This document shows positions 1 through 64,000 of a stretch of DNA of 64,000 nucleotides, in pieces; the stretch's first letter is position 1, and each line of letters starts with the position of its first letter. A program made the translations under genes and the position numbers. The notes beneath the pieces were generated by a model that was given only the letters and a program-made list of their open reading frames with translations, was not told the DNA's origin and searched no databases. The DNA comes from an uncultured Spirochaetales bacterium. GTDB taxonomy: Bacteria; Spirochaetota; Spirochaetia; CAYLLE01. The stretch covers positions 1,372 to 65,371 of the forward strand of contig CAZUAE010000010.1 in the NCBI GenBank assembly GCA_964618265.1, given 5' to 3'.

Positions 1-343
1 TCTATAATACACTGACATACCGAAAATTGGCAAATATTTTTCGATAATTCTTGGATAATATATCATTTATAACGGTTTTTATGAAAAAGTAATGAAAATT
101 TGGTTATTATTATGTTTTAATCAGCAGGATTCAGCCCAATACCTAACAAAAATACTTGGATATATACTGTATCATCAATTCAAATCGAGCAATTCTGATA
201 TGTTGTGACCCCTGTCAAGCGTTCTACAGTAAAACCAGTTCACGTGCAACTGCCGCAGCCACCTTCTGTGAAGGTTTTCAAGTATACAGGAGGTGTTTAT
301 ATCGTCGCGAAAGTCTTTTCCCTGCCTTATCGAGGAATTCTCA

Positions 344-422
344 TTTTATACCTTTAGGCAAAAGAAAGAGGCATTATTCTCAAGAAAAGCCGTAAAATAA
401 TTGAATAAAATGAGAATTCCTC
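344..422. repeat. MITE-like short repeat with ~16-nt terminal inverted repeats (family 1, copy A, forward orientation)
   Basis: The sequence is GGAATTCTCATTTTATACC...CGTAAAATAATTGAATAAAATGAGAATTCC. Near-identical copies lie at 9793, 13489, 25104 and 28282. The track ORF 156..395 merely reads through it. Confidence 0.8.
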
Positions 423-476
423 TTCAAATCATTATATTGTAGACGGCAGCAGGTTGTTTAGTTATACTCCCATCGT

Positions 477-1637
477 ATGAACAGCTTTAAAATATCTAGA
501 ATACCAGAATTGTATTATGGTAAAGATACTTTGGATGTGCTACCAAAGGTTCTGCATAGAAAATCTATTAACCGTATACTTCTCGTGACGGGAAAATCGA
601 TACGGGAAACAGAGCCGTTGAATAGTCTTATTTCAAATTTGATTTCCCAAGGTATTAAAATGGCAGATAGCGTTGTTTCGGGAGAACCTTCTCCTGATAT
701 CGTTGATGAGTTGGCTGATACCCTTAAAGAGTTCGATGCCGGCGGTGTTGTTGCGCTGGGAGGCGGAAGTGTTATAGATGCCGGAAAAGCAGCAGCAGCT
801 GCTGCGAAAATGGAAGGATCAATAATTGATTACCTTGAAGGAGTTGGAGAAAAAAACCCCTCCGGCCAAACACTTTTTTTTACTGCAATACCTACCACAG
901 CGGGAACCGGTTCGGAGGCAACGAAAAATGCCGTACTTTCCAGAGTAGGTGCCGATGGTTTTAAGAAATCCCTTAGGCATGAAAACTACATACCCGATGC
1001 AGCTGTTTTAGATCCCAGATTCTCTCTCTCCTGTCCAATTGAAATTACAGCTTCATCTGGTCTCGATGCTCTTACCCAGCTTGTGGAAGCATATATTTCC
1101 ACAATGGCCAACCCGTTTACAGATATGATGGCTGAAGCGGGTATATCCGCTGCAGGAGATTCTCTGGAGAAGCTTATTGAAGGTAACAATAGCTTAGAAC
1201 TCCGGGGAAAAATGGCATATGCAGCTTATCTTTCGGGGATTTGTCTCGCTAATGCAGGTTTGGGCATAGTCCACGGGATAGCGTCTCCAGCTGGAGCGCT
1301 TTATTCCATACCTCACGGAGTGGTTTGCGGTTCTCTGCTTCCGGAAAGCATTCTCTGGACCTCTAAGAAGATTATGTATGAACATCCGGTGATAATGAAA
1401 TACTCTAAGGTATGCAAACTTTTTACCGGATACGATTCCGGTAATAATGAGGAAAATATAAATTACCTTGTAAAAAAACTCCGGGAACTGATTAAGAAAG
1501 GCGGAATTTCAAGGTGGAAAATCTACGGTTTCGATCCAAGTGAAGCTGTTTCTTTAGCAAGGAAAAGTAGTCAGAAAAATCATCCCGTTAGATTGGATCT
1601 TAAAACGGTTTCTAGCATAATTGATTCGGTTATATAA
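477..1637 (+). CDS. iron-containing alcohol dehydrogenase family protein (Fe-ADH / glycerol dehydrogenase-like)
   Basis: 386 aa. It has the GGGSVIDAGKAAA nucleotide-binding motif and the His-rich metal site (IVHGIASP...HG) typical of the family. Confidence 0.7.
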   Translation: MNSFKISRIPELYYGKDTLDVLPKVLHRKSINRILLVTGKSIRETEPLNSLISNLISQGIKMADSVVSGEPSPDIVDELADTLKEFDAGGVVALGGGSVIDAGKAAAAAAKMEGSIIDYLEGVGEKNPSGQTLFFTAIPTTAGTGSEATKNAVLSRVGADGFKKSLRHENYIPDAAVLDPRFSLSCPIEITASSGLDALTQLVEAYISTMANPFTDMMAEAGISAAGDSLEKLIEGNNSLELRGKMAYAAYLSGICLANAGLGIVHGIASPAGALYSIPHGVVCGSLLPESILWTSKKIMYEHPVIMKYSKVCKLFTGYDSGNNEENINYLVKKLRELIKKGGISRWKIYGFDPSEAVSLARKSSQKNHPVRLDLKTVSSIIDSVI

Positions 1638-1721
1638 ATCTGATGACGGCAAAATCAAGATTGATTTTTACAGATCTATAAAAACATAATTTTTGCATTA
1701 GAAGACAAGGAAGGATTAAAA

Positions 1722-2636
1722 GTGTTTTTAACCATAGGATTAAATCCGGTATTACAAAAAACATTACTATTAAAAGGACTGCACGAAAACGAAGTGAACC
1801 GTTCCTCGGAATATTTTCTGGATGCCTCCGGGAAGGGGATAAATACGACGCGGGTTTTAGCGCACCTGGATGAACCGGTTGTGCATTTGACCCACGCTGG
1901 TGGGAGAAACCGGAATCTTTTCTTTAACCTGGCTAAGAGCGATGGAATCAATCTCCACGGTATAGATTCCGGTTCTGAGATACGGTTCGGTTATACCCTC
2001 TTGAACCGGTTAAAGAATACAACCACCGAAATAATAGAGGAGGCAGCGCCGGTAGAAACGGGTACGCAGGAAAGGGTTTTGGAAAAATATGAAGAACTGC
2101 TGAATGATGTCTCTTTGGTGATTTTTTCCGGTTCCAAAGCGGCTGGATACACGGATGACCTGATTCCGGAGATGGTACGGTTGGCAAAAACAAAGGAGAA
2201 GAAGGTTGTTCTTGATGTCCGGGGAGCTGATCTGACAGGGTCTCTTGATTACCATCCCGACATAATAATGCCTAATCTGTCGGAATTTGTATGTACCTTT
2301 ATGCAGGAAGATGTCGATTTCCTCAGTGAACATCTCGAGGACGCAGAAACTTTAGAACGGGTAGGCAGAGAAATGCTCAACCTTTACAGCAAATTTGGTT
2401 CTATAACGGTTCTTACCAGAGGCAAATTATCAACTCTGTATGTTTGGGAAAATAATATCGGCTTCCTTGAACCTGAAACACTGAAACCGATAAACACTAT
2501 AGGCTGTGGAGACGCTTTTACTGCAGGATTTTCTTCCGCCTTTATGAAAAATCAGGAGATTCCCCTGGCGGTCGAAAAGGGACACTTGTGTGCCCGAAAG
2601 AATGCGGTTCTTCTTCGTCCGGGAGTCCTCCGGTAG
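1722..2636 (+). CDS. PfkB-family sugar kinase (1-phosphofructokinase / tagatose-6-P kinase-like)
   Basis: 304 aa. The N-terminus (NPVLQKTLLL) and the C-terminal GCGDAFTAGF motif match the PfkB signature. Confidence 0.65.
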   Translation: MFLTIGLNPVLQKTLLLKGLHENEVNRSSEYFLDASGKGINTTRVLAHLDEPVVHLTHAGGRNRNLFFNLAKSDGINLHGIDSGSEIRFGYTLLNRLKNTTTEIIEEAAPVETGTQERVLEKYEELLNDVSLVIFSGSKAAGYTDDLIPEMVRLAKTKEKKVVLDVRGADLTGSLDYHPDIIMPNLSEFVCTFMQEDVDFLSEHLEDAETLERVGREMLNLYSKFGSITVLTRGKLSTLYVWENNIGFLEPETLKPINTIGCGDAFTAGFSSAFMKNQEIPLAVEKGHLCARKNAVLLRPGVLR

Positions 2637-2704
2637 AGGTTCTTATCTGCAATGTATTCCTCGAAACAGCAGTTCCCGGGTAATTACTGCTTCCGGAAGT
2701 TCTT

Positions 2705-4459
2705 TTATGACTGTTCCAGTTTCAGTGTGATGGTGGGATCGTCACAAATTTCCGGCGGCCCGTAGTATTGTACTGCTCCGGGATACCGATAGGTGGTTTC
2801 CAGAGCCCACCGTTCACGGTGCTCCTTGAAGGTAAGAAATGGTTTTCTCTTCGTTTCCACCATGGCTTTCCGTATTACCGGTTTCTTAAAGCCATGCCGC
2901 TGTTCCATGTTCATCATCATCACAAGCGGTATACCTCCCGCTTCCCACTTATCCCTTCCTGATGCGAGATTCCTGACCGCGGAAATGTAGCCCGTCAGGC
3001 CTTCCGCTATCAATAGAAAAGCGGTGAATCCTAAGGAGTAGCAGTAGTCGGCGTCGAAATTTGACGGAAAGGCGCATCTGCCTTCGTACCCGAAGAAGTG
3101 ACTTTGAGAACTGAATTTTCCGGTAAATCGGCCTTCGTTTTTCATTTCTTTCAGACGGTCGCTGGTCATTTCAATCAGCAGTTTTTCCGTTTCGATTCTG
3201 GATACCTGTACATTGCCGTGAGGGTCACGGTCCATGAGAAGTTGTCTTTGGATGTCCGTGGGGAGAGAAGAAAAAACATAGGATGAGTCTCTGCTGAGGT
3301 TCTTGTTCACCCATTCCGACTGATCCTCATAGGTATTCAGGGTAGTAAAATGAGCCGTATGGTGTGCCAAAAGATCGTTTAATTCACCGATAAGACTTTT
3401 CATCTCCGGAATAAATTCGATGAGTCCTTCAGGAACCAGGGCTACACCGAAATTTTCATCCTTTTCCGAACGTTTTACAATCACATTCACGATGCATTCA
3501 ATTATATCATCTAAGGATTGTTTTTCCTCGGCGATTTCCTCGGATATCAGAGTTACATTAGGATGTGTTTGCAGGGCGCACTCTAAGGCGATATGAGAGG
3601 CTGACCTGCCCATGAGTTTGATAAAATGCCAATACTTTTTAGCGGAGTTTGCGTCTCTTTCTATGTTTCCGATTAGTTCCGCGTAGGTTTTTGTTGCTGT
3701 GTCAAAGCCGAAGGAGGTTTCGATGTACTCATTTTTTAAATCGCCGTCGATGGTTTTGGGAACGCCGATTACCTGGATGGGTAGCCCCTCCTTTACGAAA
3801 TACTCTGCCAGGAGTGCCGCGTTTGTGTTGGAATCGTCACCGCCGATTACCACTAAGGCATCAACGCCGCGCCGGGAGAGCACTTTAGTAGCATTTTGAA
3901 ATTGTTCCTCCGTTTCCAGTTTTGTTCGACCGGAACCGATCATATCGAATCCGCCTGTATTACGGTATTCATCGATAATATCCTTTGTTATTTTCAGTAC
4001 ATCATCCTTGAGTATTCCCGATGGGCCTCCTCGAAAACCCAGGAGTGTGGAGTCGGGATTCCCCTTTTTGAGTCCGTCGAATAATCCTGCTATTACATTG
4101 TGTCCTCCTGGAGCTTGACCACCTGAGAGGATAAGACCCACCGTTAGAGAGTGAGATTTATTCTTTCCCTTACCCGCCTTAAAACGGGCCACGGGTTTAC
4201 CGTAGGTTTTGGCAAATAGAAGGCGCAGGTCCTCTGTGTCTCCTATTGATTCTGTAGGATCACCTAATGCCAATTCTATTTTTCCCAGGTCCTCCTGAAG
4301 AACAGGGGGAAGGTTTGGGGAGTAATTGAAGCGCTCGTTCTGCAGCGGTGAATAGTCCACGGAAATCTCCTTACGTTTATCGGTTGATATAGGCACGAGA
4401 CTTTTTCGTGCTGTTATAGTGTGAGTTACAATTCTACCCGGCGAGCGGCAAAAGATCAA
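2705..4459 (-). CDS. pfp: pyrophosphate--fructose-6-phosphate 1-phosphotransferase (PPi-dependent phosphofructokinase, long form)
   Basis: 584 aa. It has the PFK-fold motifs [16 protein letters not shown] and [10 protein letters not shown], and its length matches the long PPi-PFKs. Confidence 0.8.
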
Positions 4460-4730
4460 CGGGGATAAGCTTATCTTAGGAAGAAGGCAAATCTAAATTG
4501 CGAATTTGGAATTGCTCAAAACCCCTCCGGTGAGTTCTCAGTAAACACGATGATTCTCCAAATTGCCATGATTTCCTCAAACACTCTCCGGTTTATCGGC
4601 CAATCGGCCCTGGCGATGGAAGGAGTTCCCTGCAAAACTGAGGTAACCCAAAGCGGTTGAGGAAAGTTATAAAAAATATTGGTATAATAACAATTCGTTG
4701 ATTATAATAAAAGCTGACCGAGGGTATATC

Positions 4731-5081
4731 ATGAGTGAAGGACAGCAAAAAAAATACCGGGTAGATCTTAACTTTGAGTCAGTATCCTTTCCGCCGATTA
4801 ATGATATCCTGGTTTTGGGAAATCAATGCCCTCAGGGAAAAAAGGGACTTTATCTCTGTTTTGAGCTGATGGCCCCGGGCAGTTTTGAACTCATCGAAAT
4901 TGAACATCCGGTTGTGGAGGCGGTACTCATCAACAAAAAAATACTTAAAAAGATGGATAAGAAGAGAATCCTCAATATACTTGAGCGGGAGGTGTTTTCC
5001 TTTCTTTCCGAAAATGAAATTCTCAATGTTAAATTTAATATTACAATCTCTGTGGATTCGATAAAAGGATCATTAGACTAG
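4731..5081 (+). CDS. hypothetical small protein
   Basis: This ORF lies upstream of the sensor kinase. The start was moved to the internal ATG at 4731 (MSEGQQ), which follows GAGGG. No recognisable motifs. Confidence 0.35.
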   Translation: MSEGQQKKYRVDLNFESVSFPPINDILVLGNQCPQGKKGLYLCFELMAPGSFELIEIEHPVVEAVLINKKILKKMDKKRILNILEREVFSFLSENEILNVKFNITISVDSIKGSLD

Positions 5082-5108
5082 AATCATTAGACAGGAAAAG
5101 AGGAATCC

Positions 5109-7391
5109 ATGACAATTGAAACTCTGTACCGGCGGGATTTTACGGTTATAAATCCATATGTGAGTGTGGCGGAAATAAAACATCTTCTTTTAAAGAAGTG
5201 CTGTCTCGTGATGATGGAAGGAGAAAAATACGCGGGACTTCTTACTATCCGGGATATCGTTGAAAATCCTAAGGTGCTGGCTGTCGATTGTATAAAGCCC
5301 ACCAAGGAGCTCCATCCGGAGATGACGGTAAAAGAAGTAACGGAGGTCATGGTCAGGGAAGGGAGCGAGTTCTTGCCCGTTCTTGAAGGTGACGCATTTA
5401 AGGGTATTCTTTTTTACTCCGATCTTTTAGGCTGCCTGGAAATTACCGAGACAGCACTGAGCAGATCAGAACGGAAGTACGAGTTTCTTTTTAACAATAT
5501 TCTGGATTGTATATTCATCTTTACCCTTGAGCGTGAGAATAACCTGATTAAAATAAGAGACGCCAATACAAGCGCTTGTCAAACGCTGGAGTACACCAGG
5601 AAGGAACTAGTATGCCTTCCCTTTGAAATCCTGGTCTCGGAAAAATCGCTCCATGGCTTATCTTCGATAATAAACACTCTTATCAAACAGTCCGCCGCTC
5701 AATCTGAAATCGAAATGATCACAAAGAGCAGAAGATCAATAACTTTTGAGTTTTTCCTGCGGTTCATCCATTTTGATGATGAGGAAACCATCTTTGCAGT
5801 GGGAAGAGATATTACCGAACGGAAAAAGGCGGAGACTGAATTAAATTCCAGCAGGGAGAAGCTGCGGATAGCCCTGAACTCAGCCGGGAAAAGTGTGTGG
5901 GAGTGGGATATTCCCGGGCGTACCATTCAAATATCTAAACAGGTTCCTAAGCTTCTGGGGTACCTGCCGGAAGAGGGTACCATATCAGAAGATGATCTTC
6001 AGACCCTTCTTGGGAAGGAAGAAAACAACCGGCTGAAAACATTGATTCAGAAACATCTTAGGAATGAACTGCCTGTCATCGAAGAGGAATTTCAGGTTAC
6101 TACTGCAGCCGGAAGTTCCAGATGGATACAGGTGGAAGGCAAAATAATAGAACGGTCTGATTCGGGAGACCCCGTTAGGCTCTTGGGTATTGTCTCGGAT
6201 ATCGAGAATAAAAAACGGACCGAAGAGATGCTCAAGAAGGCCAAAGAGGAAGCGGAGGAAGCCAACCTCCGAAAAAGCCTCTTTATCGCGGATTTTGGCC
6301 ATGAGGTGAGGAATGCTTTGAGCAGTGTTTCCGGAGTTGCCGATCTTCTTGGTCAGCAGGAGACCATAGATAGACAGGAAATGGAGGAGTATATCGATAT
6401 TCTCAAGATGAGTTCCGGTACCGTGCTGGAACTCGTGAAAGATATTCTTGAATTTTCGAAAATTGAAGTTGAGGAACTCCGCCTTGAATCAACCTGTTTT
6501 GATTTACACAAATTGGTACATTCAGTGGTTCGGCTTTTTTCTATTAAAAATAATAATCAGGATTTAATCTTCGATACTCATGTTTCTCCGGATGTTCCCC
6601 GTCATCTTCTGGGTGATCCCACGCGGCTTTCCCAAGTACTAACGAATCTTATTGGTAATGCTGTAAAATTCACCGGTAAAGGGTCTGTTATCACGGAAGT
6701 ATCGATGAAAGAATACAGGGATACATCGGTATCCATTAGTTTTTCAGTCCAGGACACCGGTATCGGAATTTCAGCGGAGAAGCTGGAGAAAATTTTCCGT
6801 CCTTTTAACCAGGCCGATTTTTCAATCTCTCATAAATTCGGCGGTACAGGATTGGGGCTTGCCATAAGCAGAAAACTGGTAAACGCCATGGGAGGCGATA
6901 TTCAAGTGGAAAGTGAACCAGGGAAAGGCAGCACCTTTTCCTTCTGGGGGACATTCAAGCTGCAGGAATCTCCGGGCAATTTCAATAAAGAAAAAAATAA
7001 AGTTCCGGAAGAAAAAGAACCGAAAAAACCGATGCATGTTCTGATTGTGGAGGATGATGAGCTAAGCGGTAAGATTGCTGAAAAATTATTTGAAAAAAAT
7101 GTCGACAAGGTGACTGTGGCAGCCGGCGGTCAGGAAGCCCTATCTTTGGTGGAGGAAAACGCGTACGATCTTATCGTCATGGATGGGCACATGGAAGGTT
7201 TAAATGGAATTGAAGTTACCCGCAGAATAAGGGAGCTGGAAAGAGAGAGAAGAGCCTATACGCCTATTGTAGCATTAACGGGCGATTCAGGGCTTAACAT
7301 CCACAGGGGCTTTAGACAGGCCGGTGCGGACCGTGTACTCATTAAGCCGTTGGATTTGAAAAAGATAAGCGATATCTTGCGGGAGACCTAA
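5109..7391 (+). CDS. hybrid sensor histidine kinase / response regulator (CBS pair - PAS - HisKA - HATPase_c - REC)
   Basis: 760 aa. It contains an H-box (FGHEVRNAL), an HATPase region (IGNAVKFT...DTGIGI...GGTGLGLAI), a C-terminal receiver (VLIVEDDE...LIVMDGHM) and an N-terminal CBS-like pair. Confidence 0.75.
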   Translation: MTIETLYRRDFTVINPYVSVAEIKHLLLKKCCLVMMEGEKYAGLLTIRDIVENPKVLAVDCIKPTKELHPEMTVKEVTEVMVREGSEFLPVLEGDAFKGILFYSDLLGCLEITETALSRSERKYEFLFNNILDCIFIFTLERENNLIKIRDANTSACQTLEYTRKELVCLPFEILVSEKSLHGLSSIINTLIKQSAAQSEIEMITKSRRSITFEFFLRFIHFDDEETIFAVGRDITERKKAETELNSSREKLRIALNSAGKSVWEWDIPGRTIQISKQVPKLLGYLPEEGTISEDDLQTLLGKEENNRLKTLIQKHLRNELPVIEEEFQVTTAAGSSRWIQVEGKIIERSDSGDPVRLLGIVSDIENKKRTEEMLKKAKEEAEEANLRKSLFIADFGHEVRNALSSVSGVADLLGQQETIDRQEMEEYIDILKMSSGTVLELVKDILEFSKIEVEELRLESTCFDLHKLVHSVVRLFSIKNNNQDLIFDTHVSPDVPRHLLGDPTRLSQVLTNLIGNAVKFTGKGSVITEVSMKEYRDTSVSISFSVQDTGIGISAEKLEKIFRPFNQADFSISHKFGGTGLGLAISRKLVNAMGGDIQVESEPGKGSTFSFWGTFKLQESPGNFNKEKNKVPEEKEPKKPMHVLIVEDDELSGKIAEKLFEKNVDKVTVAAGGQEALSLVEENAYDLIVMDGHMEGLNGIEVTRRIRELERERRAYTPIVALTGDSGLNIHRGFRQAGADRVLIKPLDLKKISDILRET

Positions 7392-8641
7392 AAAATCACC
7401 TCTACCGCACCCAACTCCCGTATAGATGTTCTCATCACCGAACCTTCACCGAAAATGCGTTCCATTTCCCGGGTGTAGGAATCTCCGTTCCTTAGAGGAA
7501 TATAGGCTTGAATTGTTCCGGCAAATCCGCCTCCGTGGACTCTGCAGGCCCCTCCTTTTCCGGTAAAGGGTCCGCTCAGAGAGATCCCAAGAGGTATACT
7601 TTGGTTCTGTATTGCTGTTGGGGCAGAACAATTTTGAAGGAATGCCAATGATGATATACCCGATTCCCGTACCAGTTCTAAAAACCGTCCGGTTTTTCCG
7701 TGTTTCAGTGCCTCCGCCTGCTCCTCCGCCCTCCTTGAGTCCCGGAAGAAATGAATGGCCCGGAGAATTCCCCGGTCTCCTACCTGTTCCCGCAACTTAG
7801 GCAGGTGCTGGAAAAACTCATCAGCATCAACGTCCCGGAGCACCTTTTTGTTAAAGCATGCCGCCGTTTCCGCCATCTCCCGGGTAACCGCGGCATACTC
7901 GGGGGTTAAATCGGCGTGACTGCCTCCGGTGTTTACGATGAAAAGGAGATACCCCGCTTCTTCAAATGAAGGAGCTGTTCCTGTGTTTCGATTGATTATT
8001 TTTTCGACCTTTGGTTCATTAACCGAAGAAAAATCGATAGATACGACTCCCCCGCTTCCGCAGGCGATTTGATCCATTAGGCCGCAGGGTTTACCGAAGA
8101 AATGATTTTCCGCGTACCTTCCTATCACCGCCAGCTCTATAACATCTATAGCATCATCATTGTAGAGGGAGTTAAATACGGTGCCTAAGAGCATTTCCAC
8201 GGAAGCCGAGGAACTCAATCCGGAACCGGGAAGCACCTCTCCGGAAAGATACCCGTTCCAGCCGCCTATGGCATATCTCCGCTCCTTAAAGGCGGAAGCT
8301 ACCCCCCGGATCAGAGCAGCCGGAGTCCCTTCCTCCTCCTTGCGCGGCTCTAAATCGGCAAGATCCACAGATATATCACCAAATCCCTCGGAGAAAAGGT
8401 TTACCGTTGTATCGTTCCGGGGCAGGACCGCAGCGACGGAATCCCTGTCTATAGAGGCAGCCAGAACGACACCATGGTTGTGATCGGTGTGGTTCCCTCC
8501 AAGTTCGGTGCGTCCGGAAACCGAGAAAAACCGTATGTCTCCCGGTCCGAATCTTTTATGGTATCCGTCGATTATTCTTTTGTATCGTTTTTCCCGGCTT
8601 TGGCAATCTCCCGGGTAAACGTCTTTAAATTCGGCCTGCAT
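7388..8641 (-). CDS. galK: galactokinase
   Basis: 417 aa. It carries the GHMP kinase / galactokinase signature GRTELGGNHTDHNHG and a PGSGLSSSA ATP loop. Confidence 0.85.
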   Translation of the reverse strand: MQAEFKDVYPGDCQSREKRYKRIIDGYHKRFGPGDIRFFSVSGRTELGGNHTDHNHGVVLAASIDRDSVAAVLPRNDTTVNLFSEGFGDISVDLADLEPRKEEEGTPAALIRGVASAFKERRYAIGGWNGYLSGEVLPGSGLSSSASVEMLLGTVFNSLYNDDAIDVIELAVIGRYAENHFFGKPCGLMDQIACGSGGVVSIDFSSVNEPKVEKIINRNTGTAPSFEEAGYLLFIVNTGGSHADLTPEYAAVTREMAETAACFNKKVLRDVDADEFFQHLPKLREQVGDRGILRAIHFFRDSRRAEEQAEALKHGKTGRFLELVRESGISSLAFLQNCSAPTAIQNQSIPLGISLSGPFTGKGGACRVHGGGFAGTIQAYIPLRNGDSYTREMERIFGEGSVMRTSIRELGAVEVIF

Positions 8642-8645
8642 GGGC

Positions 8646-9686
8646 TTATCCTCTCCCCGTGTAGTGGTTTTCTGATAGGTCTCGTAACGTTTTCGCGGCG
8701 CTTTCCGCGGTGATGTCCCGCTGGGGCATAGCCATCATCTCATAGCCCACCATAAATTTCTTTACAGTGGCTGAACGGAGCAGAGGCGGATAGTAGTGAA
8801 TATGGAAGTGCCACCACTCCCGGTTTTCTCCGTCGGTTGGGCACTGATGAATCCCCATAGAGTAGGGGAAACTAGTTTTAAAGAGGTTATCATATCTGAT
8901 TCCCAACCGCTTCATGACGTCTGCCAAATCTGATTTTTCAGTTTCACTCAGTTCAGCCATGTTTAGGTGGTGTTCCTTCGGTATTATCATCACCTCGTAG
9001 GGCCACACAGCCCAGAACGGAACGATCACACAGAAAGACTCATTTTCAAGTACTACCCTTTCTCCGTAATGGCTTTCAAGTATTACGTAATCACAAAGCA
9101 TACAGGAGCCCTTTGAGGTTAGGTATTCCCGCTGATGCCTGTCTTCCAGTCCGGGTATTACCGGTATAGATTCGTTAGACCAGATTTGGCAATGGGGATG
9201 AGGATTGGAGCATCCCATCATCCCGCCCCTGTTTTCAAAAATCTGAACGTAATTGATAAAATCTTCCGCCCCGAGCTTTTTATATTCAGAAACCCATGTA
9301 TCTATAACAGCTTTTAGTGATTTTCTGTCCATTAGGGGAATAGTTAGATCGTGCCTCGGGGAAAAACAGATAACGCGGCATATACCCCGTTCACTTTCTG
9401 CAATAAGAAGTTCGCTTTCATCTCTCCGCCCAGGCTCGGTATCCGGGAGCAGGGCTGAAAAATCGTTCGTAAATACAAAAGTTCCGGTATAATTGGGATT
9501 TACCGTCCCTCCTGCCCTGGAGTTTCCTGGACAGAGGTAGCAATCCGGGTCGTATTCAGGAATTTTATTTTCTCCCGATTCTTCCTTCTGTCCCTGCCAG
9601 GGACGCTTTGTACGGTGAGGAGAAACCAGGATCCATTCACCCGTTAAAGGATTATATCTTCTGTGGGGAGATTCGTTGGAAAACAT
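8646..9686 (-). CDS. galT: galactose-1-phosphate uridylyltransferase
   Basis: 346 aa. It has the HPHCQIW (HxHxQ) active site and Cys/His zinc site. It sits immediately upstream of galK on the same strand. Confidence 0.85.
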   Translation of the reverse strand: MFSNESPHRRYNPLTGEWILVSPHRTKRPWQGQKEESGENKIPEYDPDCYLCPGNSRAGGTVNPNYTGTFVFTNDFSALLPDTEPGRRDESELLIAESERGICRVICFSPRHDLTIPLMDRKSLKAVIDTWVSEYKKLGAEDFINYVQIFENRGGMMGCSNPHPHCQIWSNESIPVIPGLEDRHQREYLTSKGSCMLCDYVILESHYGERVVLENESFCVIVPFWAVWPYEVMIIPKEHHLNMAELSETEKSDLADVMKRLGIRYDNLFKTSFPYSMGIHQCPTDGENREWWHFHIHYYPPLLRSATVKKFMVGYEMMAMPQRDITAESAAKTLRDLSENHYTGRG

Positions 9687-9792
9687 AGACTCCTCCTTAC
9701 TAGCAATTTCCGGCGATTACATTCACATCTACAAATATAAATTATTATATAGATATATGGCGCCTTGACCATTGCAAATGGTATTGACCGGA

Positions 9793-9849
9793 GGAATTCT
9801 CATTTTATACCTTTAGGCAACAGAAAGAGGCATGATTCTCAAGAATTCC
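9793..9849. repeat. family 1 repeat, copy B (internally deleted, forward orientation)
   Basis: The sequence is GGAATTCTCATTTTATACCTTTAGGCAACAGAAAGAGGCATGATTCTCAAGAATTCC. It lies in the manA leader. The track ORF 9765.. reads through it. Confidence 0.7.
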
Positions 9850-9917
9850 TCCTAAGAAAATGCCATAGATTGACCCGCTCTGTCCAGTTCGCTACATTAA
9901 TACGTATGATCTGTAGA

Positions 9918-11102
9918 ATGGAAAACATTATTCAAAATTATGCCTGGGGTTCCGTTACCGAAATGCCCAGGCTGCTGGGATTGGGGGGCGGAACCGATAA
10001 GCCTAAAGCAGAGTTGTGGATGGGGGCTCATCCAAAGGCGCCTTCCCAAGTGGTATGTGCGGGAATTAAACAATCCCTGCCTGAACTAATCGATACCGAA
10101 CCTGAACATATCCTGGGGAAAAAAGTAGCTGAAAAATACGGTACGCTCCCTTTCCTCTTTAAGGTTCTGACCGCGGCCAAGAGTTTATCCATTCAGGCTC
10201 ATCCGAACTTGGAGCAGGCCGGAAAGGGGTATGAAGAAGAGAACAAAGCAGGCATCCCCATAGATGCCCCTAACCGTAACTACCGGGACCCGAATCATAA
10301 GCCGGAACTCATCTGTGCCCTTACCTCCTTTTTGGCCCTTCGAGGATTTCGTCCGGTTGAAGAGATTATCAATAATTTTCCCTCTAACTTGTTTCCTTAC
10401 CTGAAAGAACCGCTCCGCCGTCTTGAGAGTGATCAGTCTTCTGAAGCGCTTTCAATGTTCTTTAAAAAGATAATGGAATCTCCCGGTGATGTTCGGGAAA
10501 AACTCACGTCAGCAGCTGTAAAAATGTCCCGTAATGTGGATGATGTTACCGGAAGAATCATAAAAAAGATTGCTTATGATTATCCTGGAAATATCGGAAT
10601 ATTAGGACCCCTGTTTTTAAATGCCCTGGAACTAAATCCCGGGGAGGCTATGTTTTTAGATGCCGGCGAACTTCATGCATATATCCAGGGCGGCGGAATC
10701 GAAATAATGGCCAACTCCGATAATGTTTTGCGGGGCGGCAATACCGCGAAACATATCGATGTTCCGGAATTGATGAATGTGCTCACCTTCCGAACGGGAA
10801 AACCGCGGATTCTCCATCCTGTAGCGGAACCTTCCGGATGCGGGAAATTTTTTCAGACACCGGCTCCGGAGTTTAGACTCGCCTTTCTTGAACTTACCCG
10901 GGAGGGATGCACCTTGCGCTCATCATCTCCGGAAATACTTTTATGTACTGAAGGAGAAGGACGCGCCGCAGCATCCGATTCCTCGAAAGAAACTTTTAAG
11001 CGGGGAGAATCTCTCTTTATTCCCGCTTCCGAAGGGGAATACACTCTAAACGGTCATGGAAAGGTTTTCCGGGCTGCCGCGGGAATAATGGAGAACCAAT
11101 GA
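9918..11102 (+). CDS. manA: mannose-6-phosphate isomerase, class I
   Basis: It has the N-terminal IQNYAWGS motif of type I PMI. The start is set at the internal ATG 9918 (MENIIQNYAWGS). The track start at 9765 is an artefact of reading through repeat copy B. Confidence 0.75.
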   Translation: MENIIQNYAWGSVTEMPRLLGLGGGTDKPKAELWMGAHPKAPSQVVCAGIKQSLPELIDTEPEHILGKKVAEKYGTLPFLFKVLTAAKSLSIQAHPNLEQAGKGYEEENKAGIPIDAPNRNYRDPNHKPELICALTSFLALRGFRPVEEIINNFPSNLFPYLKEPLRRLESDQSSEALSMFFKKIMESPGDVREKLTSAAVKMSRNVDDVTGRIIKKIAYDYPGNIGILGPLFLNALELNPGEAMFLDAGELHAYIQGGGIEIMANSDNVLRGGNTAKHIDVPELMNVLTFRTGKPRILHPVAEPSGCGKFFQTPAPEFRLAFLELTREGCTLRSSSPEILLCTEGEGRAAASDSSKETFKRGESLFIPASEGEYTLNGHGKVFRAAAGIMENQ

Positions 11103-11551
11103 CCATATGGGTTGATGCCGACAGCTGTCCGACTCGGATAAGACGTATTATAGAAGAAGGTGCGGATAGAACCGGATTCCCGGTGATTTTTGTCGCGGAT
11201 CGGCCGATAAGTTTTTCTAAGGAAATGGTAAAGATGATTACGGTGCCGGGCGGCCCTGATTCTGCTGATAACTACATCGTTGAGTCTTCCTCCGAAGGAG
11301 ATCTAGTAATAACCCGGGATATTCCTTTGGCTGATCAGGTGATATCGAAGGGGTGTACGGTTCTCGATGACCGGGGAAATTTGTTTACTGAGGAAAACAT
11401 CCGGGAGCGTCTTTCCTTGCGGAATTTTATGCAGCACTTAAGGAATACCGGAATCCCCTGTGCCGGAAAAGGTCCGCTGTCGAATAGGGAGATTGCCTCG
11501 TTTGCGGCTGCCTTTGACCGTTTTTTAACCCTCAAATTGAAGGAATCCTGA
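11099..11551 (+). CDS. YaiI/UPF0178 (DUF188) family protein
   Basis: 150 aa. The N-terminus MTIWVDADSCP is typical of the family. It overlaps the manA stop by 4 nt, so the two are probably co-transcribed. Confidence 0.65.
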   Translation: MTIWVDADSCPTRIRRIIEEGADRTGFPVIFVADRPISFSKEMVKMITVPGGPDSADNYIVESSSEGDLVITRDIPLADQVISKGCTVLDDRGNLFTEENIRERLSLRNFMQHLRNTGIPCAGKGPLSNREIASFAAAFDRFLTLKLKES

Positions 11552-11595
11552 TGGATTAAATATTAATTTTATAGTGAAACAAACACCTGGAAAAT

Positions 11596-11625
11596 TTGTT
11601 AAACAATTATTAGTATAGATATAAT
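11596..11625 (+). promoter_or_regulatory. sigma70-like promoter (TTGTTA - 18 nt - TATAAT) upstream of the flavodiiron gene
   Basis: -35 at 11596-11601 and -10 at 11620-11625, found by direct reading. AAGGAG lies 9 nt before the start codon. Confidence 0.4.
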
Positions 11626-11660
11626 GTATTGATGAAGAACTCAACAAGGAGTATGAAAGC

Positions 11661-12872
11661 ATGAAGGCCATAAAGATAACAGATGGAATATATCATATTG
11701 GTGTCAATATTACCAACAATGATCTTTTTGAAGGACTCTGGCCCATACCGGATGGAGTTTCCCTTAATTCCTACGCCGTTATGGGAAAGAAGACTGCCTT
11801 AATAGACTTGGTCCGTGATTGGGACGATGCTCCGGCGGGTTTTACCGAAAAGTTACATAGCATCGGTTTAGACGTCTCGAAGATCGATTACTTAGTGCTG
11901 AACCATTTAGAACCCGACCATACCGGATGGCTTAAGGATTTTAAGCAAAAGAATCCAAAAATAAAAATTCTCACCACAGCAAAGGGAGCTGCTCTGGTAA
12001 AACAGTTCTACGGCATCCATGAAGGAATCCGTGAAGTAAAAACCGGAGATACCCTGGATTTAGGAGGGGGAAAGGTCCTGAAATTTGTGGAAGCCCCAAA
12101 TGTTCACTGGCCGGAAACCATGGTTACCTATGAGACTTCCGGAAAAGTGCTCTTTTCCTGCGACGCCTTCGGTTCTTACGGTGCGCTAAAGGACGCTGTT
12201 TTCGATGATCAGCTTTCTTCGGAAGCGAGTGAGTTCTTCGAAAGGGAAACCCTAAGGTATTACGCCAATATTGTTTCAAGTTTTTCAAAGTTTGTGGAAC
12301 GGGCCGTGGCTAAGCTGGAGGGCTTAGAAATTAAGGTGATTGCTCCCTCTCACGGTATTATATGGCGGGAGAACCCTTCGGTTATTATCGACCGGTATTT
12401 GAAGTATGCTTCCTATCTAGAGGGTCCCGCGGAACAGGAAATTACCCTTATCTGGGGTACTATGTACGGAAATACCGGTTCTGTGGTGAATGAAATAATC
12501 CGCACGGTACGTTCTGAAGGGATTCCTATTCATGTCCATCAGGTTCCCCAGGATGATTCTTCCTATATTCTTTCTTCCGCATGGAAATCCGCCGGGCTTA
12601 TTGTAGGAATGCCTACGTATGAATACCGAATGTTTCCTCCAATGGCCGGCATCCTCGACCTGTTCGACCGGAAGCATGTAAAAAATAGAAAAGTTTTTCG
12701 CTTCGGTTCCTATGGATGGTCAGGAGGTGCGCAGAAAGAATGGGAAACCTTGACATCAAAACTTAACTGGGAATACTTGGTTCCCGCGGAATGGAACGGC
12801 GCTCCGGACGAAGAAGATCTGGATAACATCCGCTCACGCGCCCGTGAACTGGTGAGACTGGTTAAGGAGTAA
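11661..12872 (+). CDS. fprA: flavodiiron protein (type A flavoprotein; metallo-beta-lactamase-like + flavodoxin domains)
   Basis: 403 aa. It has the LNHLEPDHTG di-iron site motif and a C-terminal flavodoxin-like domain. Confidence 0.8.
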   Translation: MKAIKITDGIYHIGVNITNNDLFEGLWPIPDGVSLNSYAVMGKKTALIDLVRDWDDAPAGFTEKLHSIGLDVSKIDYLVLNHLEPDHTGWLKDFKQKNPKIKILTTAKGAALVKQFYGIHEGIREVKTGDTLDLGGGKVLKFVEAPNVHWPETMVTYETSGKVLFSCDAFGSYGALKDAVFDDQLSSEASEFFERETLRYYANIVSSFSKFVERAVAKLEGLEIKVIAPSHGIIWRENPSVIIDRYLKYASYLEGPAEQEITLIWGTMYGNTGSVVNEIIRTVRSEGIPIHVHQVPQDDSSYILSSAWKSAGLIVGMPTYEYRMFPPMAGILDLFDRKHVKNRKVFRFGSYGWSGGAQKEWETLTSKLNWEYLVPAEWNGAPDEEDLDNIRSRARELVRLVKE

Positions 12873-12923
12873 TGCCGAAATTATAGTTTAGAATTGCTTT
12901 GCTGATTTCACTGTTTTACCGTT

Positions 12924-13015
12924 CAGCAATTCCCGGTCAACACCTTGTGTGATTTAGAAGAGGCCATAATTACATATAATATATAAATTTAAATCGGGTT
13001 GACCGGAAATTGCTG
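12924..13015. repeat. MITE-like repeat family 2, full copy (~92 bp, 18-nt terminal inverted repeats, AT-rich core)
   Basis: The termini are CAGCAATTCCCGGTCAAC...GTTGACCGGAAATTGCTG. It is about 95% identical to the copy at 43774-43868. Confidence 0.75.
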
Positions 13016-13023
13016 TTTACCGT

Positions 13024-13052
13024 TTGTCGTTGTTATTTTTTTTTGGTATATT
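13024..13052 (+). promoter_or_regulatory. sigma70-like promoter (TTGTCG - 17 nt - TATATT)
   Basis: Found by direct reading. It lies about 60 nt upstream of ORF 13115. Confidence 0.4.
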
Positions 13053-13114
13053 AGTATGGTTAAACTATAGTAACAACTGTGGTTTTGTACCTTAAAACGT
13101 AAAAGGAGTTTAAT

Positions 13115-13438
13115 ATGAGTAGTTATCCCCATAACACCGGTCCAGGCGCAGGCAGCGGTCCTGTCGATCCGGTAAAAGCATCGGCCTGGACAGGCATCAT
13201 TAGAGACGAAGACAGAGACAAGCTTGTCGCACTGATTAAACAGGCTTTAAAAGAAGACCCTCAAATTTTAGATAATGATGAGGTCTCTGTTACGGTGAAA
13301 AGGGAATCCGGGGAAGATGTTCTGCATCTGCTGGGAAGTGCTGAAATGGAAAACGGTAAAGAACGGGCTAAAGAAATAGCAGAGCACAATGCCCCTAACG
13401 GTATGAAAATTGTTAACGAGATAAAAGTCAAGAAATAA
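13115..13438 (+). CDS. hypothetical acidic small protein
   Basis: 107 aa with AAGGAG 8 nt upstream. No recognisable family. Confidence 0.4.
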   Translation: MSSYPHNTGPGAGSGPVDPVKASAWTGIIRDEDRDKLVALIKQALKEDPQILDNDEVSVTVKRESGEDVLHLLGSAEMENGKERAKEIAEHNAPNGMKIVNEIKVKK

Positions 13439-13445
13439 CAGAAGC

Positions 13446-13478
13446 AGCAATCCCTAAATTTAGAATTGCCTTCTTACC
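13446..13478 (+). terminator. AT-rich hairpin + T-rich tail (family 3 palindrome), likely intrinsic terminator
   Basis: The sequence is CAGCAATCCCTAAATTTAGAATTGCC followed by TTCTTACC. It is related to the hairpins at 28231 and 32050. Confidence 0.4.
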
Positions 13479-13488
13479 AATAGAGAAG

Positions 13489-13577
13489 GGGGATCTCATT
13501 TCATTCGATTATTTTACGGCTTTTCTTGAGAATCATGCTTTTTTCTGTTGCCTGAAAGTATAAAATGAGAATTCCTC
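13489..13577. repeat. family 1 repeat, copy C (reverse orientation)
   Basis: It ends in TAAAATGAGAATTCCTC and is the reverse complement of copy A, with minor divergence at the left end. Confidence 0.7.
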
Positions 13578-13593
13578 TAATAGAAGACATGGG

Positions 13594-14841
13594 TTATATT
13601 TTGAATGCCCCCTCTCTAATGAGGGGGATTTCTTTACCCTCCCGAGTGGTTCCCGTTACATTCACATCCGGGGATCCGATCATTATGTCGGTATGATGAG
13701 GCGATACATTAGCCCCATTGCGGGACAATTCATCTTCGCTCATTTCAGATCCGCCTTCAAGGCAGGATGGATACGCACTGCCCAATGCAATGTGACAAGC
13801 TGCGTTTTCATCCAATAACGTGGAATAAAAAACTTTGCCCGACTGGTATATCGGAGAGTTGGAATCCACCAATGCAATTTCGCCGATATATCTAACCGAA
13901 TCATCGAGCTCTAAATATCGTTTTAAGGCCTCCTTGCCCTCATCAGCATCGAAGGCTGTCACCTTTCCCTCCCGGAACGTTAACGTACCGCCCCGTACCA
14001 TTTCTTCCATTATCCGGACCGGCATAGTTAGTTTAACTGTACCCTCGGTTTTTCGAAAATCAGGGAGCGTATATACCTCCTGGGTCGGAATGTTCGGCAT
14101 AAACCGCCGCCCATCCTGAGCATAATCCGGTCCTCCGGCCCATAATGCTTTTTCCGGAATATGGATCGATAGATCAGTCCCGGGACCTTTAAAATGCAGT
14201 CTTCGGAGTCTCAGCTTGTTCAATTTGTTACTCCGCTCTTTAAGTAATTCGGTATAATTGGTCCAGTCCGTCAGAGGATCATCCTTTTCCAAATGGAGAA
14301 TGGGGATAAGGATATCCCACAGCTCATCCCGGGCTGCCTCAGAGGGGTCCGTTTCCAGTACTTTGGCAGCCCAGCGGGGAGTGGGAAAAGCAGCGACAAG
14401 CCAGCTTAGTTCGTTATTTTGTATTGCTTTTAGAAAAGGCTTTCTCTGTTCGGAAACCGCTTTTGTAATCCGGGCTACTTTTCCCGGATCAAGCCCTTTC
14501 AGCAGATCAGGATTTTCTTCACCGAATACTGAAATCAAAGTCCATTTGTCCCGTATAATTTCTTCGTACCGCTTTCGGTGAAATTCCGGCAGATAATCCA
14601 AGTCTTCAGGGGATGAGTTTTGTATTCTCTTTTGTAATTGACCTTTATGCTGACTTTCGGTATGTACGTATTTTGCTCCCGCGCGGTATGCTTCTTCCGT
14701 CAGAATATTTATAAAATCCCAATGGACCGGTTCAGCCCGTATAAAAAGGCAGTCACCTTCATGTAAAGCAGCTGCGCCTAGCATTAATTTTGCGTATTTT
14801 GTCATTTGTCTTTTATTAATAGCCATTTCTTTTAAAACCAT
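13594..14841 (-). CDS. aminopeptidase, M29 family (AmpS/PepS-like)
   Basis: 415 aa, with full-length similarity to thermophilic-type M29 aminopeptidases (N-terminus KYAKLMLGAAALHEGD...). The true start may be the internal Met (MAINKRQ). Confidence 0.7.
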   Translation of the reverse strand: MVLKEMAINKRQMTKYAKLMLGAAALHEGDCLFIRAEPVHWDFINILTEEAYRAGAKYVHTESQHKGQLQKRIQNSSPEDLDYLPEFHRKRYEEIIRDKWTLISVFGEENPDLLKGLDPGKVARITKAVSEQRKPFLKAIQNNELSWLVAAFPTPRWAAKVLETDPSEAARDELWDILIPILHLEKDDPLTDWTNYTELLKERSNKLNKLRLRRLHFKGPGTDLSIHIPEKALWAGGPDYAQDGRRFMPNIPTQEVYTLPDFRKTEGTVKLTMPVRIMEEMVRGGTLTFREGKVTAFDADEGKEALKRYLELDDSVRYIGEIALVDSNSPIYQSGKVFYSTLLDENAACHIALGSAYPSCLEGGSEMSEDELSRNGANVSPHHTDIMIGSPDVNVTGTTREGKEIPLIREGAFKI

Positions 14842-14972
14842 GTTCCTTTCTGGGAGTTAAAGGTATAAAACGATAATTTCTCCTTAAGTATAATACAGTA
14901 TTGACTTTATACCTATTGAAATGTAATTCTAGTAGTATATTACCAAAAAAAGGAAAATGATTGGAGGGCCTT

Positions 14973-16116
14973 ATGGCCGAAACAATACAGGATTTTGAAG
15001 AACTAAAAACACGGTTAAATCATTTAAAACAGGAAATCGATGATACCTGGAGGTATCTTTGACCCGGAAGGCATCCAGAGAAAGATAAAAGATATTGAAT
15101 TGGAAACTGCCGAACCGGATTTCTGGAACGACCGGGAAAATGCCGAAAAGCAGCTCCAAAAACATAAACGACTTAAAAACCGCTTGGAACCATGGGCTGA
15201 ATTAAAAAAAGAAAACGATGATCTAGTCGAATTATGTTCTTTAGCATTAGAAGACAACGATCTTTCCATGGAGAGTGATATTCGTCAATCCCTGGAGGAA
15301 CAGGAAAAACGGTATCAAAAATTAAGGATCCGGGAACTTTTAGGCGGTGAATACGATCCGAATCCCGCCTTCCTGACAATTCATTCCGGAGCAGGGGGAA
15401 CCGAAGCCTGTGATTGGGTAAATATGCTTCTGAGGATGTACACCCGCTGGATAGAACGAAACGATTATTCCATGAAGATAATAGACATGCAGGAGGCTGA
15501 GGGGGGTATTAAATCAGTTACCCTTCAGGTGGACGGTGATTATGTGTACGGCTACCTTAAGGCGGAGTCCGGTATCCATCGGCTGGTACGTATCTCCCCC
15601 TTCGATTCCGGCGGTCGGCGTCACACCTCTTTTGCATCTGTTCATATTTCTCCCGTTATCGAAGATGATATCGAAGTAGACATCCGACCGGAGGATATCC
15701 GGGTGGATACCTACCGCGCCCAGGGAGCTGGGGGACAGCATGTAAATAAAACGGATTCCGCGGTACGTATAACCCATCTGGAAACCGGTATAGTTGTCCA
15801 GTGTCAGAACGAGAGGAGTCAGCATAAAAACCGGGATGTGGCCATGAAAGTTTTAAAATCCAAGCTTTTCGAGTATTATGAGCAAATGCAGGAAGAGGAA
15901 TTGGAGAAGAAGGCCTTAGAGAAAAAAGACATATCCTGGGGTAACCAGATCCGATCCTACGTTTTTCATCCCTACAATATGGTCAAGGACCACCGCACAA
16001 AGAAAGAAACAGGAAACGTTCAGGCTGTGATGGATGGGGATTTAGACGAATTCATTCAAGAGTATCTGCAGCTGCAGTGGCGGTCTACCCATAAATCTCA
16101 TTCTAAGGCGGAATAA
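14973..16116 (+). CDS. prfB: peptide chain release factor 2, with programmed +1 ribosomal frameshift at CTT TGA C (15057-15063)
   Basis: - Frame 0 ORF: 14973-15062 (MAETIQDFEELKTRLNHLKQEIDDTWRYL-stop).
- Internal SD GGAGG at 15049-15053, then TAT CTT TGA C, the canonical RF2 recoding site.
- The +1 frame continues to 16116 with SPF and GGQ motifs. Confidence 0.85.
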
Positions 16117-16128
16117 CGGAGGCAGAAT

Positions 16129-16521
16129 TTGGGAGCTTTACGGGGAAGTATCCTTATTGTAGACGATTTGGAGTTTATGAGGGAGGAGCTTAAGAAGATA
16201 CTAACCCGGGCCGGCGCTGAAATAGCTGGAGAGGCGGAAAATGGGCGTGACGGATTGTATTGTTATATCAGGCTCAACCCTGATCTCGTTCTTCTAGATA
16301 TTACCATGCCTCGGATGGATGGCCTTACAGCTTTGAAGAAAATCAAGGAGTATGACCCTTTAGCTAGAGTTGTCATGTGCAGCGCCCTGGGGGAACGGAA
16401 AATGATAATCAAGGCTATCCGTTTGGGAGCTGAAGAGTTCATTGTTAAACCCTTTAAACCTGAAAGGGTAATAAGCGCCGTTTCTACAGTACTTGATTCC
16501 ACGGGGAAGGTATGGGAATGA
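16129..16521 (+). CDS. CheY-like single-domain response regulator
   Basis: 130 aa with receiver motifs ILIVDD, LLDITMP and the conserved K. Confidence 0.7.
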   Translation: MGALRGSILIVDDLEFMREELKKILTRAGAEIAGEAENGRDGLYCYIRLNPDLVLLDITMPRMDGLTALKKIKEYDPLARVVMCSALGERKMIIKAIRLGAEEFIVKPFKPERVISAVSTVLDSTGKVWE

Positions 16522-18002
16522 GACGTTTTGTTACCATTATTCCTGCCTTGCTTGTTTTCTCCTTCGCCGCCTACGCCTTAGAACCTGGAGAGTTTATACC
16601 GGAACAGCGTATAGAGGAATGGCAGTTAGGGTACGCCGCGCTGACGGGAGATGGGGTTTTCGCGGGTAATAAGTACCTCCTAACGAGTTTCTCCCGGATG
16701 GCCGCGGACCGGATGAAGGGGATAAAATCACATGTTTTAAGTGATCGGGAAAAAGAAGCCTACAGGATATCTTTGTTGGAAGATGCGAAAGATAAGGTAT
16801 CCGAAAAAATTGATAATCTGAGGAAACAAAGGGACCGTCTTGTTTTTTCCGGATTCACGGAAGAGAAGTATAAGAATAAATATCGGGACATGACCGAAGA
16901 AATTAAGGCATTGAGAAATGTTCTCTTAAAGATTGCTGATTATTATAATATGGATGAGGTGGATGTACCGGAGATCCTCCCGCTGATACACCGTACAAAT
17001 GATGGGGATATGATGCCTCCTCCCTTTACCCTGGTGCCTGAAACGGACAATGTTACTGAGATACTTGAAAATTATGCCGCAGAGCACAACCTGGAGGCTC
17101 TTCTTTGGGGGGTTCTGCAGGAGGTACAAGGATATCTGATTTTAGAACTGCATCTCTTCAACCGTTTAACAAGTGAGGACTCTGTTGTGTTTGAAGATGC
17201 CGGGTTGAGCGAAGATATCCCGTCCATGATAACAGCCGGGGTTACCGATATCTCCGAAAGATTATTGGGAAGACGCTGGAGTTCTTTAACGGTAATACCC
17301 AATATCGATTCCGCGGAAATCTTGATAAATAAGAAGCTAATGGGGTTTGGTGAAACGGAAATCCCTTTTGTAGAGCCCGGTGTGGTTGAGATAACCGTTA
17401 GGGCCGAGGGTTATCGGGAGTTCCAAAAGGAAGTTGACCTGGAAGCCGGAACCCGGAGAGAGATAAAACCGGAGTTGGAGAGTATTCCCCAAAAAACCGT
17501 CACAATAAGATCCGCGGTACCCGCGGATGTTTACTTCAAATCCTTAAACCGGGGGCCATCACCGGAGGAACTTACCATTCCTGAAGTCGTAAGTCCCGGA
17601 CGCGTTATCCGGGATGGGTATAAAAACTCTCTCTTTATTATTTCACCGGAAACTCAAAAAGGTGCCGAATTAGACGTCCCGCTGGTTTTAACGATGCTTG
17701 ATCCGGAAAAAGAATTTCAACGGTCCCGGCGGTCATTTTACCGTTCTTTAGGTTTTTTTGCGGTTTCCGTACCTATTCCCCTTGTATTAAACGGCATTTA
17801 CCAGAATTATGCTCTGGGGTATTATCAGACCGATGAAGGAACTGGTCAAAGATTACGTTTTGCAAATCTGGGAAACGGTTTTTATTACGGATATTTAGGC
17901 GGAATTTTTGCCAGCGGGGTATTATTGGTAAACACCGTTATCAAACTAATAAACTTAATTGATACTGCTGCGGAATACCATTCCAGGGTACATCAATTTT
18001 AA
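16512..18002 (+). CDS. hypothetical secreted/membrane-anchored protein
   Basis: 496 aa with an N-terminal signal peptide (IIPALLVFSFAAYA) and C-terminal hydrophobic segments. A PEGA-like beta-sandwich motif is possible. No family assigned. Confidence 0.45.
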   Translation: MGMRRFVTIIPALLVFSFAAYALEPGEFIPEQRIEEWQLGYAALTGDGVFAGNKYLLTSFSRMAADRMKGIKSHVLSDREKEAYRISLLEDAKDKVSEKIDNLRKQRDRLVFSGFTEEKYKNKYRDMTEEIKALRNVLLKIADYYNMDEVDVPEILPLIHRTNDGDMMPPPFTLVPETDNVTEILENYAAEHNLEALLWGVLQEVQGYLILELHLFNRLTSEDSVVFEDAGLSEDIPSMITAGVTDISERLLGRRWSSLTVIPNIDSAEILINKKLMGFGETEIPFVEPGVVEITVRAEGYREFQKEVDLEAGTRREIKPELESIPQKTVTIRSAVPADVYFKSLNRGPSPEELTIPEVVSPGRVIRDGYKNSLFIISPETQKGAELDVPLVLTMLDPEKEFQRSRRSFYRSLGFFAVSVPIPLVLNGIYQNYALGYYQTDEGTGQRLRFANLGNGFYYGYLGGIFASGVLLVNTVIKLINLIDTAAEYHSRVHQF

Positions 18003-18022
18003 AAAGGAGTACCAAATTTTTA

Positions 18023-18904
18023 ATGATGAAAAAGAAAAGTCTAGGTGTCAGGTTATCCGGCCTTTTCAATAGAAATCAGTTTGATGAATCATTTTTTGAG
18101 GAATTTGAAGATAGCTTAATCGAAGCAGATCTGGGAGCTTCTATGGCGATGGAAGTCTCAGATGAACTGCGGGAAAGAATAAAAAAGGAAAGTGTAAAAT
18201 ATACAGAAGATGCCCTGTCGATTCTGAAAAACATCATCCTGCGGGAGCTGCACACAGATCATCTGGATATTAAACCTGGAAGCATAAATGTTTTTCTGGT
18301 TCTTGGAGTGAATGGAGTGGGTAAAACCACTTCTATCGCAAAACTCGCCCATTATTACCGGGAGAAAACCGGTGAAGATGTCGTTTTAGCCGCCGGGGAC
18401 ACATTCCGTGCTGCTGCTGCCGATCAGCTGGAATTATGGGGAGATAGAATGAATATGCGGGTTGTACGTCAAAATCCCGGCTCGGATCCTGGAGCGGTTA
18501 TTTTTGACGCGGTAACATCCGCAAAGGCCAGGGATGAGCGAATTGTGCTGGCGGATACTGCCGGGAGAATGCACAATCGGGCGGACCTGGTCAAGGAACT
18601 GACAAAGATAGATAAAATCGTAAGAACAAAGCTGGAGGTCCCCAACTACCGGAAAATTCTGGTAATCGATGCCACTACAGGTCAGAACGGACTCCGTCAG
18701 GCGGAAATTTTCCACGAAGCCGTTGGCGTAGACGGCATTGTCCTTGCAAAATATGATTCCACCGCAAAGGGCGGTATAGCCGTATCGGTTTCTAAAAACC
18801 TTGCTATTCCCATCTCCTTCTTGGGAGTAGGTGAAAAGCCCGAAGATATTGTTCCGTTTGATCCCCAAAAATATGTCCATGAACTCTTAGGTTCCGGGAA
18901 GTAA
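18023..18904 (+). CDS. ftsY: signal recognition particle receptor FtsY (short NG-domain form)
   Basis: 293 aa. It has the SRP-GTPase motifs GVNGVGKTT, DTAGR and TKYDS, and lacks an M domain, so it is not Ffh. Confidence 0.8.
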   Translation: MMKKKSLGVRLSGLFNRNQFDESFFEEFEDSLIEADLGASMAMEVSDELRERIKKESVKYTEDALSILKNIILRELHTDHLDIKPGSINVFLVLGVNGVGKTTSIAKLAHYYREKTGEDVVLAAGDTFRAAAADQLELWGDRMNMRVVRQNPGSDPGAVIFDAVTSAKARDERIVLADTAGRMHNRADLVKELTKIDKIVRTKLEVPNYRKILVIDATTGQNGLRQAEIFHEAVGVDGIVLAKYDSTAKGGIAVSVSKNLAIPISFLGVGEKPEDIVPFDPQKYVHELLGSGK

Positions 18905-19998
18905 TGAAAAAGATTTTCATTTTTAATACCATTCTGATAATTTTGGGTATGTTTTTAATCGCCCAGGAATATTACCGTTCGAACCCTTTAGGGATGCAGT
19001 TTGAAAGGATCGGACCGGATGGGCTAACTGAATACCCTTACGTCCTTAAAATTGAGCAAAAAGGTGATGTCCGCAGCGAAACACTTTTTAAAGATAAAGA
19101 GGAGGTAGAGCGGACAGAGCAAGTCCTGTTCCCTTCCGGTGAACTCAAAACGGAACGGGAATACCGGAAAGGGGAATTAATCAGGACTAGAAAATACCGG
19201 TCCGATGGTCTAATACAGCATATAGAAGAATATGAGGAGGGAGAGCTTACCGGTATTTTTACATACCGGTATTCCGGCAAGACCCTCTCTTCCATAGAAT
19301 TGACCGAAGAAGGGGGGGAGAAGGTATATACGGATTATTACCGATATACCTTAGATGGTTTTCTCCGGCAGATAAAACGAGAGTTTCCGGACGGCTCTTA
19401 CCGAATTTCCCATTACCGATATGCCGACGACTCTCTAATAACGGAATGGCATAAGAAGAATCCGGCAGCTGAAACACCCGCAAAGACCGTAGTCAGTCAT
19501 TATAATAGTAAGGGAAACCTGGTTAAGCAGACCAGTTACAGGAGCGGAGAGAAGATAAGCAGCACTGAATATATCTACAAGGAGGAAGGTAAGGGTGAAC
19601 TTGAGCAGACGATACATATAGGCCCGGAGAGGATTCGGACCGTACGTACCTTCGGAGCAGACGGCAGCCTCGTAGAGGAGGTGGTAGAACGGGATGAAGA
19701 AACCATTTCTGAAGTCCGATACATCTACGAAGAAGGATTGCTCAAAAGAAAAACTGTCCTGCGGGAAGGTGTGGAAGAAAGGATGGAGTACCGGTATGAT
19801 GAAGAAGGTACTCTTTACGAGGAGGCGTATTATCGGGAAGATGCTTTACTGGTGGTAACCCGGTATACCGAAAGTGACAGCTACCAGGAAGATATCTACG
19901 ATGAAGAGGAGTTGGTTCTCCGGGTATATTACCAGAAAGGTAAGGTCATCAAGAAAGAGGTGTTTAAGGATGGAGAGGTTATTCGCAGCAGGAATTAA
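18904..19998 (+). CDS. repeat protein (MORN-variant/YwqK-like repeats), membrane-anchored
   Basis: 364 aa with an N-terminal hydrophobic anchor, followed by tandem ~23-aa Y/E-rich repeats (Y.Y..G....E..Y..G). Confidence 0.4.
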   Translation: MKKIFIFNTILIILGMFLIAQEYYRSNPLGMQFERIGPDGLTEYPYVLKIEQKGDVRSETLFKDKEEVERTEQVLFPSGELKTEREYRKGELIRTRKYRSDGLIQHIEEYEEGELTGIFTYRYSGKTLSSIELTEEGGEKVYTDYYRYTLDGFLRQIKREFPDGSYRISHYRYADDSLITEWHKKNPAAETPAKTVVSHYNSKGNLVKQTSYRSGEKISSTEYIYKEEGKGELEQTIHIGPERIRTVRTFGADGSLVEEVVERDEETISEVRYIYEEGLLKRKTVLREGVEERMEYRYDEEGTLYEEAYYREDALLVVTRYTESDSYQEDIYDEEELVLRVYYQKGKVIKKEVFKDGEVIRSRN

Positions 19999-20004
19999 TG
20001 AAAC

Positions 20005-21306
20005 ATGAAGATGTCCTGGTTGTTTTTTCTGTCTTCCCGGTATTTCAAAACCCGGCGTAAGGAAAAAGGGCATACTGCCTCTATATTGTCTGTTGCCGGA
20101 ATTGCTGTTGGAGTAATGACTCTTATAGCAGTTATAGCCGTAATGAACGGTTTTCAAGCCGGTACCATTCAAGGAATATTGGAGATCAACAGCTACCATC
20201 TTCAGATAACTTGGGAGAAAGAATCCGCCGCTACCTTTAATCTGCAGAACCGCATCGGGAAACTATCCGGAATTAGGGCGATTCTCCCTTTCCGGGAATA
20301 CCGTACATTGATCCGGGGATATTTCCCCGGTAATACCGGTGCATTAATCCGGGCCCTTCCTAAAAATCCTTATCAGTATGATCCTGCTTTAGTAAGTTAT
20401 TTGGGGCTTGAGGAGGGTGCCTTTGACTTGAGAGAAACCGGTTCAATTGTTCTGGGAAAAGGTCTTGCGCGGGAACTGGGGGTCTTTTTAGGAGAAACAG
20501 TTCAACTGGTAACTTTCGGCGGGAAAGGATTCACCTCCCTTGCTCCCGTGGAAAAAAGTTTTACCGTTACGGGAATATTTCAATCGGGTTATCAGGAATT
20601 TGATATCGGGTGGGGATTCATTTCGATTGAGGATGCCCGGGAACTTTTCAGCCAGGAGAGTTCCCTTGTATGGGGAATAAAATTAAATGACCGCTATCGG
20701 GACAAAGGAGCGATCAATAGGATAAGAAAGATCCTGCCCGGAGAGTCCGGCGAAATCGTGTCCTGGCGCGAGTATAATAGGTCCATATTCGGCGCCCTGA
20801 GAATGGAAAAAGTGATGATGATGGTCCTGATCGGTTTGATCTTTGTGGTGGTGGGAACCAATATATACCAGTCACTCCGGCGAACTGTATATGAGCGGAC
20901 GGAGGAGATAGGAGTGCTTAAGGCGATGGGAGCCTCACCCCGGGGGGTCAGCTCCGTTTTTCTTTTAGACGGCTTTTACATTGGTTTTTCAGGGGCCGCG
21001 ATAGGCACAGTATTGGGGTTATTGGTTTCTGTAAACATAAACGGAGTATTCCGCTTTGCAGAAGATACGGTGAACTTAATCATATCCATTGCGGGGGGCC
21101 TTTTCCCCGGATTAGGATTAGGGGGTGAAGAATTTTCTATCTTTTCCCCGGCCTATTTTTACCTGACTAAAGTCCCGGTAAGAATTCTCTTCAGTGAAAC
21201 TCTATTGATCTTTTTATTTGCCCTGTTGTCTTCTGTAGCGGCAGCTTTTTTCGCTTCCCGTCACGCTGCACGGATTAAACCGGCGAAGGTTATGAGGTAC
21301 GAATGA
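20005..21306 (+). CDS. LolC/LolE-family (FtsX-like) ABC transporter permease
   Basis: 433 aa. It has an N-terminal TM helix, a large periplasmic domain and a C-terminal FtsX 3-TM bundle. Confidence 0.65.
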   Translation: MKMSWLFFLSSRYFKTRRKEKGHTASILSVAGIAVGVMTLIAVIAVMNGFQAGTIQGILEINSYHLQITWEKESAATFNLQNRIGKLSGIRAILPFREYRTLIRGYFPGNTGALIRALPKNPYQYDPALVSYLGLEEGAFDLRETGSIVLGKGLARELGVFLGETVQLVTFGGKGFTSLAPVEKSFTVTGIFQSGYQEFDIGWGFISIEDARELFSQESSLVWGIKLNDRYRDKGAINRIRKILPGESGEIVSWREYNRSIFGALRMEKVMMMVLIGLIFVVVGTNIYQSLRRTVYERTEEIGVLKAMGASPRGVSSVFLLDGFYIGFSGAAIGTVLGLLVSVNINGVFRFAEDTVNLIISIAGGLFPGLGLGGEEFSIFSPAYFYLTKVPVRILFSETLLIFLFALLSSVAAAFFASRHAARIKPAKVMRYE

Positions 21307-21307
21307 A

Positions 21308-21982
21308 ATGAACGCGTTAGAACTGCGGGAAGTTACCAAAGTTTTTTCCAATGGTAATGAAAGACTTACAGTATTGAATAATATTTCCCTTACTGTCCCC
21401 GAAGGGAGCATTACAGTAATCACGGGAGAAAGCGGATCCGGAAAGAGTACCCTTTTGAACTTAGTGGGCGGTCTTGATTTACCAACCCAAGGCTCCATCT
21501 ACTCTATGGGATACCAGGTGGATTCCATGAGCGAAACGGAGTTAACGGAATACCGCAGTAAAAGATTGGGATTGATATTCCAGTTTCACTATCTGTTAAA
21601 AGATTTTACCGCCTTGGAAAATATAATGCTTCCCGCTTTGATAGCTGGTAAGACCAAAAGGGATGCCCGGGAAATGGCTCTGGAATTGATCAGTGCGGTG
21701 GATCTTCTGGACCGAAAAAATCATTACCCTACTCAGTTATCCGGAGGGGAGAGACAGAGGACAGCGGTAGCCCGTTCTCTCATCAACGATCCCGGATTAA
21801 TACTTGCAGATGAACCTACGGGAAACTTGGATGAAAGAAATTCCCGGTCCGTGGAATCGCTGCTTTTTCAGTTGGTTAGAAGTTACGGTAAAACCCTTGC
21901 CTTGGTTACCCACGACGCAGCTGTGGCGGCTTCCGGCGATCTCCGGTTTCATCTGGAACGGGGGAGTATAGTTCCGGTATGA
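21308..21982 (+). CDS. lolD: LolD-like ABC transporter ATP-binding protein
   Basis: 224 aa with Walker A GESGSGKST, signature LSGGERQR and Walker B LILADEPTGNLD. Confidence 0.75.
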   Translation: MNALELREVTKVFSNGNERLTVLNNISLTVPEGSITVITGESGSGKSTLLNLVGGLDLPTQGSIYSMGYQVDSMSETELTEYRSKRLGLIFQFHYLLKDFTALENIMLPALIAGKTKRDAREMALELISAVDLLDRKNHYPTQLSGGERQRTAVARSLINDPGLILADEPTGNLDERNSRSVESLLFQLVRSYGKTLALVTHDAAVAASGDLRFHLERGSIVPV

Positions 21983-23400
21983 AGCTCCAAACTTCTCTAA
22001 TGCTGGCATTCCGTTATCTTACGGGGAAACGTTCCCGGGACAGACTGCGGGGCACCTCCTCCGGAGGAGGCGGAAGGGCTATGCTGGCTGTTTTGGGAAT
22101 AGGTTTAAGTTTAGTCCCCCTTGTTGTAGTTTTGGAAGTATCCGACGGAATGATACAGGGTATCACTTCCAGATTCATCGAAACGGGAACCTACCATTTG
22201 CAGCTGATCCCTCCCGAGCCGGCAAAAGATTCCGAGATAGATGAGATGACCCGGAAGCTCGCGTTTCTTCCGGAAGTCACCTCCGTTTACCGGGAACAGC
22301 AGGGATTCGGCCTTCTTTCATCCCCGAAAAGCAGAAGCGGGGCCTCCGTCCGCGGAATCTCTCCGGAGCTCTGGGAAACTGATATCCTTTTTAGAAGATA
22401 CATCCAGGTTGATTCGGGAAATTTTGATCTGAATGATCCGCAATCGGCAGTTTTAGGTTCCGCTATTGCTAAAGACCTCGGAGTTAAAGTCGGTGACAGC
22501 ATAAAACTGTTAACAGTTCGGAGCCTTCCCAATCGTCCCTATATTCCGCGGATCAGTACCTTTACTGTTACCGGGATAGTATCTTCCGGATACCAGGATT
22601 TGGATAAACTTTGGATGTTTATTTCTCTGGAAAGAGCAAAGCGGGTGCTTCCTCTAAAGGACAGCCGGAGGCTGGTGGGATTAAAGGTAACCGATCCCTT
22701 TCTCCTTAAGACCTACTCCGCCGGAAGAGGGTGCGCGGAAAAAACCGGGTTCTCAAAATTCATTGCTCAGATTTCAGGAACGGAAGAGAATAAACAACTC
22801 TGCAGCACCATCCGCGGAATAAAGGAAATAACACCTGTGACATGGCTTATGTACACCTGGTACGATCTTGAGAAATCCCGGTATATGAGTTACAGCACAA
22901 TAAAATTGCTTTTGACTTTTATCATGGGATTGATTGTTTGTGTTGCAGCAATCAATATTTCATCATCGTTAGTTATGATGGTGATGGAACGGAATCAGGA
23001 AATTGCGATACTTAAAAGTATTGGAGCCAGCCCAAGACTAATATCACGCTCCTTTATCATTACAGGATTCTTCATCGGCTTTTTCGGGACTCTTTTAGGT
23101 ATTTTTTTAGGGATCCTCGCGGCGCTTAATGTAAATGAAATCCTTTTCGGAGTCGAATGGCTGCTCAATTTCTTCAAGGGGCTCTGGGAGTGGTTGGCTT
23201 CTCCGGCACTCAGCATTGAAACAGGGGATGTTACCATTTTTAGCGGTGAGTTCTACTTAGAACGAATACCCATAAACATCCATGGCAGCGAACTCTTTCT
23301 GGTGGCAATATTTTCTATCGCTCTCTGCGTTGCCGCATCACTTTTACCTGCCCGAAGCGCCGGTAAGATCAAGCCCTTTGAAGTGCTTAGGAAATATTAG
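21979..23400 (+). CDS. LolC/LolE-family (FtsX-like) ABC transporter permease, second copy
   Basis: 473 aa with the same architecture as 20005..21306. It overlaps the lolD stop. Confidence 0.65.
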   Translation: MKLQTSLMLAFRYLTGKRSRDRLRGTSSGGGGRAMLAVLGIGLSLVPLVVVLEVSDGMIQGITSRFIETGTYHLQLIPPEPAKDSEIDEMTRKLAFLPEVTSVYREQQGFGLLSSPKSRSGASVRGISPELWETDILFRRYIQVDSGNFDLNDPQSAVLGSAIAKDLGVKVGDSIKLLTVRSLPNRPYIPRISTFTVTGIVSSGYQDLDKLWMFISLERAKRVLPLKDSRRLVGLKVTDPFLLKTYSAGRGCAEKTGFSKFIAQISGTEENKQLCSTIRGIKEITPVTWLMYTWYDLEKSRYMSYSTIKLLLTFIMGLIVCVAAINISSSLVMMVMERNQEIAILKSIGASPRLISRSFIITGFFIGFFGTLLGIFLGILAALNVNEILFGVEWLLNFFKGLWEWLASPALSIETGDVTIFSGEFYLERIPINIHGSELFLVAIFSIALCVAASLLPARSAGKIKPFEVLRKY

Positions 23401-23482
23401 ATTTACACTAATTTTGCCTTAGTGACGGGAAATGCTGCTTTGTGACTGTATTTTTTTTCTTTTTTCCGATACAATATAGAGT

Positions 23483-23977
23483 ATGAAATGTGATGTTTGT
23501 GGAAAAGGTGACGTAGTTATCAACATTCAACAGATCCTAGGGGAAAAGAAACTGGAGATCGGTCTCTGTCAAAGCTGCGCGAAAAAATACGGAATCAGTA
23601 AAAATGCGGAAATCCTTCAAACCACTACATCGGAACTTCTTCAGGCTCTCCTGCTGGATAAGGGCCGGAGCGGAAGCAGCACAAAGAACCGTGTATGCCC
23701 CCGATGTACTCTTACACTGAAGGAATTCAAAAAATATGAGCGACTCGGTTGTATTGAGTGCTTCAATGTGTTTAACCGGGAAATTACAGCAATGTTACGG
23801 GACAAACAAATGGGAACCCGTCACACCGGCAAATTCCCTAATCGTCTGCATGCTTACAAAACCTTCTTTGTTGACCGGGAGCGCATCAGAAAGAAGCTCG
23901 AGTCCGCGATTCAGCGGGAGGATTATGAACGGGCCGCTAAACTCCGTGATAAACTCACAGAGTTGGATCAATTATGA
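23483..23977 (+). CDS. mcsA: McsA-like protein (two CxxC zinc-finger pairs + UVR motif), activator of protein arginine kinase
   Basis: 164 aa. CDVCGK...CQSCAKK and CPRCT...CIECF, followed by a UVR-type helix EDYERAAKLRDKLTELDQ. The stop overlaps the mcsB start. Confidence 0.7.
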   Translation: MKCDVCGKGDVVINIQQILGEKKLEIGLCQSCAKKYGISKNAEILQTTTSELLQALLLDKGRSGSSTKNRVCPRCTLTLKEFKKYERLGCIECFNVFNREITAMLRDKQMGTRHTGKFPNRLHAYKTFFVDRERIRKKLESAIQREDYERAAKLRDKLTELDQL

Positions 23978-25032
23978 GTGATTTTCCCGGTCTAAGTGAA
24001 TCGGGTGGATGGTTTCAAACAGCGGGTCCTGATGCTGATGTTGTGATTTCCTCCCGAATACGATTATCCCGAAATCTTGCAGAACATTCTTTCCCCGGAT
24101 TGATGAATCCTGATGACGAAATTCATATTGTTGAAGAAGTATCGGATGTGTTCTCTCATCTTAAAAACAAAGACGAATACGTTCCTCTGGAGATGGACTC
24201 GCTGAATCCCATTGAGCGCAACCTCCTCATGGAGCGGAATTTAATCAGCGAAGAGTACCCCCAAAAGAAAAACGGAAAAGTTTTCCTTCGGAAGGATGAA
24301 AAAGTTATAACCACAATCAATGACACTGATCATCTTAGACTTACCGGATTAGACGGCGGACTTAGCCTGGAGAAGATATTCAACGAAGTAGATATTTTAG
24401 ACAGCTCTTTGGAAGATGAGCTGGATTACGCGGTATCCATGGAATGGGGATATCTTAATACACAGGTTAGCAATTTGGGAACCGGATTAAAAGCTTCCGT
24501 CATGCTTCACCTGCCGGGGCTGGTTGTTACATCACTTTTAGAGAAGGCTTTTGGTATAATCAATAAAATGGGATTATCGGTAAAAGGTTTTTTTACTGAA
24601 GAAGAAGGTTCTCTCGGAAACATTTATCAGGTATCTAACCGGATCTCCCTTGGGCTAAAGGAAATGGAAATTATTGAGAAACTTAACACGATAACGGAGC
24701 AGCTGGTGGGATACGAAAAAAAAGCCAGGGAAGAGCTCCTGGAAGCCGGGTATTTAGAGGTGGAGGACATCGTTTTCCGGGCTTATGGTCTGCTTACTAA
24801 TTCCCGGGTAATGTCTTCTAAGGAAGCAGTTAATTTACTTTCCTCTTTGCGGTTGGGAATTGCTTTAGGTTTTATTGACTACATACCCCTCCATGTAGTA
24901 ACTTCCCTCTTTTTTCTGACTCAGAAATCTCATATTCTACATTCCTTAGGGATTTCTTCCGATGATTTTGATGACAGCATGATTAATGCCCAAAGAGCAG
25001 TTATCATACGGAATGTATTAGAAAATTTTTAG
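23974..25032 (+). CDS. mcsB: protein arginine kinase McsB (ATP:guanido phosphotransferase family)
   Basis: 352 aa with SSRIRLSRNL and the phosphagen-kinase motif INDTDHLRL (NEEDHLR-like). Confidence 0.8.
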   Translation: MSDFPGLSESGGWFQTAGPDADVVISSRIRLSRNLAEHSFPGLMNPDDEIHIVEEVSDVFSHLKNKDEYVPLEMDSLNPIERNLLMERNLISEEYPQKKNGKVFLRKDEKVITTINDTDHLRLTGLDGGLSLEKIFNEVDILDSSLEDELDYAVSMEWGYLNTQVSNLGTGLKASVMLHLPGLVVTSLLEKAFGIINKMGLSVKGFFTEEEGSLGNIYQVSNRISLGLKEMEIIEKLNTITEQLVGYEKKAREELLEAGYLEVEDIVFRAYGLLTNSRVMSSKEAVNLLSSLRLGIALGFIDYIPLHVVTSLFFLTQKSHILHSLGISSDDFDDSMINAQRAVIIRNVLENF

Positions 25033-25103
25033 AAGAAATCTCATAAGACAAATGAAAACTGCAATTCCCGGCGTTAACATCCGCAGTGAAAAATGTAAAT
25101 GCT

Positions 25104-25192
25104 GGAATTCTCATTGTATTCAATTGTTTTACGGCTTTTTTTAAGAATTATGCCTCTTTCTGTTGCCTAAAGGTATAAAATGAGAATACCTC
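25104..25192. repeat. family 1 repeat, copy D (reverse orientation)
   Basis: The sequence is GGAATTCTCATTGTATTCAATTGTTTTACGG...AAAGGTATAAAATGAGAATACCTC. Confidence 0.75.
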
Positions 25193-25596
25193 AATGTAAG
25201 AGCCGTTATATTGACAATATTAGTAATAAATAAAAGTGGACAAATTTCCTATATACTATTATAATACACACAGACGATTTGTTTTGGTATGGTCAATATA
25301 CGGATGAATTTTTTAAGGAAATAACATAAAATAATAACGTATAAATATGGTTTTTGTATTATATTATATAGTAGGCAGCAAAGGCTGGATTGTTTTTTGT
25401 TGATGAATTAGGTAATTGCAAGAACTGTGAATTATGATTCTTCTAAGCAATCTTAATGCTTTGGAGACTATTTTTTGCAATTGCTTAAAGCCAAGTTTTT
25501 TAAGGAATTAGATTTGATCTTGATTATTGATCAATAAAAAACAGACAACCTTTGAGACGGATATAGGATCCGTTATAAGGGTTTGGAGGAAATTAA

Positions 25597-28092
25597 ATGT
25601 TTAAGGGTTTAACGCAACGAGCACAAAAGATACTCACCGTCCTCGCCCAGGATGAAGCTAAACGGTTTCATTCCGATCAGCTACTGCCGGAACATATTAT
25701 GCTGGCAATTCTTAAAGAGGGTAACGGGTTTGCATATAAAGCCTTGCAGAAGGCGAACATAGATCCGGTTAAAATGCAGGTGGAAATTGAAAAATCTATT
25801 CCCAAGCACCGGAGAGGATTTATTTTAGGGGATGTTCCCCTCTCTCCCCGGGGGAAAAAGGTTATGGAAGATTCGGCTAAAGAAGCAGAAAATTTGAAAC
25901 ATGAGTACATTGGAACTGAACATCTTCTTTTAGCCTGCTGCAGAGATACCGAAGGTGAATCCACAAAGTATCTTTTCAAACATAATGTTACCGCCGACAA
26001 CATTCGGCAGATAATAATTGAAATGAGCGATGCCGGTCAGGGTTTTTCCCGGTCCAGCGCATCGCAGCAAAAACGCAAACCGGTAAATGTGGGGGCGAAT
26101 AAAAAAGGAACCCCAACAGTAGATGAATTTTCCCGGGATTTAACAGAAGCCGCCAAGAGTAAAAAACTCGATCCGGTTGTCGGCCGTAAAAAGGAAATAC
26201 AGCGGGTTATTCAAATTCTTGCCAGACGGACGAAAAACAATCCGGTACTTATCGGAGATCCCGGTGTTGGGAAAACTGCCATAGTTGAAGGCTTGGCTCA
26301 AAGAATCGTAGAAGGTTCCGCTCCTGATGTTTTAACGGGGAAGCGGGTTCTCACGTTGGATTTAGCGTCCCTTATTGCCGGAACGAAATACCGGGGAGAA
26401 TTCGAAGAAAGACTTAAACGGGTAATGAAGGAGATTGTTTCCGCGGGAAATATCATACTCTTTATCGACGAGCTTCATACAATTATCGGAGCAGGAGGGG
26501 CCGAAGGAGCAATCGATGCATCAAATATGTTAAAACCCTCCCTCTCCCGGGGGGAAATACAGTGCATTGGTGCTACAACCCTCAACGAATATAAAAAATA
26601 CATTGAGAAAGACGCCGCTCTGGAACGCCGGTTTCAGACAATTTACGTCAATGAACCATCCGTAGATGATACTCTGGAGATTCTAAGAGGGATTAAGGGG
26701 CGGTACGAAGAACATCACAATGTCAGCTATACTCCCGGTTCTCTGGAGGTTGCCGCGGCTCTTTCTAGAAGGTATATAACTGAACGGCACCTGCCTGATA
26801 AAGCAATTGATCTTATTGATGAGGCGGGTTCAAGAAAACGGATCAGCAATTCCGATCGCCCTGATGAACTTAGGGATCTTGAGGAAGAGATTGACCGGCT
26901 AAAATCAGAACAGCACGCATTAGCGGCATCGCAGAATTTTGAACGGGCAATTGCCATCCGCGATCAAGTAAGGGGGCTGCAGAATAAAGTAGAGGAGATG
27001 AAAGAAGAGTGGCGCCTTTCCCTCAAGAACGAACAAAATATTGTTGATTCAGAGGATATTCAGTATGTCATTTCTGAAATTACCGGTATTCCCCTTTCGC
27101 GGCTGGTTCAAACTGAATCTGAAAAACTTCTCAATATTGAGGACGAACTGCACAAGAAAGTGATCAGCCAGGACGAAGCTATCACCGCTATAGCGTCGGC
27201 CATTCGGAGATCCCGCACCGGCTTAAGCGCGCCGGAAAGACCGCTGGGTTCCTTCGTGTTTCTCGGACCTACTGGAGTGGGAAAAAGTCTCTTAGCAAAA
27301 ACATTGGCGGAATTCCTGTTTGGAAACGAGGATGCCTTGATAAGGATCGATATGTCCGATTTTATGGAGAAGTTCAATGTTTCTAGACTAGTAGGTTCCC
27401 CGCCCGGTTATGTCGGATACGAAGAAGGGGGGCTTTTAACTGAGAAGATTCGAAGACGCCCCTACAGTGTTATCCTGCTGGATGAGATAGAGAAGGCCCA
27501 TCCGGATGTATTCAACCTTCTTCTGCAGGTTTTAGAGGAAGGTCAATTACAGGATAATCTGGGACACCTGGTTTCGTTTAGAAACACTGTGCTGATAATG
27601 ACTTCAAATGCCGGAGCCCGGGAGATAAACCGCGAAAGCATGGTGGGATTTACCTCTGGCGAAGGTATAATGAATAGGAAAGAAATTAAAGCATCGGCTA
27701 TGAATGAACTTAAACGGTTTTTCCGGCCGGAATTCATTAACCGTATAGACGAAATCGTTGTATTTGACAGCTTATCTAAGGATGACATTAACCGGATCCT
27801 CAACATACAGTTGAGTGAAGTACAAACGCGGCTTGCCGAAAAGGAAATTATCCTTGAGGTTAAAAAGAAAACCCGTGAGTACCTGGTTGAAAAGGGATTC
27901 GATCAAAAGTTTGGAGCCCGCCCTCTCAGACGGGTTATTCAGAAAGAAATTGAGGATCCTCTCTCCATGGAAATTCTTAAGGGAAGATTCTGGAGCGGCA
28001 GCCATGTAATGGTGAACATACGAAACGGAAAAATATCATTCCGGGAGAAAAAGGGAAATTCCAAGAAAAAGGAGCCGGCCCTGATAAACTAA
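25597..28092 (+). CDS. clpC: ATP-dependent Clp protease ATP-binding subunit ClpC
   Basis: 831 aa. It has N-terminal Clp_N repeats, two AAA+ modules (GDPGVGKTA; GPTGVGKS), an internal UVR motif and C-terminal D2-small. Confidence 0.85.
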
Positions 28093-28119
28093 TAAGTGTA
28101 ACATGGTACATTAACCTAA

Positions 28120-28150
28120 GAGCTGCTCTCCTTTGAGCAGCTCGTTTTTA
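28120..28150 (+). terminator. rho-independent terminator downstream of clpC
   Basis: The sequence is GAGCTGCTC-tccttt-GAGCAGCTC followed by GTTTTTA. Confidence 0.6.
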
Positions 28151-28230
28151 TTACTAATGCGGAAATTATGGTTTACCTGATTTAGGCTGGTTAATTCTTT
28201 ATAAGAGCTCCCAAATTGCATCCTGACACC

Positions 28231-28269
28231 GGCAATTCTAAGTTTGCAATTTAGAATTGCCTTTTTACC
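28231..28269. repeat. family 3 palindromic hairpin + T tail (terminator-like), contiguous with family 1 copy E
   Basis: GGCAATTCTAA-gtttgcaat-TTAGAATTGCC followed by TTTTTACC. The same arrangement is seen at 13446-13478 next to copy C. Confidence 0.45.
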
Positions 28270-28281
28270 TATGTAAAGCCC

Positions 28282-28371
28282 GGAATTCCCATTTTATTCG
28301 ATTATTTTTATGGCTAATTATAGAAAATCATGCTGTTTCTGTTGCCTGATGGAATAAAATGAGGATCCCTC
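28282..28371. repeat. family 1 repeat, copy E (reverse orientation)
   Basis: The sequence is GGAATTCCCATTTTATTCGATTATTTTTATGG...GATGGAATAAAATGAGGATCCCTC. Confidence 0.75.
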
Positions 28372-28390
28372 TCCAAACACAATTTTTGCA

Positions 28391-29368
28391 TTAGTAGTAG
28401 TAGGGAAAATCTCCCCCAAGGATACGGTAAACATAGAGAATGGAGTTCAGAGAAGAGCGCTCCTCTTCGGTTAGCTGCCGAATATAGTTATAGCCGTCTC
28501 CGGTACTGACCTCGAGTACACATATACTGGATAAAATTACATCGGTAAGTACGGTAAATGTCAGGGGGGTAACAAGAAAATCTATGTATTCGAACCATAT
28601 AGCCGTTTGTTCGATTCTGGTTATGATACCCAGCGAAGACCGCAAAGTATAGGTATGAGAATCGGTGGTTATCCTAATGGAAGATTCGGTACTTCTTGGA
28701 ACTCTTTTGGGAAACGGGGTTTTCAGGGCCATTCGGAGGAAAATATTATCCGTCTTTTCTCTTCCGAAATAGAGATAAAATGCGGCATCCAGGTTGATAA
28801 TGGATTTATCCAGATACCATAAAATTCCCGTTTCCCGGTCTCTGAGGACGGATGTTTCTTCTTCACCGGCAGATATAACTTCAAGCCGGGAGATTTGTTT
28901 TGGATCGAGATAAATCTGTCCTTCTGTTAATACGGGAGATGGTTCAGGCGGATTCAGTTTATAAGTGCCGGCAATGGATTGAGGAGGCACCGGAATATCG
29001 GGTGATAATTTTGGCGGTGCAGTTAACGCTGCGGTAAGTTCCGCCAAGACGGCGAGTTTCTCCTCTGCCGCGGACAATTCTTCCCTAACAGACTCCAGTT
29101 CCTTTTTAAGTCTCCGGTTTTGTGTTAAAAGAGATTCATTCTCCTTAACGGCCTCCTCCCTGGACTGTTTAAGGTTTTCGTAATCCTTCCGGAGGTTTGC
29201 CAGTTCCCGGTTGAGTTCCGCTATTCTATCCGCTAAGGCATCTTGTTTTGCAAGAAGCTCTCTGTTTTCCTCGGTTAATTGATTGATCTGCTGCGTGGCA
29301 CAGCCGGTAACAGTCAAGAGGATCAGAAAAATGATGGGCAGGAAATAAAGCTTTAGGTATCTTATCAT
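28391..29368 (-). CDS. lipoprotein with long coiled-coil segment
   Basis: 325 aa. It has a signal peptide with a lipobox (LLTVTGC), then a heptad-rich, ELK-rich helical region, then a globular C-terminal domain. Confidence 0.5.
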   Translation of the reverse strand: MIRYLKLYFLPIIFLILLTVTGCATQQINQLTEENRELLAKQDALADRIAELNRELANLRKDYENLKQSREEAVKENESLLTQNRRLKKELESVREELSAAEEKLAVLAELTAALTAPPKLSPDIPVPPQSIAGTYKLNPPEPSPVLTEGQIYLDPKQISRLEVISAGEEETSVLRDRETGILWYLDKSIINLDAAFYLYFGREKTDNIFLRMALKTPFPKRVPRSTESSIRITTDSHTYTLRSSLGIITRIEQTAIWFEYIDFLVTPLTFTVLTDVILSSICVLEVSTGDGYNYIRQLTEEERSSLNSILYVYRILGGDFPYYY

Positions 29369-29505
29369 TACAGAACCTCTACAAATAAAACAAGTCTCCC
29401 CTCATTTTTTTAAATATGAAGGATACCGGTAAACATCAGCAAGATATTATTGTATACTAACTGTATCGTTATTGGATTTCAAGCTAATTTTTTGCAGGAG
29501 GAAGT

Positions 29506-30267
29506 ATGATTAATCCTGGACTGGTCTCCATAACCTTCAGGAAATTGTCCCCCCGGGACATAATTGGTCTCTGTATGCAAGGGGGAGTACAGGGGATTGA
29601 ATGGGGCGGAGATGTGCATGTACCTCATGGTGATGTTAAAACTGCCCGCAGGGTAAGAAAAATGACTGAAGATGCCGGATTAACTGTCTGTTCGTACGGT
29701 TCCTACTATAAGTTTGATAATCCGGATCTCACCTTTGAAGCGGTATTGGAAACCGGACTTGAATTGGGTGCTCCGGTAATCCGGATTTGGGCCGGAACCA
29801 AAGGATCCGCTGAGGCGGAGGAAGATTACCGGAAACGGATAGCTGATGAAAGTTATCAAGCCGCTGAACTGGCAAGCGGGGAAAACATCATTTTAGCCTA
29901 TGAGTTTCACAGGAATACCTTGACGGATACAGCTGAATCCGCCCGGAACCTCCTGGAAAAAGAAGCGCCTCATACAGCTTTGGGTACTTACTGGCAGCCG
30001 CCTACGGATGAGTCCTTCCAGGAGCGTCAGGACGGCCTTAAAAAGGTCCTTCTAAAGCTCCTTTGGCTTCATGTTTTTACATGGCGTCAAGGGACAAATG
30101 AACGGCTTCCTCTCTCAGAAGGTGAAAAGGAATGGAAACGGTATTTCGATATTGTGCGTAAGGGAGAAGGATATCACTGGGCACTCCTGGAATTTGTTCA
30201 GGATGATTCGCCGGAAGCCTTTTTACGGGATGCCGGAACTCTAAAACAATGGCTCGCTAACGCTTGA
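29506..30267 (+). CDS. sugar phosphate isomerase/epimerase (xylose isomerase-like TIM barrel) family protein
   Basis: 253 aa. Assigned from general similarity to AP endonuclease 2 / TIM-barrel isomerases (GIEWGGDVHVPHGD). Confidence 0.45.
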   Translation: MINPGLVSITFRKLSPRDIIGLCMQGGVQGIEWGGDVHVPHGDVKTARRVRKMTEDAGLTVCSYGSYYKFDNPDLTFEAVLETGLELGAPVIRIWAGTKGSAEAEEDYRKRIADESYQAAELASGENIILAYEFHRNTLTDTAESARNLLEKEAPHTALGTYWQPPTDESFQERQDGLKKVLLKLLWLHVFTWRQGTNERLPLSEGEKEWKRYFDIVRKGEGYHWALLEFVQDDSPEAFLRDAGTLKQWLANA

Positions 30268-31060
30268 ATACCCGTTTAATAATGGAAGGTTTTTCTCGAG
30301 GTGTTTTTCTCCGGTCATACTCTTTCCAATGGTGATACTTCTGTACACCCTCTTCGTGTTCTATGTCCCCCTCCAGTCCCGCCCGGCGGTCCCCCACCGA
30401 TTTTAGAACATCCTCCTGGCCATACATTATTACTTTGTCCCCCTGGTGAATGTATGTTTCCCCCCGGGGGGTACCGATAAAGCTGCCGTTGCTTCTCCGA
30501 ATACCCAAAACCAGGACCCCTTCATCGGATAATTTCATCTCCGTAAGATTCTTATCGTTCATCCAGCTATCGGGGTGTATGATAAACTGGCTAATTTCGT
30601 AGTTACTCTCTAAATTGAGGAGACTGGCATAGTCCCCAACCCGGATACTGGTGATTTTTTTTAAAGCCCGTTCTACAATGAAGCTCAGAACCCGGTCAAA
30701 AACCCGGAGCCGGGATATCAGAAGCAGCAGGAGAGCCCCGCCGGCTAGTAGTCCGATCCGGATAAGGACATCACGTGGTGTTTGGGTATTGACGAATGAA
30801 AGTGTCATCGTGGATATAACTGTGACAAAGCCGGCGTTCCTGAGGAGCATCAGTGCCATGATAATTCTTCGTCTAAAGGGGTTACTCACAACGTATTCAG
30901 CTTCACTTGTAGTGAAACCCGTGCCGGTAAAGGCGGACCTGGCTTGAAATTTTGCGGCCTCTCTAGATATACCTGTAAGGGTTAGAAGGACTGTAGCGAT
31001 TCTGACAATGATGAGGGATATCATCAGTATGATGAAAAATGATATTACAGCTGCCATCAT
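30257..31060 (-). CDS. membrane protein with pore-loop-like motif and C-terminal RCK_C (TrkA-C) domain
   Basis: 267 aa with an N-terminal TM helix, an SAFTGTGFTT motif and a C-terminal TrkA-C-like segment (LVLGIRRSNG...IHQGDKVIMYG). Confidence 0.45.
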   Translation of the reverse strand: MMAAVISFFIILMISLIIVRIATVLLTLTGISREAAKFQARSAFTGTGFTTSEAEYVVSNPFRRRIIMALMLLRNAGFVTVISTMTLSFVNTQTPRDVLIRIGLLAGGALLLLLISRLRVFDRVLSFIVERALKKITSIRVGDYASLLNLESNYEISQFIIHPDSWMNDKNLTEMKLSDEGVLVLGIRRSNGSFIGTPRGETYIHQGDKVIMYGQEDVLKSVGDRRAGLEGDIEHEEGVQKYHHWKEYDRRKTPREKPSIIKRVFKR

Positions 31061-31111
31061 ATGAGTATAATTCCTGCATGTACAAAATTCAATCTAAAGG
31101 ATATGAAATAA

Positions 31112-32017
31112 ATGAAAGCAACAGTATTGGTTAACAGGGTTGGGAAAAATGGTATTGGGGAGACTGTAGCTTGTCTCAAGGATGGAGATAAAGCCCTGGA
31201 TGCGCTGGAGAAAGGGATTAGAATCGTGGAAAGTGATCCGTCGGTACACAGTGTAGGCTGGGGGAGCTGGCCTAATATGAGCGGTGAAGTTGAACTGGAT
31301 GCTTCTTTAATGGATGGAAACAGCAGAAAGTGCGGTTCTGTAGGGGCCTTAAAAGGGTTTCGGCATCCTATATCAGTAGCTAAAAAGGTTCTGGAAAAAC
31401 TTCCTCATGTTCTGTTGGCGGGGGAAGGGGCTGCCCAGTTTGCCCGGGAATGCGGAGAGGAGGAAGGTGATAATTTAAGCGAGGAGGCGGAACGGAAATA
31501 CCGCGAATGGCTTTCCGGTCATGAGGCCCTGACCGGAACCGATCGGGCTTGGGCTACCGTGGACCCTGAGTCTTTAAAGGGAACAACCGTTTTTATAACC
31601 CGATGGCCTGGACAGGGTATATCTACCGGAGTTAGTACAAGCGGCTGGGCCTGGAAGTACCCCGGAAGACTGGGTGATTCCCCCGTTATAGGCGCCGGGT
31701 CATACTGTGATTCCCGGTACGGCGCCGGCGGCTGTACCGGACTTGGAGAACTAACAATTCGTACAAACGCCTCCCACTTAATAGTATATTATCTGAAACA
31801 GGGTCTCCCGGTCCGGGATGCTGTGCTTAATGCAGCCTTCGAAGTTGATGAATGTATGCAGGATCTCCCGGGGACGGTGGTGCTTCATGCTTTGGATTCG
31901 GGGGATGACCATTTTGTCTGTACGGTGGGGGCTAAACAACAGATTCCTTATTATTACTGGGAGGAGGGGATGAACCAGCCGGAGAAACGGGAATCTTTTC
32001 TGTTCGGAAAGAAGTAG
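31112..32017 (+). CDS. Ntn-hydrolase, asparaginase_2 family (isoaspartyl peptidase / L-asparaginase-like)
   Basis: 301 aa with the GDSPVIGAGSYCD glycine-rich motif characteristic of plant-type asparaginases. Confidence 0.6.
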   Translation: MKATVLVNRVGKNGIGETVACLKDGDKALDALEKGIRIVESDPSVHSVGWGSWPNMSGEVELDASLMDGNSRKCGSVGALKGFRHPISVAKKVLEKLPHVLLAGEGAAQFARECGEEEGDNLSEEAERKYREWLSGHEALTGTDRAWATVDPESLKGTTVFITRWPGQGISTGVSTSGWAWKYPGRLGDSPVIGAGSYCDSRYGAGGCTGLGELTIRTNASHLIVYYLKQGLPVRDAVLNAAFEVDECMQDLPGTVVLHALDSGDDHFVCTVGAKQQIPYYYWEEGMNQPEKRESFLFGKK

Positions 32018-32049
32018 GAAGCTGCAGAATATGATGTAACTCCCGCTCG

Positions 32050-32081
32050 CAGCAATTCTAAATTGTAAATTTAGAATTGAC
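32050..32081. repeat. family 3-related palindrome (CAATTCTAAATT-gta-AATTTAGAATTG)
   Basis: This is an inverted repeat found by direct reading. It is followed by an A-run, so it is unlikely to terminate the upstream gene. Confidence 0.4.
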
Positions 32082-32179
32082 AAAAAAAGATCTTGATATT
32101 CTCAGTGAATTATCTAATAATGACAGTTGATTTTGCAATTGCTTCAGGTAACTAAAAAAGGAAGGATTTTTACAGATTC

Positions 32180-33472
32180 ATGAGAAAAATGCCCGTGATG
32201 TCGACGGACCGGGAAATAAACGATAGAATTACTAAAATTTGCCATAAATTTCAGTATTATTTTACTCCGGTTTTCTTTGATGATGCCCCTGAAGCTTTAG
32301 AATATCTCAGGTATGAATTGCCGGAAATAAACATCATCAATTTTTCTGACCCTGGAGTAGATACAATGGATATCCTTGCGACAATCAAGGAGGATCCCTG
32401 GCTCCATTATGGCGGCATCGTAGGAGTTTGCCGGGAAAATGATGAAGACAAGCTTTGGAAAGAACTCCCCTATTCCAATGTTATCAGTGTGATTCGCCGG
32501 AATGATTTCGTTCAATCTTTCTTCCGTCTCTTTAAAATACTTATTCAGAATCGTCAGATCCTGTTTCAACGGGATCTTCAAAACTATCTTATCCGGAACA
32601 TTTCAGGTTCACTTGTAATGGATAATGATGCCTTTAATGTAAAGGTTGTGGCCAATATTGTTTCCAATTATCTTTATAATTCAAACTATATTGACAGGGA
32701 CGGCAAAGACCGTGTCCATGTTTCACTTTTTGAACTTTTGATGAACGCGGTGGAACATGGAAATTGCAGTATAAGCTACGAAGAGAAAACCAATTGGTTA
32801 GATACGCATGGTGATATTCTGGAACTTATAAGAGAAAAGTGTAAAGCCCCGAGTATTCGGCGCAAAAAGGTATATTTTAGTTATAAAATAACTCCCGAAC
32901 GCTCATTTTTTTCCATCCGGGACGAAGGAAACGGATTCGACTGGAAAAACAGGGTTAATCCCGAAGAACATGAAGTTAATTTTAATTCCCATGGGCATGG
33001 AATAAAAATGGCTGCACATTACATGGAAAATTTGGCATACAATAATTCCGGCAACATGGTAAGTTTCGAAGTTCCTCACCGGATGGAAGGAGCAAATTAT
33101 ATTCCCGGTATTTTGGCGGACCAGGAGGAAGTGACGGTACAGGACGGAGAAACAGTTTTTACCGAAAATGAAGAATCCAATTATCTATACTATATCGTTA
33201 CCGGTACATTAGACATATATTCCTCGGGAAGATATATCTCAACTCTTACTCCTGCTGATATGTTTCTGGGGGAGATGTCCTTTCTTCTGAATAACAGGCG
33301 TTCCGCTACAGTCCGGTCTAACGGAAAAAGTAAACTTATTAAAATATCGAAAAACTCTTTTGTGAATCTTATAAAGAATAATCCTCACTACGGAATTTTC
33401 TTAGCAAGACTTTTAGCCAACCGGTTGTCTAAACTCAACGCTCGAGTGGCGGGTCTCGAAACAGAATTATAA
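32180..33472 (+). CDS. multidomain signalling protein: degenerate receiver-like N-term, HATPase_c (anti-sigma-factor-type Ser kinase) domain, C-terminal cyclic-nucleotide-binding domain
   Basis: 430 aa. It has LFELLMNAVEHGN (the RsbW/SpoIIAB-like N-box). The C-terminal region (YLYYIVTGTLDIYS...GEMSFL...RSATVRS) matches the cNMP-binding fold. Confidence 0.55.
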   Translation: MRKMPVMSTDREINDRITKICHKFQYYFTPVFFDDAPEALEYLRYELPEINIINFSDPGVDTMDILATIKEDPWLHYGGIVGVCRENDEDKLWKELPYSNVISVIRRNDFVQSFFRLFKILIQNRQILFQRDLQNYLIRNISGSLVMDNDAFNVKVVANIVSNYLYNSNYIDRDGKDRVHVSLFELLMNAVEHGNCSISYEEKTNWLDTHGDILELIREKCKAPSIRRKKVYFSYKITPERSFFSIRDEGNGFDWKNRVNPEEHEVNFNSHGHGIKMAAHYMENLAYNNSGNMVSFEVPHRMEGANYIPGILADQEEVTVQDGETVFTENEESNYLYYIVTGTLDIYSSGRYISTLTPADMFLGEMSFLLNNRRSATVRSNGKSKLIKISKNSFVNLIKNNPHYGIFLARLLANRLSKLNARVAGLETEL

Positions 33473-33506
33473 ATAATCATCGTTAAAAAGGCCGCAGGAG
33501 GTTCAG

Positions 33507-34625
33507 TTGAAAATAAAACCTATTAAAGATAAATGGAAAGGGACAATGACCGATCGGGAACGGTTTGTTAAGCAAATGCACTACGAAAAAACCGACCGGT
33601 GTTTTAATATGGAGTTCGGATACTGGCAGGACAACTTTGAACAGTGGAAGATTTTCCGGGATAATAATATTACGAGTAATAGCGAGGCGGACATTTTTTT
33701 TAATTTTGATCCTGTCCACGATATTCGTGGTAATAACTGGATGGATCCTCCCTTTCCCGAAAAGATTATCAGTGAAACAGCTGATAAAAGAATACTCATG
33801 AACGGGGACGGCCTTACCGCGGAACTTCCGAAGGATGGACACGCAACCATACCCCACTATCTGAACTCATCAGTAAAAACACCTGACGATTGGAAACGGG
33901 TAAAGGAGGAACGTTTCCAACTGGATTCTCCCGGCAGAAAGATTGATATTGAGGAGCTTAAAAAGAAGCATCCCCCCGACAGGACCTATCCGTTAGGTAT
34001 TTTTTGCGGCTCCTTTATCGGGAAGATTCGGGACATGCTTACCTTTGAAGGGCTTGCCTATGCTGTTTACGATTATCCCGACATGGTAGAAGACATGGTG
34101 GAGCAGGTGTGCTTGCTGGTGGAACAGAATATGGACGCTCTGCTTCCCCACTTTTCCTTCGATTTTGCTTCCGGATGGGAGGACATCGCGTTTAAAAACG
34201 GGCCCATCGTCTCTATCGATTTTTTCAAATCGGTGATTGTTCCCAGATACAAACGGATACGTAAAAAACTGGATGAATACGGTATAGATATATGGTATAC
34301 CGATTGCGATGGAGATATTCGTCCCCTTATCCCCTATTTCATGGAAGGCGGAATAAATTGTATGTTCCCCTTTGAAGTTAACGGGTCGGGACATCCCGGG
34401 GAAGTGCTTGCGGAATACGGTCCGGAACTTAGGATAATGGGCGGTGTGGACAAAATGGAACTGCGGAAAGGTAAAGAAGCCATCAAATCTTATCTAGAAA
34501 GTCTTGAGGGATTGGTCGAAAAGGGAGGCTTTATCCCCTTTTGTGACCATCGATGTCCGCCTGATGTTGATGAGAATGATTACTTGTACTACCTGGACCT
34601 TAAAGAAAAAATGTTCGGAATCTAA
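33507..34625 (+). CDS. uroporphyrinogen decarboxylase (URO-D)-like family protein
   Basis: 372 aa. The C-terminal half resembles URO-D / MtaA-type TIM barrels (GGINCMFPFE...MGGVD). Confidence 0.45.
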   Translation: MKIKPIKDKWKGTMTDRERFVKQMHYEKTDRCFNMEFGYWQDNFEQWKIFRDNNITSNSEADIFFNFDPVHDIRGNNWMDPPFPEKIISETADKRILMNGDGLTAELPKDGHATIPHYLNSSVKTPDDWKRVKEERFQLDSPGRKIDIEELKKKHPPDRTYPLGIFCGSFIGKIRDMLTFEGLAYAVYDYPDMVEDMVEQVCLLVEQNMDALLPHFSFDFASGWEDIAFKNGPIVSIDFFKSVIVPRYKRIRKKLDEYGIDIWYTDCDGDIRPLIPYFMEGGINCMFPFEVNGSGHPGEVLAEYGPELRIMGGVDKMELRKGKEAIKSYLESLEGLVEKGGFIPFCDHRCPPDVDENDYLYYLDLKEKMFGI

Positions 34626-34799
34626 AAATTCAGCCACTTCCGATTGATTTAATTATTTATTTTATAATAATTTATATTCTTAGATGTGAATGTAATAGCC
34701 TAAAATTGCTCGTAAATTTATCAGTTTTCTTGCATTTACATTCGCTGTGCACTAAGCTAAATACTGTTCGAATGAGTAATAAAGCACAGGAGGCAAGTT

Positions 34800-35234
34800 G
34801 TGAAGGCAAAGGGAGATTACCCCGCAATAAATGAAAAGAAACCGGATGGGCAGCGTCCGGATGGAACACCATACAAAGTGTTGATTGTTGATGACTCGAT
34901 TTTTGTGGCGAAACAGTTAAGCCAAATCTTAACTTCAGCAGGTTTTGAAGTAGTTGCTACCGCGACTGATGGAGAAGACGGATTGGCAAAATATAAAGAC
35001 CTTCATCCCAACGTGGACCTTGTCACCATGGATATCACTATGCCCAAGATGGACGGGGTAACAGCCCTGGAAAAAATACTGGAGTTCGACAAAGAAGCCC
35101 TGGTTATTATGATTAGCGCTTTGGGAAAGAATGATTTGGTAAAGAAATCTCTCTTAGCCGGAGCAAAGAACTACATTGTAAAACCATTAAACCGCGAAAA
35201 AGTTTTAGAACGCATCCTTTTAGCTTTAGCCTAA
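34800..35234 (+). CDS. CheY-like single-domain response regulator
   Basis: 144 aa with receiver motifs LIVDDS, VTMDITMP and ISALGK. Confidence 0.7.
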   Translation: MKAKGDYPAINEKKPDGQRPDGTPYKVLIVDDSIFVAKQLSQILTSAGFEVVATATDGEDGLAKYKDLHPNVDLVTMDITMPKMDGVTALEKILEFDKEALVIMISALGKNDLVKKSLLAGAKNYIVKPLNREKVLERILLALA

Positions 35235-35424
35235 GTATCTTGCCGGTTTTGTTTTTCCCCGCAAAACCGGCCGCACAGTAATCAACCTCACCTGAGCCTC
35301 TGTAAAAACCGCGATATATCCAGAATGACACGCGGACAACTGGTCCTGAGAAACAGTCCCGCCGAGGGAAGACGAAGAGAGCCGGATCGTAGTATTGTAT
35401 GGTAAAATAAAAAGAGGTTGTATT

Positions 35425-36471
35425 ATGAAAAAACTTAAAACAGCGGTTATCGGATTGGGTCGGATCGGTTGGAATTTTCACATAAAAGAGATTGCATCAC
35501 ATAGAGGATTTATTTTGGAAGCGGTGGTAGATCCGGTAGAGGAACGGAGAAAGGACGCCGAAAAGGCCTACGGAATCAGGACTTTTACAGATTCCGCAGA
35601 ACTCTACGGGAATGTTAAACCCGACTTGGCGGTTATTGCTACCCCCACACCTTTCCATATGGAACAGACCTTAGAAGCCTTCAGCCATGGAGCGGATGTT
35701 TTCTGTGATAAACCGTTGGCCCTGACTTATGAAGATGCTTCCCGTTTAGCAGATGCCGCGGCTAAGTCAAAACGGAAGCTCATGGTCTATCAGCCTCATC
35801 GGGCACGTGCTGAAGTAGCTGCCCTTAAAGATATTCTATCTAAAGGTATGATTGGGGAAGTGTTTCTCATGAAGCGGGGTGTTCATAATTATGTACGACG
35901 GAACGATTGGCAGGCATTCACGAAGTACGGCGGCGGGATGCTGAACAACTACGGTGCTCATTATATCGACCAGCTTCTTTACCTATCCGGCGGAGGCGCA
36001 AAAAAAGTTTCCTGTGCTCTGAGGAGAATTCTCAGCTTAGGAGATGCTGACGATGTGGTAAAGGCGGTAATCGAAACCGAATCGGGTATTATTTTGGATA
36101 TCGATATAAATACAGCTTCCGCTTCTAAAATTGTTCCGTGGCTGATCCTGGGTAAGTATGGAAGTGTTGAATACGATTGGGATAAAAAAAGCTGGATTGT
36201 CAGGTCCATAGATCCAGCTCAACTCGGAGACGCGGTCCTTTCTGATTCTTTGGCCGCTTTAGACCGGGTTTATCCGAAGGATTCTGTCGATTGGGAGGTA
36301 CGGGAAATCCCCTTTGCCGATTATCAGGAGGTGAATTTCTACGATCAATGCTACCGTTATTTTGTACAGGGGAAAAAGCCTTTTGTCCCTTTGGAAGATA
36401 CTCTTGAAGTGATGCGGGTACTCAAGCTGTGCCGGGAAGATGCCCGGTCCGGCGGATTCACATTGGAGTAA
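35425..36471 (+). CDS. Gfo/Idh/MocA family oxidoreductase
   Basis: It has a Rossmann N-terminus (MKKLKTAVIGLGRIGWNFH). The start is set at ATG 35425, which follows AGAGG. The track start at 35395 is an upstream extension. Confidence 0.75.
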   Translation: MKKLKTAVIGLGRIGWNFHIKEIASHRGFILEAVVDPVEERRKDAEKAYGIRTFTDSAELYGNVKPDLAVIATPTPFHMEQTLEAFSHGADVFCDKPLALTYEDASRLADAAAKSKRKLMVYQPHRARAEVAALKDILSKGMIGEVFLMKRGVHNYVRRNDWQAFTKYGGGMLNNYGAHYIDQLLYLSGGGAKKVSCALRRILSLGDADDVVKAVIETESGIILDIDINTASASKIVPWLILGKYGSVEYDWDKKSWIVRSIDPAQLGDAVLSDSLAALDRVYPKDSVDWEVREIPFADYQEVNFYDQCYRYFVQGKKPFVPLEDTLEVMRVLKLCREDARSGGFTLE

Positions 36472-36480
36472 AAACTGCAG

Positions 36481-38607
36481 GTGTTACATATGATTCTTCA
36501 GAAAAAAATATCTCATGAATTCTCAGTCCCTGAAGAAAAAGTTAAAAACATTCTTTCCCTATTAGAGGATGGTGCTACCGTTCCCTTTATTGCCCGTTAT
36601 CGGAAGGAAATGACCGGCGGAGCCGATGAAGTACTCATAACCGGGATCCGGGACCGCGCGGCCGGTCTGACGGATTTAGAAAAAAGACGGGACGGTGTAA
36701 TAAATAGTCTCCGGGAGCGGGGTCTGCTTTCAGAAGAATTGAAAAGGAAGGTTCTTTCCGCGGAGAGTAAAGCGGAGCTCGAAGATATTTATCTTCCTTA
36801 CCGTCCTAAGCGGAAAACCCGGGCATCGGCAGCCCGGGAGGCGGGACTGGAAAGTCTTGCGGAGACGATGTTCCGGGCCGCGGAAGATCCTCGAAAGGCT
36901 GCCCCCGGTTATATTAATCCGGAAGCAGGTATTGAATCTCTCGATGACGCGCTGGAGGGGGCAAAAGATATTATTGCGGAGACTGTCAGCGTTGATGCAG
37001 ACATCCGGGGGAACTTGCGGGACCTTTTCTCGCGGAAGGCTTATCTGATTTCAAAAGCCGCCCGGGGAAAGAAGGAAGCGGGAAAAACATATCGTGATTA
37101 TCAAAACTACCATGAACCGGTTAAACGTGTTCCTTCCCACAGAATCCTGGCAATCCTTAGGGGGGTGAAGGAGGGACTGCTTACCATTCATGCCCTTCCG
37201 GAAGAGGAAGATGCTTTGTCTATTCTCTTTTCCCGCTTCCGGGTTCCGAAAACTCCATGGTCGGATTATCTCAAGGACGCCCTCGAAGATGCCTACCGAA
37301 GACTGCTTGCACCATCCCTCGAGCGGGAACTCCTCTCAACCTTAAAGGAACGCGCAGACCATGAGGCAATTCGGGTTTTTACGGAAAATCTAAGAGAGAT
37401 CCTCCTGGAGGATCCTTGGGGGAGTCGTCCGGTTTTAGCCCTGGATCCCGGGTACCGTACCGGCTGCAAGGCGGTTTCTCTAGATGATGGAGGAAATCTA
37501 CTCCATAACGTAACCGTATACCCGCTTCCTCCCCATAACAAGACAGAAGAAGCGGCAAAGATCTTAAAAGATGAAGCTTCTCGATTCAACCCGACAGCGG
37601 TGGCGGTGGGAAACGGAACCGGCGGAAGAGAAGCGGAAGCATTTTGCCGGAATGCCCTTCCCCGCATCCCGGTAATCTCTGTTAACGAAAGCGGAGCTTC
37701 GGTATATTCCGCGTCGGAATCTGCCCGGAGAGAATTTCCTGATAAAGACGTTACGGTTCGGGGCGCGGTTTCCATCGGCAGAAGACTTCAGGATCCGTTG
37801 GCCGAACTGGTAAAGATAGATCCTGCTTCCATTGGCGTCGGGCAGTATCAGCACGATGTGGATCAGAATAAACTTAAACAGGCTTTAGGAGAAACGGTTA
37901 TGTCCTGTGTAGCAAAAGTAGGGGTGGAGCTTAATTCCGCCAGCCGAGAACTTTTATCCTATGTGCCGGGTATGACAAAAAAAACAACGGATGCGGTGGT
38001 AACTTATCGAGAAACCAGTGGATTATTCCGGAACCGGGAAGACCTTAAGAAAGTTCCGGGAATCGGGGAGAAAGCTTTCCAGCAGGCCGCCGGGTTTCTT
38101 CGGATTCGAAACGGAGAAAACCCATTGGATGCCGGCGCTGTGCATCCGGAACGGTACGATCTGGTAATCCGCATGGCACAGGACACCGGTCATACTATAC
38201 GGCAATTAATGGAGAGTTCAGAAGCAAGGAATACGGTAAACTTACAAAAGTATGTCGATGGAACTACCGGCTTTGCTACTCTGTCTGATATAATGAAGGA
38301 GCTTGAGAAACCAGGAAGGGATCCCCGGGAAAGATACACCCCGATGGAATTTTCTTCAGAAATCAGGGAGCTGGCAGATCTAAAGGAAAATATGATATTA
38401 CCGGGAATCGTAACCAACGTTACCGATTTCGGCGCTTTCGTGGATATCGGGGTCCATCATGACGGATTGGTCCATATAAGCGAACTGTCTGATTCTTTTG
38501 TGAAAAATCCCCGGGATGTAATAAAAGTGCGGCAGCGCGTCCGGGTTAGGGTGCTGGATGTAGATACCGACCGGTCCAGAATTTCTCTTTCCCTTAAGGG
38601 TTTTTAA
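36481..38607 (+). CDS. tex: transcription accessory protein Tex (YqgF/RNase H-like + HhH + S1 domains)
   Basis: 708 aa with a conserved Tex N-terminus (FIARYRKEMTGG) and a C-terminal S1 domain (GIVTNVTDFGAFVDIG...GLVHISEL). Confidence 0.8.
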   Translation: MLHMILQKKISHEFSVPEEKVKNILSLLEDGATVPFIARYRKEMTGGADEVLITGIRDRAAGLTDLEKRRDGVINSLRERGLLSEELKRKVLSAESKAELEDIYLPYRPKRKTRASAAREAGLESLAETMFRAAEDPRKAAPGYINPEAGIESLDDALEGAKDIIAETVSVDADIRGNLRDLFSRKAYLISKAARGKKEAGKTYRDYQNYHEPVKRVPSHRILAILRGVKEGLLTIHALPEEEDALSILFSRFRVPKTPWSDYLKDALEDAYRRLLAPSLERELLSTLKERADHEAIRVFTENLREILLEDPWGSRPVLALDPGYRTGCKAVSLDDGGNLLHNVTVYPLPPHNKTEEAAKILKDEASRFNPTAVAVGNGTGGREAEAFCRNALPRIPVISVNESGASVYSASESARREFPDKDVTVRGAVSIGRRLQDPLAELVKIDPASIGVGQYQHDVDQNKLKQALGETVMSCVAKVGVELNSASRELLSYVPGMTKKTTDAVVTYRETSGLFRNREDLKKVPGIGEKAFQQAAGFLRIRNGENPLDAGAVHPERYDLVIRMAQDTGHTIRQLMESSEARNTVNLQKYVDGTTGFATLSDIMKELEKPGRDPRERYTPMEFSSEIRELADLKENMILPGIVTNVTDFGAFVDIGVHHDGLVHISELSDSFVKNPRDVIKVRQRVRVRVLDVDTDRSRISLSLKGF

Positions 38608-38700
38608 AATAATCAAACAGCATTCTCTATTTTTTCGTCTTAAATAATATCCAGGTTTTTCTAACGGTTATGTGCATTATTTTTTTGAAAGGGGGATTGC

Positions 38701-39061
38701 TTGGCCGGCAATAACACAAAAAAAATCGATTATAAGAAGTTTTGGCCGAGTCTGAAGAGGATACTGAAGCTGGTAAGGCCGGAATGGAAATTCCTCTACT
38801 TAGATTAAGAATGTATCTTTTTACTATGTTGACGGTACACCGGTCCCAGTGTATGGATTTTATCCTTAACTTTTCTGAAGGATTCGAGACGCACCGTAGT
38901 TGTGGTGGCCCATCGCCTATCCACGATAAAACATGCCGATAGGATACTGGTAATAAAGGCCGGCAAAATAGAAGAAGAGGGACTCATCGGGAGCTGTACG
39001 GGCTTTCGGGGTTATACCGCGGGCTGTATGATAATCAATTCAGGGAAACAGAGGGAGTGGA
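38701..39061 (+). pseudogene. relic of an ABC exporter (MsbA-like) gene: N-terminal ~35 codons and C-terminal ~35 codons only, in different frames
   Basis: - 38701-38805: LAGNNTKKIDYKKFWPSLKRILKLVRPEWKFLYLD-stop, an exporter N-terminus.
- 38881-38990: RRTVVVVAHRLSTIKHADRILVIKAGKIEEEG, an NBD C-terminus.
- The TMD and most of the NBD are missing. Confidence 0.45.
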
Positions 39062-40268
39062 AGATGAGACTATGTAAAAATAACCGGCTCCTAAGATTTT
39101 ATGGTTTTTTAAAGGGGAAATGGATCTTAAACTACTTTTTCGGGCTGATTTCGTCCAGCTCTCAATCTTTTATTACTGTTTTTATAGCTTCCATGGGAGT
39201 AAAATGGATGGCTGATGCCATATCGGAAGGGAGTATGGGATCTCTTATCAATGGAGCGCTGTTTTTCTTTTTCGGATTGCTGGGAGCCATGACCATCATT
39301 CCGCTCTTCTGGGTTCTTTTTTACCGTTCCAGTCTGGAAATAAAAAGGAATGTTCTTTATGCCATGTACGATAATGTTTACCGGCTGCCCCAGAGTTATA
39401 TTGAATCGCACCATTCCGGAGACCTGATATCAAGACTCACAAACGATATAGAAACTTCCGAAAAGACCTTGAACTGGTCAATGAAGCGGGTTTTCCTCAA
39501 CATGGGGATGACAGCGGGGGGAAACCTTATCTACTCATTAAGCCGGATAGGATTATTCATTATTGGAGGCGTACTGATCCTGGGCGGTGGAATCCCCTGT
39601 TTTCCGGATTAAATCTTTCAATTAGGGAAAACGAGGTGGTTGCTTTGGCCGGTTCCTCCGGAGGCGGGAAAAGCACACTGCTTAAACTTTTACTGGGATT
39701 TTATAATGTGGATAAAGGCCGTATTCTCCTCTACCATAAGCCCCTTTCAGAGTACAGCCTTAAAGAGTTAAGAAAACAGTTTGCCTATGTGCCGCAGAAT
39801 ACCTATCTTTTTGACGGGACCATTGCGGAAAACATAGCGTATGGCGAACCGGGTGCACCACCGGATCGGATTGAGGAGTGTGCCAGGGCCGCATATGCCC
39901 ATGGTTTTATTACTCAGCTCAGTGAAGGGTACAATTCCCTTGTGGGTGAAAGGGGTGTGCATCTTTCCGGAGGGCAGCGGCAGCGGATCGCCATTGCCCG
40001 GGCCCTTTTGAAGGATTCCCCCATCCTGCTTTTAGATGAGGATACAGCTTCTCTGGATTCCGAATCGGACCAGGAGGTGCAGAAAGCCCTGGATGTGCTG
40101 ATGAAAAACAGGACGGTAATTGTCATCGCCCACCGCCTTTCAACCATAAGGAAGTGCGGCCGGATTCTGGTGATCGAAGAAGGTGCTGTCCGGGAAGAGG
40201 GAAGTCATGAAGAACTAATGAAAAAGAACGGACGGTATGCCGAACTGTACGCAATGCAGTTTGGGTAA
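39062..40268 (+). pseudogene. truncated/frameshifted ABC exporter gene (half-length TMD fused out of frame to an intact-looking NBD)
   Basis: - The TMD portion runs 39062-39612, about 180 aa and ending with the SRLTNDIE region.
- TM4-6 are absent.
- A frame change near 39600 leads into the NBD at 39636-40268, which has Walker A GSSGGGKST, LSGGQRQR and Walker B ILLLDE. Confidence 0.45.
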
Positions 40269-40335
40269 TAATATATAAGCAAAGAGCAAAGGGCAGTCTG
40301 TTAGAAAACTGCTGGAAAACTTTTTTGGAGTATCC

Positions 40336-40698
40336 ATGAAACAATCTCCCCGGGTCCTGTTAGTTGAAGATGAAGCTTTGGTAAGAATGGCTATGCGTCT
40401 TATGCTCCAGAAACTCGGGTGTATTATCGTGGGAGAAGCTTGGTCCGGAGAAAAAGCTATTGATCTTGCGTTAGCATCAAAACCGGATTTAACATTTCTG
40501 GATATAAGCCTGTCGGGGAAAATGGATGGAATCGAAATTGCTCAAAAAATTAGTAAACAAATTGAAACAAAGGTGGTCTTTGTAAGTGCCTACGACCACT
40601 CCGAGAAGATAAAACAAGAATATCCATTTTCTAACTATATCTTTTTTGGAAAACCAATTAAAGAGGATGAGCTAAGGAATGTGATAGACCGTTGGTAA
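40336..40698 (+). CDS. single-domain response regulator receiver protein
   Basis: 120 aa with VLLVEDE, LTFLDISL and VSAYDH. Confidence 0.7.
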   Translation: MKQSPRVLLVEDEALVRMAMRLMLQKLGCIIVGEAWSGEKAIDLALASKPDLTFLDISLSGKMDGIEIAQKISKQIETKVVFVSAYDHSEKIKQEYPFSNYIFFGKPIKEDELRNVIDRW

Positions 40699-40883
40699 TA
40701 ATGGACTCCGATCCGGATTCCTAATAAGCTTAACCCGGTCAGTCATGCAGTACTTTTGACCTTCTCAATTAAAATGCCTAAAAGGAGAAGAAACAAAGAA
40801 ATACCGAAGGCAACTTTTACTGGCTTAGCGAGTTTTTTCATAGGCAAAATCATATATCTTCTTTACACATTAGGCACATTGGT

Positions 40884-41066
40884 ATGAGGAAATTTACCCG
40901 TTCTGAAACTATTGAAATACCCGAAGGAGTGATCCGGGTTGTGATCCGTGGTCACGATCAAGCCCACAACTACGGAGGACAAATCATCATTCTCAATCTT
41001 GATACAGAAGAAATTAAGAAGATCAAACAGGGACCGGAAAAGATAACAGACCTCCCTTCTGAATAG
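40884..41066 (+). CDS. possible small ORF (60 aa)
   Basis: An ORF in an otherwise empty 400-bp gap. The RBS is weak and no motif is recognised. Confidence 0.2.
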   Translation: MRKFTRSETIEIPEGVIRVVIRGHDQAHNYGGQIIILNLDTEEIKKIKQGPEKITDLPSE

Positions 41067-41112
41067 TTGTCCACTAACGGTGAGGGTGATACAATTGCCT
41101 CCAGGAGGAAGT

Positions 41113-42084
41113 ATGTCCCGATATGCAAAAATCGGCCTCATAGGCCATACCCATCCGCTTTTTGGAACTACTGATTCAAAAATTTTAGTTGATAAGATGA
41201 TCAGCTTCTGGAAAGATCAGTTTCCACCGGCTCTGCTGGATAAACCCGATCTGATACTGGTTCCGGAATGCTGTGACCGGCCGAAGGATCTGCAGGATGA
41301 TAAACAGCTGTTACCGGATTATTACCGGTTCCGGGGAAAAAAGATCCTTGAATTATTCCGGGAAACTGCCAGAAAGAATAACTGCTACATGGTATATTCT
41401 GCTGTCCGGGAATTGGAAGACGGCAGTTTTAGAAACTCTCAGACAGTTATCGGCAGAGACGGTGAAATCGCGGGGATATATGATAAAGCCCATCCCGTAT
41501 TCTCGGAGCGTGAAAAAGGAGGAATCCTCTGCGGCAGCGGGTACGGTCTTATTAGCTGCGACTTCGGTACGCTGGGGTGTCTTATTTGTTTTGATCTTAA
41601 TTTTGATGATCTCAGGGAACTGTATAAGTCTAAAGGTCCGGATCTCCTCCTGTTCAGTTCCATGTATCACGGGGGATTGATGCAGGGGTATTGGGCATAC
41701 TCATGCCGGAGTTTTTTTGCCGGAGCTATTGCCGGACCTATCTTGCCTTCGCAGATACGGAACCCGTTTGGCGAAATTGTGGCTGCTACCACGAATTATC
41801 ACAACACGGTGACTGCGGCAATAAATTTAGACCGATGCATGGCTCATCTGGACAAAAACCGTGAAAAACTTGCCGAAATGAAAAGAAAATACGGTCCTGA
41901 GGTGCATATTCATGATCCCGGTAAGGTGGGAAGTGTTATGATACAGAGTCTTTTGGAAGAAAAAACTGCCGTAGAGATGGCAAGGGAGTTTGATATAATC
42001 CTTTTAGATGAATATTTCAATTCATGTATCGATTTTCACGCCCAGCCGGAGAATATCGGCAGTCCAGGGAGGTGGAAAACCTAG
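41113..42084 (+). CDS. carbon-nitrogen hydrolase (nitrilase superfamily) protein
   Basis: It has Glu-Lys-Cys triad contexts (LILVPE; DKAHP; LGCLICFDLNF). The start is set at ATG 41113 after AGGAGG. Confidence 0.65.
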   Translation: MSRYAKIGLIGHTHPLFGTTDSKILVDKMISFWKDQFPPALLDKPDLILVPECCDRPKDLQDDKQLLPDYYRFRGKKILELFRETARKNNCYMVYSAVRELEDGSFRNSQTVIGRDGEIAGIYDKAHPVFSEREKGGILCGSGYGLISCDFGTLGCLICFDLNFDDLRELYKSKGPDLLLFSSMYHGGLMQGYWAYSCRSFFAGAIAGPILPSQIRNPFGEIVAATTNYHNTVTAAINLDRCMAHLDKNREKLAEMKRKYGPEVHIHDPGKVGSVMIQSLLEEKTAVEMAREFDIILLDEYFNSCIDFHAQPENIGSPGRWKT

Positions 42085-42161
42085 CTGCCCCGGCTGATGG
42101 CAGTGTTTCTCCATCAATCAATGTGATGTCATTTAAAATAATAGAGACTCTCATGATTTCC

Positions 42162-43390
42162 CTACTCCAAGACAGCCATATAAACTCCGCGGACGTTATT
42201 AGGACATGCGTTGAATATGATTCTTTTTCCGGACCGGTCAAATACCGGATGCGGATCCACCCGCCGTTCCTTTAGCGGACCCTCGTAAGAAGGCCTGGCA
42301 GCTATGCGTACGAGTTCGGTCTCTTCTCCTGTTTCCAAATTTATCCACCGGAGAGCAGTGGTTCCATCATTATAGGGGGATTCGTACTCGTACCAGTCCG
42401 TGAGGAGAAATCTGCCTTCCGGATGAATCGATGGGTGGCCGGAACCGGTCATGCCTGGAACAAGAACCCTACGGTCTGTTCCGTCCCATCGGAACTGGAC
42501 GAACCTAAGCCCGTGTTCATTCCCTTCTAGTGCAAGATTCATGATGATGTGTTCTCCATCGGGATGCCATTGGGGATGATGTCCCCGGAAGGTACCCCAG
42601 ACCGAGGGAGGCATTGCCATGAGGATATTTTTTCCGTCCGGATCCAAGGTGATGAGGAAGATCCGGGCTCCGCCGACTCCGCGGGGCCGCCACCGGATAA
42701 CCGCCATAATTCTGGTTTGCTGCCGGTTCCATTTTAGGTGGAAGCAGTAAAAATCCCCCTCTTCCAGGGTGCAGGGCTTGATCTGCTCACGCAGTTTTGA
42801 AACGATTTTAGAAAGGGGTAAAAGGAGATCCTGTTTTCCTGTGACTGTATCGGTAATCCAAATCCCGTCTTCTTCAGGGGCGCCGGGAAAAAGAGGAAAT
42901 CGATTTGGAGGAACCCGTACTCCGTACCCTGTTTGGGTCAAACACATCCGGGTAAGATCCGGGGACAGGGCTTTTTTCCCGTCCGGTGAAACCATGTAGA
43001 CAGTTCCTTCCAGGTCCTGCCTTAAACCGTTCAAGAGATCCAGTTTGACTCCGAAAGGCCGCCATTCTGTTGTGTCCATGTCGTTAAAGTAAAGTTCCCG
43101 GTCGGTTTTTCCCCACTGGCACTGAGCACCTAACTGAGTGTCCCAGCCGCGGGTTTTAGCGACAGATGCAGCTTTTCTTGTTTCCAGGTCAACTGCAACA
43201 ACTTCCGCCTCCTCACCGGGAGCGGGACTCATGTTTTCATAGGGGTAACGGGTGACCGCCAAATACCGGCCTGAGGGGCTGATCGGTGAAGTGTCGAAAA
43301 ACCGGTGCCAGCATCCTGAAAGATTGGGGGTGAGATGACGTATCTCAACAGCGGGATCATACTTCCGGTAGCGGGGGAATTCTCTGTGCA

Positions 43391-43391
<1 letters not shown>
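42162..43391 (-). CDS. beta-propeller protein (possibly oligogalacturonide-lyase-like)
   Basis: 409 aa with repeated W/G-rich blade-like segments. The family assignment is tentative. Confidence 0.4.
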
Positions 43392-43687
<296 letters not shown>

Positions 43688-43773
43688 CTATTTGCTTAGT
43701 AATGCCAAGATTCTTGTTCATGCCTAAAAGGCATTCTAAATCTTTATAATAAGAGGATCAAACTAGCTAAACC

Positions 43774-43868
43774 CAGCAATTCCCGGTCAACACCTTGTGT
43801 TATTTAGAAGAGGCCATAATTACATATAATATATAAATTTAAATCGGGTAGACCGGAAATTTCCGCTG
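43774..43868. repeat. MITE-like repeat family 2, full copy
   Basis: It is near-identical to 12924-13015 apart from a few substitutions and a small indel near the right terminus. Confidence 0.75.
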
Positions 43869-43930
43869 CTAGAACATAATTTTGGCAATAGTAAAATAAT
43901 GTAACCCGATTTATTTGATCTTTTTTTCTC

Positions 43931-43959
43931 TTGACATTTTCTACCATTCACCATACAGT
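43931..43959 (+). promoter_or_regulatory. sigma70-like promoter (TTGACA - 17 nt - TACAGT) at the head of the leuA leader
   Basis: Found by direct reading. Confidence 0.4.
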
Positions 43960-44085
43960 TTTCCCAATGATTAAACCTTCTTATCCCGCAGCTCTATACC
44001 TCAGCCTTCCAAACCTCGCCATGGGCGGGGACTGCGTTTGTGAGCTGATGGAGTTGTAGAAGGAGCTCCATTTTCGAAAACGATA

Positions 44086-44121
44086 GCCCGTCCCCGTTAT
44101 CCGGAGGCGGGCATTTTTTTT
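44086..44121 (+). terminator. intrinsic terminator/attenuator hairpin immediately upstream of leuA
   Basis: GCCCGTCCCC-gttatcc-GGAGGCGGGC followed by ATTTTTTTT. It ends 17 nt before the leuA RBS. Confidence 0.55.
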
Positions 44122-44138
44122 AACAGAGGAGAACGAAT

Positions 44139-45821
44139 ATGGCAAAGTACAAACCTTATCCGCAGCCCAATATGGAACAACGGTTTTGGCCTGACAAGAA
44201 AATCGAACAGGCACCCAGGTGGTGCAGCGTAGATCTCAGAGATGGAAATCAGGCGCTGGCAATTCCCATGAGTATCGGTAAAAAACTGGCGATGTTCGAT
44301 CTCCTTTTGGATATCGGCTTTAAAGAAATCGAAGTCGGTTTTCCGTCGGCCTCAAAAATTGACTTTGATTTTACCCGGCGGCTCATTGAAGAGGGAAGAG
44401 TTCCTTCGGATACCGCAATCCAGGTGTTGACCCAGGCAAGGGAGGATCTGATTTCCCGGACGGTAGAAAGTGTTAAGGGTGCCGATAGAGCGGTTATTCA
44501 TCTTTATAATTCAACCTCAACTCTCCAGCGTAAGATCACGTTCAGGATGTCCATGGATGAGGTAAAAGATCTAGCCGTTAAAGGCGCAAAGCTGGTTAAA
44601 AAATATGTACAGGAGCTTAAGGGAACCGATGTGATGCTTCAATACTCTCCGGAGAGTTTTTCCGATACGGAAACTGATTTTGCCCTGGAAGTCTGCGAGG
44701 CGGTGATGGACGTGTGGGAGCCGGACGCGGATAATCCGGTTATTCTGAATCTTCCGGAAACAGTCCAATACGGAACCCCCAATGTGTACGCCGACCAGAT
44801 AGAATGGTTCATCACCCACATGAAAAATCCGGAAGCCGCGGTAATCAGCCTCCACACCCATAACGACAGAGGAACCGGAGTTGCTTCATCCGAACTTGGT
44901 ATGCTGGCAGGAGCCGCCCGGGTGGAAGGAACCTTGTTCGGAAATGGTGAACGGACCGGGAATGTCGATCTTGTGACTGTTGCTCTAAATCTTTTCAGTC
45001 ATGGAATAGAGACGGGTTTAGATTTCTCCGATCTTCCAAAGGTACGGAGAATTTATGAGGACTGTACTGGAATGGATGTCCCTCCGCGGCATCCTTACGC
45101 CGGCGATTTAGTATTTACCGCCTTTTCCGGTTCTCATCAGGATGCAATAAAAAAAGGTATGGACCGGCGGAAGGACCTTGGAGAAAATGCACCCTGGGAA
45201 GTGCCTTATCTTCCCGTCGATCCCCGGGATGTCGGCAGGAATTACGAAGCAATTATTAGAATAAACAGTCAGAGCGGCAAAGGCGGAGTTGCCTATGTTT
45301 TAAGCCGGGAATACGGGTATGAGCTTCCCAAGGGGATGCACCGGGAACTAGGAAAAGCGGTAAATGATCTCTCCGATGAATTGGGACGGGAAATTGCCGC
45401 GGATGAAATCTTGAGTCTATTCCGTAAGGAGTTCCTGCAGCTGGATTATCCGTTAAGGATAGTTCATTTTCATACCGAACAGGATTCAGAGGGAGACGGG
45501 AAAACCTTATGGCGGGGTAAGATGAATCTTAAGAACCGGGAGTTTGAAACTCAGGGAAGGGGTAACGGTCCGATTGATGCCTTTGCTGAAGCCATCGAAC
45601 AGGCTGGAATTACCGGTTTTTCCATCATGGATTTTCACGAACAGTCTTTAGGAACCGGGTCAGGAACAGAGGCTGTGGCGTATGTAGAAATTGAATCTGC
45701 GGAAGGCGAGAAAACATGGGGAACCGGAGTGGACACCAATATCGGGAATGCCGGGATTAAGGCGTTTTTAAGCGCAATAAACCGGGCTTATCGGAAGGTT
45801 CCCTTTACTGTTTCGAAATAA
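44139..45821 (+). CDS. leuA: 2-isopropylmalate synthase (long, LeuA type 2 form)
   Basis: 560 aa with WCSVDLRDGNQAL and HTHNDRGTGVA (HxH) motifs and a C-terminal regulatory domain. Confidence 0.85.
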   Translation: MAKYKPYPQPNMEQRFWPDKKIEQAPRWCSVDLRDGNQALAIPMSIGKKLAMFDLLLDIGFKEIEVGFPSASKIDFDFTRRLIEEGRVPSDTAIQVLTQAREDLISRTVESVKGADRAVIHLYNSTSTLQRKITFRMSMDEVKDLAVKGAKLVKKYVQELKGTDVMLQYSPESFSDTETDFALEVCEAVMDVWEPDADNPVILNLPETVQYGTPNVYADQIEWFITHMKNPEAAVISLHTHNDRGTGVASSELGMLAGAARVEGTLFGNGERTGNVDLVTVALNLFSHGIETGLDFSDLPKVRRIYEDCTGMDVPPRHPYAGDLVFTAFSGSHQDAIKKGMDRRKDLGENAPWEVPYLPVDPRDVGRNYEAIIRINSQSGKGGVAYVLSREYGYELPKGMHRELGKAVNDLSDELGREIAADEILSLFRKEFLQLDYPLRIVHFHTEQDSEGDGKTLWRGKMNLKNREFETQGRGNGPIDAFAEAIEQAGITGFSIMDFHEQSLGTGSGTEAVAYVEIESAEGEKTWGTGVDTNIGNAGIKAFLSAINRAYRKVPFTVSK

Positions 45822-45952
45822 CAGATGAGTAAGGAACAGCGAATGCGAGATCGGTACGATGATGACCGCTCGGGAAGGAAAGATTGATGAACTACTCTCT
45901 TTGGTTGAAAAGAGTCCGCGGGAAGCCCTTGGCCGGGTAGGTTGACGCTGTC

Positions 45953-47101
45953 ATGAGGGACGAACTTTTTAAAGCCATTGACCGGGACCGCCTATCTGAC
46001 AGACTTTGGGAATTGGTTCAGATTCCCAGCCCCACCGGAAATGAACGGGATGCAGCTTTCCTTTTTTCCCGGTTAGCCCAGGAAGCCGGAGCTTTAGTAA
46101 CCCTCGACGAAACCCAACCGGAGAGTCCGGCAGTTATAGCAAGACTCAAAGGAATCCGACCGGGAAAAACCCTTCAGTTAGCGGGTCACCTTGATCACAT
46201 TCCTCTGCCTCACGAGCCTCCAAGACGTACCGCGGAGGAAATTTCAGGCCGGGGTTCCGCGGATATGAAGTGCGGATTAGCAGGAATGCTTGAACTGCTG
46301 GATGTTTTCGCCCGGGAAAGAGATTTTCCCGGGGAACTGCTCGTAACGGCGTACGGGCTTCATGAAGCTCCCTACGGGGATTCTTCCGTACTACTGGATC
46401 TCCTTTCCCGGGGAATGAAAGGGGATGCCGCATTGGTCTTTGAAGGGCCGGAGGACAGACTGGTCCTTAAGGGGAAGGGGCAGGCAATATGGGACTTGGA
46501 GATACGGAGACGCGGAAAGGTTACCCATGAATTATTCCGTCATCCCGATGACAACGCCCTTCTTCCTGCCGCACTCACCTTACTGAAAAACATGGCGGAG
46601 AATCCGTTCCGGGAAAGACCTCAGGACACCTTGCTAGGACCTGAGAGTCTATTTGTCGGTCAGATTCATTACGGAGACTTTTACAACCGTATGCCTGTTA
46701 CCCTTAATGCTCAGGGAACAGCCCGTTGGAACCCGGATAGATCTCTTCGGGAAATCGAGGAGGAGTTGGGTACTCTTATTTCGATAGATCAGCTTCCTGA
46801 AGGGATAAAGGCAGAGGTAAAAATGACTTTAGTAGGAGAATCGTTTTCCGTGGATCCTGAAGCTGAAATCGTTACAGCTTACCGAAGTGCCTTCCGGGAA
46901 TTGCTGGGTCATTCTCCCAAGGAGGAGGGGGTTATGTCGGTTTTAGACACTTCCCGCATAGTTCCCTATGGCGGAATACCTGCTGTCCCCATCGGATACG
47001 ATCTTTCCACCGCCCACGGCGATGTTGAGTATATCCGCCTGGACCGGGTGATGGAAAGCACAATTTTGGCCGCGGCAGTGGCGGACAACTATTTACGGTA
47101 G
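45953..47101 (+). CDS. M20 family metallopeptidase/deacylase (ArgE/DapE-like)
   Basis: 382 aa. Its N-terminus (LVQIPSPTGNE) is paralogous to ORF 57080. Confidence 0.6.
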   Translation: MRDELFKAIDRDRLSDRLWELVQIPSPTGNERDAAFLFSRLAQEAGALVTLDETQPESPAVIARLKGIRPGKTLQLAGHLDHIPLPHEPPRRTAEEISGRGSADMKCGLAGMLELLDVFARERDFPGELLVTAYGLHEAPYGDSSVLLDLLSRGMKGDAALVFEGPEDRLVLKGKGQAIWDLEIRRRGKVTHELFRHPDDNALLPAALTLLKNMAENPFRERPQDTLLGPESLFVGQIHYGDFYNRMPVTLNAQGTARWNPDRSLREIEEELGTLISIDQLPEGIKAEVKMTLVGESFSVDPEAEIVTAYRSAFRELLGHSPKEEGVMSVLDTSRIVPYGGIPAVPIGYDLSTAHGDVEYIRLDRVMESTILAAAVADNYLR

Positions 47102-47187
47102 AAACAATTCCCGGTCGCGCTGAAAAATTGCAGCTACGGTAGCGTATAGGTTTGCCGCGAGTGGGCCTGCGTGTTTGGCATATCAAA

Positions 47188-48042
47188 TTAGCCTTTTATG
47201 GCTCCGCTTACAAAGGTATCCTGAATTCTGCGGCTCATGAAGAGATAGAGAACCAGGGTCGGGAGGGAGCTTATCATCAATCCTGCCCCTACTTGCCCCC
47301 AGGTAGTAACGTACTGCCCGACCATGGACATTATTCCAACGGTAAGTGTTTTTAGCGCTCTTTCGTTAATAAAAGTGATAGCGAACATGAGCTCATTCCA
47401 GGAGAGCAGGTAGGTGAAAATAGCTATTGTTGCCAGGGCGGGTAACAGCAGAGGAACCACGATGATCATAAAAACCCGGTACACTGAATAACCGTCTATA
47501 AACGCGGATTCTTCTATTTCAACGGGGATGCCTTGGATGAATCCAACCATAATATAAATATTCAGGGAAAGACTAAAACCGACGTATGAGAAAATAAGGC
47601 TCCACCTTGTATTGAGTAAAGATGTTTTCGCGAATACGACAAACAGAGGGAGCAGCACCGCGTGAAGGGGGATCATAAGTCCGAGCAGAAAAGCAAGAAG
47701 GATCAACTTTCTTTTTTTCAAGTTGAATCTTACCAGGGCATAGGCGACCATTGAAGAAAGCAGCGCTGAAAATACGATAGTCCCGCCGGTGACAAGTACA
47801 CTGTTAAAAAAATATTGTCCGACATTGCCGGTGGTAAGGGCGTATGCGTAATTTTTCCATAGGAATTTTTCCGGAAGCCCCAGAGCGTTTCCCGCGAAAA
47901 TTTCGGCATTGGACTTAAGGGAAATAAGGAAGAGATATACAAGCGGAAAAATTTGGATTACGGCAAAAAGTGCCAGGAGAACATAGATAGCTGATTTCCA
48001 AAGCGAAGTCTTGTTTTTCATCCTTTCAATCCTATAGTTCAT
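47188..48042 (-). CDS. carbohydrate ABC transporter permease (MalG-like)
   Basis: 284 aa, 6 TM, with the EAA-like loop (ESAFIDGYS). Confidence 0.75.
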   Translation of the reverse strand: MNYRIERMKNKTSLWKSAIYVLLALFAVIQIFPLVYLFLISLKSNAEIFAGNALGLPEKFLWKNYAYALTTGNVGQYFFNSVLVTGGTIVFSALLSSMVAYALVRFNLKKRKLILLAFLLGLMIPLHAVLLPLFVVFAKTSLLNTRWSLIFSYVGFSLSLNIYIMVGFIQGIPVEIEESAFIDGYSVYRVFMIIVVPLLLPALATIAIFTYLLSWNELMFAITFINERALKTLTVGIMSMVGQYVTTWGQVGAGLMISSLPTLVLYLFMSRRIQDTFVSGAIKG

Positions 48043-48910
48043 GTTTTTTTCGGAAAACGCGCTGGATTATGAGTGTAAATAAAAGACATTCCAGGACTAT
48101 GATGAGGGCGGCGGCGCTTCCCATCCCGTATCTGGATCTGGAAAATATCATGGTGTACATATAGGTTGAAGGCACCTCCGTTGAGTGAAGCGGCCCCCCG
48201 TTGGTCATGACGTAAATAAGGTCAAAAAATTTGAACGAACCGGTTACCGCGAAGATCACTGATACTCGTATCATGGCGGTGATCATTGGGATGGTGATTC
48301 TAAGGGACCGCTGCAGCCATCCGGCTCCATCGATAAGGGCCGCTTCGTTTATTTCATCAGGTATCGATTTGATTGCCGCGTACAGGAGCAGCATATGATA
48401 TCCTATGTACTGCCAGAGAATCGGGATGAACACGGACTGCAGCGCTATACTAGGATCACCCAGCCAGTTCATTACCGCATCTTCCAGACCGAGAGAGATT
48501 AACAGGTTATTGAGCATCCCGTATTTTGGCGAGTAGATTTTAAGCCATAACTGCCCGATAACTACACTGGAGAGGAGAACAGGAATAAAATAGACGGTCC
48601 TGAAAAATCCTTCTCCTTTAATCGTCTTTGACGCAAGAGCAAGGGCGATAAGAAGCGCGATGGGGATTTGTATGAATACAGAGAAGAAGGCTAGCAAAAA
48701 AGAATTTATCAAAGATTTTACAAAGACTTTGTCCCGGAATAATTCGGTAAAATTCGCGAGGCCGGAAAAAATCATTTTCCCGTATCCGTTCCAGTTCAGA
48801 AGAGAGTAGAATACCGATATACCCAGGGGGATGATAACAATAAGCAGATACACCCCAACAGCACCGCCGAGAAAAACCGGTATTCTTCCTTTTTCCGTAT
48901 ATAAAGCCAT
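48032..48910 (-). CDS. carbohydrate ABC transporter permease (MalF-like)
   Basis: 292 aa with the EAALIDGAGWLQRSLRITIPM EAA motif. Confidence 0.75.
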   Translation of the reverse strand: MALYTEKGRIPVFLGGAVGVYLLIVIIPLGISVFYSLLNWNGYGKMIFSGLANFTELFRDKVFVKSLINSFLLAFFSVFIQIPIALLIALALASKTIKGEGFFRTVYFIPVLLSSVVIGQLWLKIYSPKYGMLNNLLISLGLEDAVMNWLGDPSIALQSVFIPILWQYIGYHMLLLYAAIKSIPDEINEAALIDGAGWLQRSLRITIPMITAMIRVSVIFAVTGSFKFFDLIYVMTNGGPLHSTEVPSTYMYTMIFSRSRYGMGSAAALIIVLECLLFTLIIQRVFRKKHEL

Positions 48911-48992
48911 GAATAACCTCAGATGCTATTGATGTTATGTATCTCTGTCTGCTCCCGGGGAGCAGACAGAGACAAGAGAGTAATTAATAATT

Positions 48993-50273
48993 CTACTGAA
49001 CGTTTGCCATTTCTTCAGCATATTCTTCCGGAGTAATAGTACCGCCGAACAATTCCGCGACAAGATTTTTATGAGTAGTGGCAGCGTCTCCTGTCAGGAA
49101 AACATCCCACCATATCACCATAGCTTCGGCGGATTCGGTAAGATCCGCTACCTGTCGAGTCAGCTTATTCAGTTCCACGTCATCGGGGATTTCCACTTTA
49201 AATGTTGGGAGACCTGAACCGAGGATGTAGGATTCCTTGGCCATGTTTTCAGCGAGGAACGCCATTATTTCTACAGCAAGAGCCGGGTCATCGGTCTCAG
49301 AATCGATCATAAAACCTTCACCCGCACCGCCGAAGAATTCATTTTTGCCGCCTTTCCCGCCGGACACAACCGGAAACCGGATCGCGTCAATTTTTCCAGC
49401 CACACTGGACTGGTCAGAGTAGATTGATCCGTTGAACCAGCTGCCCATAAAATACATTGCCGCGTCTCCCTGAAGGAAGGCAATCTCGGATTCATCTCTG
49501 GAAAGCGCGAATATGGACTCATCAAAACCTTCGGCTTCAACAAGGTTTACCAGTTTCCGCGCGGCATCGATGAATTCCGCCCGGTCGAAGGTTACTTCGC
49601 CCTTCAGAGCCTGAGCACAAAGTTCAGCTCCGGCGGTTCTTAACGCGAGGACATCGTACCAGAACATTCCCGGCCAGAGATCTTTCTCTCCAACTATAAT
49701 CGGGGTAATATCGTTGTCTCTAAACGTCTTTATCGCATTGATCAGTTCATCATAGGTTTCCGGATATTCCAATCCGTTCTGGTTAAAAAGTTCCCGGTTA
49801 CAGTATAATGAAGCAATCTGCATGCCGAAAGGAAGACCGTAGGTTTTTCCGTCATAAATGAAGTTCGCTTCCGATCCTCCTACCAGACGTTCTCTTATTC
49901 CCTGACTGTCCAAGTACGAATCGATTTGAAGGATTTTTCCGGCTTCCACAAAGGGCTGGGCAAAACCGGCACCCCACACGTAAAAAATGTCCGGAACTTC
50001 GTTCGCTGCTACCGCTGTTTTGATCTTTGTTTTGTACGACTCAGGATCAGCACTATCGTGCTTGAACGTTACATTGGGGAATTCAGCCTCCGCGGCATCA
50101 AGCGCCTTAAACCAGGCCCGGGAATTCGCGTCGATTGACTGGGGATCACTCCAAAGGGTCCAAATCGTAATTTCCTTTTCCGCGTCAGCAGCGTCACTGT
50201 CCTGCTGCCCTCCCGCAAAAACAAATCCGGCAGTGAGTATCACTGCAAGACACATGAAAAAAATTCGTTTCAT
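48993..50273 (-). CDS. extracellular solute-binding protein (family 1) lipoprotein for sugar ABC transporter
   Basis: 426 aa with a signal peptide and a Cys lipobox region (MCLAVILTAGFVFAGG). Confidence 0.75.
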   Translation of the reverse strand: MKRIFFMCLAVILTAGFVFAGGQQDSDAADAEKEITIWTLWSDPQSIDANSRAWFKALDAAEAEFPNVTFKHDSADPESYKTKIKTAVAANEVPDIFYVWGAGFAQPFVEAGKILQIDSYLDSQGIRERLVGGSEANFIYDGKTYGLPFGMQIASLYCNRELFNQNGLEYPETYDELINAIKTFRDNDITPIIVGEKDLWPGMFWYDVLALRTAGAELCAQALKGEVTFDRAEFIDAARKLVNLVEAEGFDESIFALSRDESEIAFLQGDAAMYFMGSWFNGSIYSDQSSVAGKIDAIRFPVVSGGKGGKNEFFGGAGEGFMIDSETDDPALAVEIMAFLAENMAKESYILGSGLPTFKVEIPDDVELNKLTRQVADLTESAEAMVIWWDVFLTGDAATTHKNLVAELFGGTITPEEYAEEMANVQ

Positions 50274-50379
50274 GAAATACCTCCTAATAATATTTCTTTT
50301 ATTATCAGGGCAGAATGAGGAAAATTGAATACAGAAATATTACCTGAAGGTATAAAAATTTTACCTTTCATGTGGTAGT

Positions 50380-52029
50380 ATGTCTGACATGATCAGGTTC
50401 CGGGATTTATCCATGCAGTCCCAACTCTCAATCGCGTATTTAGGATTGATCATTTCAACAACTATTATCTGTCTCGTTATATTTAGTTACATCAACATTA
50501 AGACTTTGAACGAAAAAAACAAAATCCTTTCCGAACAGAAACTTTCAGACCTGTCATCATCACTTTCTGTTCAGATTCAGGATGTGAACAAATCATCAAA
50601 ACTTATTTTAGCGGACCGGGATGTGCAGGCCCTTATGGAAAATACAGACCGTACAGTCAGAGCGGTAATTTGGAACAATGTCCGCAAACGACTGGATCTG
50701 ATGGTCGAGAACGATCCGCTCATTGAATCAATCTATATGTTCACGTTGTCCGGAGACCTTTTCGCGGTTGATATTGAAGCCAGGACGGCGGTTCAAATCC
50801 GCGGTATGTCTGATGCCGTCTGGCTGGATGATGTTATCAGTCTAAAGGGAGCGGCATCGTTCTATAGAAACGGGGGCGGAATTTTTTCCGGAGACGCGTA
50901 TCAAAACGCTATAACGCTGATTCGGATAATTAATGATTTAGAAACGCAGAAAGCTATCGGTATTCTGATGCTTAATATTCCTATTCCTCAGATTCTTTCT
51001 AACCTTGAGGAACCGGATTCGGCAATATCAATTCATACTACCGTAAAAAATGATTCTCGCTCCTTGTTTGAAAGCGAATGGAGCGGACCGTGGATGGATC
51101 CGGTACAGGCCCAGAGTACTGAAATTTTTGTGCGGATTCCTCCAGTCCGGGAAAAGATTTTTGATAAATCCGCGTTTGCCGGCACCGCGGTCATAATCAT
51201 CCTGGTTAACAGTCTGTTTGTGTTTCTCGGTTCTTTTATTGTTAACCGGAGGTTTACACAGCCTATCCATACCCTAACCGTAACAATGAAAGGAAAAGGG
51301 GCGGAGCAACTTGATCCTGTGACAGTTGAAGACCGTAATGATGAAATAGGTCTGCTGCAGAACGGGTACAATACCCTTATCAAACGGATTCACCAATTAA
51401 TTATAAAAGAAAGAAAGGATCAGGAGGAGAAACAGAAGGCGGAACTTTGTGCCCTTCAAGCGCAGATTAAACCTCATTTTTTATACAATAGTCTTGATGC
51501 TATTGCGTTGTTGGCAATTCGGGACGGAAGTCAGGACAGTTATCAAGCCTTGAAATCTCTCGGCCGTTTTTTTAGAACGTCCCTCAGCGGAGGAAAAGAC
51601 AAGATATCCGTCGCGGAAGAACTGGCTACGGTAAAACGGTATATGGAAATACAGGAAATCCGTAATTCCGGAATATTCAGTGTAACGTACTCGATAGATG
51701 AAGGGGTAAAGAATCTTTACATCATCAAGATACTTCTTCAACCCCTTGTGGAAAACGCGCTGTACCACGGAATCAAACCGCTTCATGAGCCGGGAAATAT
51801 TCATATCCGCTGCGGGAGAAAAAACGGATGCCTCCTTTTGGAAGTAGAGGATAATGGAAAGGGTATAGAAAATCCTGAAAAGGTTTTATCCCGAGGGTAC
51901 GGGCTCAAAAACATCAAAGATCGGTTGAGAATAGCGTACGGCAAAAAAGCCTCGCTTGATATTTATAGTGTTCCTGCTGAAGGAACCATTGCTAGAATTT
52001 TGATCCTGGAGGAAGCGGTTCATGAGTGA
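50380..52029 (+). CDS. sensor histidine kinase, YesM/LytS-like (2 TM + HAMP + His_kinase + HATPase_c)
   Basis: 549 aa with FLYNSLDAI and ENALYHG motifs. Confidence 0.75.
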   Translation: MSDMIRFRDLSMQSQLSIAYLGLIISTTIICLVIFSYINIKTLNEKNKILSEQKLSDLSSSLSVQIQDVNKSSKLILADRDVQALMENTDRTVRAVIWNNVRKRLDLMVENDPLIESIYMFTLSGDLFAVDIEARTAVQIRGMSDAVWLDDVISLKGAASFYRNGGGIFSGDAYQNAITLIRIINDLETQKAIGILMLNIPIPQILSNLEEPDSAISIHTTVKNDSRSLFESEWSGPWMDPVQAQSTEIFVRIPPVREKIFDKSAFAGTAVIIILVNSLFVFLGSFIVNRRFTQPIHTLTVTMKGKGAEQLDPVTVEDRNDEIGLLQNGYNTLIKRIHQLIIKERKDQEEKQKAELCALQAQIKPHFLYNSLDAIALLAIRDGSQDSYQALKSLGRFFRTSLSGGKDKISVAEELATVKRYMEIQEIRNSGIFSVTYSIDEGVKNLYIIKILLQPLVENALYHGIKPLHEPGNIHIRCGRKNGCLLLEVEDNGKGIENPEKVLSRGYGLKNIKDRLRIAYGKKASLDIYSVPAEGTIARILILEEAVHE

Positions 52030-53521
52030 AATCGGTTTATATTCACTTTGGATTGTGGATGATGAAAAACCTGTTTTGGATTTACTCAAGAGAAGCATTC
52101 CATGGAAGCATTTGGGAATAGAAATAACGGCGGAAGCGGGAAGTACGGAGGAAGTGATTAAGCTGCTGTCAAACTCGGAAGCGCCGGATATCATGCTTAC
52201 AGATATTTTGATGCCGGGGAAAAACGGTATTGAACTGGCGTTCCATATGCACCGGCACCATCCTGAAACGGTGGTCATTCTGCTTACGGGTCATGAGCGG
52301 TTTGAATTTGCTCAAAAGGCGATTGAAGCAAAAGTGTTCTCCTTTCTGCTTAAACCGATAGATAACGAAGAAGTAACCGATATCATCTCTAGAGCTTCTT
52401 ACGAAAGTTTTGAACGGAGGACGGTTAGTATTCCGGAAGAAAATAATTTTTCCTATGTGCAATCATACCTTTTTAAAGAATTCCTTCGGGGGAATATTTC
52501 TGCGGAACAGGATATCGCGAAAATTCGAGACTTGCTTAATTTAGGTTCCCATGATGATTTTTACCAGGCGGCAATTTGCCCGTATCAGGACAGCGCGTCC
52601 GAATTAAAACGGTATTTGGAACAGGCTCATTTTAATATAAATCTATTAAAAATAGATTCGGAGGGGATTTTTATTATAAGGAATCCTGAAACAGATGTTT
52701 CTATCCCGATTTATCGGTATAAACAAAAGGCCGGTCTTACCGTTTTTGCGGGACACAAATATCGGGGGTATACCGGCATTCAGAGAAGTTACAGAGAAGC
52801 AGTAAAACTATTTTTGAATTTAAAATCACAACTGTATCAGGACGGGCATAATAGTCAGGTTACGGAGACCATCAATCTCCTTGAATTCTTTTTGACCATG
52901 GGAAACAAGACAAAATGCGAAGAGATAGTCGATGATTTGTTTGATCATCACTTGTCCCACACCATGGATAAATCAAAAACAACCGCTTTAGCGACCAGAA
53001 TAAGCGCGAGAATTACGGATATACTTCCTGAAATAGGCTTTCCGGCACAGAATCTGCTTCCTGATCCTTCCCAGACACTTACGGAATATACACTTAGTTT
53101 GAAGACACAAAAAGAAATAATAGATTTTCTTGTTTCCCTAGTCCAGAATGTCTGCCGGTATGTTTCCGATCATCACGAGCAGTCAGAGTCGAGAGGGTTC
53201 ATAAGGATAAAGCATTACGTGGAAAAAAATTTTCGGGAACCAGACTTGTCTTTGGGTAAACTGGCCTCTCTGTTTGATTTCAATCCATCGTATATCAGCA
53301 GAAGCTTTACTAGAAATACCGGGTGCACATTCAAACAGTACCTTACCAGGCTCCGAATTGAGAAAGCGGTGGATCTTCTCTCATCAAGTGATGAACCCGC
53401 GTATTCGATAGCTGAAAAAGTTGGATTCCCCGAGTCACATTACTTTAGCACCTGCTTTAAAAAACAGCTGGGAATTTCTATAAGTGATTTTAGGAAACAG
53501 TATGTGAACCGGAGGGAATAA
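52022..53521 (+). CDS. response regulator with AraC-type HTH output (YesN-like)
   Basis: 499 aa with an N-terminal receiver (LWIVDDE...MLTDILMPG) and a C-terminal AraC HTH. Confidence 0.8.
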   Translation: MSEIGLYSLWIVDDEKPVLDLLKRSIPWKHLGIEITAEAGSTEEVIKLLSNSEAPDIMLTDILMPGKNGIELAFHMHRHHPETVVILLTGHERFEFAQKAIEAKVFSFLLKPIDNEEVTDIISRASYESFERRTVSIPEENNFSYVQSYLFKEFLRGNISAEQDIAKIRDLLNLGSHDDFYQAAICPYQDSASELKRYLEQAHFNINLLKIDSEGIFIIRNPETDVSIPIYRYKQKAGLTVFAGHKYRGYTGIQRSYREAVKLFLNLKSQLYQDGHNSQVTETINLLEFFLTMGNKTKCEEIVDDLFDHHLSHTMDKSKTTALATRISARITDILPEIGFPAQNLLPDPSQTLTEYTLSLKTQKEIIDFLVSLVQNVCRYVSDHHEQSESRGFIRIKHYVEKNFREPDLSLGKLASLFDFNPSYISRSFTRNTGCTFKQYLTRLRIEKAVDLLSSSDEPAYSIAEKVGFPESHYFSTCFKKQLGISISDFRKQYVNRRE

Positions 53522-53735
53522 ACCGCGGGTATGCGCAGATTGGGCAGGAGGATTAGCGGTGGTGATTTGGGCTGCCGGAGTTTGGCCGGCGTGTACATTA
53601 TCTCGATATCTTCTGGCTGTACGGTAATGAAAGCCGCTGGGGTCTTTTTTTGGTAGTGCTCATGCTGTTGACGGCGGTGTTGACAACCCATCCCATACAT
53701 GATAGCTTTTCACCCTATCGAAAACATTCGAGCAT

Positions 53736-53811
53736 CGGGCTGTAGCGCAGTGGTCTAGCGTACATGACTGGGGGTCATGGGGTCGGCGGTTCAAATCCGC
53801 CCAGCCCGACC
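53736..53811 (+). tRNA. tRNA-Pro (anticodon GGG)
   Basis: Folded by hand:
- acceptor CGGGCTG/CAGCCCG
- D arm GCGC-AGTGGTCTA-GCGT
- anticodon stem CATGA/TCATG with loop CTGGGGG
- variable loop GGGTC
- T arm GGCGG-TTCAAAT-CCGCC
- discriminator A, then CC. Confidence 0.8.
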
Positions 53812-53868
53812 TATGCTTATCGAGGATAAGCCTGTAGGGGTTCGCGGGGAAGCGCAGCTTCCTCCGCG

Positions 53869-53906
53869 TAAAAAAGCCCTTCCCGCAGCATGATTGGGAA
53901 GGGCTG
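53869..53906 (-). terminator. rho-independent terminator of the large lipoprotein gene (minus strand)
   Basis: Stem AGCCCTTCCC/GGGAAGGGCT with T-run on the minus strand (AAAAAA on plus). Confidence 0.55.
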
Positions 53907-53923
53907 TTAACTTCATCTGTTCC

Positions 53924-56794
53924 TTACTGCTTTGTATACACCGTGATATTCCCGCTGGTATGACATCCATGGGCTATTTCCGCTATACCGTCGGCGTTTA
54001 GATCGCCTGCAATGACCCGGTCGCCCTTGTAAAAAACATTGGTTATGGATCCCAATTCGGTAAACCCGCCGCTGCCTTCGGAACCGTCCCACTGGATGAT
54101 GTATATGTCGCCGTTTCCGTCGTTTTCCTGGCTTGCTCCCCAGATTATTTCATCGATTCCGTCGCCGTTGACGTCTCCTGCCGCAATTGAATCCCAATAC
54201 ATGATGTCCACGCCGGGCGTGTAAGCTGCTATTACGTTTCCATTACTGATGTCGTAAATCTGTATTTCGCCGAGGTAGTTTTCTCCTAAAGGATCGTGCT
54301 TTAAGATTATTACTTCAGCCTGATTATCTCCGTTTAATTCTCCCACAGTCATCTGATCCCCGTCAATATACCTCTGGGGAAGATCTCCTGTCACCGGCCC
54401 ATTGTCCGGATACCGTATTTCTATCTCATCCGCGGTATTCAGAGCTGTTGCAAACTCCCAGCCGGGAAATGTCCCGTCCAGGTTTCCCGCGCCGATACAG
54501 TCGCCCGGGTTTGTACCATAGCCGGTGATTTCCGAAACAATCTTGTCCGAAGCTGTTGACCGGGGGTCTATGACATATATATTATCGTCGTAATCCATAA
54601 AGATGATCTCATCCAGATAGTCGCCGCTGGATTCACCGTCTACATTGAGCTTTTCTTCGTCCCTGTGGTAAAAATCGCCGCTGGATATTCTGTCTCCGTA
54701 AATCCAATTATCGTTACTGTCTTTCGCGCGGTCGAAAGGGAATCCGAAAGCAGCGTTTGTATCGAATGATTTTACTTCCTCCATCGTCCCGTCGGTTTGG
54801 TTGTATTGGTACAGGTAAAAGTAATCCTGGGCTACACTGTGCAGCAGTTCGAGATATCCGGATCCTCCCGAATCAACGAAATCTCCCATGGTCAAATCCT
54901 CGAATTGCTGGAATGCGGTACTGCCGGAGAGATTGATAGCCGCGAACTGGGAAAAAGTGAGTGTATCCGCGTCCAGGGTGGAGAAAAATTTTACCGATGA
55001 GGCAAGGTCGTTAGCATTGGAATCCGACAAATATTTGATATCTTCGGTAAGGATTACCTTCTTCCCGCGGAAATTGGGCTGGTCGTAGAGCGCCGCCTGA
55101 AAGTCTCCTTTTATGATGACTGACGATACCGTGTTGTCGGCAGCTGTTCCCGAATCCAGGGTTTCCTGGCTCAGATCCAGAATGTTCCCGTCTCCCAATG
55201 GCGTAAAGGTCCTATAATCCCCTTCATAATTGCTGTGTTCAAAAAGAGTGATTCCGTCGGGAAGACTTTCTCTGTTTACCGAATCATCGGTAACGGGGCC
55301 GTATATTGCGGGGTGAGTCTGATCGTCTCCGTCGGTTGCTTCTTCGTAATCATTTCCGTCAGAATCTCCGTCACTGTTGGTGTTGTTGTCATCGGTGCCC
55401 CAGGAGAGTTCCTGCCTGGCTGTTAAACCGTCGCCGTCCTTGTCTTCGGTATGAAAGATGAGGACATTGTCACCGGCCTGTATTTCTATCTCGGAAAGAT
55501 CATAACTTATATCCGGAGTGTACCAGTCGGTGCCTTCCATTCCCTCTCTGGTGTAGGTGTGGATAATGATCCAGTAGCCTGCGGTTTCACCGGTTAAAGC
55601 CCCGTCCGCGGTAATATCGTTGAAAGTTTTTAGATTGGTCTGGTCTGTTCCGTTGCAGGTTACGGTACCGATTTCATATTCCAGGTTTAAAATGTCGGTA
55701 ACCGCGGCAGCCAAAGTTGTACCGGGCTCGTTCTGCTTGTAATTGGTAGCCACTAAATATTTCTCGGGCACCAGGGGATTACCGTTACTGTCTTCTAACC
55801 CCGGACCGTAATCAATAATTATGGAAGTAGTTTTGGTTCCTATTTCGGTGGTGTTGTGGACATACGGTTTTTCATTTTCATCGACTAATTCATAACTTTC
55901 CACATCAATTATCAAATTCTGTGTATCCCGAAGAAGCTTGTGGGTTGTACCGAGATCCATGTCGCCCCCGTATTTAAGCTGAAAACTCTCACCCGGTGCT
56001 AACGAAAATGATTGAAAGGTTGAAGTTCCGGTATCCCTGTTGAGCCCGCAAACAGGAGATAAACTCTCCGGTATGACAGGATCGAATTCGGTTGCCTTTA
56101 GATAGAGATTTTTAACGGTGAAAGCAATATCACCGATGTTGGAGATTTCAATTATGGTCTGAAGTTCTCCATTGGCTTCCGAATATTCATTGTTTTTTTC
56201 ATAAGACCGGCATTGATTGTATGTGTCCCTTTTTGAGGCTGTTTGGCTGGCGGAGAAGCTTGTTGAATTAGACGCGGTTGATGTGTAGGAGTAGCTGTAT
56301 TCGGCACTTACCGTCGTTTTTACACCGGTGACGCTGTATTCCTGCTCAGCTCCCAATTTTACGCCGTGCGTATGTGATGCCGATTTCGTTGCCGTCGTGG
56401 TCTGGTCTTTACTCCTGGATGTGGCGGTTTCCGTACCCCAATCCTGCGAGACGGTATTCGATGATCCTTCCGAGGTCGTATAATGAACCACGATAGACGG
56501 GAGGCTCTGCAGGGTAAGGCCAATCTTCGGAACATCCGCGACCCTCGGATTAAATTTATGGGGATTTACGGAAGGGTTAAATTGATATGTTGTAATTTCA
56601 TCTCCGTCACTGTACCCGTCTCCATCTGTGTCGTATAAATCCGGGTTGGTGTGGTAGATAGAGATCTCATCAGTATCTTTAAGTCCATCACCATCAGTAT
56701 CGTCTGAAGATGAGTTAGGACACCCAATAGAAGTAACTAGAAAAGCTGACAGTATGATAAAAAAAATCAATAATGGTGAAAATTTTAGTTTCAT
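53924..56794 (-). CDS. large surface lipoprotein with TSP3-like Ca-binding repeats, beta-gamma-crystallin domain and FG-GAP repeats
   Basis: - Start reset to MKLKFS (ATG 56794, after AAGGAGAG).
- Lipobox LVTSIGC.
- DTDGDGLKDTDE / DTDGDGYSDGDE repeats.
- Greek-key motifs (FEHSNYEGDYRTF; YDQPNFRGKKV).
- C-terminal GDVNGDGIDEI / GDLNADGIAEI FG-GAP motifs. Confidence 0.7.
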   Translation of the reverse strand: MKLKFSPLLIFFIILSAFLVTSIGCPNSSSDDTDGDGLKDTDEISIYHTNPDLYDTDGDGYSDGDEITTYQFNPSVNPHKFNPRVADVPKIGLTLQSLPSIVVHYTTSEGSSNTVSQDWGTETATSRSKDQTTTATKSASHTHGVKLGAEQEYSVTGVKTTVSAEYSYSYTSTASNSTSFSASQTASKRDTYNQCRSYEKNNEYSEANGELQTIIEISNIGDIAFTVKNLYLKATEFDPVIPESLSPVCGLNRDTGTSTFQSFSLAPGESFQLKYGGDMDLGTTHKLLRDTQNLIIDVESYELVDENEKPYVHNTTEIGTKTTSIIIDYGPGLEDSNGNPLVPEKYLVATNYKQNEPGTTLAAAVTDILNLEYEIGTVTCNGTDQTNLKTFNDITADGALTGETAGYWIIIHTYTREGMEGTDWYTPDISYDLSEIEIQAGDNVLIFHTEDKDGDGLTARQELSWGTDDNNTNSDGDSDGNDYEEATDGDDQTHPAIYGPVTDDSVNRESLPDGITLFEHSNYEGDYRTFTPLGDGNILDLSQETLDSGTAADNTVSSVIIKGDFQAALYDQPNFRGKKVILTEDIKYLSDSNANDLASSVKFFSTLDADTLTFSQFAAINLSGSTAFQQFEDLTMGDFVDSGGSGYLELLHSVAQDYFYLYQYNQTDGTMEEVKSFDTNAAFGFPFDRAKDSNDNWIYGDRISSGDFYHRDEEKLNVDGESSGDYLDEIIFMDYDDNIYVIDPRSTASDKIVSEITGYGTNPGDCIGAGNLDGTFPGWEFATALNTADEIEIRYPDNGPVTGDLPQRYIDGDQMTVGELNGDNQAEVIILKHDPLGENYLGEIQIYDISNGNVIAAYTPGVDIMYWDSIAAGDVNGDGIDEIIWGASQENDGNGDIYIIQWDGSEGSGGFTELGSITNVFYKGDRVIAGDLNADGIAEIAHGCHTSGNITVYTKQ

Positions 56795-56970
56795 GCTCTC
56801 TCCTTTTGAAAACTGCCTCAGCTGAAAACGATTACTGTTTGTATAAAGCGGCTGCAAAAAAATAGGATTTTGCAGGAATCATCCAAACAATAATTTTTTA
56901 AAATGATACACAAGGGCTTAATGACATCAATTTAGCACATAGAAGAAAGAAAAACAATATTATTTAATAC

Positions 56971-57000
56971 ATCACACAAGGTGTTGACCGGGAATTGCTG
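56971..57000. repeat. family 2 repeat, solo terminal arm (30 nt, reverse orientation)
   Basis: ATCACACAAGGTGTTGACCGGGAATTGCTG is the reverse complement of the first 30 nt of the copy at 12924. Confidence 0.6.
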
Positions 57001-57079
57001 TCACAACAGAGCTTCCCTTGTCCAATCGCATACTCATTTATATAATGATAGAAGCTTTGATAACAACAGAAGGTTCTTC

Positions 57080-58204
57080 ATGGATAAAAAATTAATAGAC
57101 CGCTTTGTTGATGCAAACAGCGATGAGCTAGTCCGTCTTATCAAAGAAATTACTGCCATTCCCTCTCCAACCGGCAATGAACAGAGGAAAGCTGAATATA
57201 TAAAAAAACTCCTGGATAATATACCCGGTTCCACCGGGGCTGAAATTGATCAGGAGGGAAACGTCCTTTTGTGGCACGATTCGCGGGAGTATAAGAAAGT
57301 AACTCTTGCTGTTGCCCATATTGATACGGTCTTTGACGGTACCCGGGAAATACATCCGGAGATAAAAGATGGTTATCTCTGTGCGCCATCCGTAGGTGAT
57401 AATAGTGCAAATACCGCGGCTTTAATTTTGGCAGCCAGATATATAATAGAAAAAAACTGCCGGCCTGACGGGGGTATCCTTTTTGCTTTTTCCGTGGGAG
57501 AAGAGGGAATGGGGAATCTTCAGGGGATGAGGCATCTTATGGCTAAATATAGTGATGAGATTGCGGAAGTCATTGCCGTTGACGGAAAAAGTGAAAAGGT
57601 GATGAATCAGGCGGTGGCCTCCAAACGGTTTTCCGTCCGGGTAACGGCACGGGGCGGTCACAGCTGGCATGATTTCGGGAGCGGTAATGCTATCGAAATT
57701 GCCGCGGAAATAATCAGAAGAATTTATGACATAAAGGTTCCCCGTGATCCCCGTACAACCTATAACATCGGCTTGTTTGAAGGGGGGAGAAGTGTGAACT
57801 CCATCGCCGAAGAGGCATCCTTCTCCATGGATATGCGGAGTGTGGATAAACCAGCGGTAAATCGTTTGGAGAAAGAATTCCGGGATACCGTGACAAATGC
57901 GGCAAAGGAGTTTGCCCACCTGGGAGGCAGTGCCGATATTGACCTGCTTGCAGAAAGACCGGGTGGGAAGACACCGGAGGACAGCGGTTTGATCCGGAAG
58001 GTCAAAGAAGCCGGAAACCTGCTGAATATGCCGATCTATTTTTATCCCTCCAGTACGGATGCAAATATATCCATCAGTCTGGGAATACCATCTGTAACTT
58101 TTGGAATTTACCGGGGAGAAGGCGCCCATACCATGCACGAACGGATCGAAATTGATTCTTTAGTCCAAGGCATGCGGTTTCTCCTCTATGTCTTGACAAT
58201 ATAA
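57080..58204 (+). CDS. M20 family metallopeptidase (peptidase T / ArgE-like)
   Basis: It has AHIDTVF and the IPSPTGNE N-terminus. The start is set at ATG 57080 (MDKKLIDRF). The track start at 56981 runs through the repeat arm. Confidence 0.65.
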   Translation: MDKKLIDRFVDANSDELVRLIKEITAIPSPTGNEQRKAEYIKKLLDNIPGSTGAEIDQEGNVLLWHDSREYKKVTLAVAHIDTVFDGTREIHPEIKDGYLCAPSVGDNSANTAALILAARYIIEKNCRPDGGILFAFSVGEEGMGNLQGMRHLMAKYSDEIAEVIAVDGKSEKVMNQAVASKRFSVRVTARGGHSWHDFGSGNAIEIAAEIIRRIYDIKVPRDPRTTYNIGLFEGGRSVNSIAEEASFSMDMRSVDKPAVNRLEKEFRDTVTNAAKEFAHLGGSADIDLLAERPGGKTPEDSGLIRKVKEAGNLLNMPIYFYPSSTDANISISLGIPSVTFGIYRGEGAHTMHERIEIDSLVQGMRFLLYVLTI

Positions 58205-58214
58205 TTGGAGCTTC

Positions 58215-59642
58215 ATGATGAAGAAAACGAATGTTTGTGTGATATTTACCGAGCAGCACCGCGGAGACTGTCTCTCCTGCGAGGGGCATCCCGTCCTTCT
58301 TACTCCCAACATAGACGAGTTGTGGGGAAAAGGAGCAAGATGTTCTCATGCCTACAGCGCCGCTTCGGTTTGCGTCCCCGCGCGCCGGAGTTTCCTGTCA
58401 GGACAGTTTCCCGAAACCTACGGTATTTTCGGGAATCCCAATGTGGAATGGAACGCACCTACCCTTCCCGGGATATTAGGCGGTAAGGGATATCAGACAT
58501 ACATGATCGGCCGGAGCATGCACCAGACACCGGTTTGGAAGCGGTACGGCTTTGATCATATGGAAATTTTCGATCACCGGGCGGACCGGGACGATTACGA
58601 CCGGTACCTGGAGCAATACCAGCCCCCGGGATCCGGGGGATACTACGGCACCGGAGTGATGCATAACGACTGGAGCGCCCGGAGCTGGCACATGAGTGAC
58701 GGTCTGCACCGGGACGCCTGGACCACAAACCGGGCTCTGGATTTTCTCCAGCGGCGGGATCCCAGTTCTCCTTATTTTATGGTCTGCAGCTACATAGGGG
58801 CTCATCCGCCCCTTATTCCGCCGCGATTCTACTTTGACCGGTACCTCCGCACCGGGGTGCCGGATCCGGTAATCGGCGACTGGGCAGTTAAGCCTCCGGA
58901 TGACGGACTGGGTTTTGGAGTTTGCCCCGCGGGGCCGGAACGGCTCATGGTCAACCTGAAAGGGGAAGCTCTGCTTTCCTGCCGGGCCGGTTATTACGGT
59001 CTTATTAATCATATTGATGACCAGCTTCACCGGATATTCATTGCCATAGAAAAACAGAATAAAAAGCGGAACGAGGAAACTATTTTCATTTTCTTTTCCG
59101 ATCACGGGGAGATGCTGGGAGACCACTATCTGTGGCGGAAGGGACTGCCCTACGAAGGCTCTTCCCGGATCCCCTTTCTGGTCCGGGCGCCTGAGCGTTT
59201 CGGCATTACCCCCAGAACTATTGTGGATGCTCCGGTGGGAATTGAAGACATAATGCCCACCGTCTTGGAAATGCTGGATGTTGATGTTCCGGACAGTGTG
59301 GACGGAAGGAGCATTCTTCCGCTGTTACAGGGAAAAAAGGCCGAAGATTGGCGGCCCTATATGCATCTTGAATCCGCCTGTACCATACCTTTTCAAGGAC
59401 TTACCGACGGAGAGGAAAAGTTTGTCTGGTTTACCGAGGACGGCCGGGAACAGTTCTTCGATCTTAAATCGGATCCCGGTGAAACCCGGAATCTTATTGA
59501 TGATCCTGAAAGGCAGGAACGTATCCGCTGGTGGCGGGAGGAGCTTACCGGCGTTCTGGAGAACCGTCCTGAAGGCTTTGTTAAAAACGGAAAACTCACT
59601 CCCGCTCCTTTTCCGGTGGTTCAGCCGGGCAGAGGATATTGA
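58215..59642 (+). CDS. sulfatase (arylsulfatase family)
   Basis: 475 aa with the CxPxR formylglycine motif (SVCVPARRSF) and N-terminal metal-binding residues. Confidence 0.75.
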   Translation: MMKKTNVCVIFTEQHRGDCLSCEGHPVLLTPNIDELWGKGARCSHAYSAASVCVPARRSFLSGQFPETYGIFGNPNVEWNAPTLPGILGGKGYQTYMIGRSMHQTPVWKRYGFDHMEIFDHRADRDDYDRYLEQYQPPGSGGYYGTGVMHNDWSARSWHMSDGLHRDAWTTNRALDFLQRRDPSSPYFMVCSYIGAHPPLIPPRFYFDRYLRTGVPDPVIGDWAVKPPDDGLGFGVCPAGPERLMVNLKGEALLSCRAGYYGLINHIDDQLHRIFIAIEKQNKKRNEETIFIFFSDHGEMLGDHYLWRKGLPYEGSSRIPFLVRAPERFGITPRTIVDAPVGIEDIMPTVLEMLDVDVPDSVDGRSILPLLQGKKAEDWRPYMHLESACTIPFQGLTDGEEKFVWFTEDGREQFFDLKSDPGETRNLIDDPERQERIRWWREELTGVLENRPEGFVKNGKLTPAPFPVVQPGRGY

Positions 59643-59864
59643 CCCGGGAACCGGGAACGGGCTTACCGGACCGGCGGAAACGCCCTGTTTCTGGCAGTGC
59701 TCTGCGGGTTTCTGATGATGGTACTCGGGCTGAAAGGCGTCTGGATTTCCTTCCCCGTCGCGGATACTCTGGCATCTCTGGTTACCGTTCTCTACCTGCT
59801 CTGGGACAGGAAGAAACAGCGGACTGAGCTGCGGCAGCTACCAAATAACTTCCCGCCTAGTTGA
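59643..59864 (+). pseudogene. C-terminal fragment of a MATE/Wzx-like membrane transporter
   Basis: The translation is ...NALFLAVLCGFLMMVLGLKGVWISFPVADTLASLVTVLYLLWDRKKQ... Only the last ~2 TM helices remain, and no N-terminal part is present. Confidence 0.35.
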
Positions 59865-59944
59865 ACTAAAATTTTTTGTCAGACTATAAATAAGCATGCT
59901 GATCCTGGATTATTTTCTGACAATTACCCCGGGTTTGGTGCTCG

Positions 59945-60211
59945 GTGCTGCCCTGTTTTTCTTATCTGTACGGCTGGCTTACCGACAAGGAAAATATGAA
60001 GCCTGTCTTCGCGGGGCTTTTATCGGGAGTGTTCTTTTCCTTCGGTCACATTTTTCTTGCGTATAATGTAAGGAACGTTGGGATAAGCATTCTGATTTTT
60101 GCCCTCTGGGAAGGATGCCTTGCCGGTCTGGTACGGTTCCGGTTCGGTCTGATTCCTGTAGTCCTAACCCACGGTTTAGCTGTTTTCGTGCTGACCTCCG
60201 GGTTGTTCTAG
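59945..60211 (+). pseudogene. C-terminal fragment of a CPBP (CAAX protease/Abi) family membrane protein
   Basis: 88 aa with an FSFGH (FxxxH) motif and two C-terminal TM helices. The upstream EExxxR part is absent, and an alternative frame upstream also looks membrane-like. Confidence 0.35.
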
Positions 60212-60329
60212 AAACAATCGATACTAACGTATCCTTCTGAACAGCTTCAGTTTATGCTTCGAAAAATAATGTACGTTTTATGTAATAAACATTGAACTAA
60301 TCCCTCGGTTTTCCGTCATAGAGGTGTAG

Positions 60330-60887
60330 ATGAAGAGTGATGAAGAACTGCTGGAAGCTATAGCAGAAAAAAATGAAAACGCCTTCGACCTCCTCTATCA
60401 GCGCCATAAAACCGCTGTGTATCGGGCAATCATCCGGATAATACGGAATCCTGATACCGCCCGGGAGCTCTGTACCGAAGCCTTTGTTAAAGTATGGAAC
60501 CGGTGTGATCAGTGGGACAGGCGGGGTCCCGGCGGCGCGTGGATCAGAAGGATTGCCGTTAATACGGCCCTTGACTGGTTTAGGTCGAGGGAAGGAAAAA
60601 TTGAAGCCGCTTCAGTCCGACGGAGGGTAGAGGAGTTTTCCGGCCTTCCGGAAGGCAAAGACGCGGAGCCGGATTATCTGCTTATCAGGCGGGAATTACG
60701 CCGGACGGTGCAGGAAACGGTGCAGCAGCTTCCTGAAAGTAAAAAAGAAATTATATCACTCTTCCTTGAGGAAGATTTGACCACCCAGGAGATGGCTGAA
60801 CGGCTTGGAATTCCCGAAGGCACGGTCAAATCGAGGTTCTATTATGCCAGACTGGATTTAAAGAACCGGCTGGCAGATGAGATTTAA
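60330..60887 (+). CDS. ECF-type sigma-70 family RNA polymerase sigma factor
   Basis: 185 aa. It has region 2 (LLYQRHKTAVYRAIIRI...FVKVWNR...AVNTALDWFRSR) and a region 4.2 HTH (QEMAERLGIPEGTVKSRFYYAR). Confidence 0.8.
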   Translation: MKSDEELLEAIAEKNENAFDLLYQRHKTAVYRAIIRIIRNPDTARELCTEAFVKVWNRCDQWDRRGPGGAWIRRIAVNTALDWFRSREGKIEAASVRRRVEEFSGLPEGKDAEPDYLLIRRELRRTVQETVQQLPESKKEIISLFLEEDLTTQEMAERLGIPEGTVKSRFYYARLDLKNRLADEI

Positions 60888-60896
60888 GGAGGAAAA

Positions 60897-63746
60897 TTGA
60901 TGAATGATTGTTCTTGGCACAGAGAATCGATGATCAGATTTTACAAGGAGTATCTTCAGAAATTAGGCAAAGGATTATTTACGGTTACATGCTCAAATAC
61001 CGGCAGATATACTCTGGATTTGAGAATTGCCTGGGCTAATGAGGAGACCGATTATACCGAGCTCCCCCTTCCTGATGACCGGGGTGTTTTTTCTGTGGAC
61101 GGTAATAACGTTGTAGTTATACCGATTGCCGAAAAGCCCGATTTCGCGGGAGGAACCGTTCTCTGTGCCGGAGAGCAGGTTCGGGATTTTTTCCTGGACC
61201 GGATAGATCCGGAGACAGAATCCGCCGGGCTTCCTGTCGATATTTTATTGCGTGATTTTCTGGACTCCCGGGGACAGATCTGGGACGAAACAAACGTCTG
61301 CACCCGTATAATCCATCCGAGACGGCTCCTCAATCCGGAAGGTTATGAGTTCTTTCCGGAATCCTGGGAAGGTATTTTTTGTCCGGTGGATACGCCTGAA
61401 GGAAAAGAGGGTAAGGTTGTTACCTTGGCATCGGGCGCTTCCATTGTCCGGGGGATGCTGGTGGGAGCCGGAAAAAAACTTGAGGACCGGATCGGTCCGG
61501 TAACATCGTCGATTCCCTTTCTCCTGTTTAACCGTCCACCCAGGATACAGGTGGCCCTATCCCTGATGCGGACCTGCCGTTTTCTGGAAACGGCGGAACC
61601 GGCCTTGGTCCGGACAGGATTCGAACCGGAAGACCCTGACTTCTGGTACGGCAGAAATCTGCTTACCGTTTACTGTTCCATGGGGCCGGAGACTCATGAA
61701 GAGGGAATTGTCCTTCGCCGGGGGGCGGCGGAAGCCCTCGGGTTTCCCGGCGATTCCGCCCTGGGTATAAGGCTCGCTAACCGGCATGGCCAGAAGGGGA
61801 TCGTTTCCGCGGTAAAGACTGATAAAAGCATGCCCGTACTGGAAGACGGAACTCCCGCGGACGCGGCGGTGGACCCGGTAAGCATCCATGCCCGGGGGAA
61901 CATCGGCCAGCTGCTGGAAGCTTCTGTAAGCTGGGAAGCGGAAACGGAAGCCGGTTTTGTAACGGCTGGTCTGGGAGGGCCCCTTCCGGTATTGCCGGAA
62001 AAACACAAGCAGATCCTTCGGATAAATGGAAAAGCCTTAGAGAACCCGAGTATTGCCGGCAGGGTCTATTGGGGTGTGTCGGTGATGGACTCCCGGAACC
62101 GGATGTCAGTTTCCCGGGGTTCCGCGGACTGCATGCTTCAGGGACGGATGGAGAAGGATGTGCTGCTCCGAAAAAAAGCTTACCGTATACTCCGGGAACA
62201 GGCGGGAAAATTAGCGGAACTGCAGAATCGGGAATCTGAATTCTCCCATAGTTTTGAAGAAGTACGGAACCGGCTCGCGGCTTCCGGTATAAAAACGGAA
62301 GGAGACGGACGGAAAGGGCTTGCCTTTACTTGGGATGAACCCGAGGGAGAAGCTGTTCTTGAATTGTCCGTTCCCCGGCCCCATCCATGGTTTCCCAGGA
62401 AGCTGCTAAAAACCGCGGCCCGTCAGGGAGAAGAAAGGCAGCTCTGGAACCGGCTGGTCCGGGAAAATAAAAACACCGGGAAGACAGGCGGGCTTCCCCG
62501 GTCACTTAAAAAAACAGTTCTGTCGGATTTCGACGCGGCGCTGAAGACGTATTTCAGCCGGCTCCTTACGGAGCAGCACATGACTATCCGGGGAAAGGTC
62601 CGGAGATCGGCCCGGGGAATGTTCGCCCCGGATTTTTCGCTTGGATTGGACGAGATCGGACTTCCCTCCGGGATCGCCCTTGATCTTTTCGGAAGGGATG
62701 AACAGGGACGCTGGGTTCTGGACGCCGAAGAACCGGAATCCGGAGGGGAGATCAGCTCTGAAATCAAAAAACTGCTGACCCGTGAAATGGCCGCCGGCCG
62801 GGTCCTCCTGAACCGGGCCCCTACCTTTTCGGATACCGCGCTTACGTCGTTTAAACCGGTCCCGGCAAAGGGACCCGCGGTTACCATCAATCCGATCCTC
62901 TGTGAGTGGTTCAACCTCGATTTCGATGGTGATCAGGGTGCGGTATTTGTAATGGTTTCTGAGGAAACCGTACGGGAGGCGGAAGAGCTTCTGTCGGTTA
63001 AAGCTCACCTTGCTGCTGATTCTGCCCAGGCGGCGAAGCTTGCTCCGGTTCAGGGGGCCATGACGGGGCTCGCTTTCCTTTCCCTCACGGAAGAGGGACG
63101 CGCAAAGATCAGCCGGATTCTGCGGCGGACCATTCCCCCCGGACTTTTAATCCGGGATAATTGCAAGGAGTTCTTGATAGAGTCGGTCAAGACTTTAGAA
63201 TACGGTGACTTTGAGTCTACCGTCCGGGATTTGTGGGAGTCAGGTTTTCACAGGTATATGGAAACAGGATATTCTCTGTATCCCGGGGGAGTACTTGAAC
63301 TCTCGGAGCGGATAGCGCCTTTACCGGACAGCGGCAGCTCACCGGAGGAGAATGAGGCCGTTTCCGGACTTATCCGGTCGCTGGATAAATATGAACAGGA
63401 GGCGTTCGGATTTCAACTGCTCGCGGTTAAAAGCGGAGCCAGGGGATCGGTACATGATCTGTTGGACCTCTGCGCACTTATCAGCGGGGAAAGTTACCGC
63501 GTGTTTTATCTGAAGGCGGCGGAGAATCACCGGCGGATTACAGAAACCATGAGTAACTGGAAAAATAAAATTGTCGCGGGGTTTCCGGATTACCGGGAGT
63601 ATACTCCCGTCGGAGAAGGGGTTATTGCCAGGGCCATGCGGAGTCCGTATCCCGGGGCAGTTTTCGCGGCGGCAGCGGAGACCGGGGAGCTGGATACGCT
63701 GACCGACCGGGATTCCCGGATTTTCGCGGGTTTAGGAGCGGAGTAG
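60897..63746 (+). CDS. single-chain RNA polymerase-like protein with fused beta-like and beta-prime-like catalytic cores (two double-psi beta-barrels)
   Basis: 949 aa, starting 10 nt after the sigma gene with AAGGAGG.
- Beta-like motifs: [12 protein letters not shown] (aa 161-172), [27 protein letters not shown]...[31 protein letters not shown] (aa 295-341).
- Beta-prime-like motifs: [35 protein letters not shown] (aa 564-598), LLNRAPT (637-643), [13 protein letters not shown] (673-685), SGARGS (846-851). Confidence 0.7.
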   Translation: [949 protein letters not shown]

Positions 63747-63936
63747 AATCCTTAGCCGCGGTTCGGAGAAGGATATGGGAAGCCGTGAGAAAAGCTATTG
63801 GACAAAACCGGCTTCCTTCATTTATACTACGTGAAATTTTAAAAGGAGAATAAAAGATATTCAGAACATCCTACAAGGTTCTTTTAGGGATAACTACCGT
63901 TGCGGCTATCTGCGGGATACTCACCCTTATCCCCAT

Positions 63937-64000
63937 GAAGGGCGCCTCATATCCGAATATCCTCGGATATAAATCACTCTGCGCCTTCGTTCCGGCGGGG
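63937..64000 (+). CDS. 5' end of a hypothetical ORF (MKGASYPNILGYKSLCAFVPAG...), truncated by window edge
   Basis: An ATG at 63937 opens a frame that runs to the window end. Confidence 0.25.

Follow-up and report, generated by a model that had tools for sequence, protein, structure and literature searches.

The sequence suggests that positions 60293-63746 of the window (the whole 64,000-nucleotide stretch of DNA that was analysed) form a self-contained, autoregulated operon of two genes, encoding a dedicated ECF-type sigma factor and a single-chain DNA-dependent RNA polymerase (mini-RNAP) of ~105 kDa that this sigma factor would direct. We put the probability of this reading at roughly 0.58. 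The pair has the appearance of a second transcription machine, miniature in size and so far undescribed. A preliminary description of this DNA had proposed a single-chain, two-barrel RNAP of reduced size, accompanied by an ECF sigma factor of its own; this core claim is strengthened by the predicted fold, the catalytic residues, the dN/dS ratio and the constant presence of the sigma gene (24 of 24 loci). The operon consists of the following elements.

60293-60317, forward strand: ECF-type operon promoter, TGAAC-N16-CGTC, ending 13 nt upstream of the sigma ATG.
60330-60887, forward strand: ECF-type (group 4) sigma-70 family factor of 185 aa, with sigma-2 and sigma-4 domains only.
60888-60893, forward strand: Shine-Dalgarno sequence AGGAGG of the polymerase gene, directly after the sigma stop codon and 6 nt before the ATG at 60900.
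60900-63746, forward strand: mini-RNAP gene, a single-chain beta/beta-prime fusion of 948 aa, in a reading frame that is open from a TTG at 60897.

Both open reading frames had been delimited in the preliminary description, the larger one as 60897-63746 (949 aa from the TTG), and both are confirmed. Read directly, the junction between them is TAA (60885-60887), AGGAGG, aaaattg and ATG (60900). Because the ribosome-binding site stands ahead of this ATG, it is the probable start of the polymerase, and the resulting 948-aa product corresponds to database protein P0001. The proposal that the two genes are coupled through a good ribosome-binding site holds, since only 12 nt separate the sigma stop from the ATG and the site has the consensus sequence. 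Elsewhere in the family, the end of the sigma gene either overlaps the polymerase start or lies a few nucleotides from it (e.g., an overlap of 4 nt in L004 and a gap of 3 nt in L005).

The RpoB-type and RpoC-type motifs previously listed for the large protein are all present and align with the homologous E. coli positions, far beyond what would be expected by chance. The suggested profile search against Pfam RNAP models gives strong matches to domains of both beta (RNA_pol_Rpb2_6, aa 290-354, E 9.5e-13, 48 bits against a cutoff of 23) and beta-prime (RNA_pol_Rpb1_2, aa 623-701, E 7.4e-17, 62 bits against a cutoff of 25), in addition to a weak match to Rpb2_3 (E 0.011). A phmmer comparison with the PDB finds bacterial beta-prime (9e-16) and beta (4e-13), and the family profile matches E. 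coli RpoB (9e-89) and RpoC (8e-57). Beta-type and beta-prime-type double-psi beta-barrel (DPBB) domains are both present, and the fold is confidently predicted to be RNAP-like. We considered and rejected a canonical rpoB or rpoC gene or a full rpoBC fusion, as the domain set is incomplete and scores of 50-90 bits compare with equivalog cutoffs of 800-5400 (PRK14844, 90 versus 4632; PRK09603, 87 versus 5372; TIGR02013 rpoB, 50 versus 801; TIGR02386 rpoC, 61 versus 963).

Within the protein, the following segments could be placed.

60900-62339, forward strand: beta-derived half, aa 1-480, from the family profile against E. coli RpoB and PDB beta chains and from motif alignments.
62436-62567, forward strand: helical hairpin homologous to the beta-prime clamp helices, aa 513-556, aligned with E. 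coli beta-prime 266-311.
62919-62933, forward strand: Mg-binding aspartate triad of the beta-prime DPBB, D674-F-D676-G-D678 within NLDFDGDQ, aligned with E. coli D460, D462 and D464.
63432-63575, forward strand: SGARGS motif and shortened bridge-helix region, aa 845-892, aligned by the family profile with E. coli beta-prime 709-795.
63621-63743, forward strand: C-terminal segment similar to the conserved C-terminus of beta-prime, one of the best-conserved blocks in the family.

We counted residue conservation in 70 family representatives obtained by clustering at 50%, using E. coli numbering. The aspartates of the triad are kept in 68, 68 and 67 representatives, respectively. On the beta side, R678 and R1106 are each kept in 69 of the 70, K1073 in 66 and H1237 in 63, while the K1065 position holds lysine in 62 and arginine in 5; beta-prime R425 is found in 59. 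The window protein has R215, R291, K299, R332 and M396 at the positions of beta R678, K1065, K1073, R1106 and H1237, and thus carries K1065R and H1237M at otherwise conserved positions. Among family members, the window copy is the most derived, and its activity may therefore be altered. The mini-RNAP gene is under purifying selection (dN/dS 0.19).

These observations bear on the idea that the gene is an assembly chimera of rpoB and rpoC reads or a decaying pseudogene. Some members from nanopore-derived metagenome-assembled genomes are split by frameshifts (L011, L021 and L023), and one member (L016) has NANFDGD at the triad, as such an artefact or relic might. However, the reading frame in the window is intact and selected, and the protein shares only ~30-45% identity with the canonical subunits, over short blocks. 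The same architecture recurs in more than 24 independent loci, including complete long-read chromosomes, which argues that it is not a chimera, and the family comprises ~130 clusters at 50% identity. We therefore regard this explanation as refuted and its residual probability as minimal. The preliminary description had named a lack of RNAP profile matches, misassembly and loss of the triad in orthologues as findings that would count against it; instead, profile matches are strong, independent assemblies agree and 67-68 of 70 representatives keep each aspartate.

Family members are about 950-1040 aa long and occur in Chloroflexota, Armatimonadota, Poribacteria, Planctomycetota, Spirochaetota, Hydrogenedentota and Limnochordia. 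Mini-RNAP is an accessory gene of patchy distribution, present in 20 of 185,579 GTDB species. All named members are called 'hypothetical protein' in databases, and our literature search found no publication on a sigma-coupled mini-RNAP family. The neighbors of the gene in the window are chromosomal housekeeping genes (argS, nagA and a two-component system). We found no family members in IMG/VR and, in PHROG, nothing beyond generic RNAP and sigma families. The PADLOC defence models gave no match to the polymerase and only sub-threshold helix-turn-helix matches to the sigma factor. An Rce1-like fragment upstream and a rise in GC content weakly suggest that the module arrived by insertion, as had been proposed, but there are no flanking repeats and no integrase.

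A comparison of the family profile with E. coli indicates which parts of RNAP have been kept. The beta half maps to E. coli beta 118-148, 448-579 (fork loop 2 and CPxETPEG), 652-707, 792-821, 1054-1147 (the DPBB and RHGxKG) and 1177-1341 (the C-terminal clamp part), while the beta lobe (149-447) and the flap with SI2 (822-1053) are deleted. On the beta-prime side, E. coli positions 1-76, 126-265 (zinc-binding domain and lid region), 312-336 and 796-1321 have no counterpart. Both barrels, the triad, the basic residues of the beta side, fork loop 2, the clamp helices and probably the bridge-helix region are retained in the family; no counterpart was found for the lobe, flap, zinc-binding domain, lid region, rudder, trigger loop or jaw. 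In the bridge-helix region AF2 predicts a long helix (866-892), but in the window clade its residues are weakly conserved and a deletion of ~20-26 aa, shared with the L001 clade, lies just ahead of it. No trigger loop follows this region, and the C-terminal segment aligns only weakly with E. coli beta-prime 1322-1354.

The preliminary description had placed a possible sigma dock at aa ~420-460. This assignment fails: the segment is not clamp-helix-like and aligns with the beta C-terminal 'GEMEVWALEAYGA...' region, at E. coli beta ~1270-1310. The clamp-helix homologue is instead the hairpin at aa 513-556, whose alignment sits inside a 141.7-bit domain of the family profile against E. coli beta-prime and for which AF2 predicts helices at 513-527 and 534-555 (pLDDT 92-97). 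In canonical RNAP, the clamp helices are the docking site for sigma region 2, and this is their main known role in initiation.

Mini-RNAP is clearly homologous in sequence to canonical beta and beta-prime (rpoB and rpoC, and the natural full-length fusions of NCBIfam models PRK14844 and PRK09603), with the same order of beta followed by beta-prime. It shares with them both DPBBs, the bacterial-type NADFDGDQ, fork loop 2, the clamp helices, the C-terminal beta-prime block and a sigma-70-family partner, and probably the bridge-helix region. However, canonical beta and beta-prime, including their natural full-length fusions, amount to about 2750-2890 aa, and unlike canonical enzymes mini-RNAP lacks the beta lobe, flap and SI2 and the beta-prime zinc-binding domain, lid region, rudder, trigger loop, SI3 and jaw. 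We propose that the enzyme originated by fusion of bacterial beta and beta-prime and subsequent pruning to the catalytic core.

Two reduced polymerases invite comparison. YonO of the Bacillus prophage SPbeta is a single-peptide two-barrel RNAP that works without trigger loop, lid, rudder or flap, and it shows that DNA-dependent RNA synthesis by so small an enzyme can be efficient and processive (PMC5467207). Like mini-RNAP, it is one chain of ~100 kDa holding both barrels and missing these same elements. However, YonO transcribes the late genes of a prophage and has no known sigma factor, whereas the mini-RNAP family is chromosomal, absent from IMG/VR and always accompanied by a sigma gene; it also differs in its closeness to bacterial beta/beta-prime and in keeping the clamp helices. 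A relationship to YonO was rejected, as hhalign of the family profile against SPbeta YonO gave a probability of 0.16% (E 0.38, 24 columns around DxDGD), and YonO itself has no Pfam match. The yeast VLE RNAP (K2ORF6p/K2ORF7p) joins beta to part of beta-prime in a reduced chain of about 1000 aa that has no lid or rudder and lacks almost the whole clamp, including its coiled-coil; it needs a separate small subunit for the C-terminus of beta-prime (PMC6211774). By its published description, it resembles mini-RNAP in the reduced fusion, the shortened spacing between conserved regions and the missing lid and rudder; mini-RNAP differs in carrying the coiled-coil (aa 513-556) and the C-terminal block in one chain and in having a bacterial sigma partner. 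The non-virion RNAPs of jumbo phages (phiKZ, AR9) are viral, consist of four polypeptides and a fifth promoter-specificity subunit, and use unrelated promoters, in contrast to the one chain, bona fide ECF sigma factor and classical ECF promoter found here.

The sigma factor matches Sigma70_r2 (1e-12), Sigma70_r4_2 (7e-12) and NCBIfam TIGR02937 (90.5 bits, cutoff 42.9), and reaches the cutoff of no specific-subfamily NCBIfam model. Its orthologues (37-40% identity) lie directly upstream of family members: a check of neighbor conservation, also suggested earlier, found the sigma gene directly upstream and on the same strand in each of the 24 loci for which upstream sequence exists, representing at least 7 phyla. 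The two proteins co-diverge (Mantel r 0.96, 0 of 2000 permutations). Because no third gene is conserved around the pair in these 24 loci and the next gene is convergent in most of them, the conserved unit is exactly two genes. Nothing in the locus points to alpha or omega partners.

ECF sigma factors typically, although not universally, have a co-transcribed anti-sigma factor. The operon resembles sigma/anti-sigma operons in that the sigma gene comes first, a co-transcribed partner follows and an autoregulatory GAAC...GTC promoter lies ahead; it is unlike them in that this partner is an RNAP core homologue, with no anti-sigma gene or domain in any locus. Thus, mini-RNAP might be a core mimic that acts as an anti-sigma factor or sigma sink through its clamp helices and damps the positive loop, with polymerase activity secondary or vestigial. 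The gene holds the usual anti-sigma position in an order that mirrors such operons, and the element that docks sigma-2 is retained. A pure binder, however, would not keep the triad, the beta basic residues, fork loop 2, NRAPT and the bridge-helix region, elements that are 85-99% conserved across phyla at ~30% overall identity, nor about 900 residues of RNAP core under a dN/dS of 0.19. We consider a sigma sink quite improbable.

The promoter has the GAAC -35 and GTC-type -10 elements of an autoregulatory ECF promoter. The family consensus is TGAAC-N14-CGGTGTC, the version of the window clade having a spacer 1 nt shorter. The motif occurs upstream of the sigma gene in all 20 loci with enough upstream sequence, at 13-55 nt (115 nt in L016), and additionally in L011, there with a longer, 18-nt spacer; GAAC and GTC are invariant among the 19 aligned sites. 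The site is the sole match to the motif in the 64-kb window, as is that in the 22.8-kb locus L088, and neither the window nor the 19-kb loci yielded a second promoter copy or a target gene.

Its rigid -35/-10 geometry is typical of canonical ECF holoenzymes, and the promoter reader may be the host core with the operon's sigma factor. The sigma factor would then serve the host's canonical core in switching on the operon from a TGAAC/GTGTC promoter, and mini-RNAP would be a sigma-independent, RNA-making effector. Its tasks could include priming, R-loop formation or the copying of single-stranded or non-promoter templates, which the absence of lid, rudder and flap would make easier. ECF sigma factors as a rule autoregulate through the host core, and YonO needs no known sigma factor. 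Mini-RNAP has lost the whole beta flap, the anchor of sigma region 4 in canonical holoenzymes, and the lid and zinc-binding domain regions are unmatched, yet the promoter geometry is typical of a canonical ECF holoenzyme; this counts against direction of mini-RNAP by the operon's sigma factor. On the other hand, the clamp helices have been kept selectively while adjacent elements were pruned, including the adjoining rudder (E. coli beta-prime 312-336), which is missing in all 70 members. The strict adjacency in 24 of 24 loci and the tight coupling also suggest stoichiometric co-production, which is more typical of partners than of a regulator and its target. We accordingly view this combination of host-core reading and a sigma-independent mini-RNAP as unlikely, though it is the strongest of the rival readings.

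Under the preferred reading of a sigma-directed mini-RNAP, we infer that the sigma factor confers specificity on the polymerase. Sigma region 2 would dock on the retained clamp helices and guide mini-RNAP to TGAAC / (G)GTGTC-type promoters, including that of its own operon, creating a positive feedback loop. Catalysis would proceed without a trigger loop, as in YonO, and mini-RNAP would therefore be insensitive to regulators acting on the trigger loop and secondary channel, and probably less accurate. There is about an even chance that the pair forms an autonomous, orthogonal two-protein transcription system beside the essential five-subunit RNAP, in which a ~105-kDa core with an ECF-like sigma factor on its clamp helices reads TGAAC-N14-CGGTGTC. 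If this is true, no smaller sigma-dependent RNA polymerase of the cellular type would be known; it would be a natural 'minimal holoenzyme', and the flap, lid region, rudder, zinc-binding domain, trigger loop, alpha and omega would be dispensable for promoter-specific initiation.

The best-supported model for the two genes described here, to which we assign a probability of about 58%, is that they encode a sigma-directed minimal RNA polymerase (RNAP). This was the core interpretation of the preliminary description, and it is supported by homology, predicted fold, a conserved active site and a conserved sigma partner. Reading the DNA shows both ORFs as they had been described:

60330-60887, plus strand: gene for the ECF-type sigma factor, 185 aa
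60897-63746, plus strand: large ORF containing the polymerase gene

The sigma stop codon (TAA, 60885-60887) is followed by AGGAGG (60888-60893) and then by aaaattgATG; because of this arrangement, the start of the polymerase is most likely the ATG at 60900. The resulting protein of 948 aa, which we call the mini-polymerase, is exactly database protein P0001. Residue numbers refer to this protein, and those used previously are one higher.

Profile searches, which had been proposed as a check, find Pfam domains of both large RNAP subunits in the mini-polymerase: RNA_pol_Rpb2_6 (aa 290-354, 9.5e-13) and RNA_pol_Rpb1_2 (aa 623-701, 7.4e-17), each over its gathering cutoff. Its best phmmer matches in the PDB are bacterial beta-prime (9e-16) and beta (4e-13). 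The NCBIfam models for beta, beta-prime and fused beta/beta-prime match with 50-90 bits versus cutoffs of 800-5400, and the protein is therefore not an orthologue of canonical rpoB, rpoC or rpoBC. The sigma factor carries Sigma70_r2 and r4_2, and among models only the generic ECF model TIGR02937 passed.

While a word-indexed search with the mini-polymerase gave only seven relatives, scanning 1.84 billion cluster representatives exhaustively with a profile gave ~130 clusters (at 50% identity) above ~290 bits, ~70 of them full length (940-1100 aa). In this search, canonical full-length beta/beta-prime fusions turn up only at ~330 bits. Among GTDB species representatives, the family occurs at 20 loci, several of them on complete chromosomes. 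Complete chromosomes with the module include OZ241983.1, OY759972.1, OZ241866.1, OY762266.1, OZ242351.1 and OY970325.1.

GTDB loci by taxon
Chloroflexota: 8
Armatimonadota: 4
Poribacteria: 4
Planctomycetota: 2
Spirochaetales: 1
Unclassified: 1

Protein searches added members from Hydrogenedentota and Limnochordia. The family is chromosomal, and its members come from at least seven phyla. The nearest relatives of the window's protein, at 90% and 79% identity, come from Spirochaetia MAGs. For the named members that we looked up, the sole name given by any source is 'hypothetical protein', and the family is therefore invisible to standard annotation. We found no members in IMG/VR viral contigs, and PADLOC gave no match for the module. 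Mapping the family, as the preliminary description had suggested, thus reveals a widespread, unannotated variant within the two-barrel RNAPs, in which sigma partner and promoter are both conserved. Separately, a Poribacteria member (L016:7977-11096) reads NANFDGD, Asn standing in for the first catalytic Asp, and frameshifts interrupt family members or their sigma genes in three nanopore-derived MAGs (L011, L021, L023). Sequencing errors or real decay could account for these cases.

Conservation of catalytic residues among 70 family representatives, with the equivalent residue in the window
beta-prime D460, D462, D464: kept in 68, 68 and 67 of 70; window D674, D676, D678
beta-prime G463: 69/70; window G677
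beta-prime R425: 59/70; window R639
beta-prime R731: 65/70; window R848
beta R678: 69/70; window R215
beta R687: 69/70; window R224
beta K1073: 66/70; window K299
beta R1106: 69/70; window R332
beta K1065: 62 K and 5 R of 70; window R291
beta H1237: 63/70; window M396

The catalytic residues rank among the most conserved positions of proteins that are otherwise ~30% identical, which argues for selection on catalysis. In particular, the Asp triad, whose loss from orthologues had been considered as a sign of a non-catalytic relic, is retained. Between the window gene and its 90%-identical relative at L007, dN/dS is 0.19, with every segment between 0.11 and 0.32. An assembly chimera or pseudogene is excluded by this ratio, by recurrence in GTDB loci and by the ~130 clusters. 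The window clade is the most derived of the family (the orthologues at L009 and L010, for example, are less so), with the substitutions K1065R, H1237M, N684S, Q688T and D1064I; it has in common with the L001 clade a deletion of 20-26 aa before the bridge helix. Active-site conservation is left unexplained if the mini-polymerase is instead a core mimic that serves as an anti-sigma factor, an idea that accounts for the gene's position and the absent anti-sigma gene and that we consider improbable.

The sigma-directed model also draws on the predicted structure. AF2 with the 70 family sequences gives a pLDDT of 92.3 and a pTM of 0.91 (pLDDT was 38 with a six-sequence alignment), and top Foldseek matches of this model against the PDB are exclusively RNAP beta and beta-prime chains. 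A full-length viral analogue was not found in BFVD. Thus, the RNAP-like fold that had been anticipated is supported by both methods, and the proposed facing of the two barrels is suggested solely by the high pTM. An alignment of E. coli RpoB and RpoC with the family profile, compared with PDB equivalents, indicates which elements have been retained and which pruned.

Regions of E. coli beta and beta-prime (E. coli coordinates) in the family
beta 118-148: kept
beta 448-579: kept; fork loop 2, CPxETPEGPNIG
beta 652-707: kept; motif ending ...RQ
beta 792-821: kept; ..ED..
beta 1054-1147: kept; GDKxxxRHGxKG, DPBB
beta 1177-1341: kept; reaches the C-terminus
beta 149-447: lost or unmatched; lobe
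beta 822-1053: lost or unmatched; flap and SI2
beta-prime 77-125: weak match; HIWF becomes HPWF
beta-prime 266-516: kept; clamp helices, SGR
beta-prime 709-795: kept; SGARG, F-loop, bridge helix
beta-prime 1322-1354: weak match
beta-prime 1-76 and 126-265: unmatched; regions holding the zinc-binding domain and lid
beta-prime 312-336: lost; rudder, absent in 70/70 members
beta-prime, all between bridge helix and C-terminal block: lost; includes trigger loop, SI3 and jaw

The segment at aa ~420-460 that had been put forward as a clamp-helix-like sigma dock aligns instead with the beta C-terminal GEMEVWALEAYGA region. By profile alignment, the genuine clamp-helix homologue is aa 513-556, which AF2 predicts as two long helices (513-527 and 534-555, pLDDT 92-97).

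Conservation of the sigma neighbour was investigated with an HMM built from the sigma factors encoded immediately 5' of, and on the same strand as, the genes for family members P0004, P0006 and P0007. An orthologue scoring 190-305 bits lies directly 5' in every GTDB locus with upstream sequence, while unrelated ECF sigmas nearby score at most 95 bits. The same holds for loci L170 and L171, bringing the total to 24/24 loci with upstream sequence. The sigma stop and polymerase start overlap by 4 nt in L004 and are separated by 3 nt in L005 and 12 nt in the window. Pairwise identities of the two proteins correlate strongly (Mantel r 0.96, reached in 0/2000 permutations), which shows that they are co-inherited, with shared species phylogeny contributing to the correlation.

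All-vs-all BLAST of flanking ORFs in the 24 loci revealed no third conserved gene: only the polymerase, the sigma factor and their antisense shadow ORFs recur. Since no other gene is conserved and the gene after the polymerase is convergent in most loci, the unit consists of exactly two genes. One candidate for a third partner was considered and rejected:

~64159-64941 in window coordinates, just past the window end (L088:13260-14042), plus strand: PHP-domain phosphoesterase (PF02811, 5.4e-7)

This gene lies 3' of the polymerase in the window clade (L088; L007:3792-3890), and at L001:10829-11530 it is split into two ORFs (PHP N-terminal part and PHP_C), overlapping the polymerase stop. It is missing downstream of P0005/L170, of P0179/L171 and of every longer member, and is a recurring neighbour in two lineages, not a family-wide partner.

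Each of the 20 loci whose upstream sequence is long enough has a conserved ECF-type promoter 5' of the sigma gene. Its consensus is TGAAC-N14-CGGTGTC with fixed spacing, GAAC and GTC being invariant in 19 aligned sites; L011, from a nanopore MAG, has a longer spacer. The distance to the sigma start codon is 13-55 nt (115 nt in L016). In the window's copy, the spacer falls short of the consensus by one base:

60293-60317: promoter of the sigma gene, TGAAC-N16-CGTC

It is the sole match in the 64 kb, where chance would give ~0.7, and locus L088 (22.8 kb) likewise has a single match, so that further copies, and hence targets, were found in neither; loose-pattern matches at other loci look random. 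Because this conserved promoter precedes the sigma gene, the operon is almost certainly autoregulated by its own sigma. In two Poribacteria genomes, a second match (GAAC-N16-GTGTC; L009:12096-12120 and L014:12177-12201, plus strand) occurs ~1 kb 3' of the polymerase gene, and could be a genuine second promoter or a chance match conserved within an orthologous gene.

Under the sigma-directed model, the clamp helices that the enzyme has kept would serve as the dock for sigma region 2, sigma would read the -10 and -35 elements, and RNA would be made by the fused core without a trigger loop. YonO, the single-peptide RNAP of Bacillus prophage SPbeta, achieves efficient synthesis without a trigger loop, although its fidelity is lower and it does not cleave RNA (PMC5467207). 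The main difficulty for the model is that the flap is gone and the lid and zinc-binding domain regions are unmatched. The flap is the canonical anchor for sigma region 4, yet promoter geometry is rigid and canonical despite its loss. For this reason, we keep in play the rather unlikely alternative that the host core with this sigma reads the promoter, and that the mini-polymerase is a sigma-independent effector.

The neighbours of the module are ordinary chromosomal genes. Upstream lie those for a two-component system, an FG-GAP/TSP3 protein, an M20 peptidase and a sulfatase, and downstream those for the PHP protein and amidohydrolases, together with argS and nagA. Other features of the window are as follows:

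53736-53811, plus strand: tRNA-Pro(GGG)
53924-56857, minus strand: secreted-looking thrombospondin-type-3/FG-GAP repeat protein, 977 aa, adjoining the tRNA; the M20 peptidase and sulfatase follow
59697-59864 and 59945-60211, plus strand: gene remnants directly 5' of the module, comprising a 55-aa hydrophobic ORF without significant Pfam match and an 88-aa Rce1-like CAAX protease fragment (PF02517, 1.2e-5)

The stretch from the tRNA to the sulfatase is the ordinary chromosomal context of a polysaccharide-degrading spirochaete. GC content is 52-54% in the last 6 kb (58000-64000) versus ~45% in the rest of the window. Around the window's module we found no flanking direct or inverted repeats, no nearby integrase, no tRNA at the borders and no Rfam families; at L001, an integrase lies downstream. 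Arrival by insertion, as proposed earlier, is weakly suggested: the remnants and the GC rise are compatible with a rearranged or acquired region, the repeats, integrase and border tRNA are lacking, and recent acquisition of the module is possible.

Among known systems, YonO is unrelated to this family (hhalign E 0.38) and has no Pfam match. The RNAP of yeast cytoplasmic linear plasmids (K2ORF6p/K2ORF7p) is a beta/beta-prime fusion of similar size, but has no clamp coiled-coil and depends on a second subunit (PMC6211774). Jumbo-phage nvRNAPs are split over several chains, whereas the mini-polymerase is one chain. A survey from 2010 that covers non-canonical two-barrel RNAPs contains no mention of a bacterial mini-RNAP linked to a sigma factor (PMC2919709), and in the ECF reclassification paper (PMC7826278) none of the RNAP-subunit terms looked for occurs in the main text. 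No literature on the family was found in open-access papers and bioRxiv full text, from which our best judgement is that it is undescribed.

Several other unusual RNAP-like proteins were encountered. P0008 (L006:430-3966, 1178 aa, from a Latescibacterota MAG) was rejected as an intermediate: it begins at beta GDKLANRHG, the N-terminal two-thirds of beta being missing, and continues into a near-complete beta-prime with trigger loop. No sigma gene is upstream, and a PhdYeFM/PIN toxin-antitoxin pair is downstream. A second family of beta/beta-prime fusions, also unannotated (1570-1760 aa; P0338, at L172:6001-11037 / L173, P0307, P0308, P0310, P0316, P0328 and P0339) has Rpb2_6, Rpb2_7, Rpb1_2 and Rpb1_5 domains. 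On its 4.7-Mb contig, P0338 is preceded by an AAA_2 ATPase gene and followed by genes for a 351-aa protein without assigned identity (overlapping the stop) and a Sigma54_activat AAA+ protein, with no sigma gene nearby. P0297 (L174:3118-8859, 1913 aa), which ends 12 nt short of the end of an 8.9-kb metagenome contig, has Pfam domains of the alpha subunit (RNA_pol_A_bac), of beta and of beta-prime in one chain, and is possibly an alpha-beta-beta-prime fusion. P0327 (730 aa, Candidatus Xenobiia, 3.0-Mb contig), annotated as 'hypothetical', is a stand-alone shortened beta-like protein with Rpb2_3, Rpb2_6 and Rpb2_7 only.

The five-subunit, ~400-kDa core of multisubunit RNAPs is regarded as almost invariant. 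The minimal two-barrel enzymes that we know of (YonO and the killer-plasmid, crAss and jumbo-phage RNAPs) all belong to phages or plasmids and are, to our knowledge, too diverged for residue-by-residue mapping onto the bacterial enzyme. The mini-polymerase family is chromosomal, can be aligned block by block to E. coli beta and beta-prime, and has a bona fide sigma as its constant partner. If active, it would define a minimal set of RNAP elements for sigma-dependent initiation, pose the question of how sigma region 4 is placed without a flap, and provide synthetic biology with a compact orthogonal transcription module of two genes. It would also raise the question of what role a second polymerase has in a bacterial cell; speculatively, it could act as a backup when RNAP is targeted by antibiotics or shut off by phages, and a bistable switch or specialised RNA synthesis are other possible roles.
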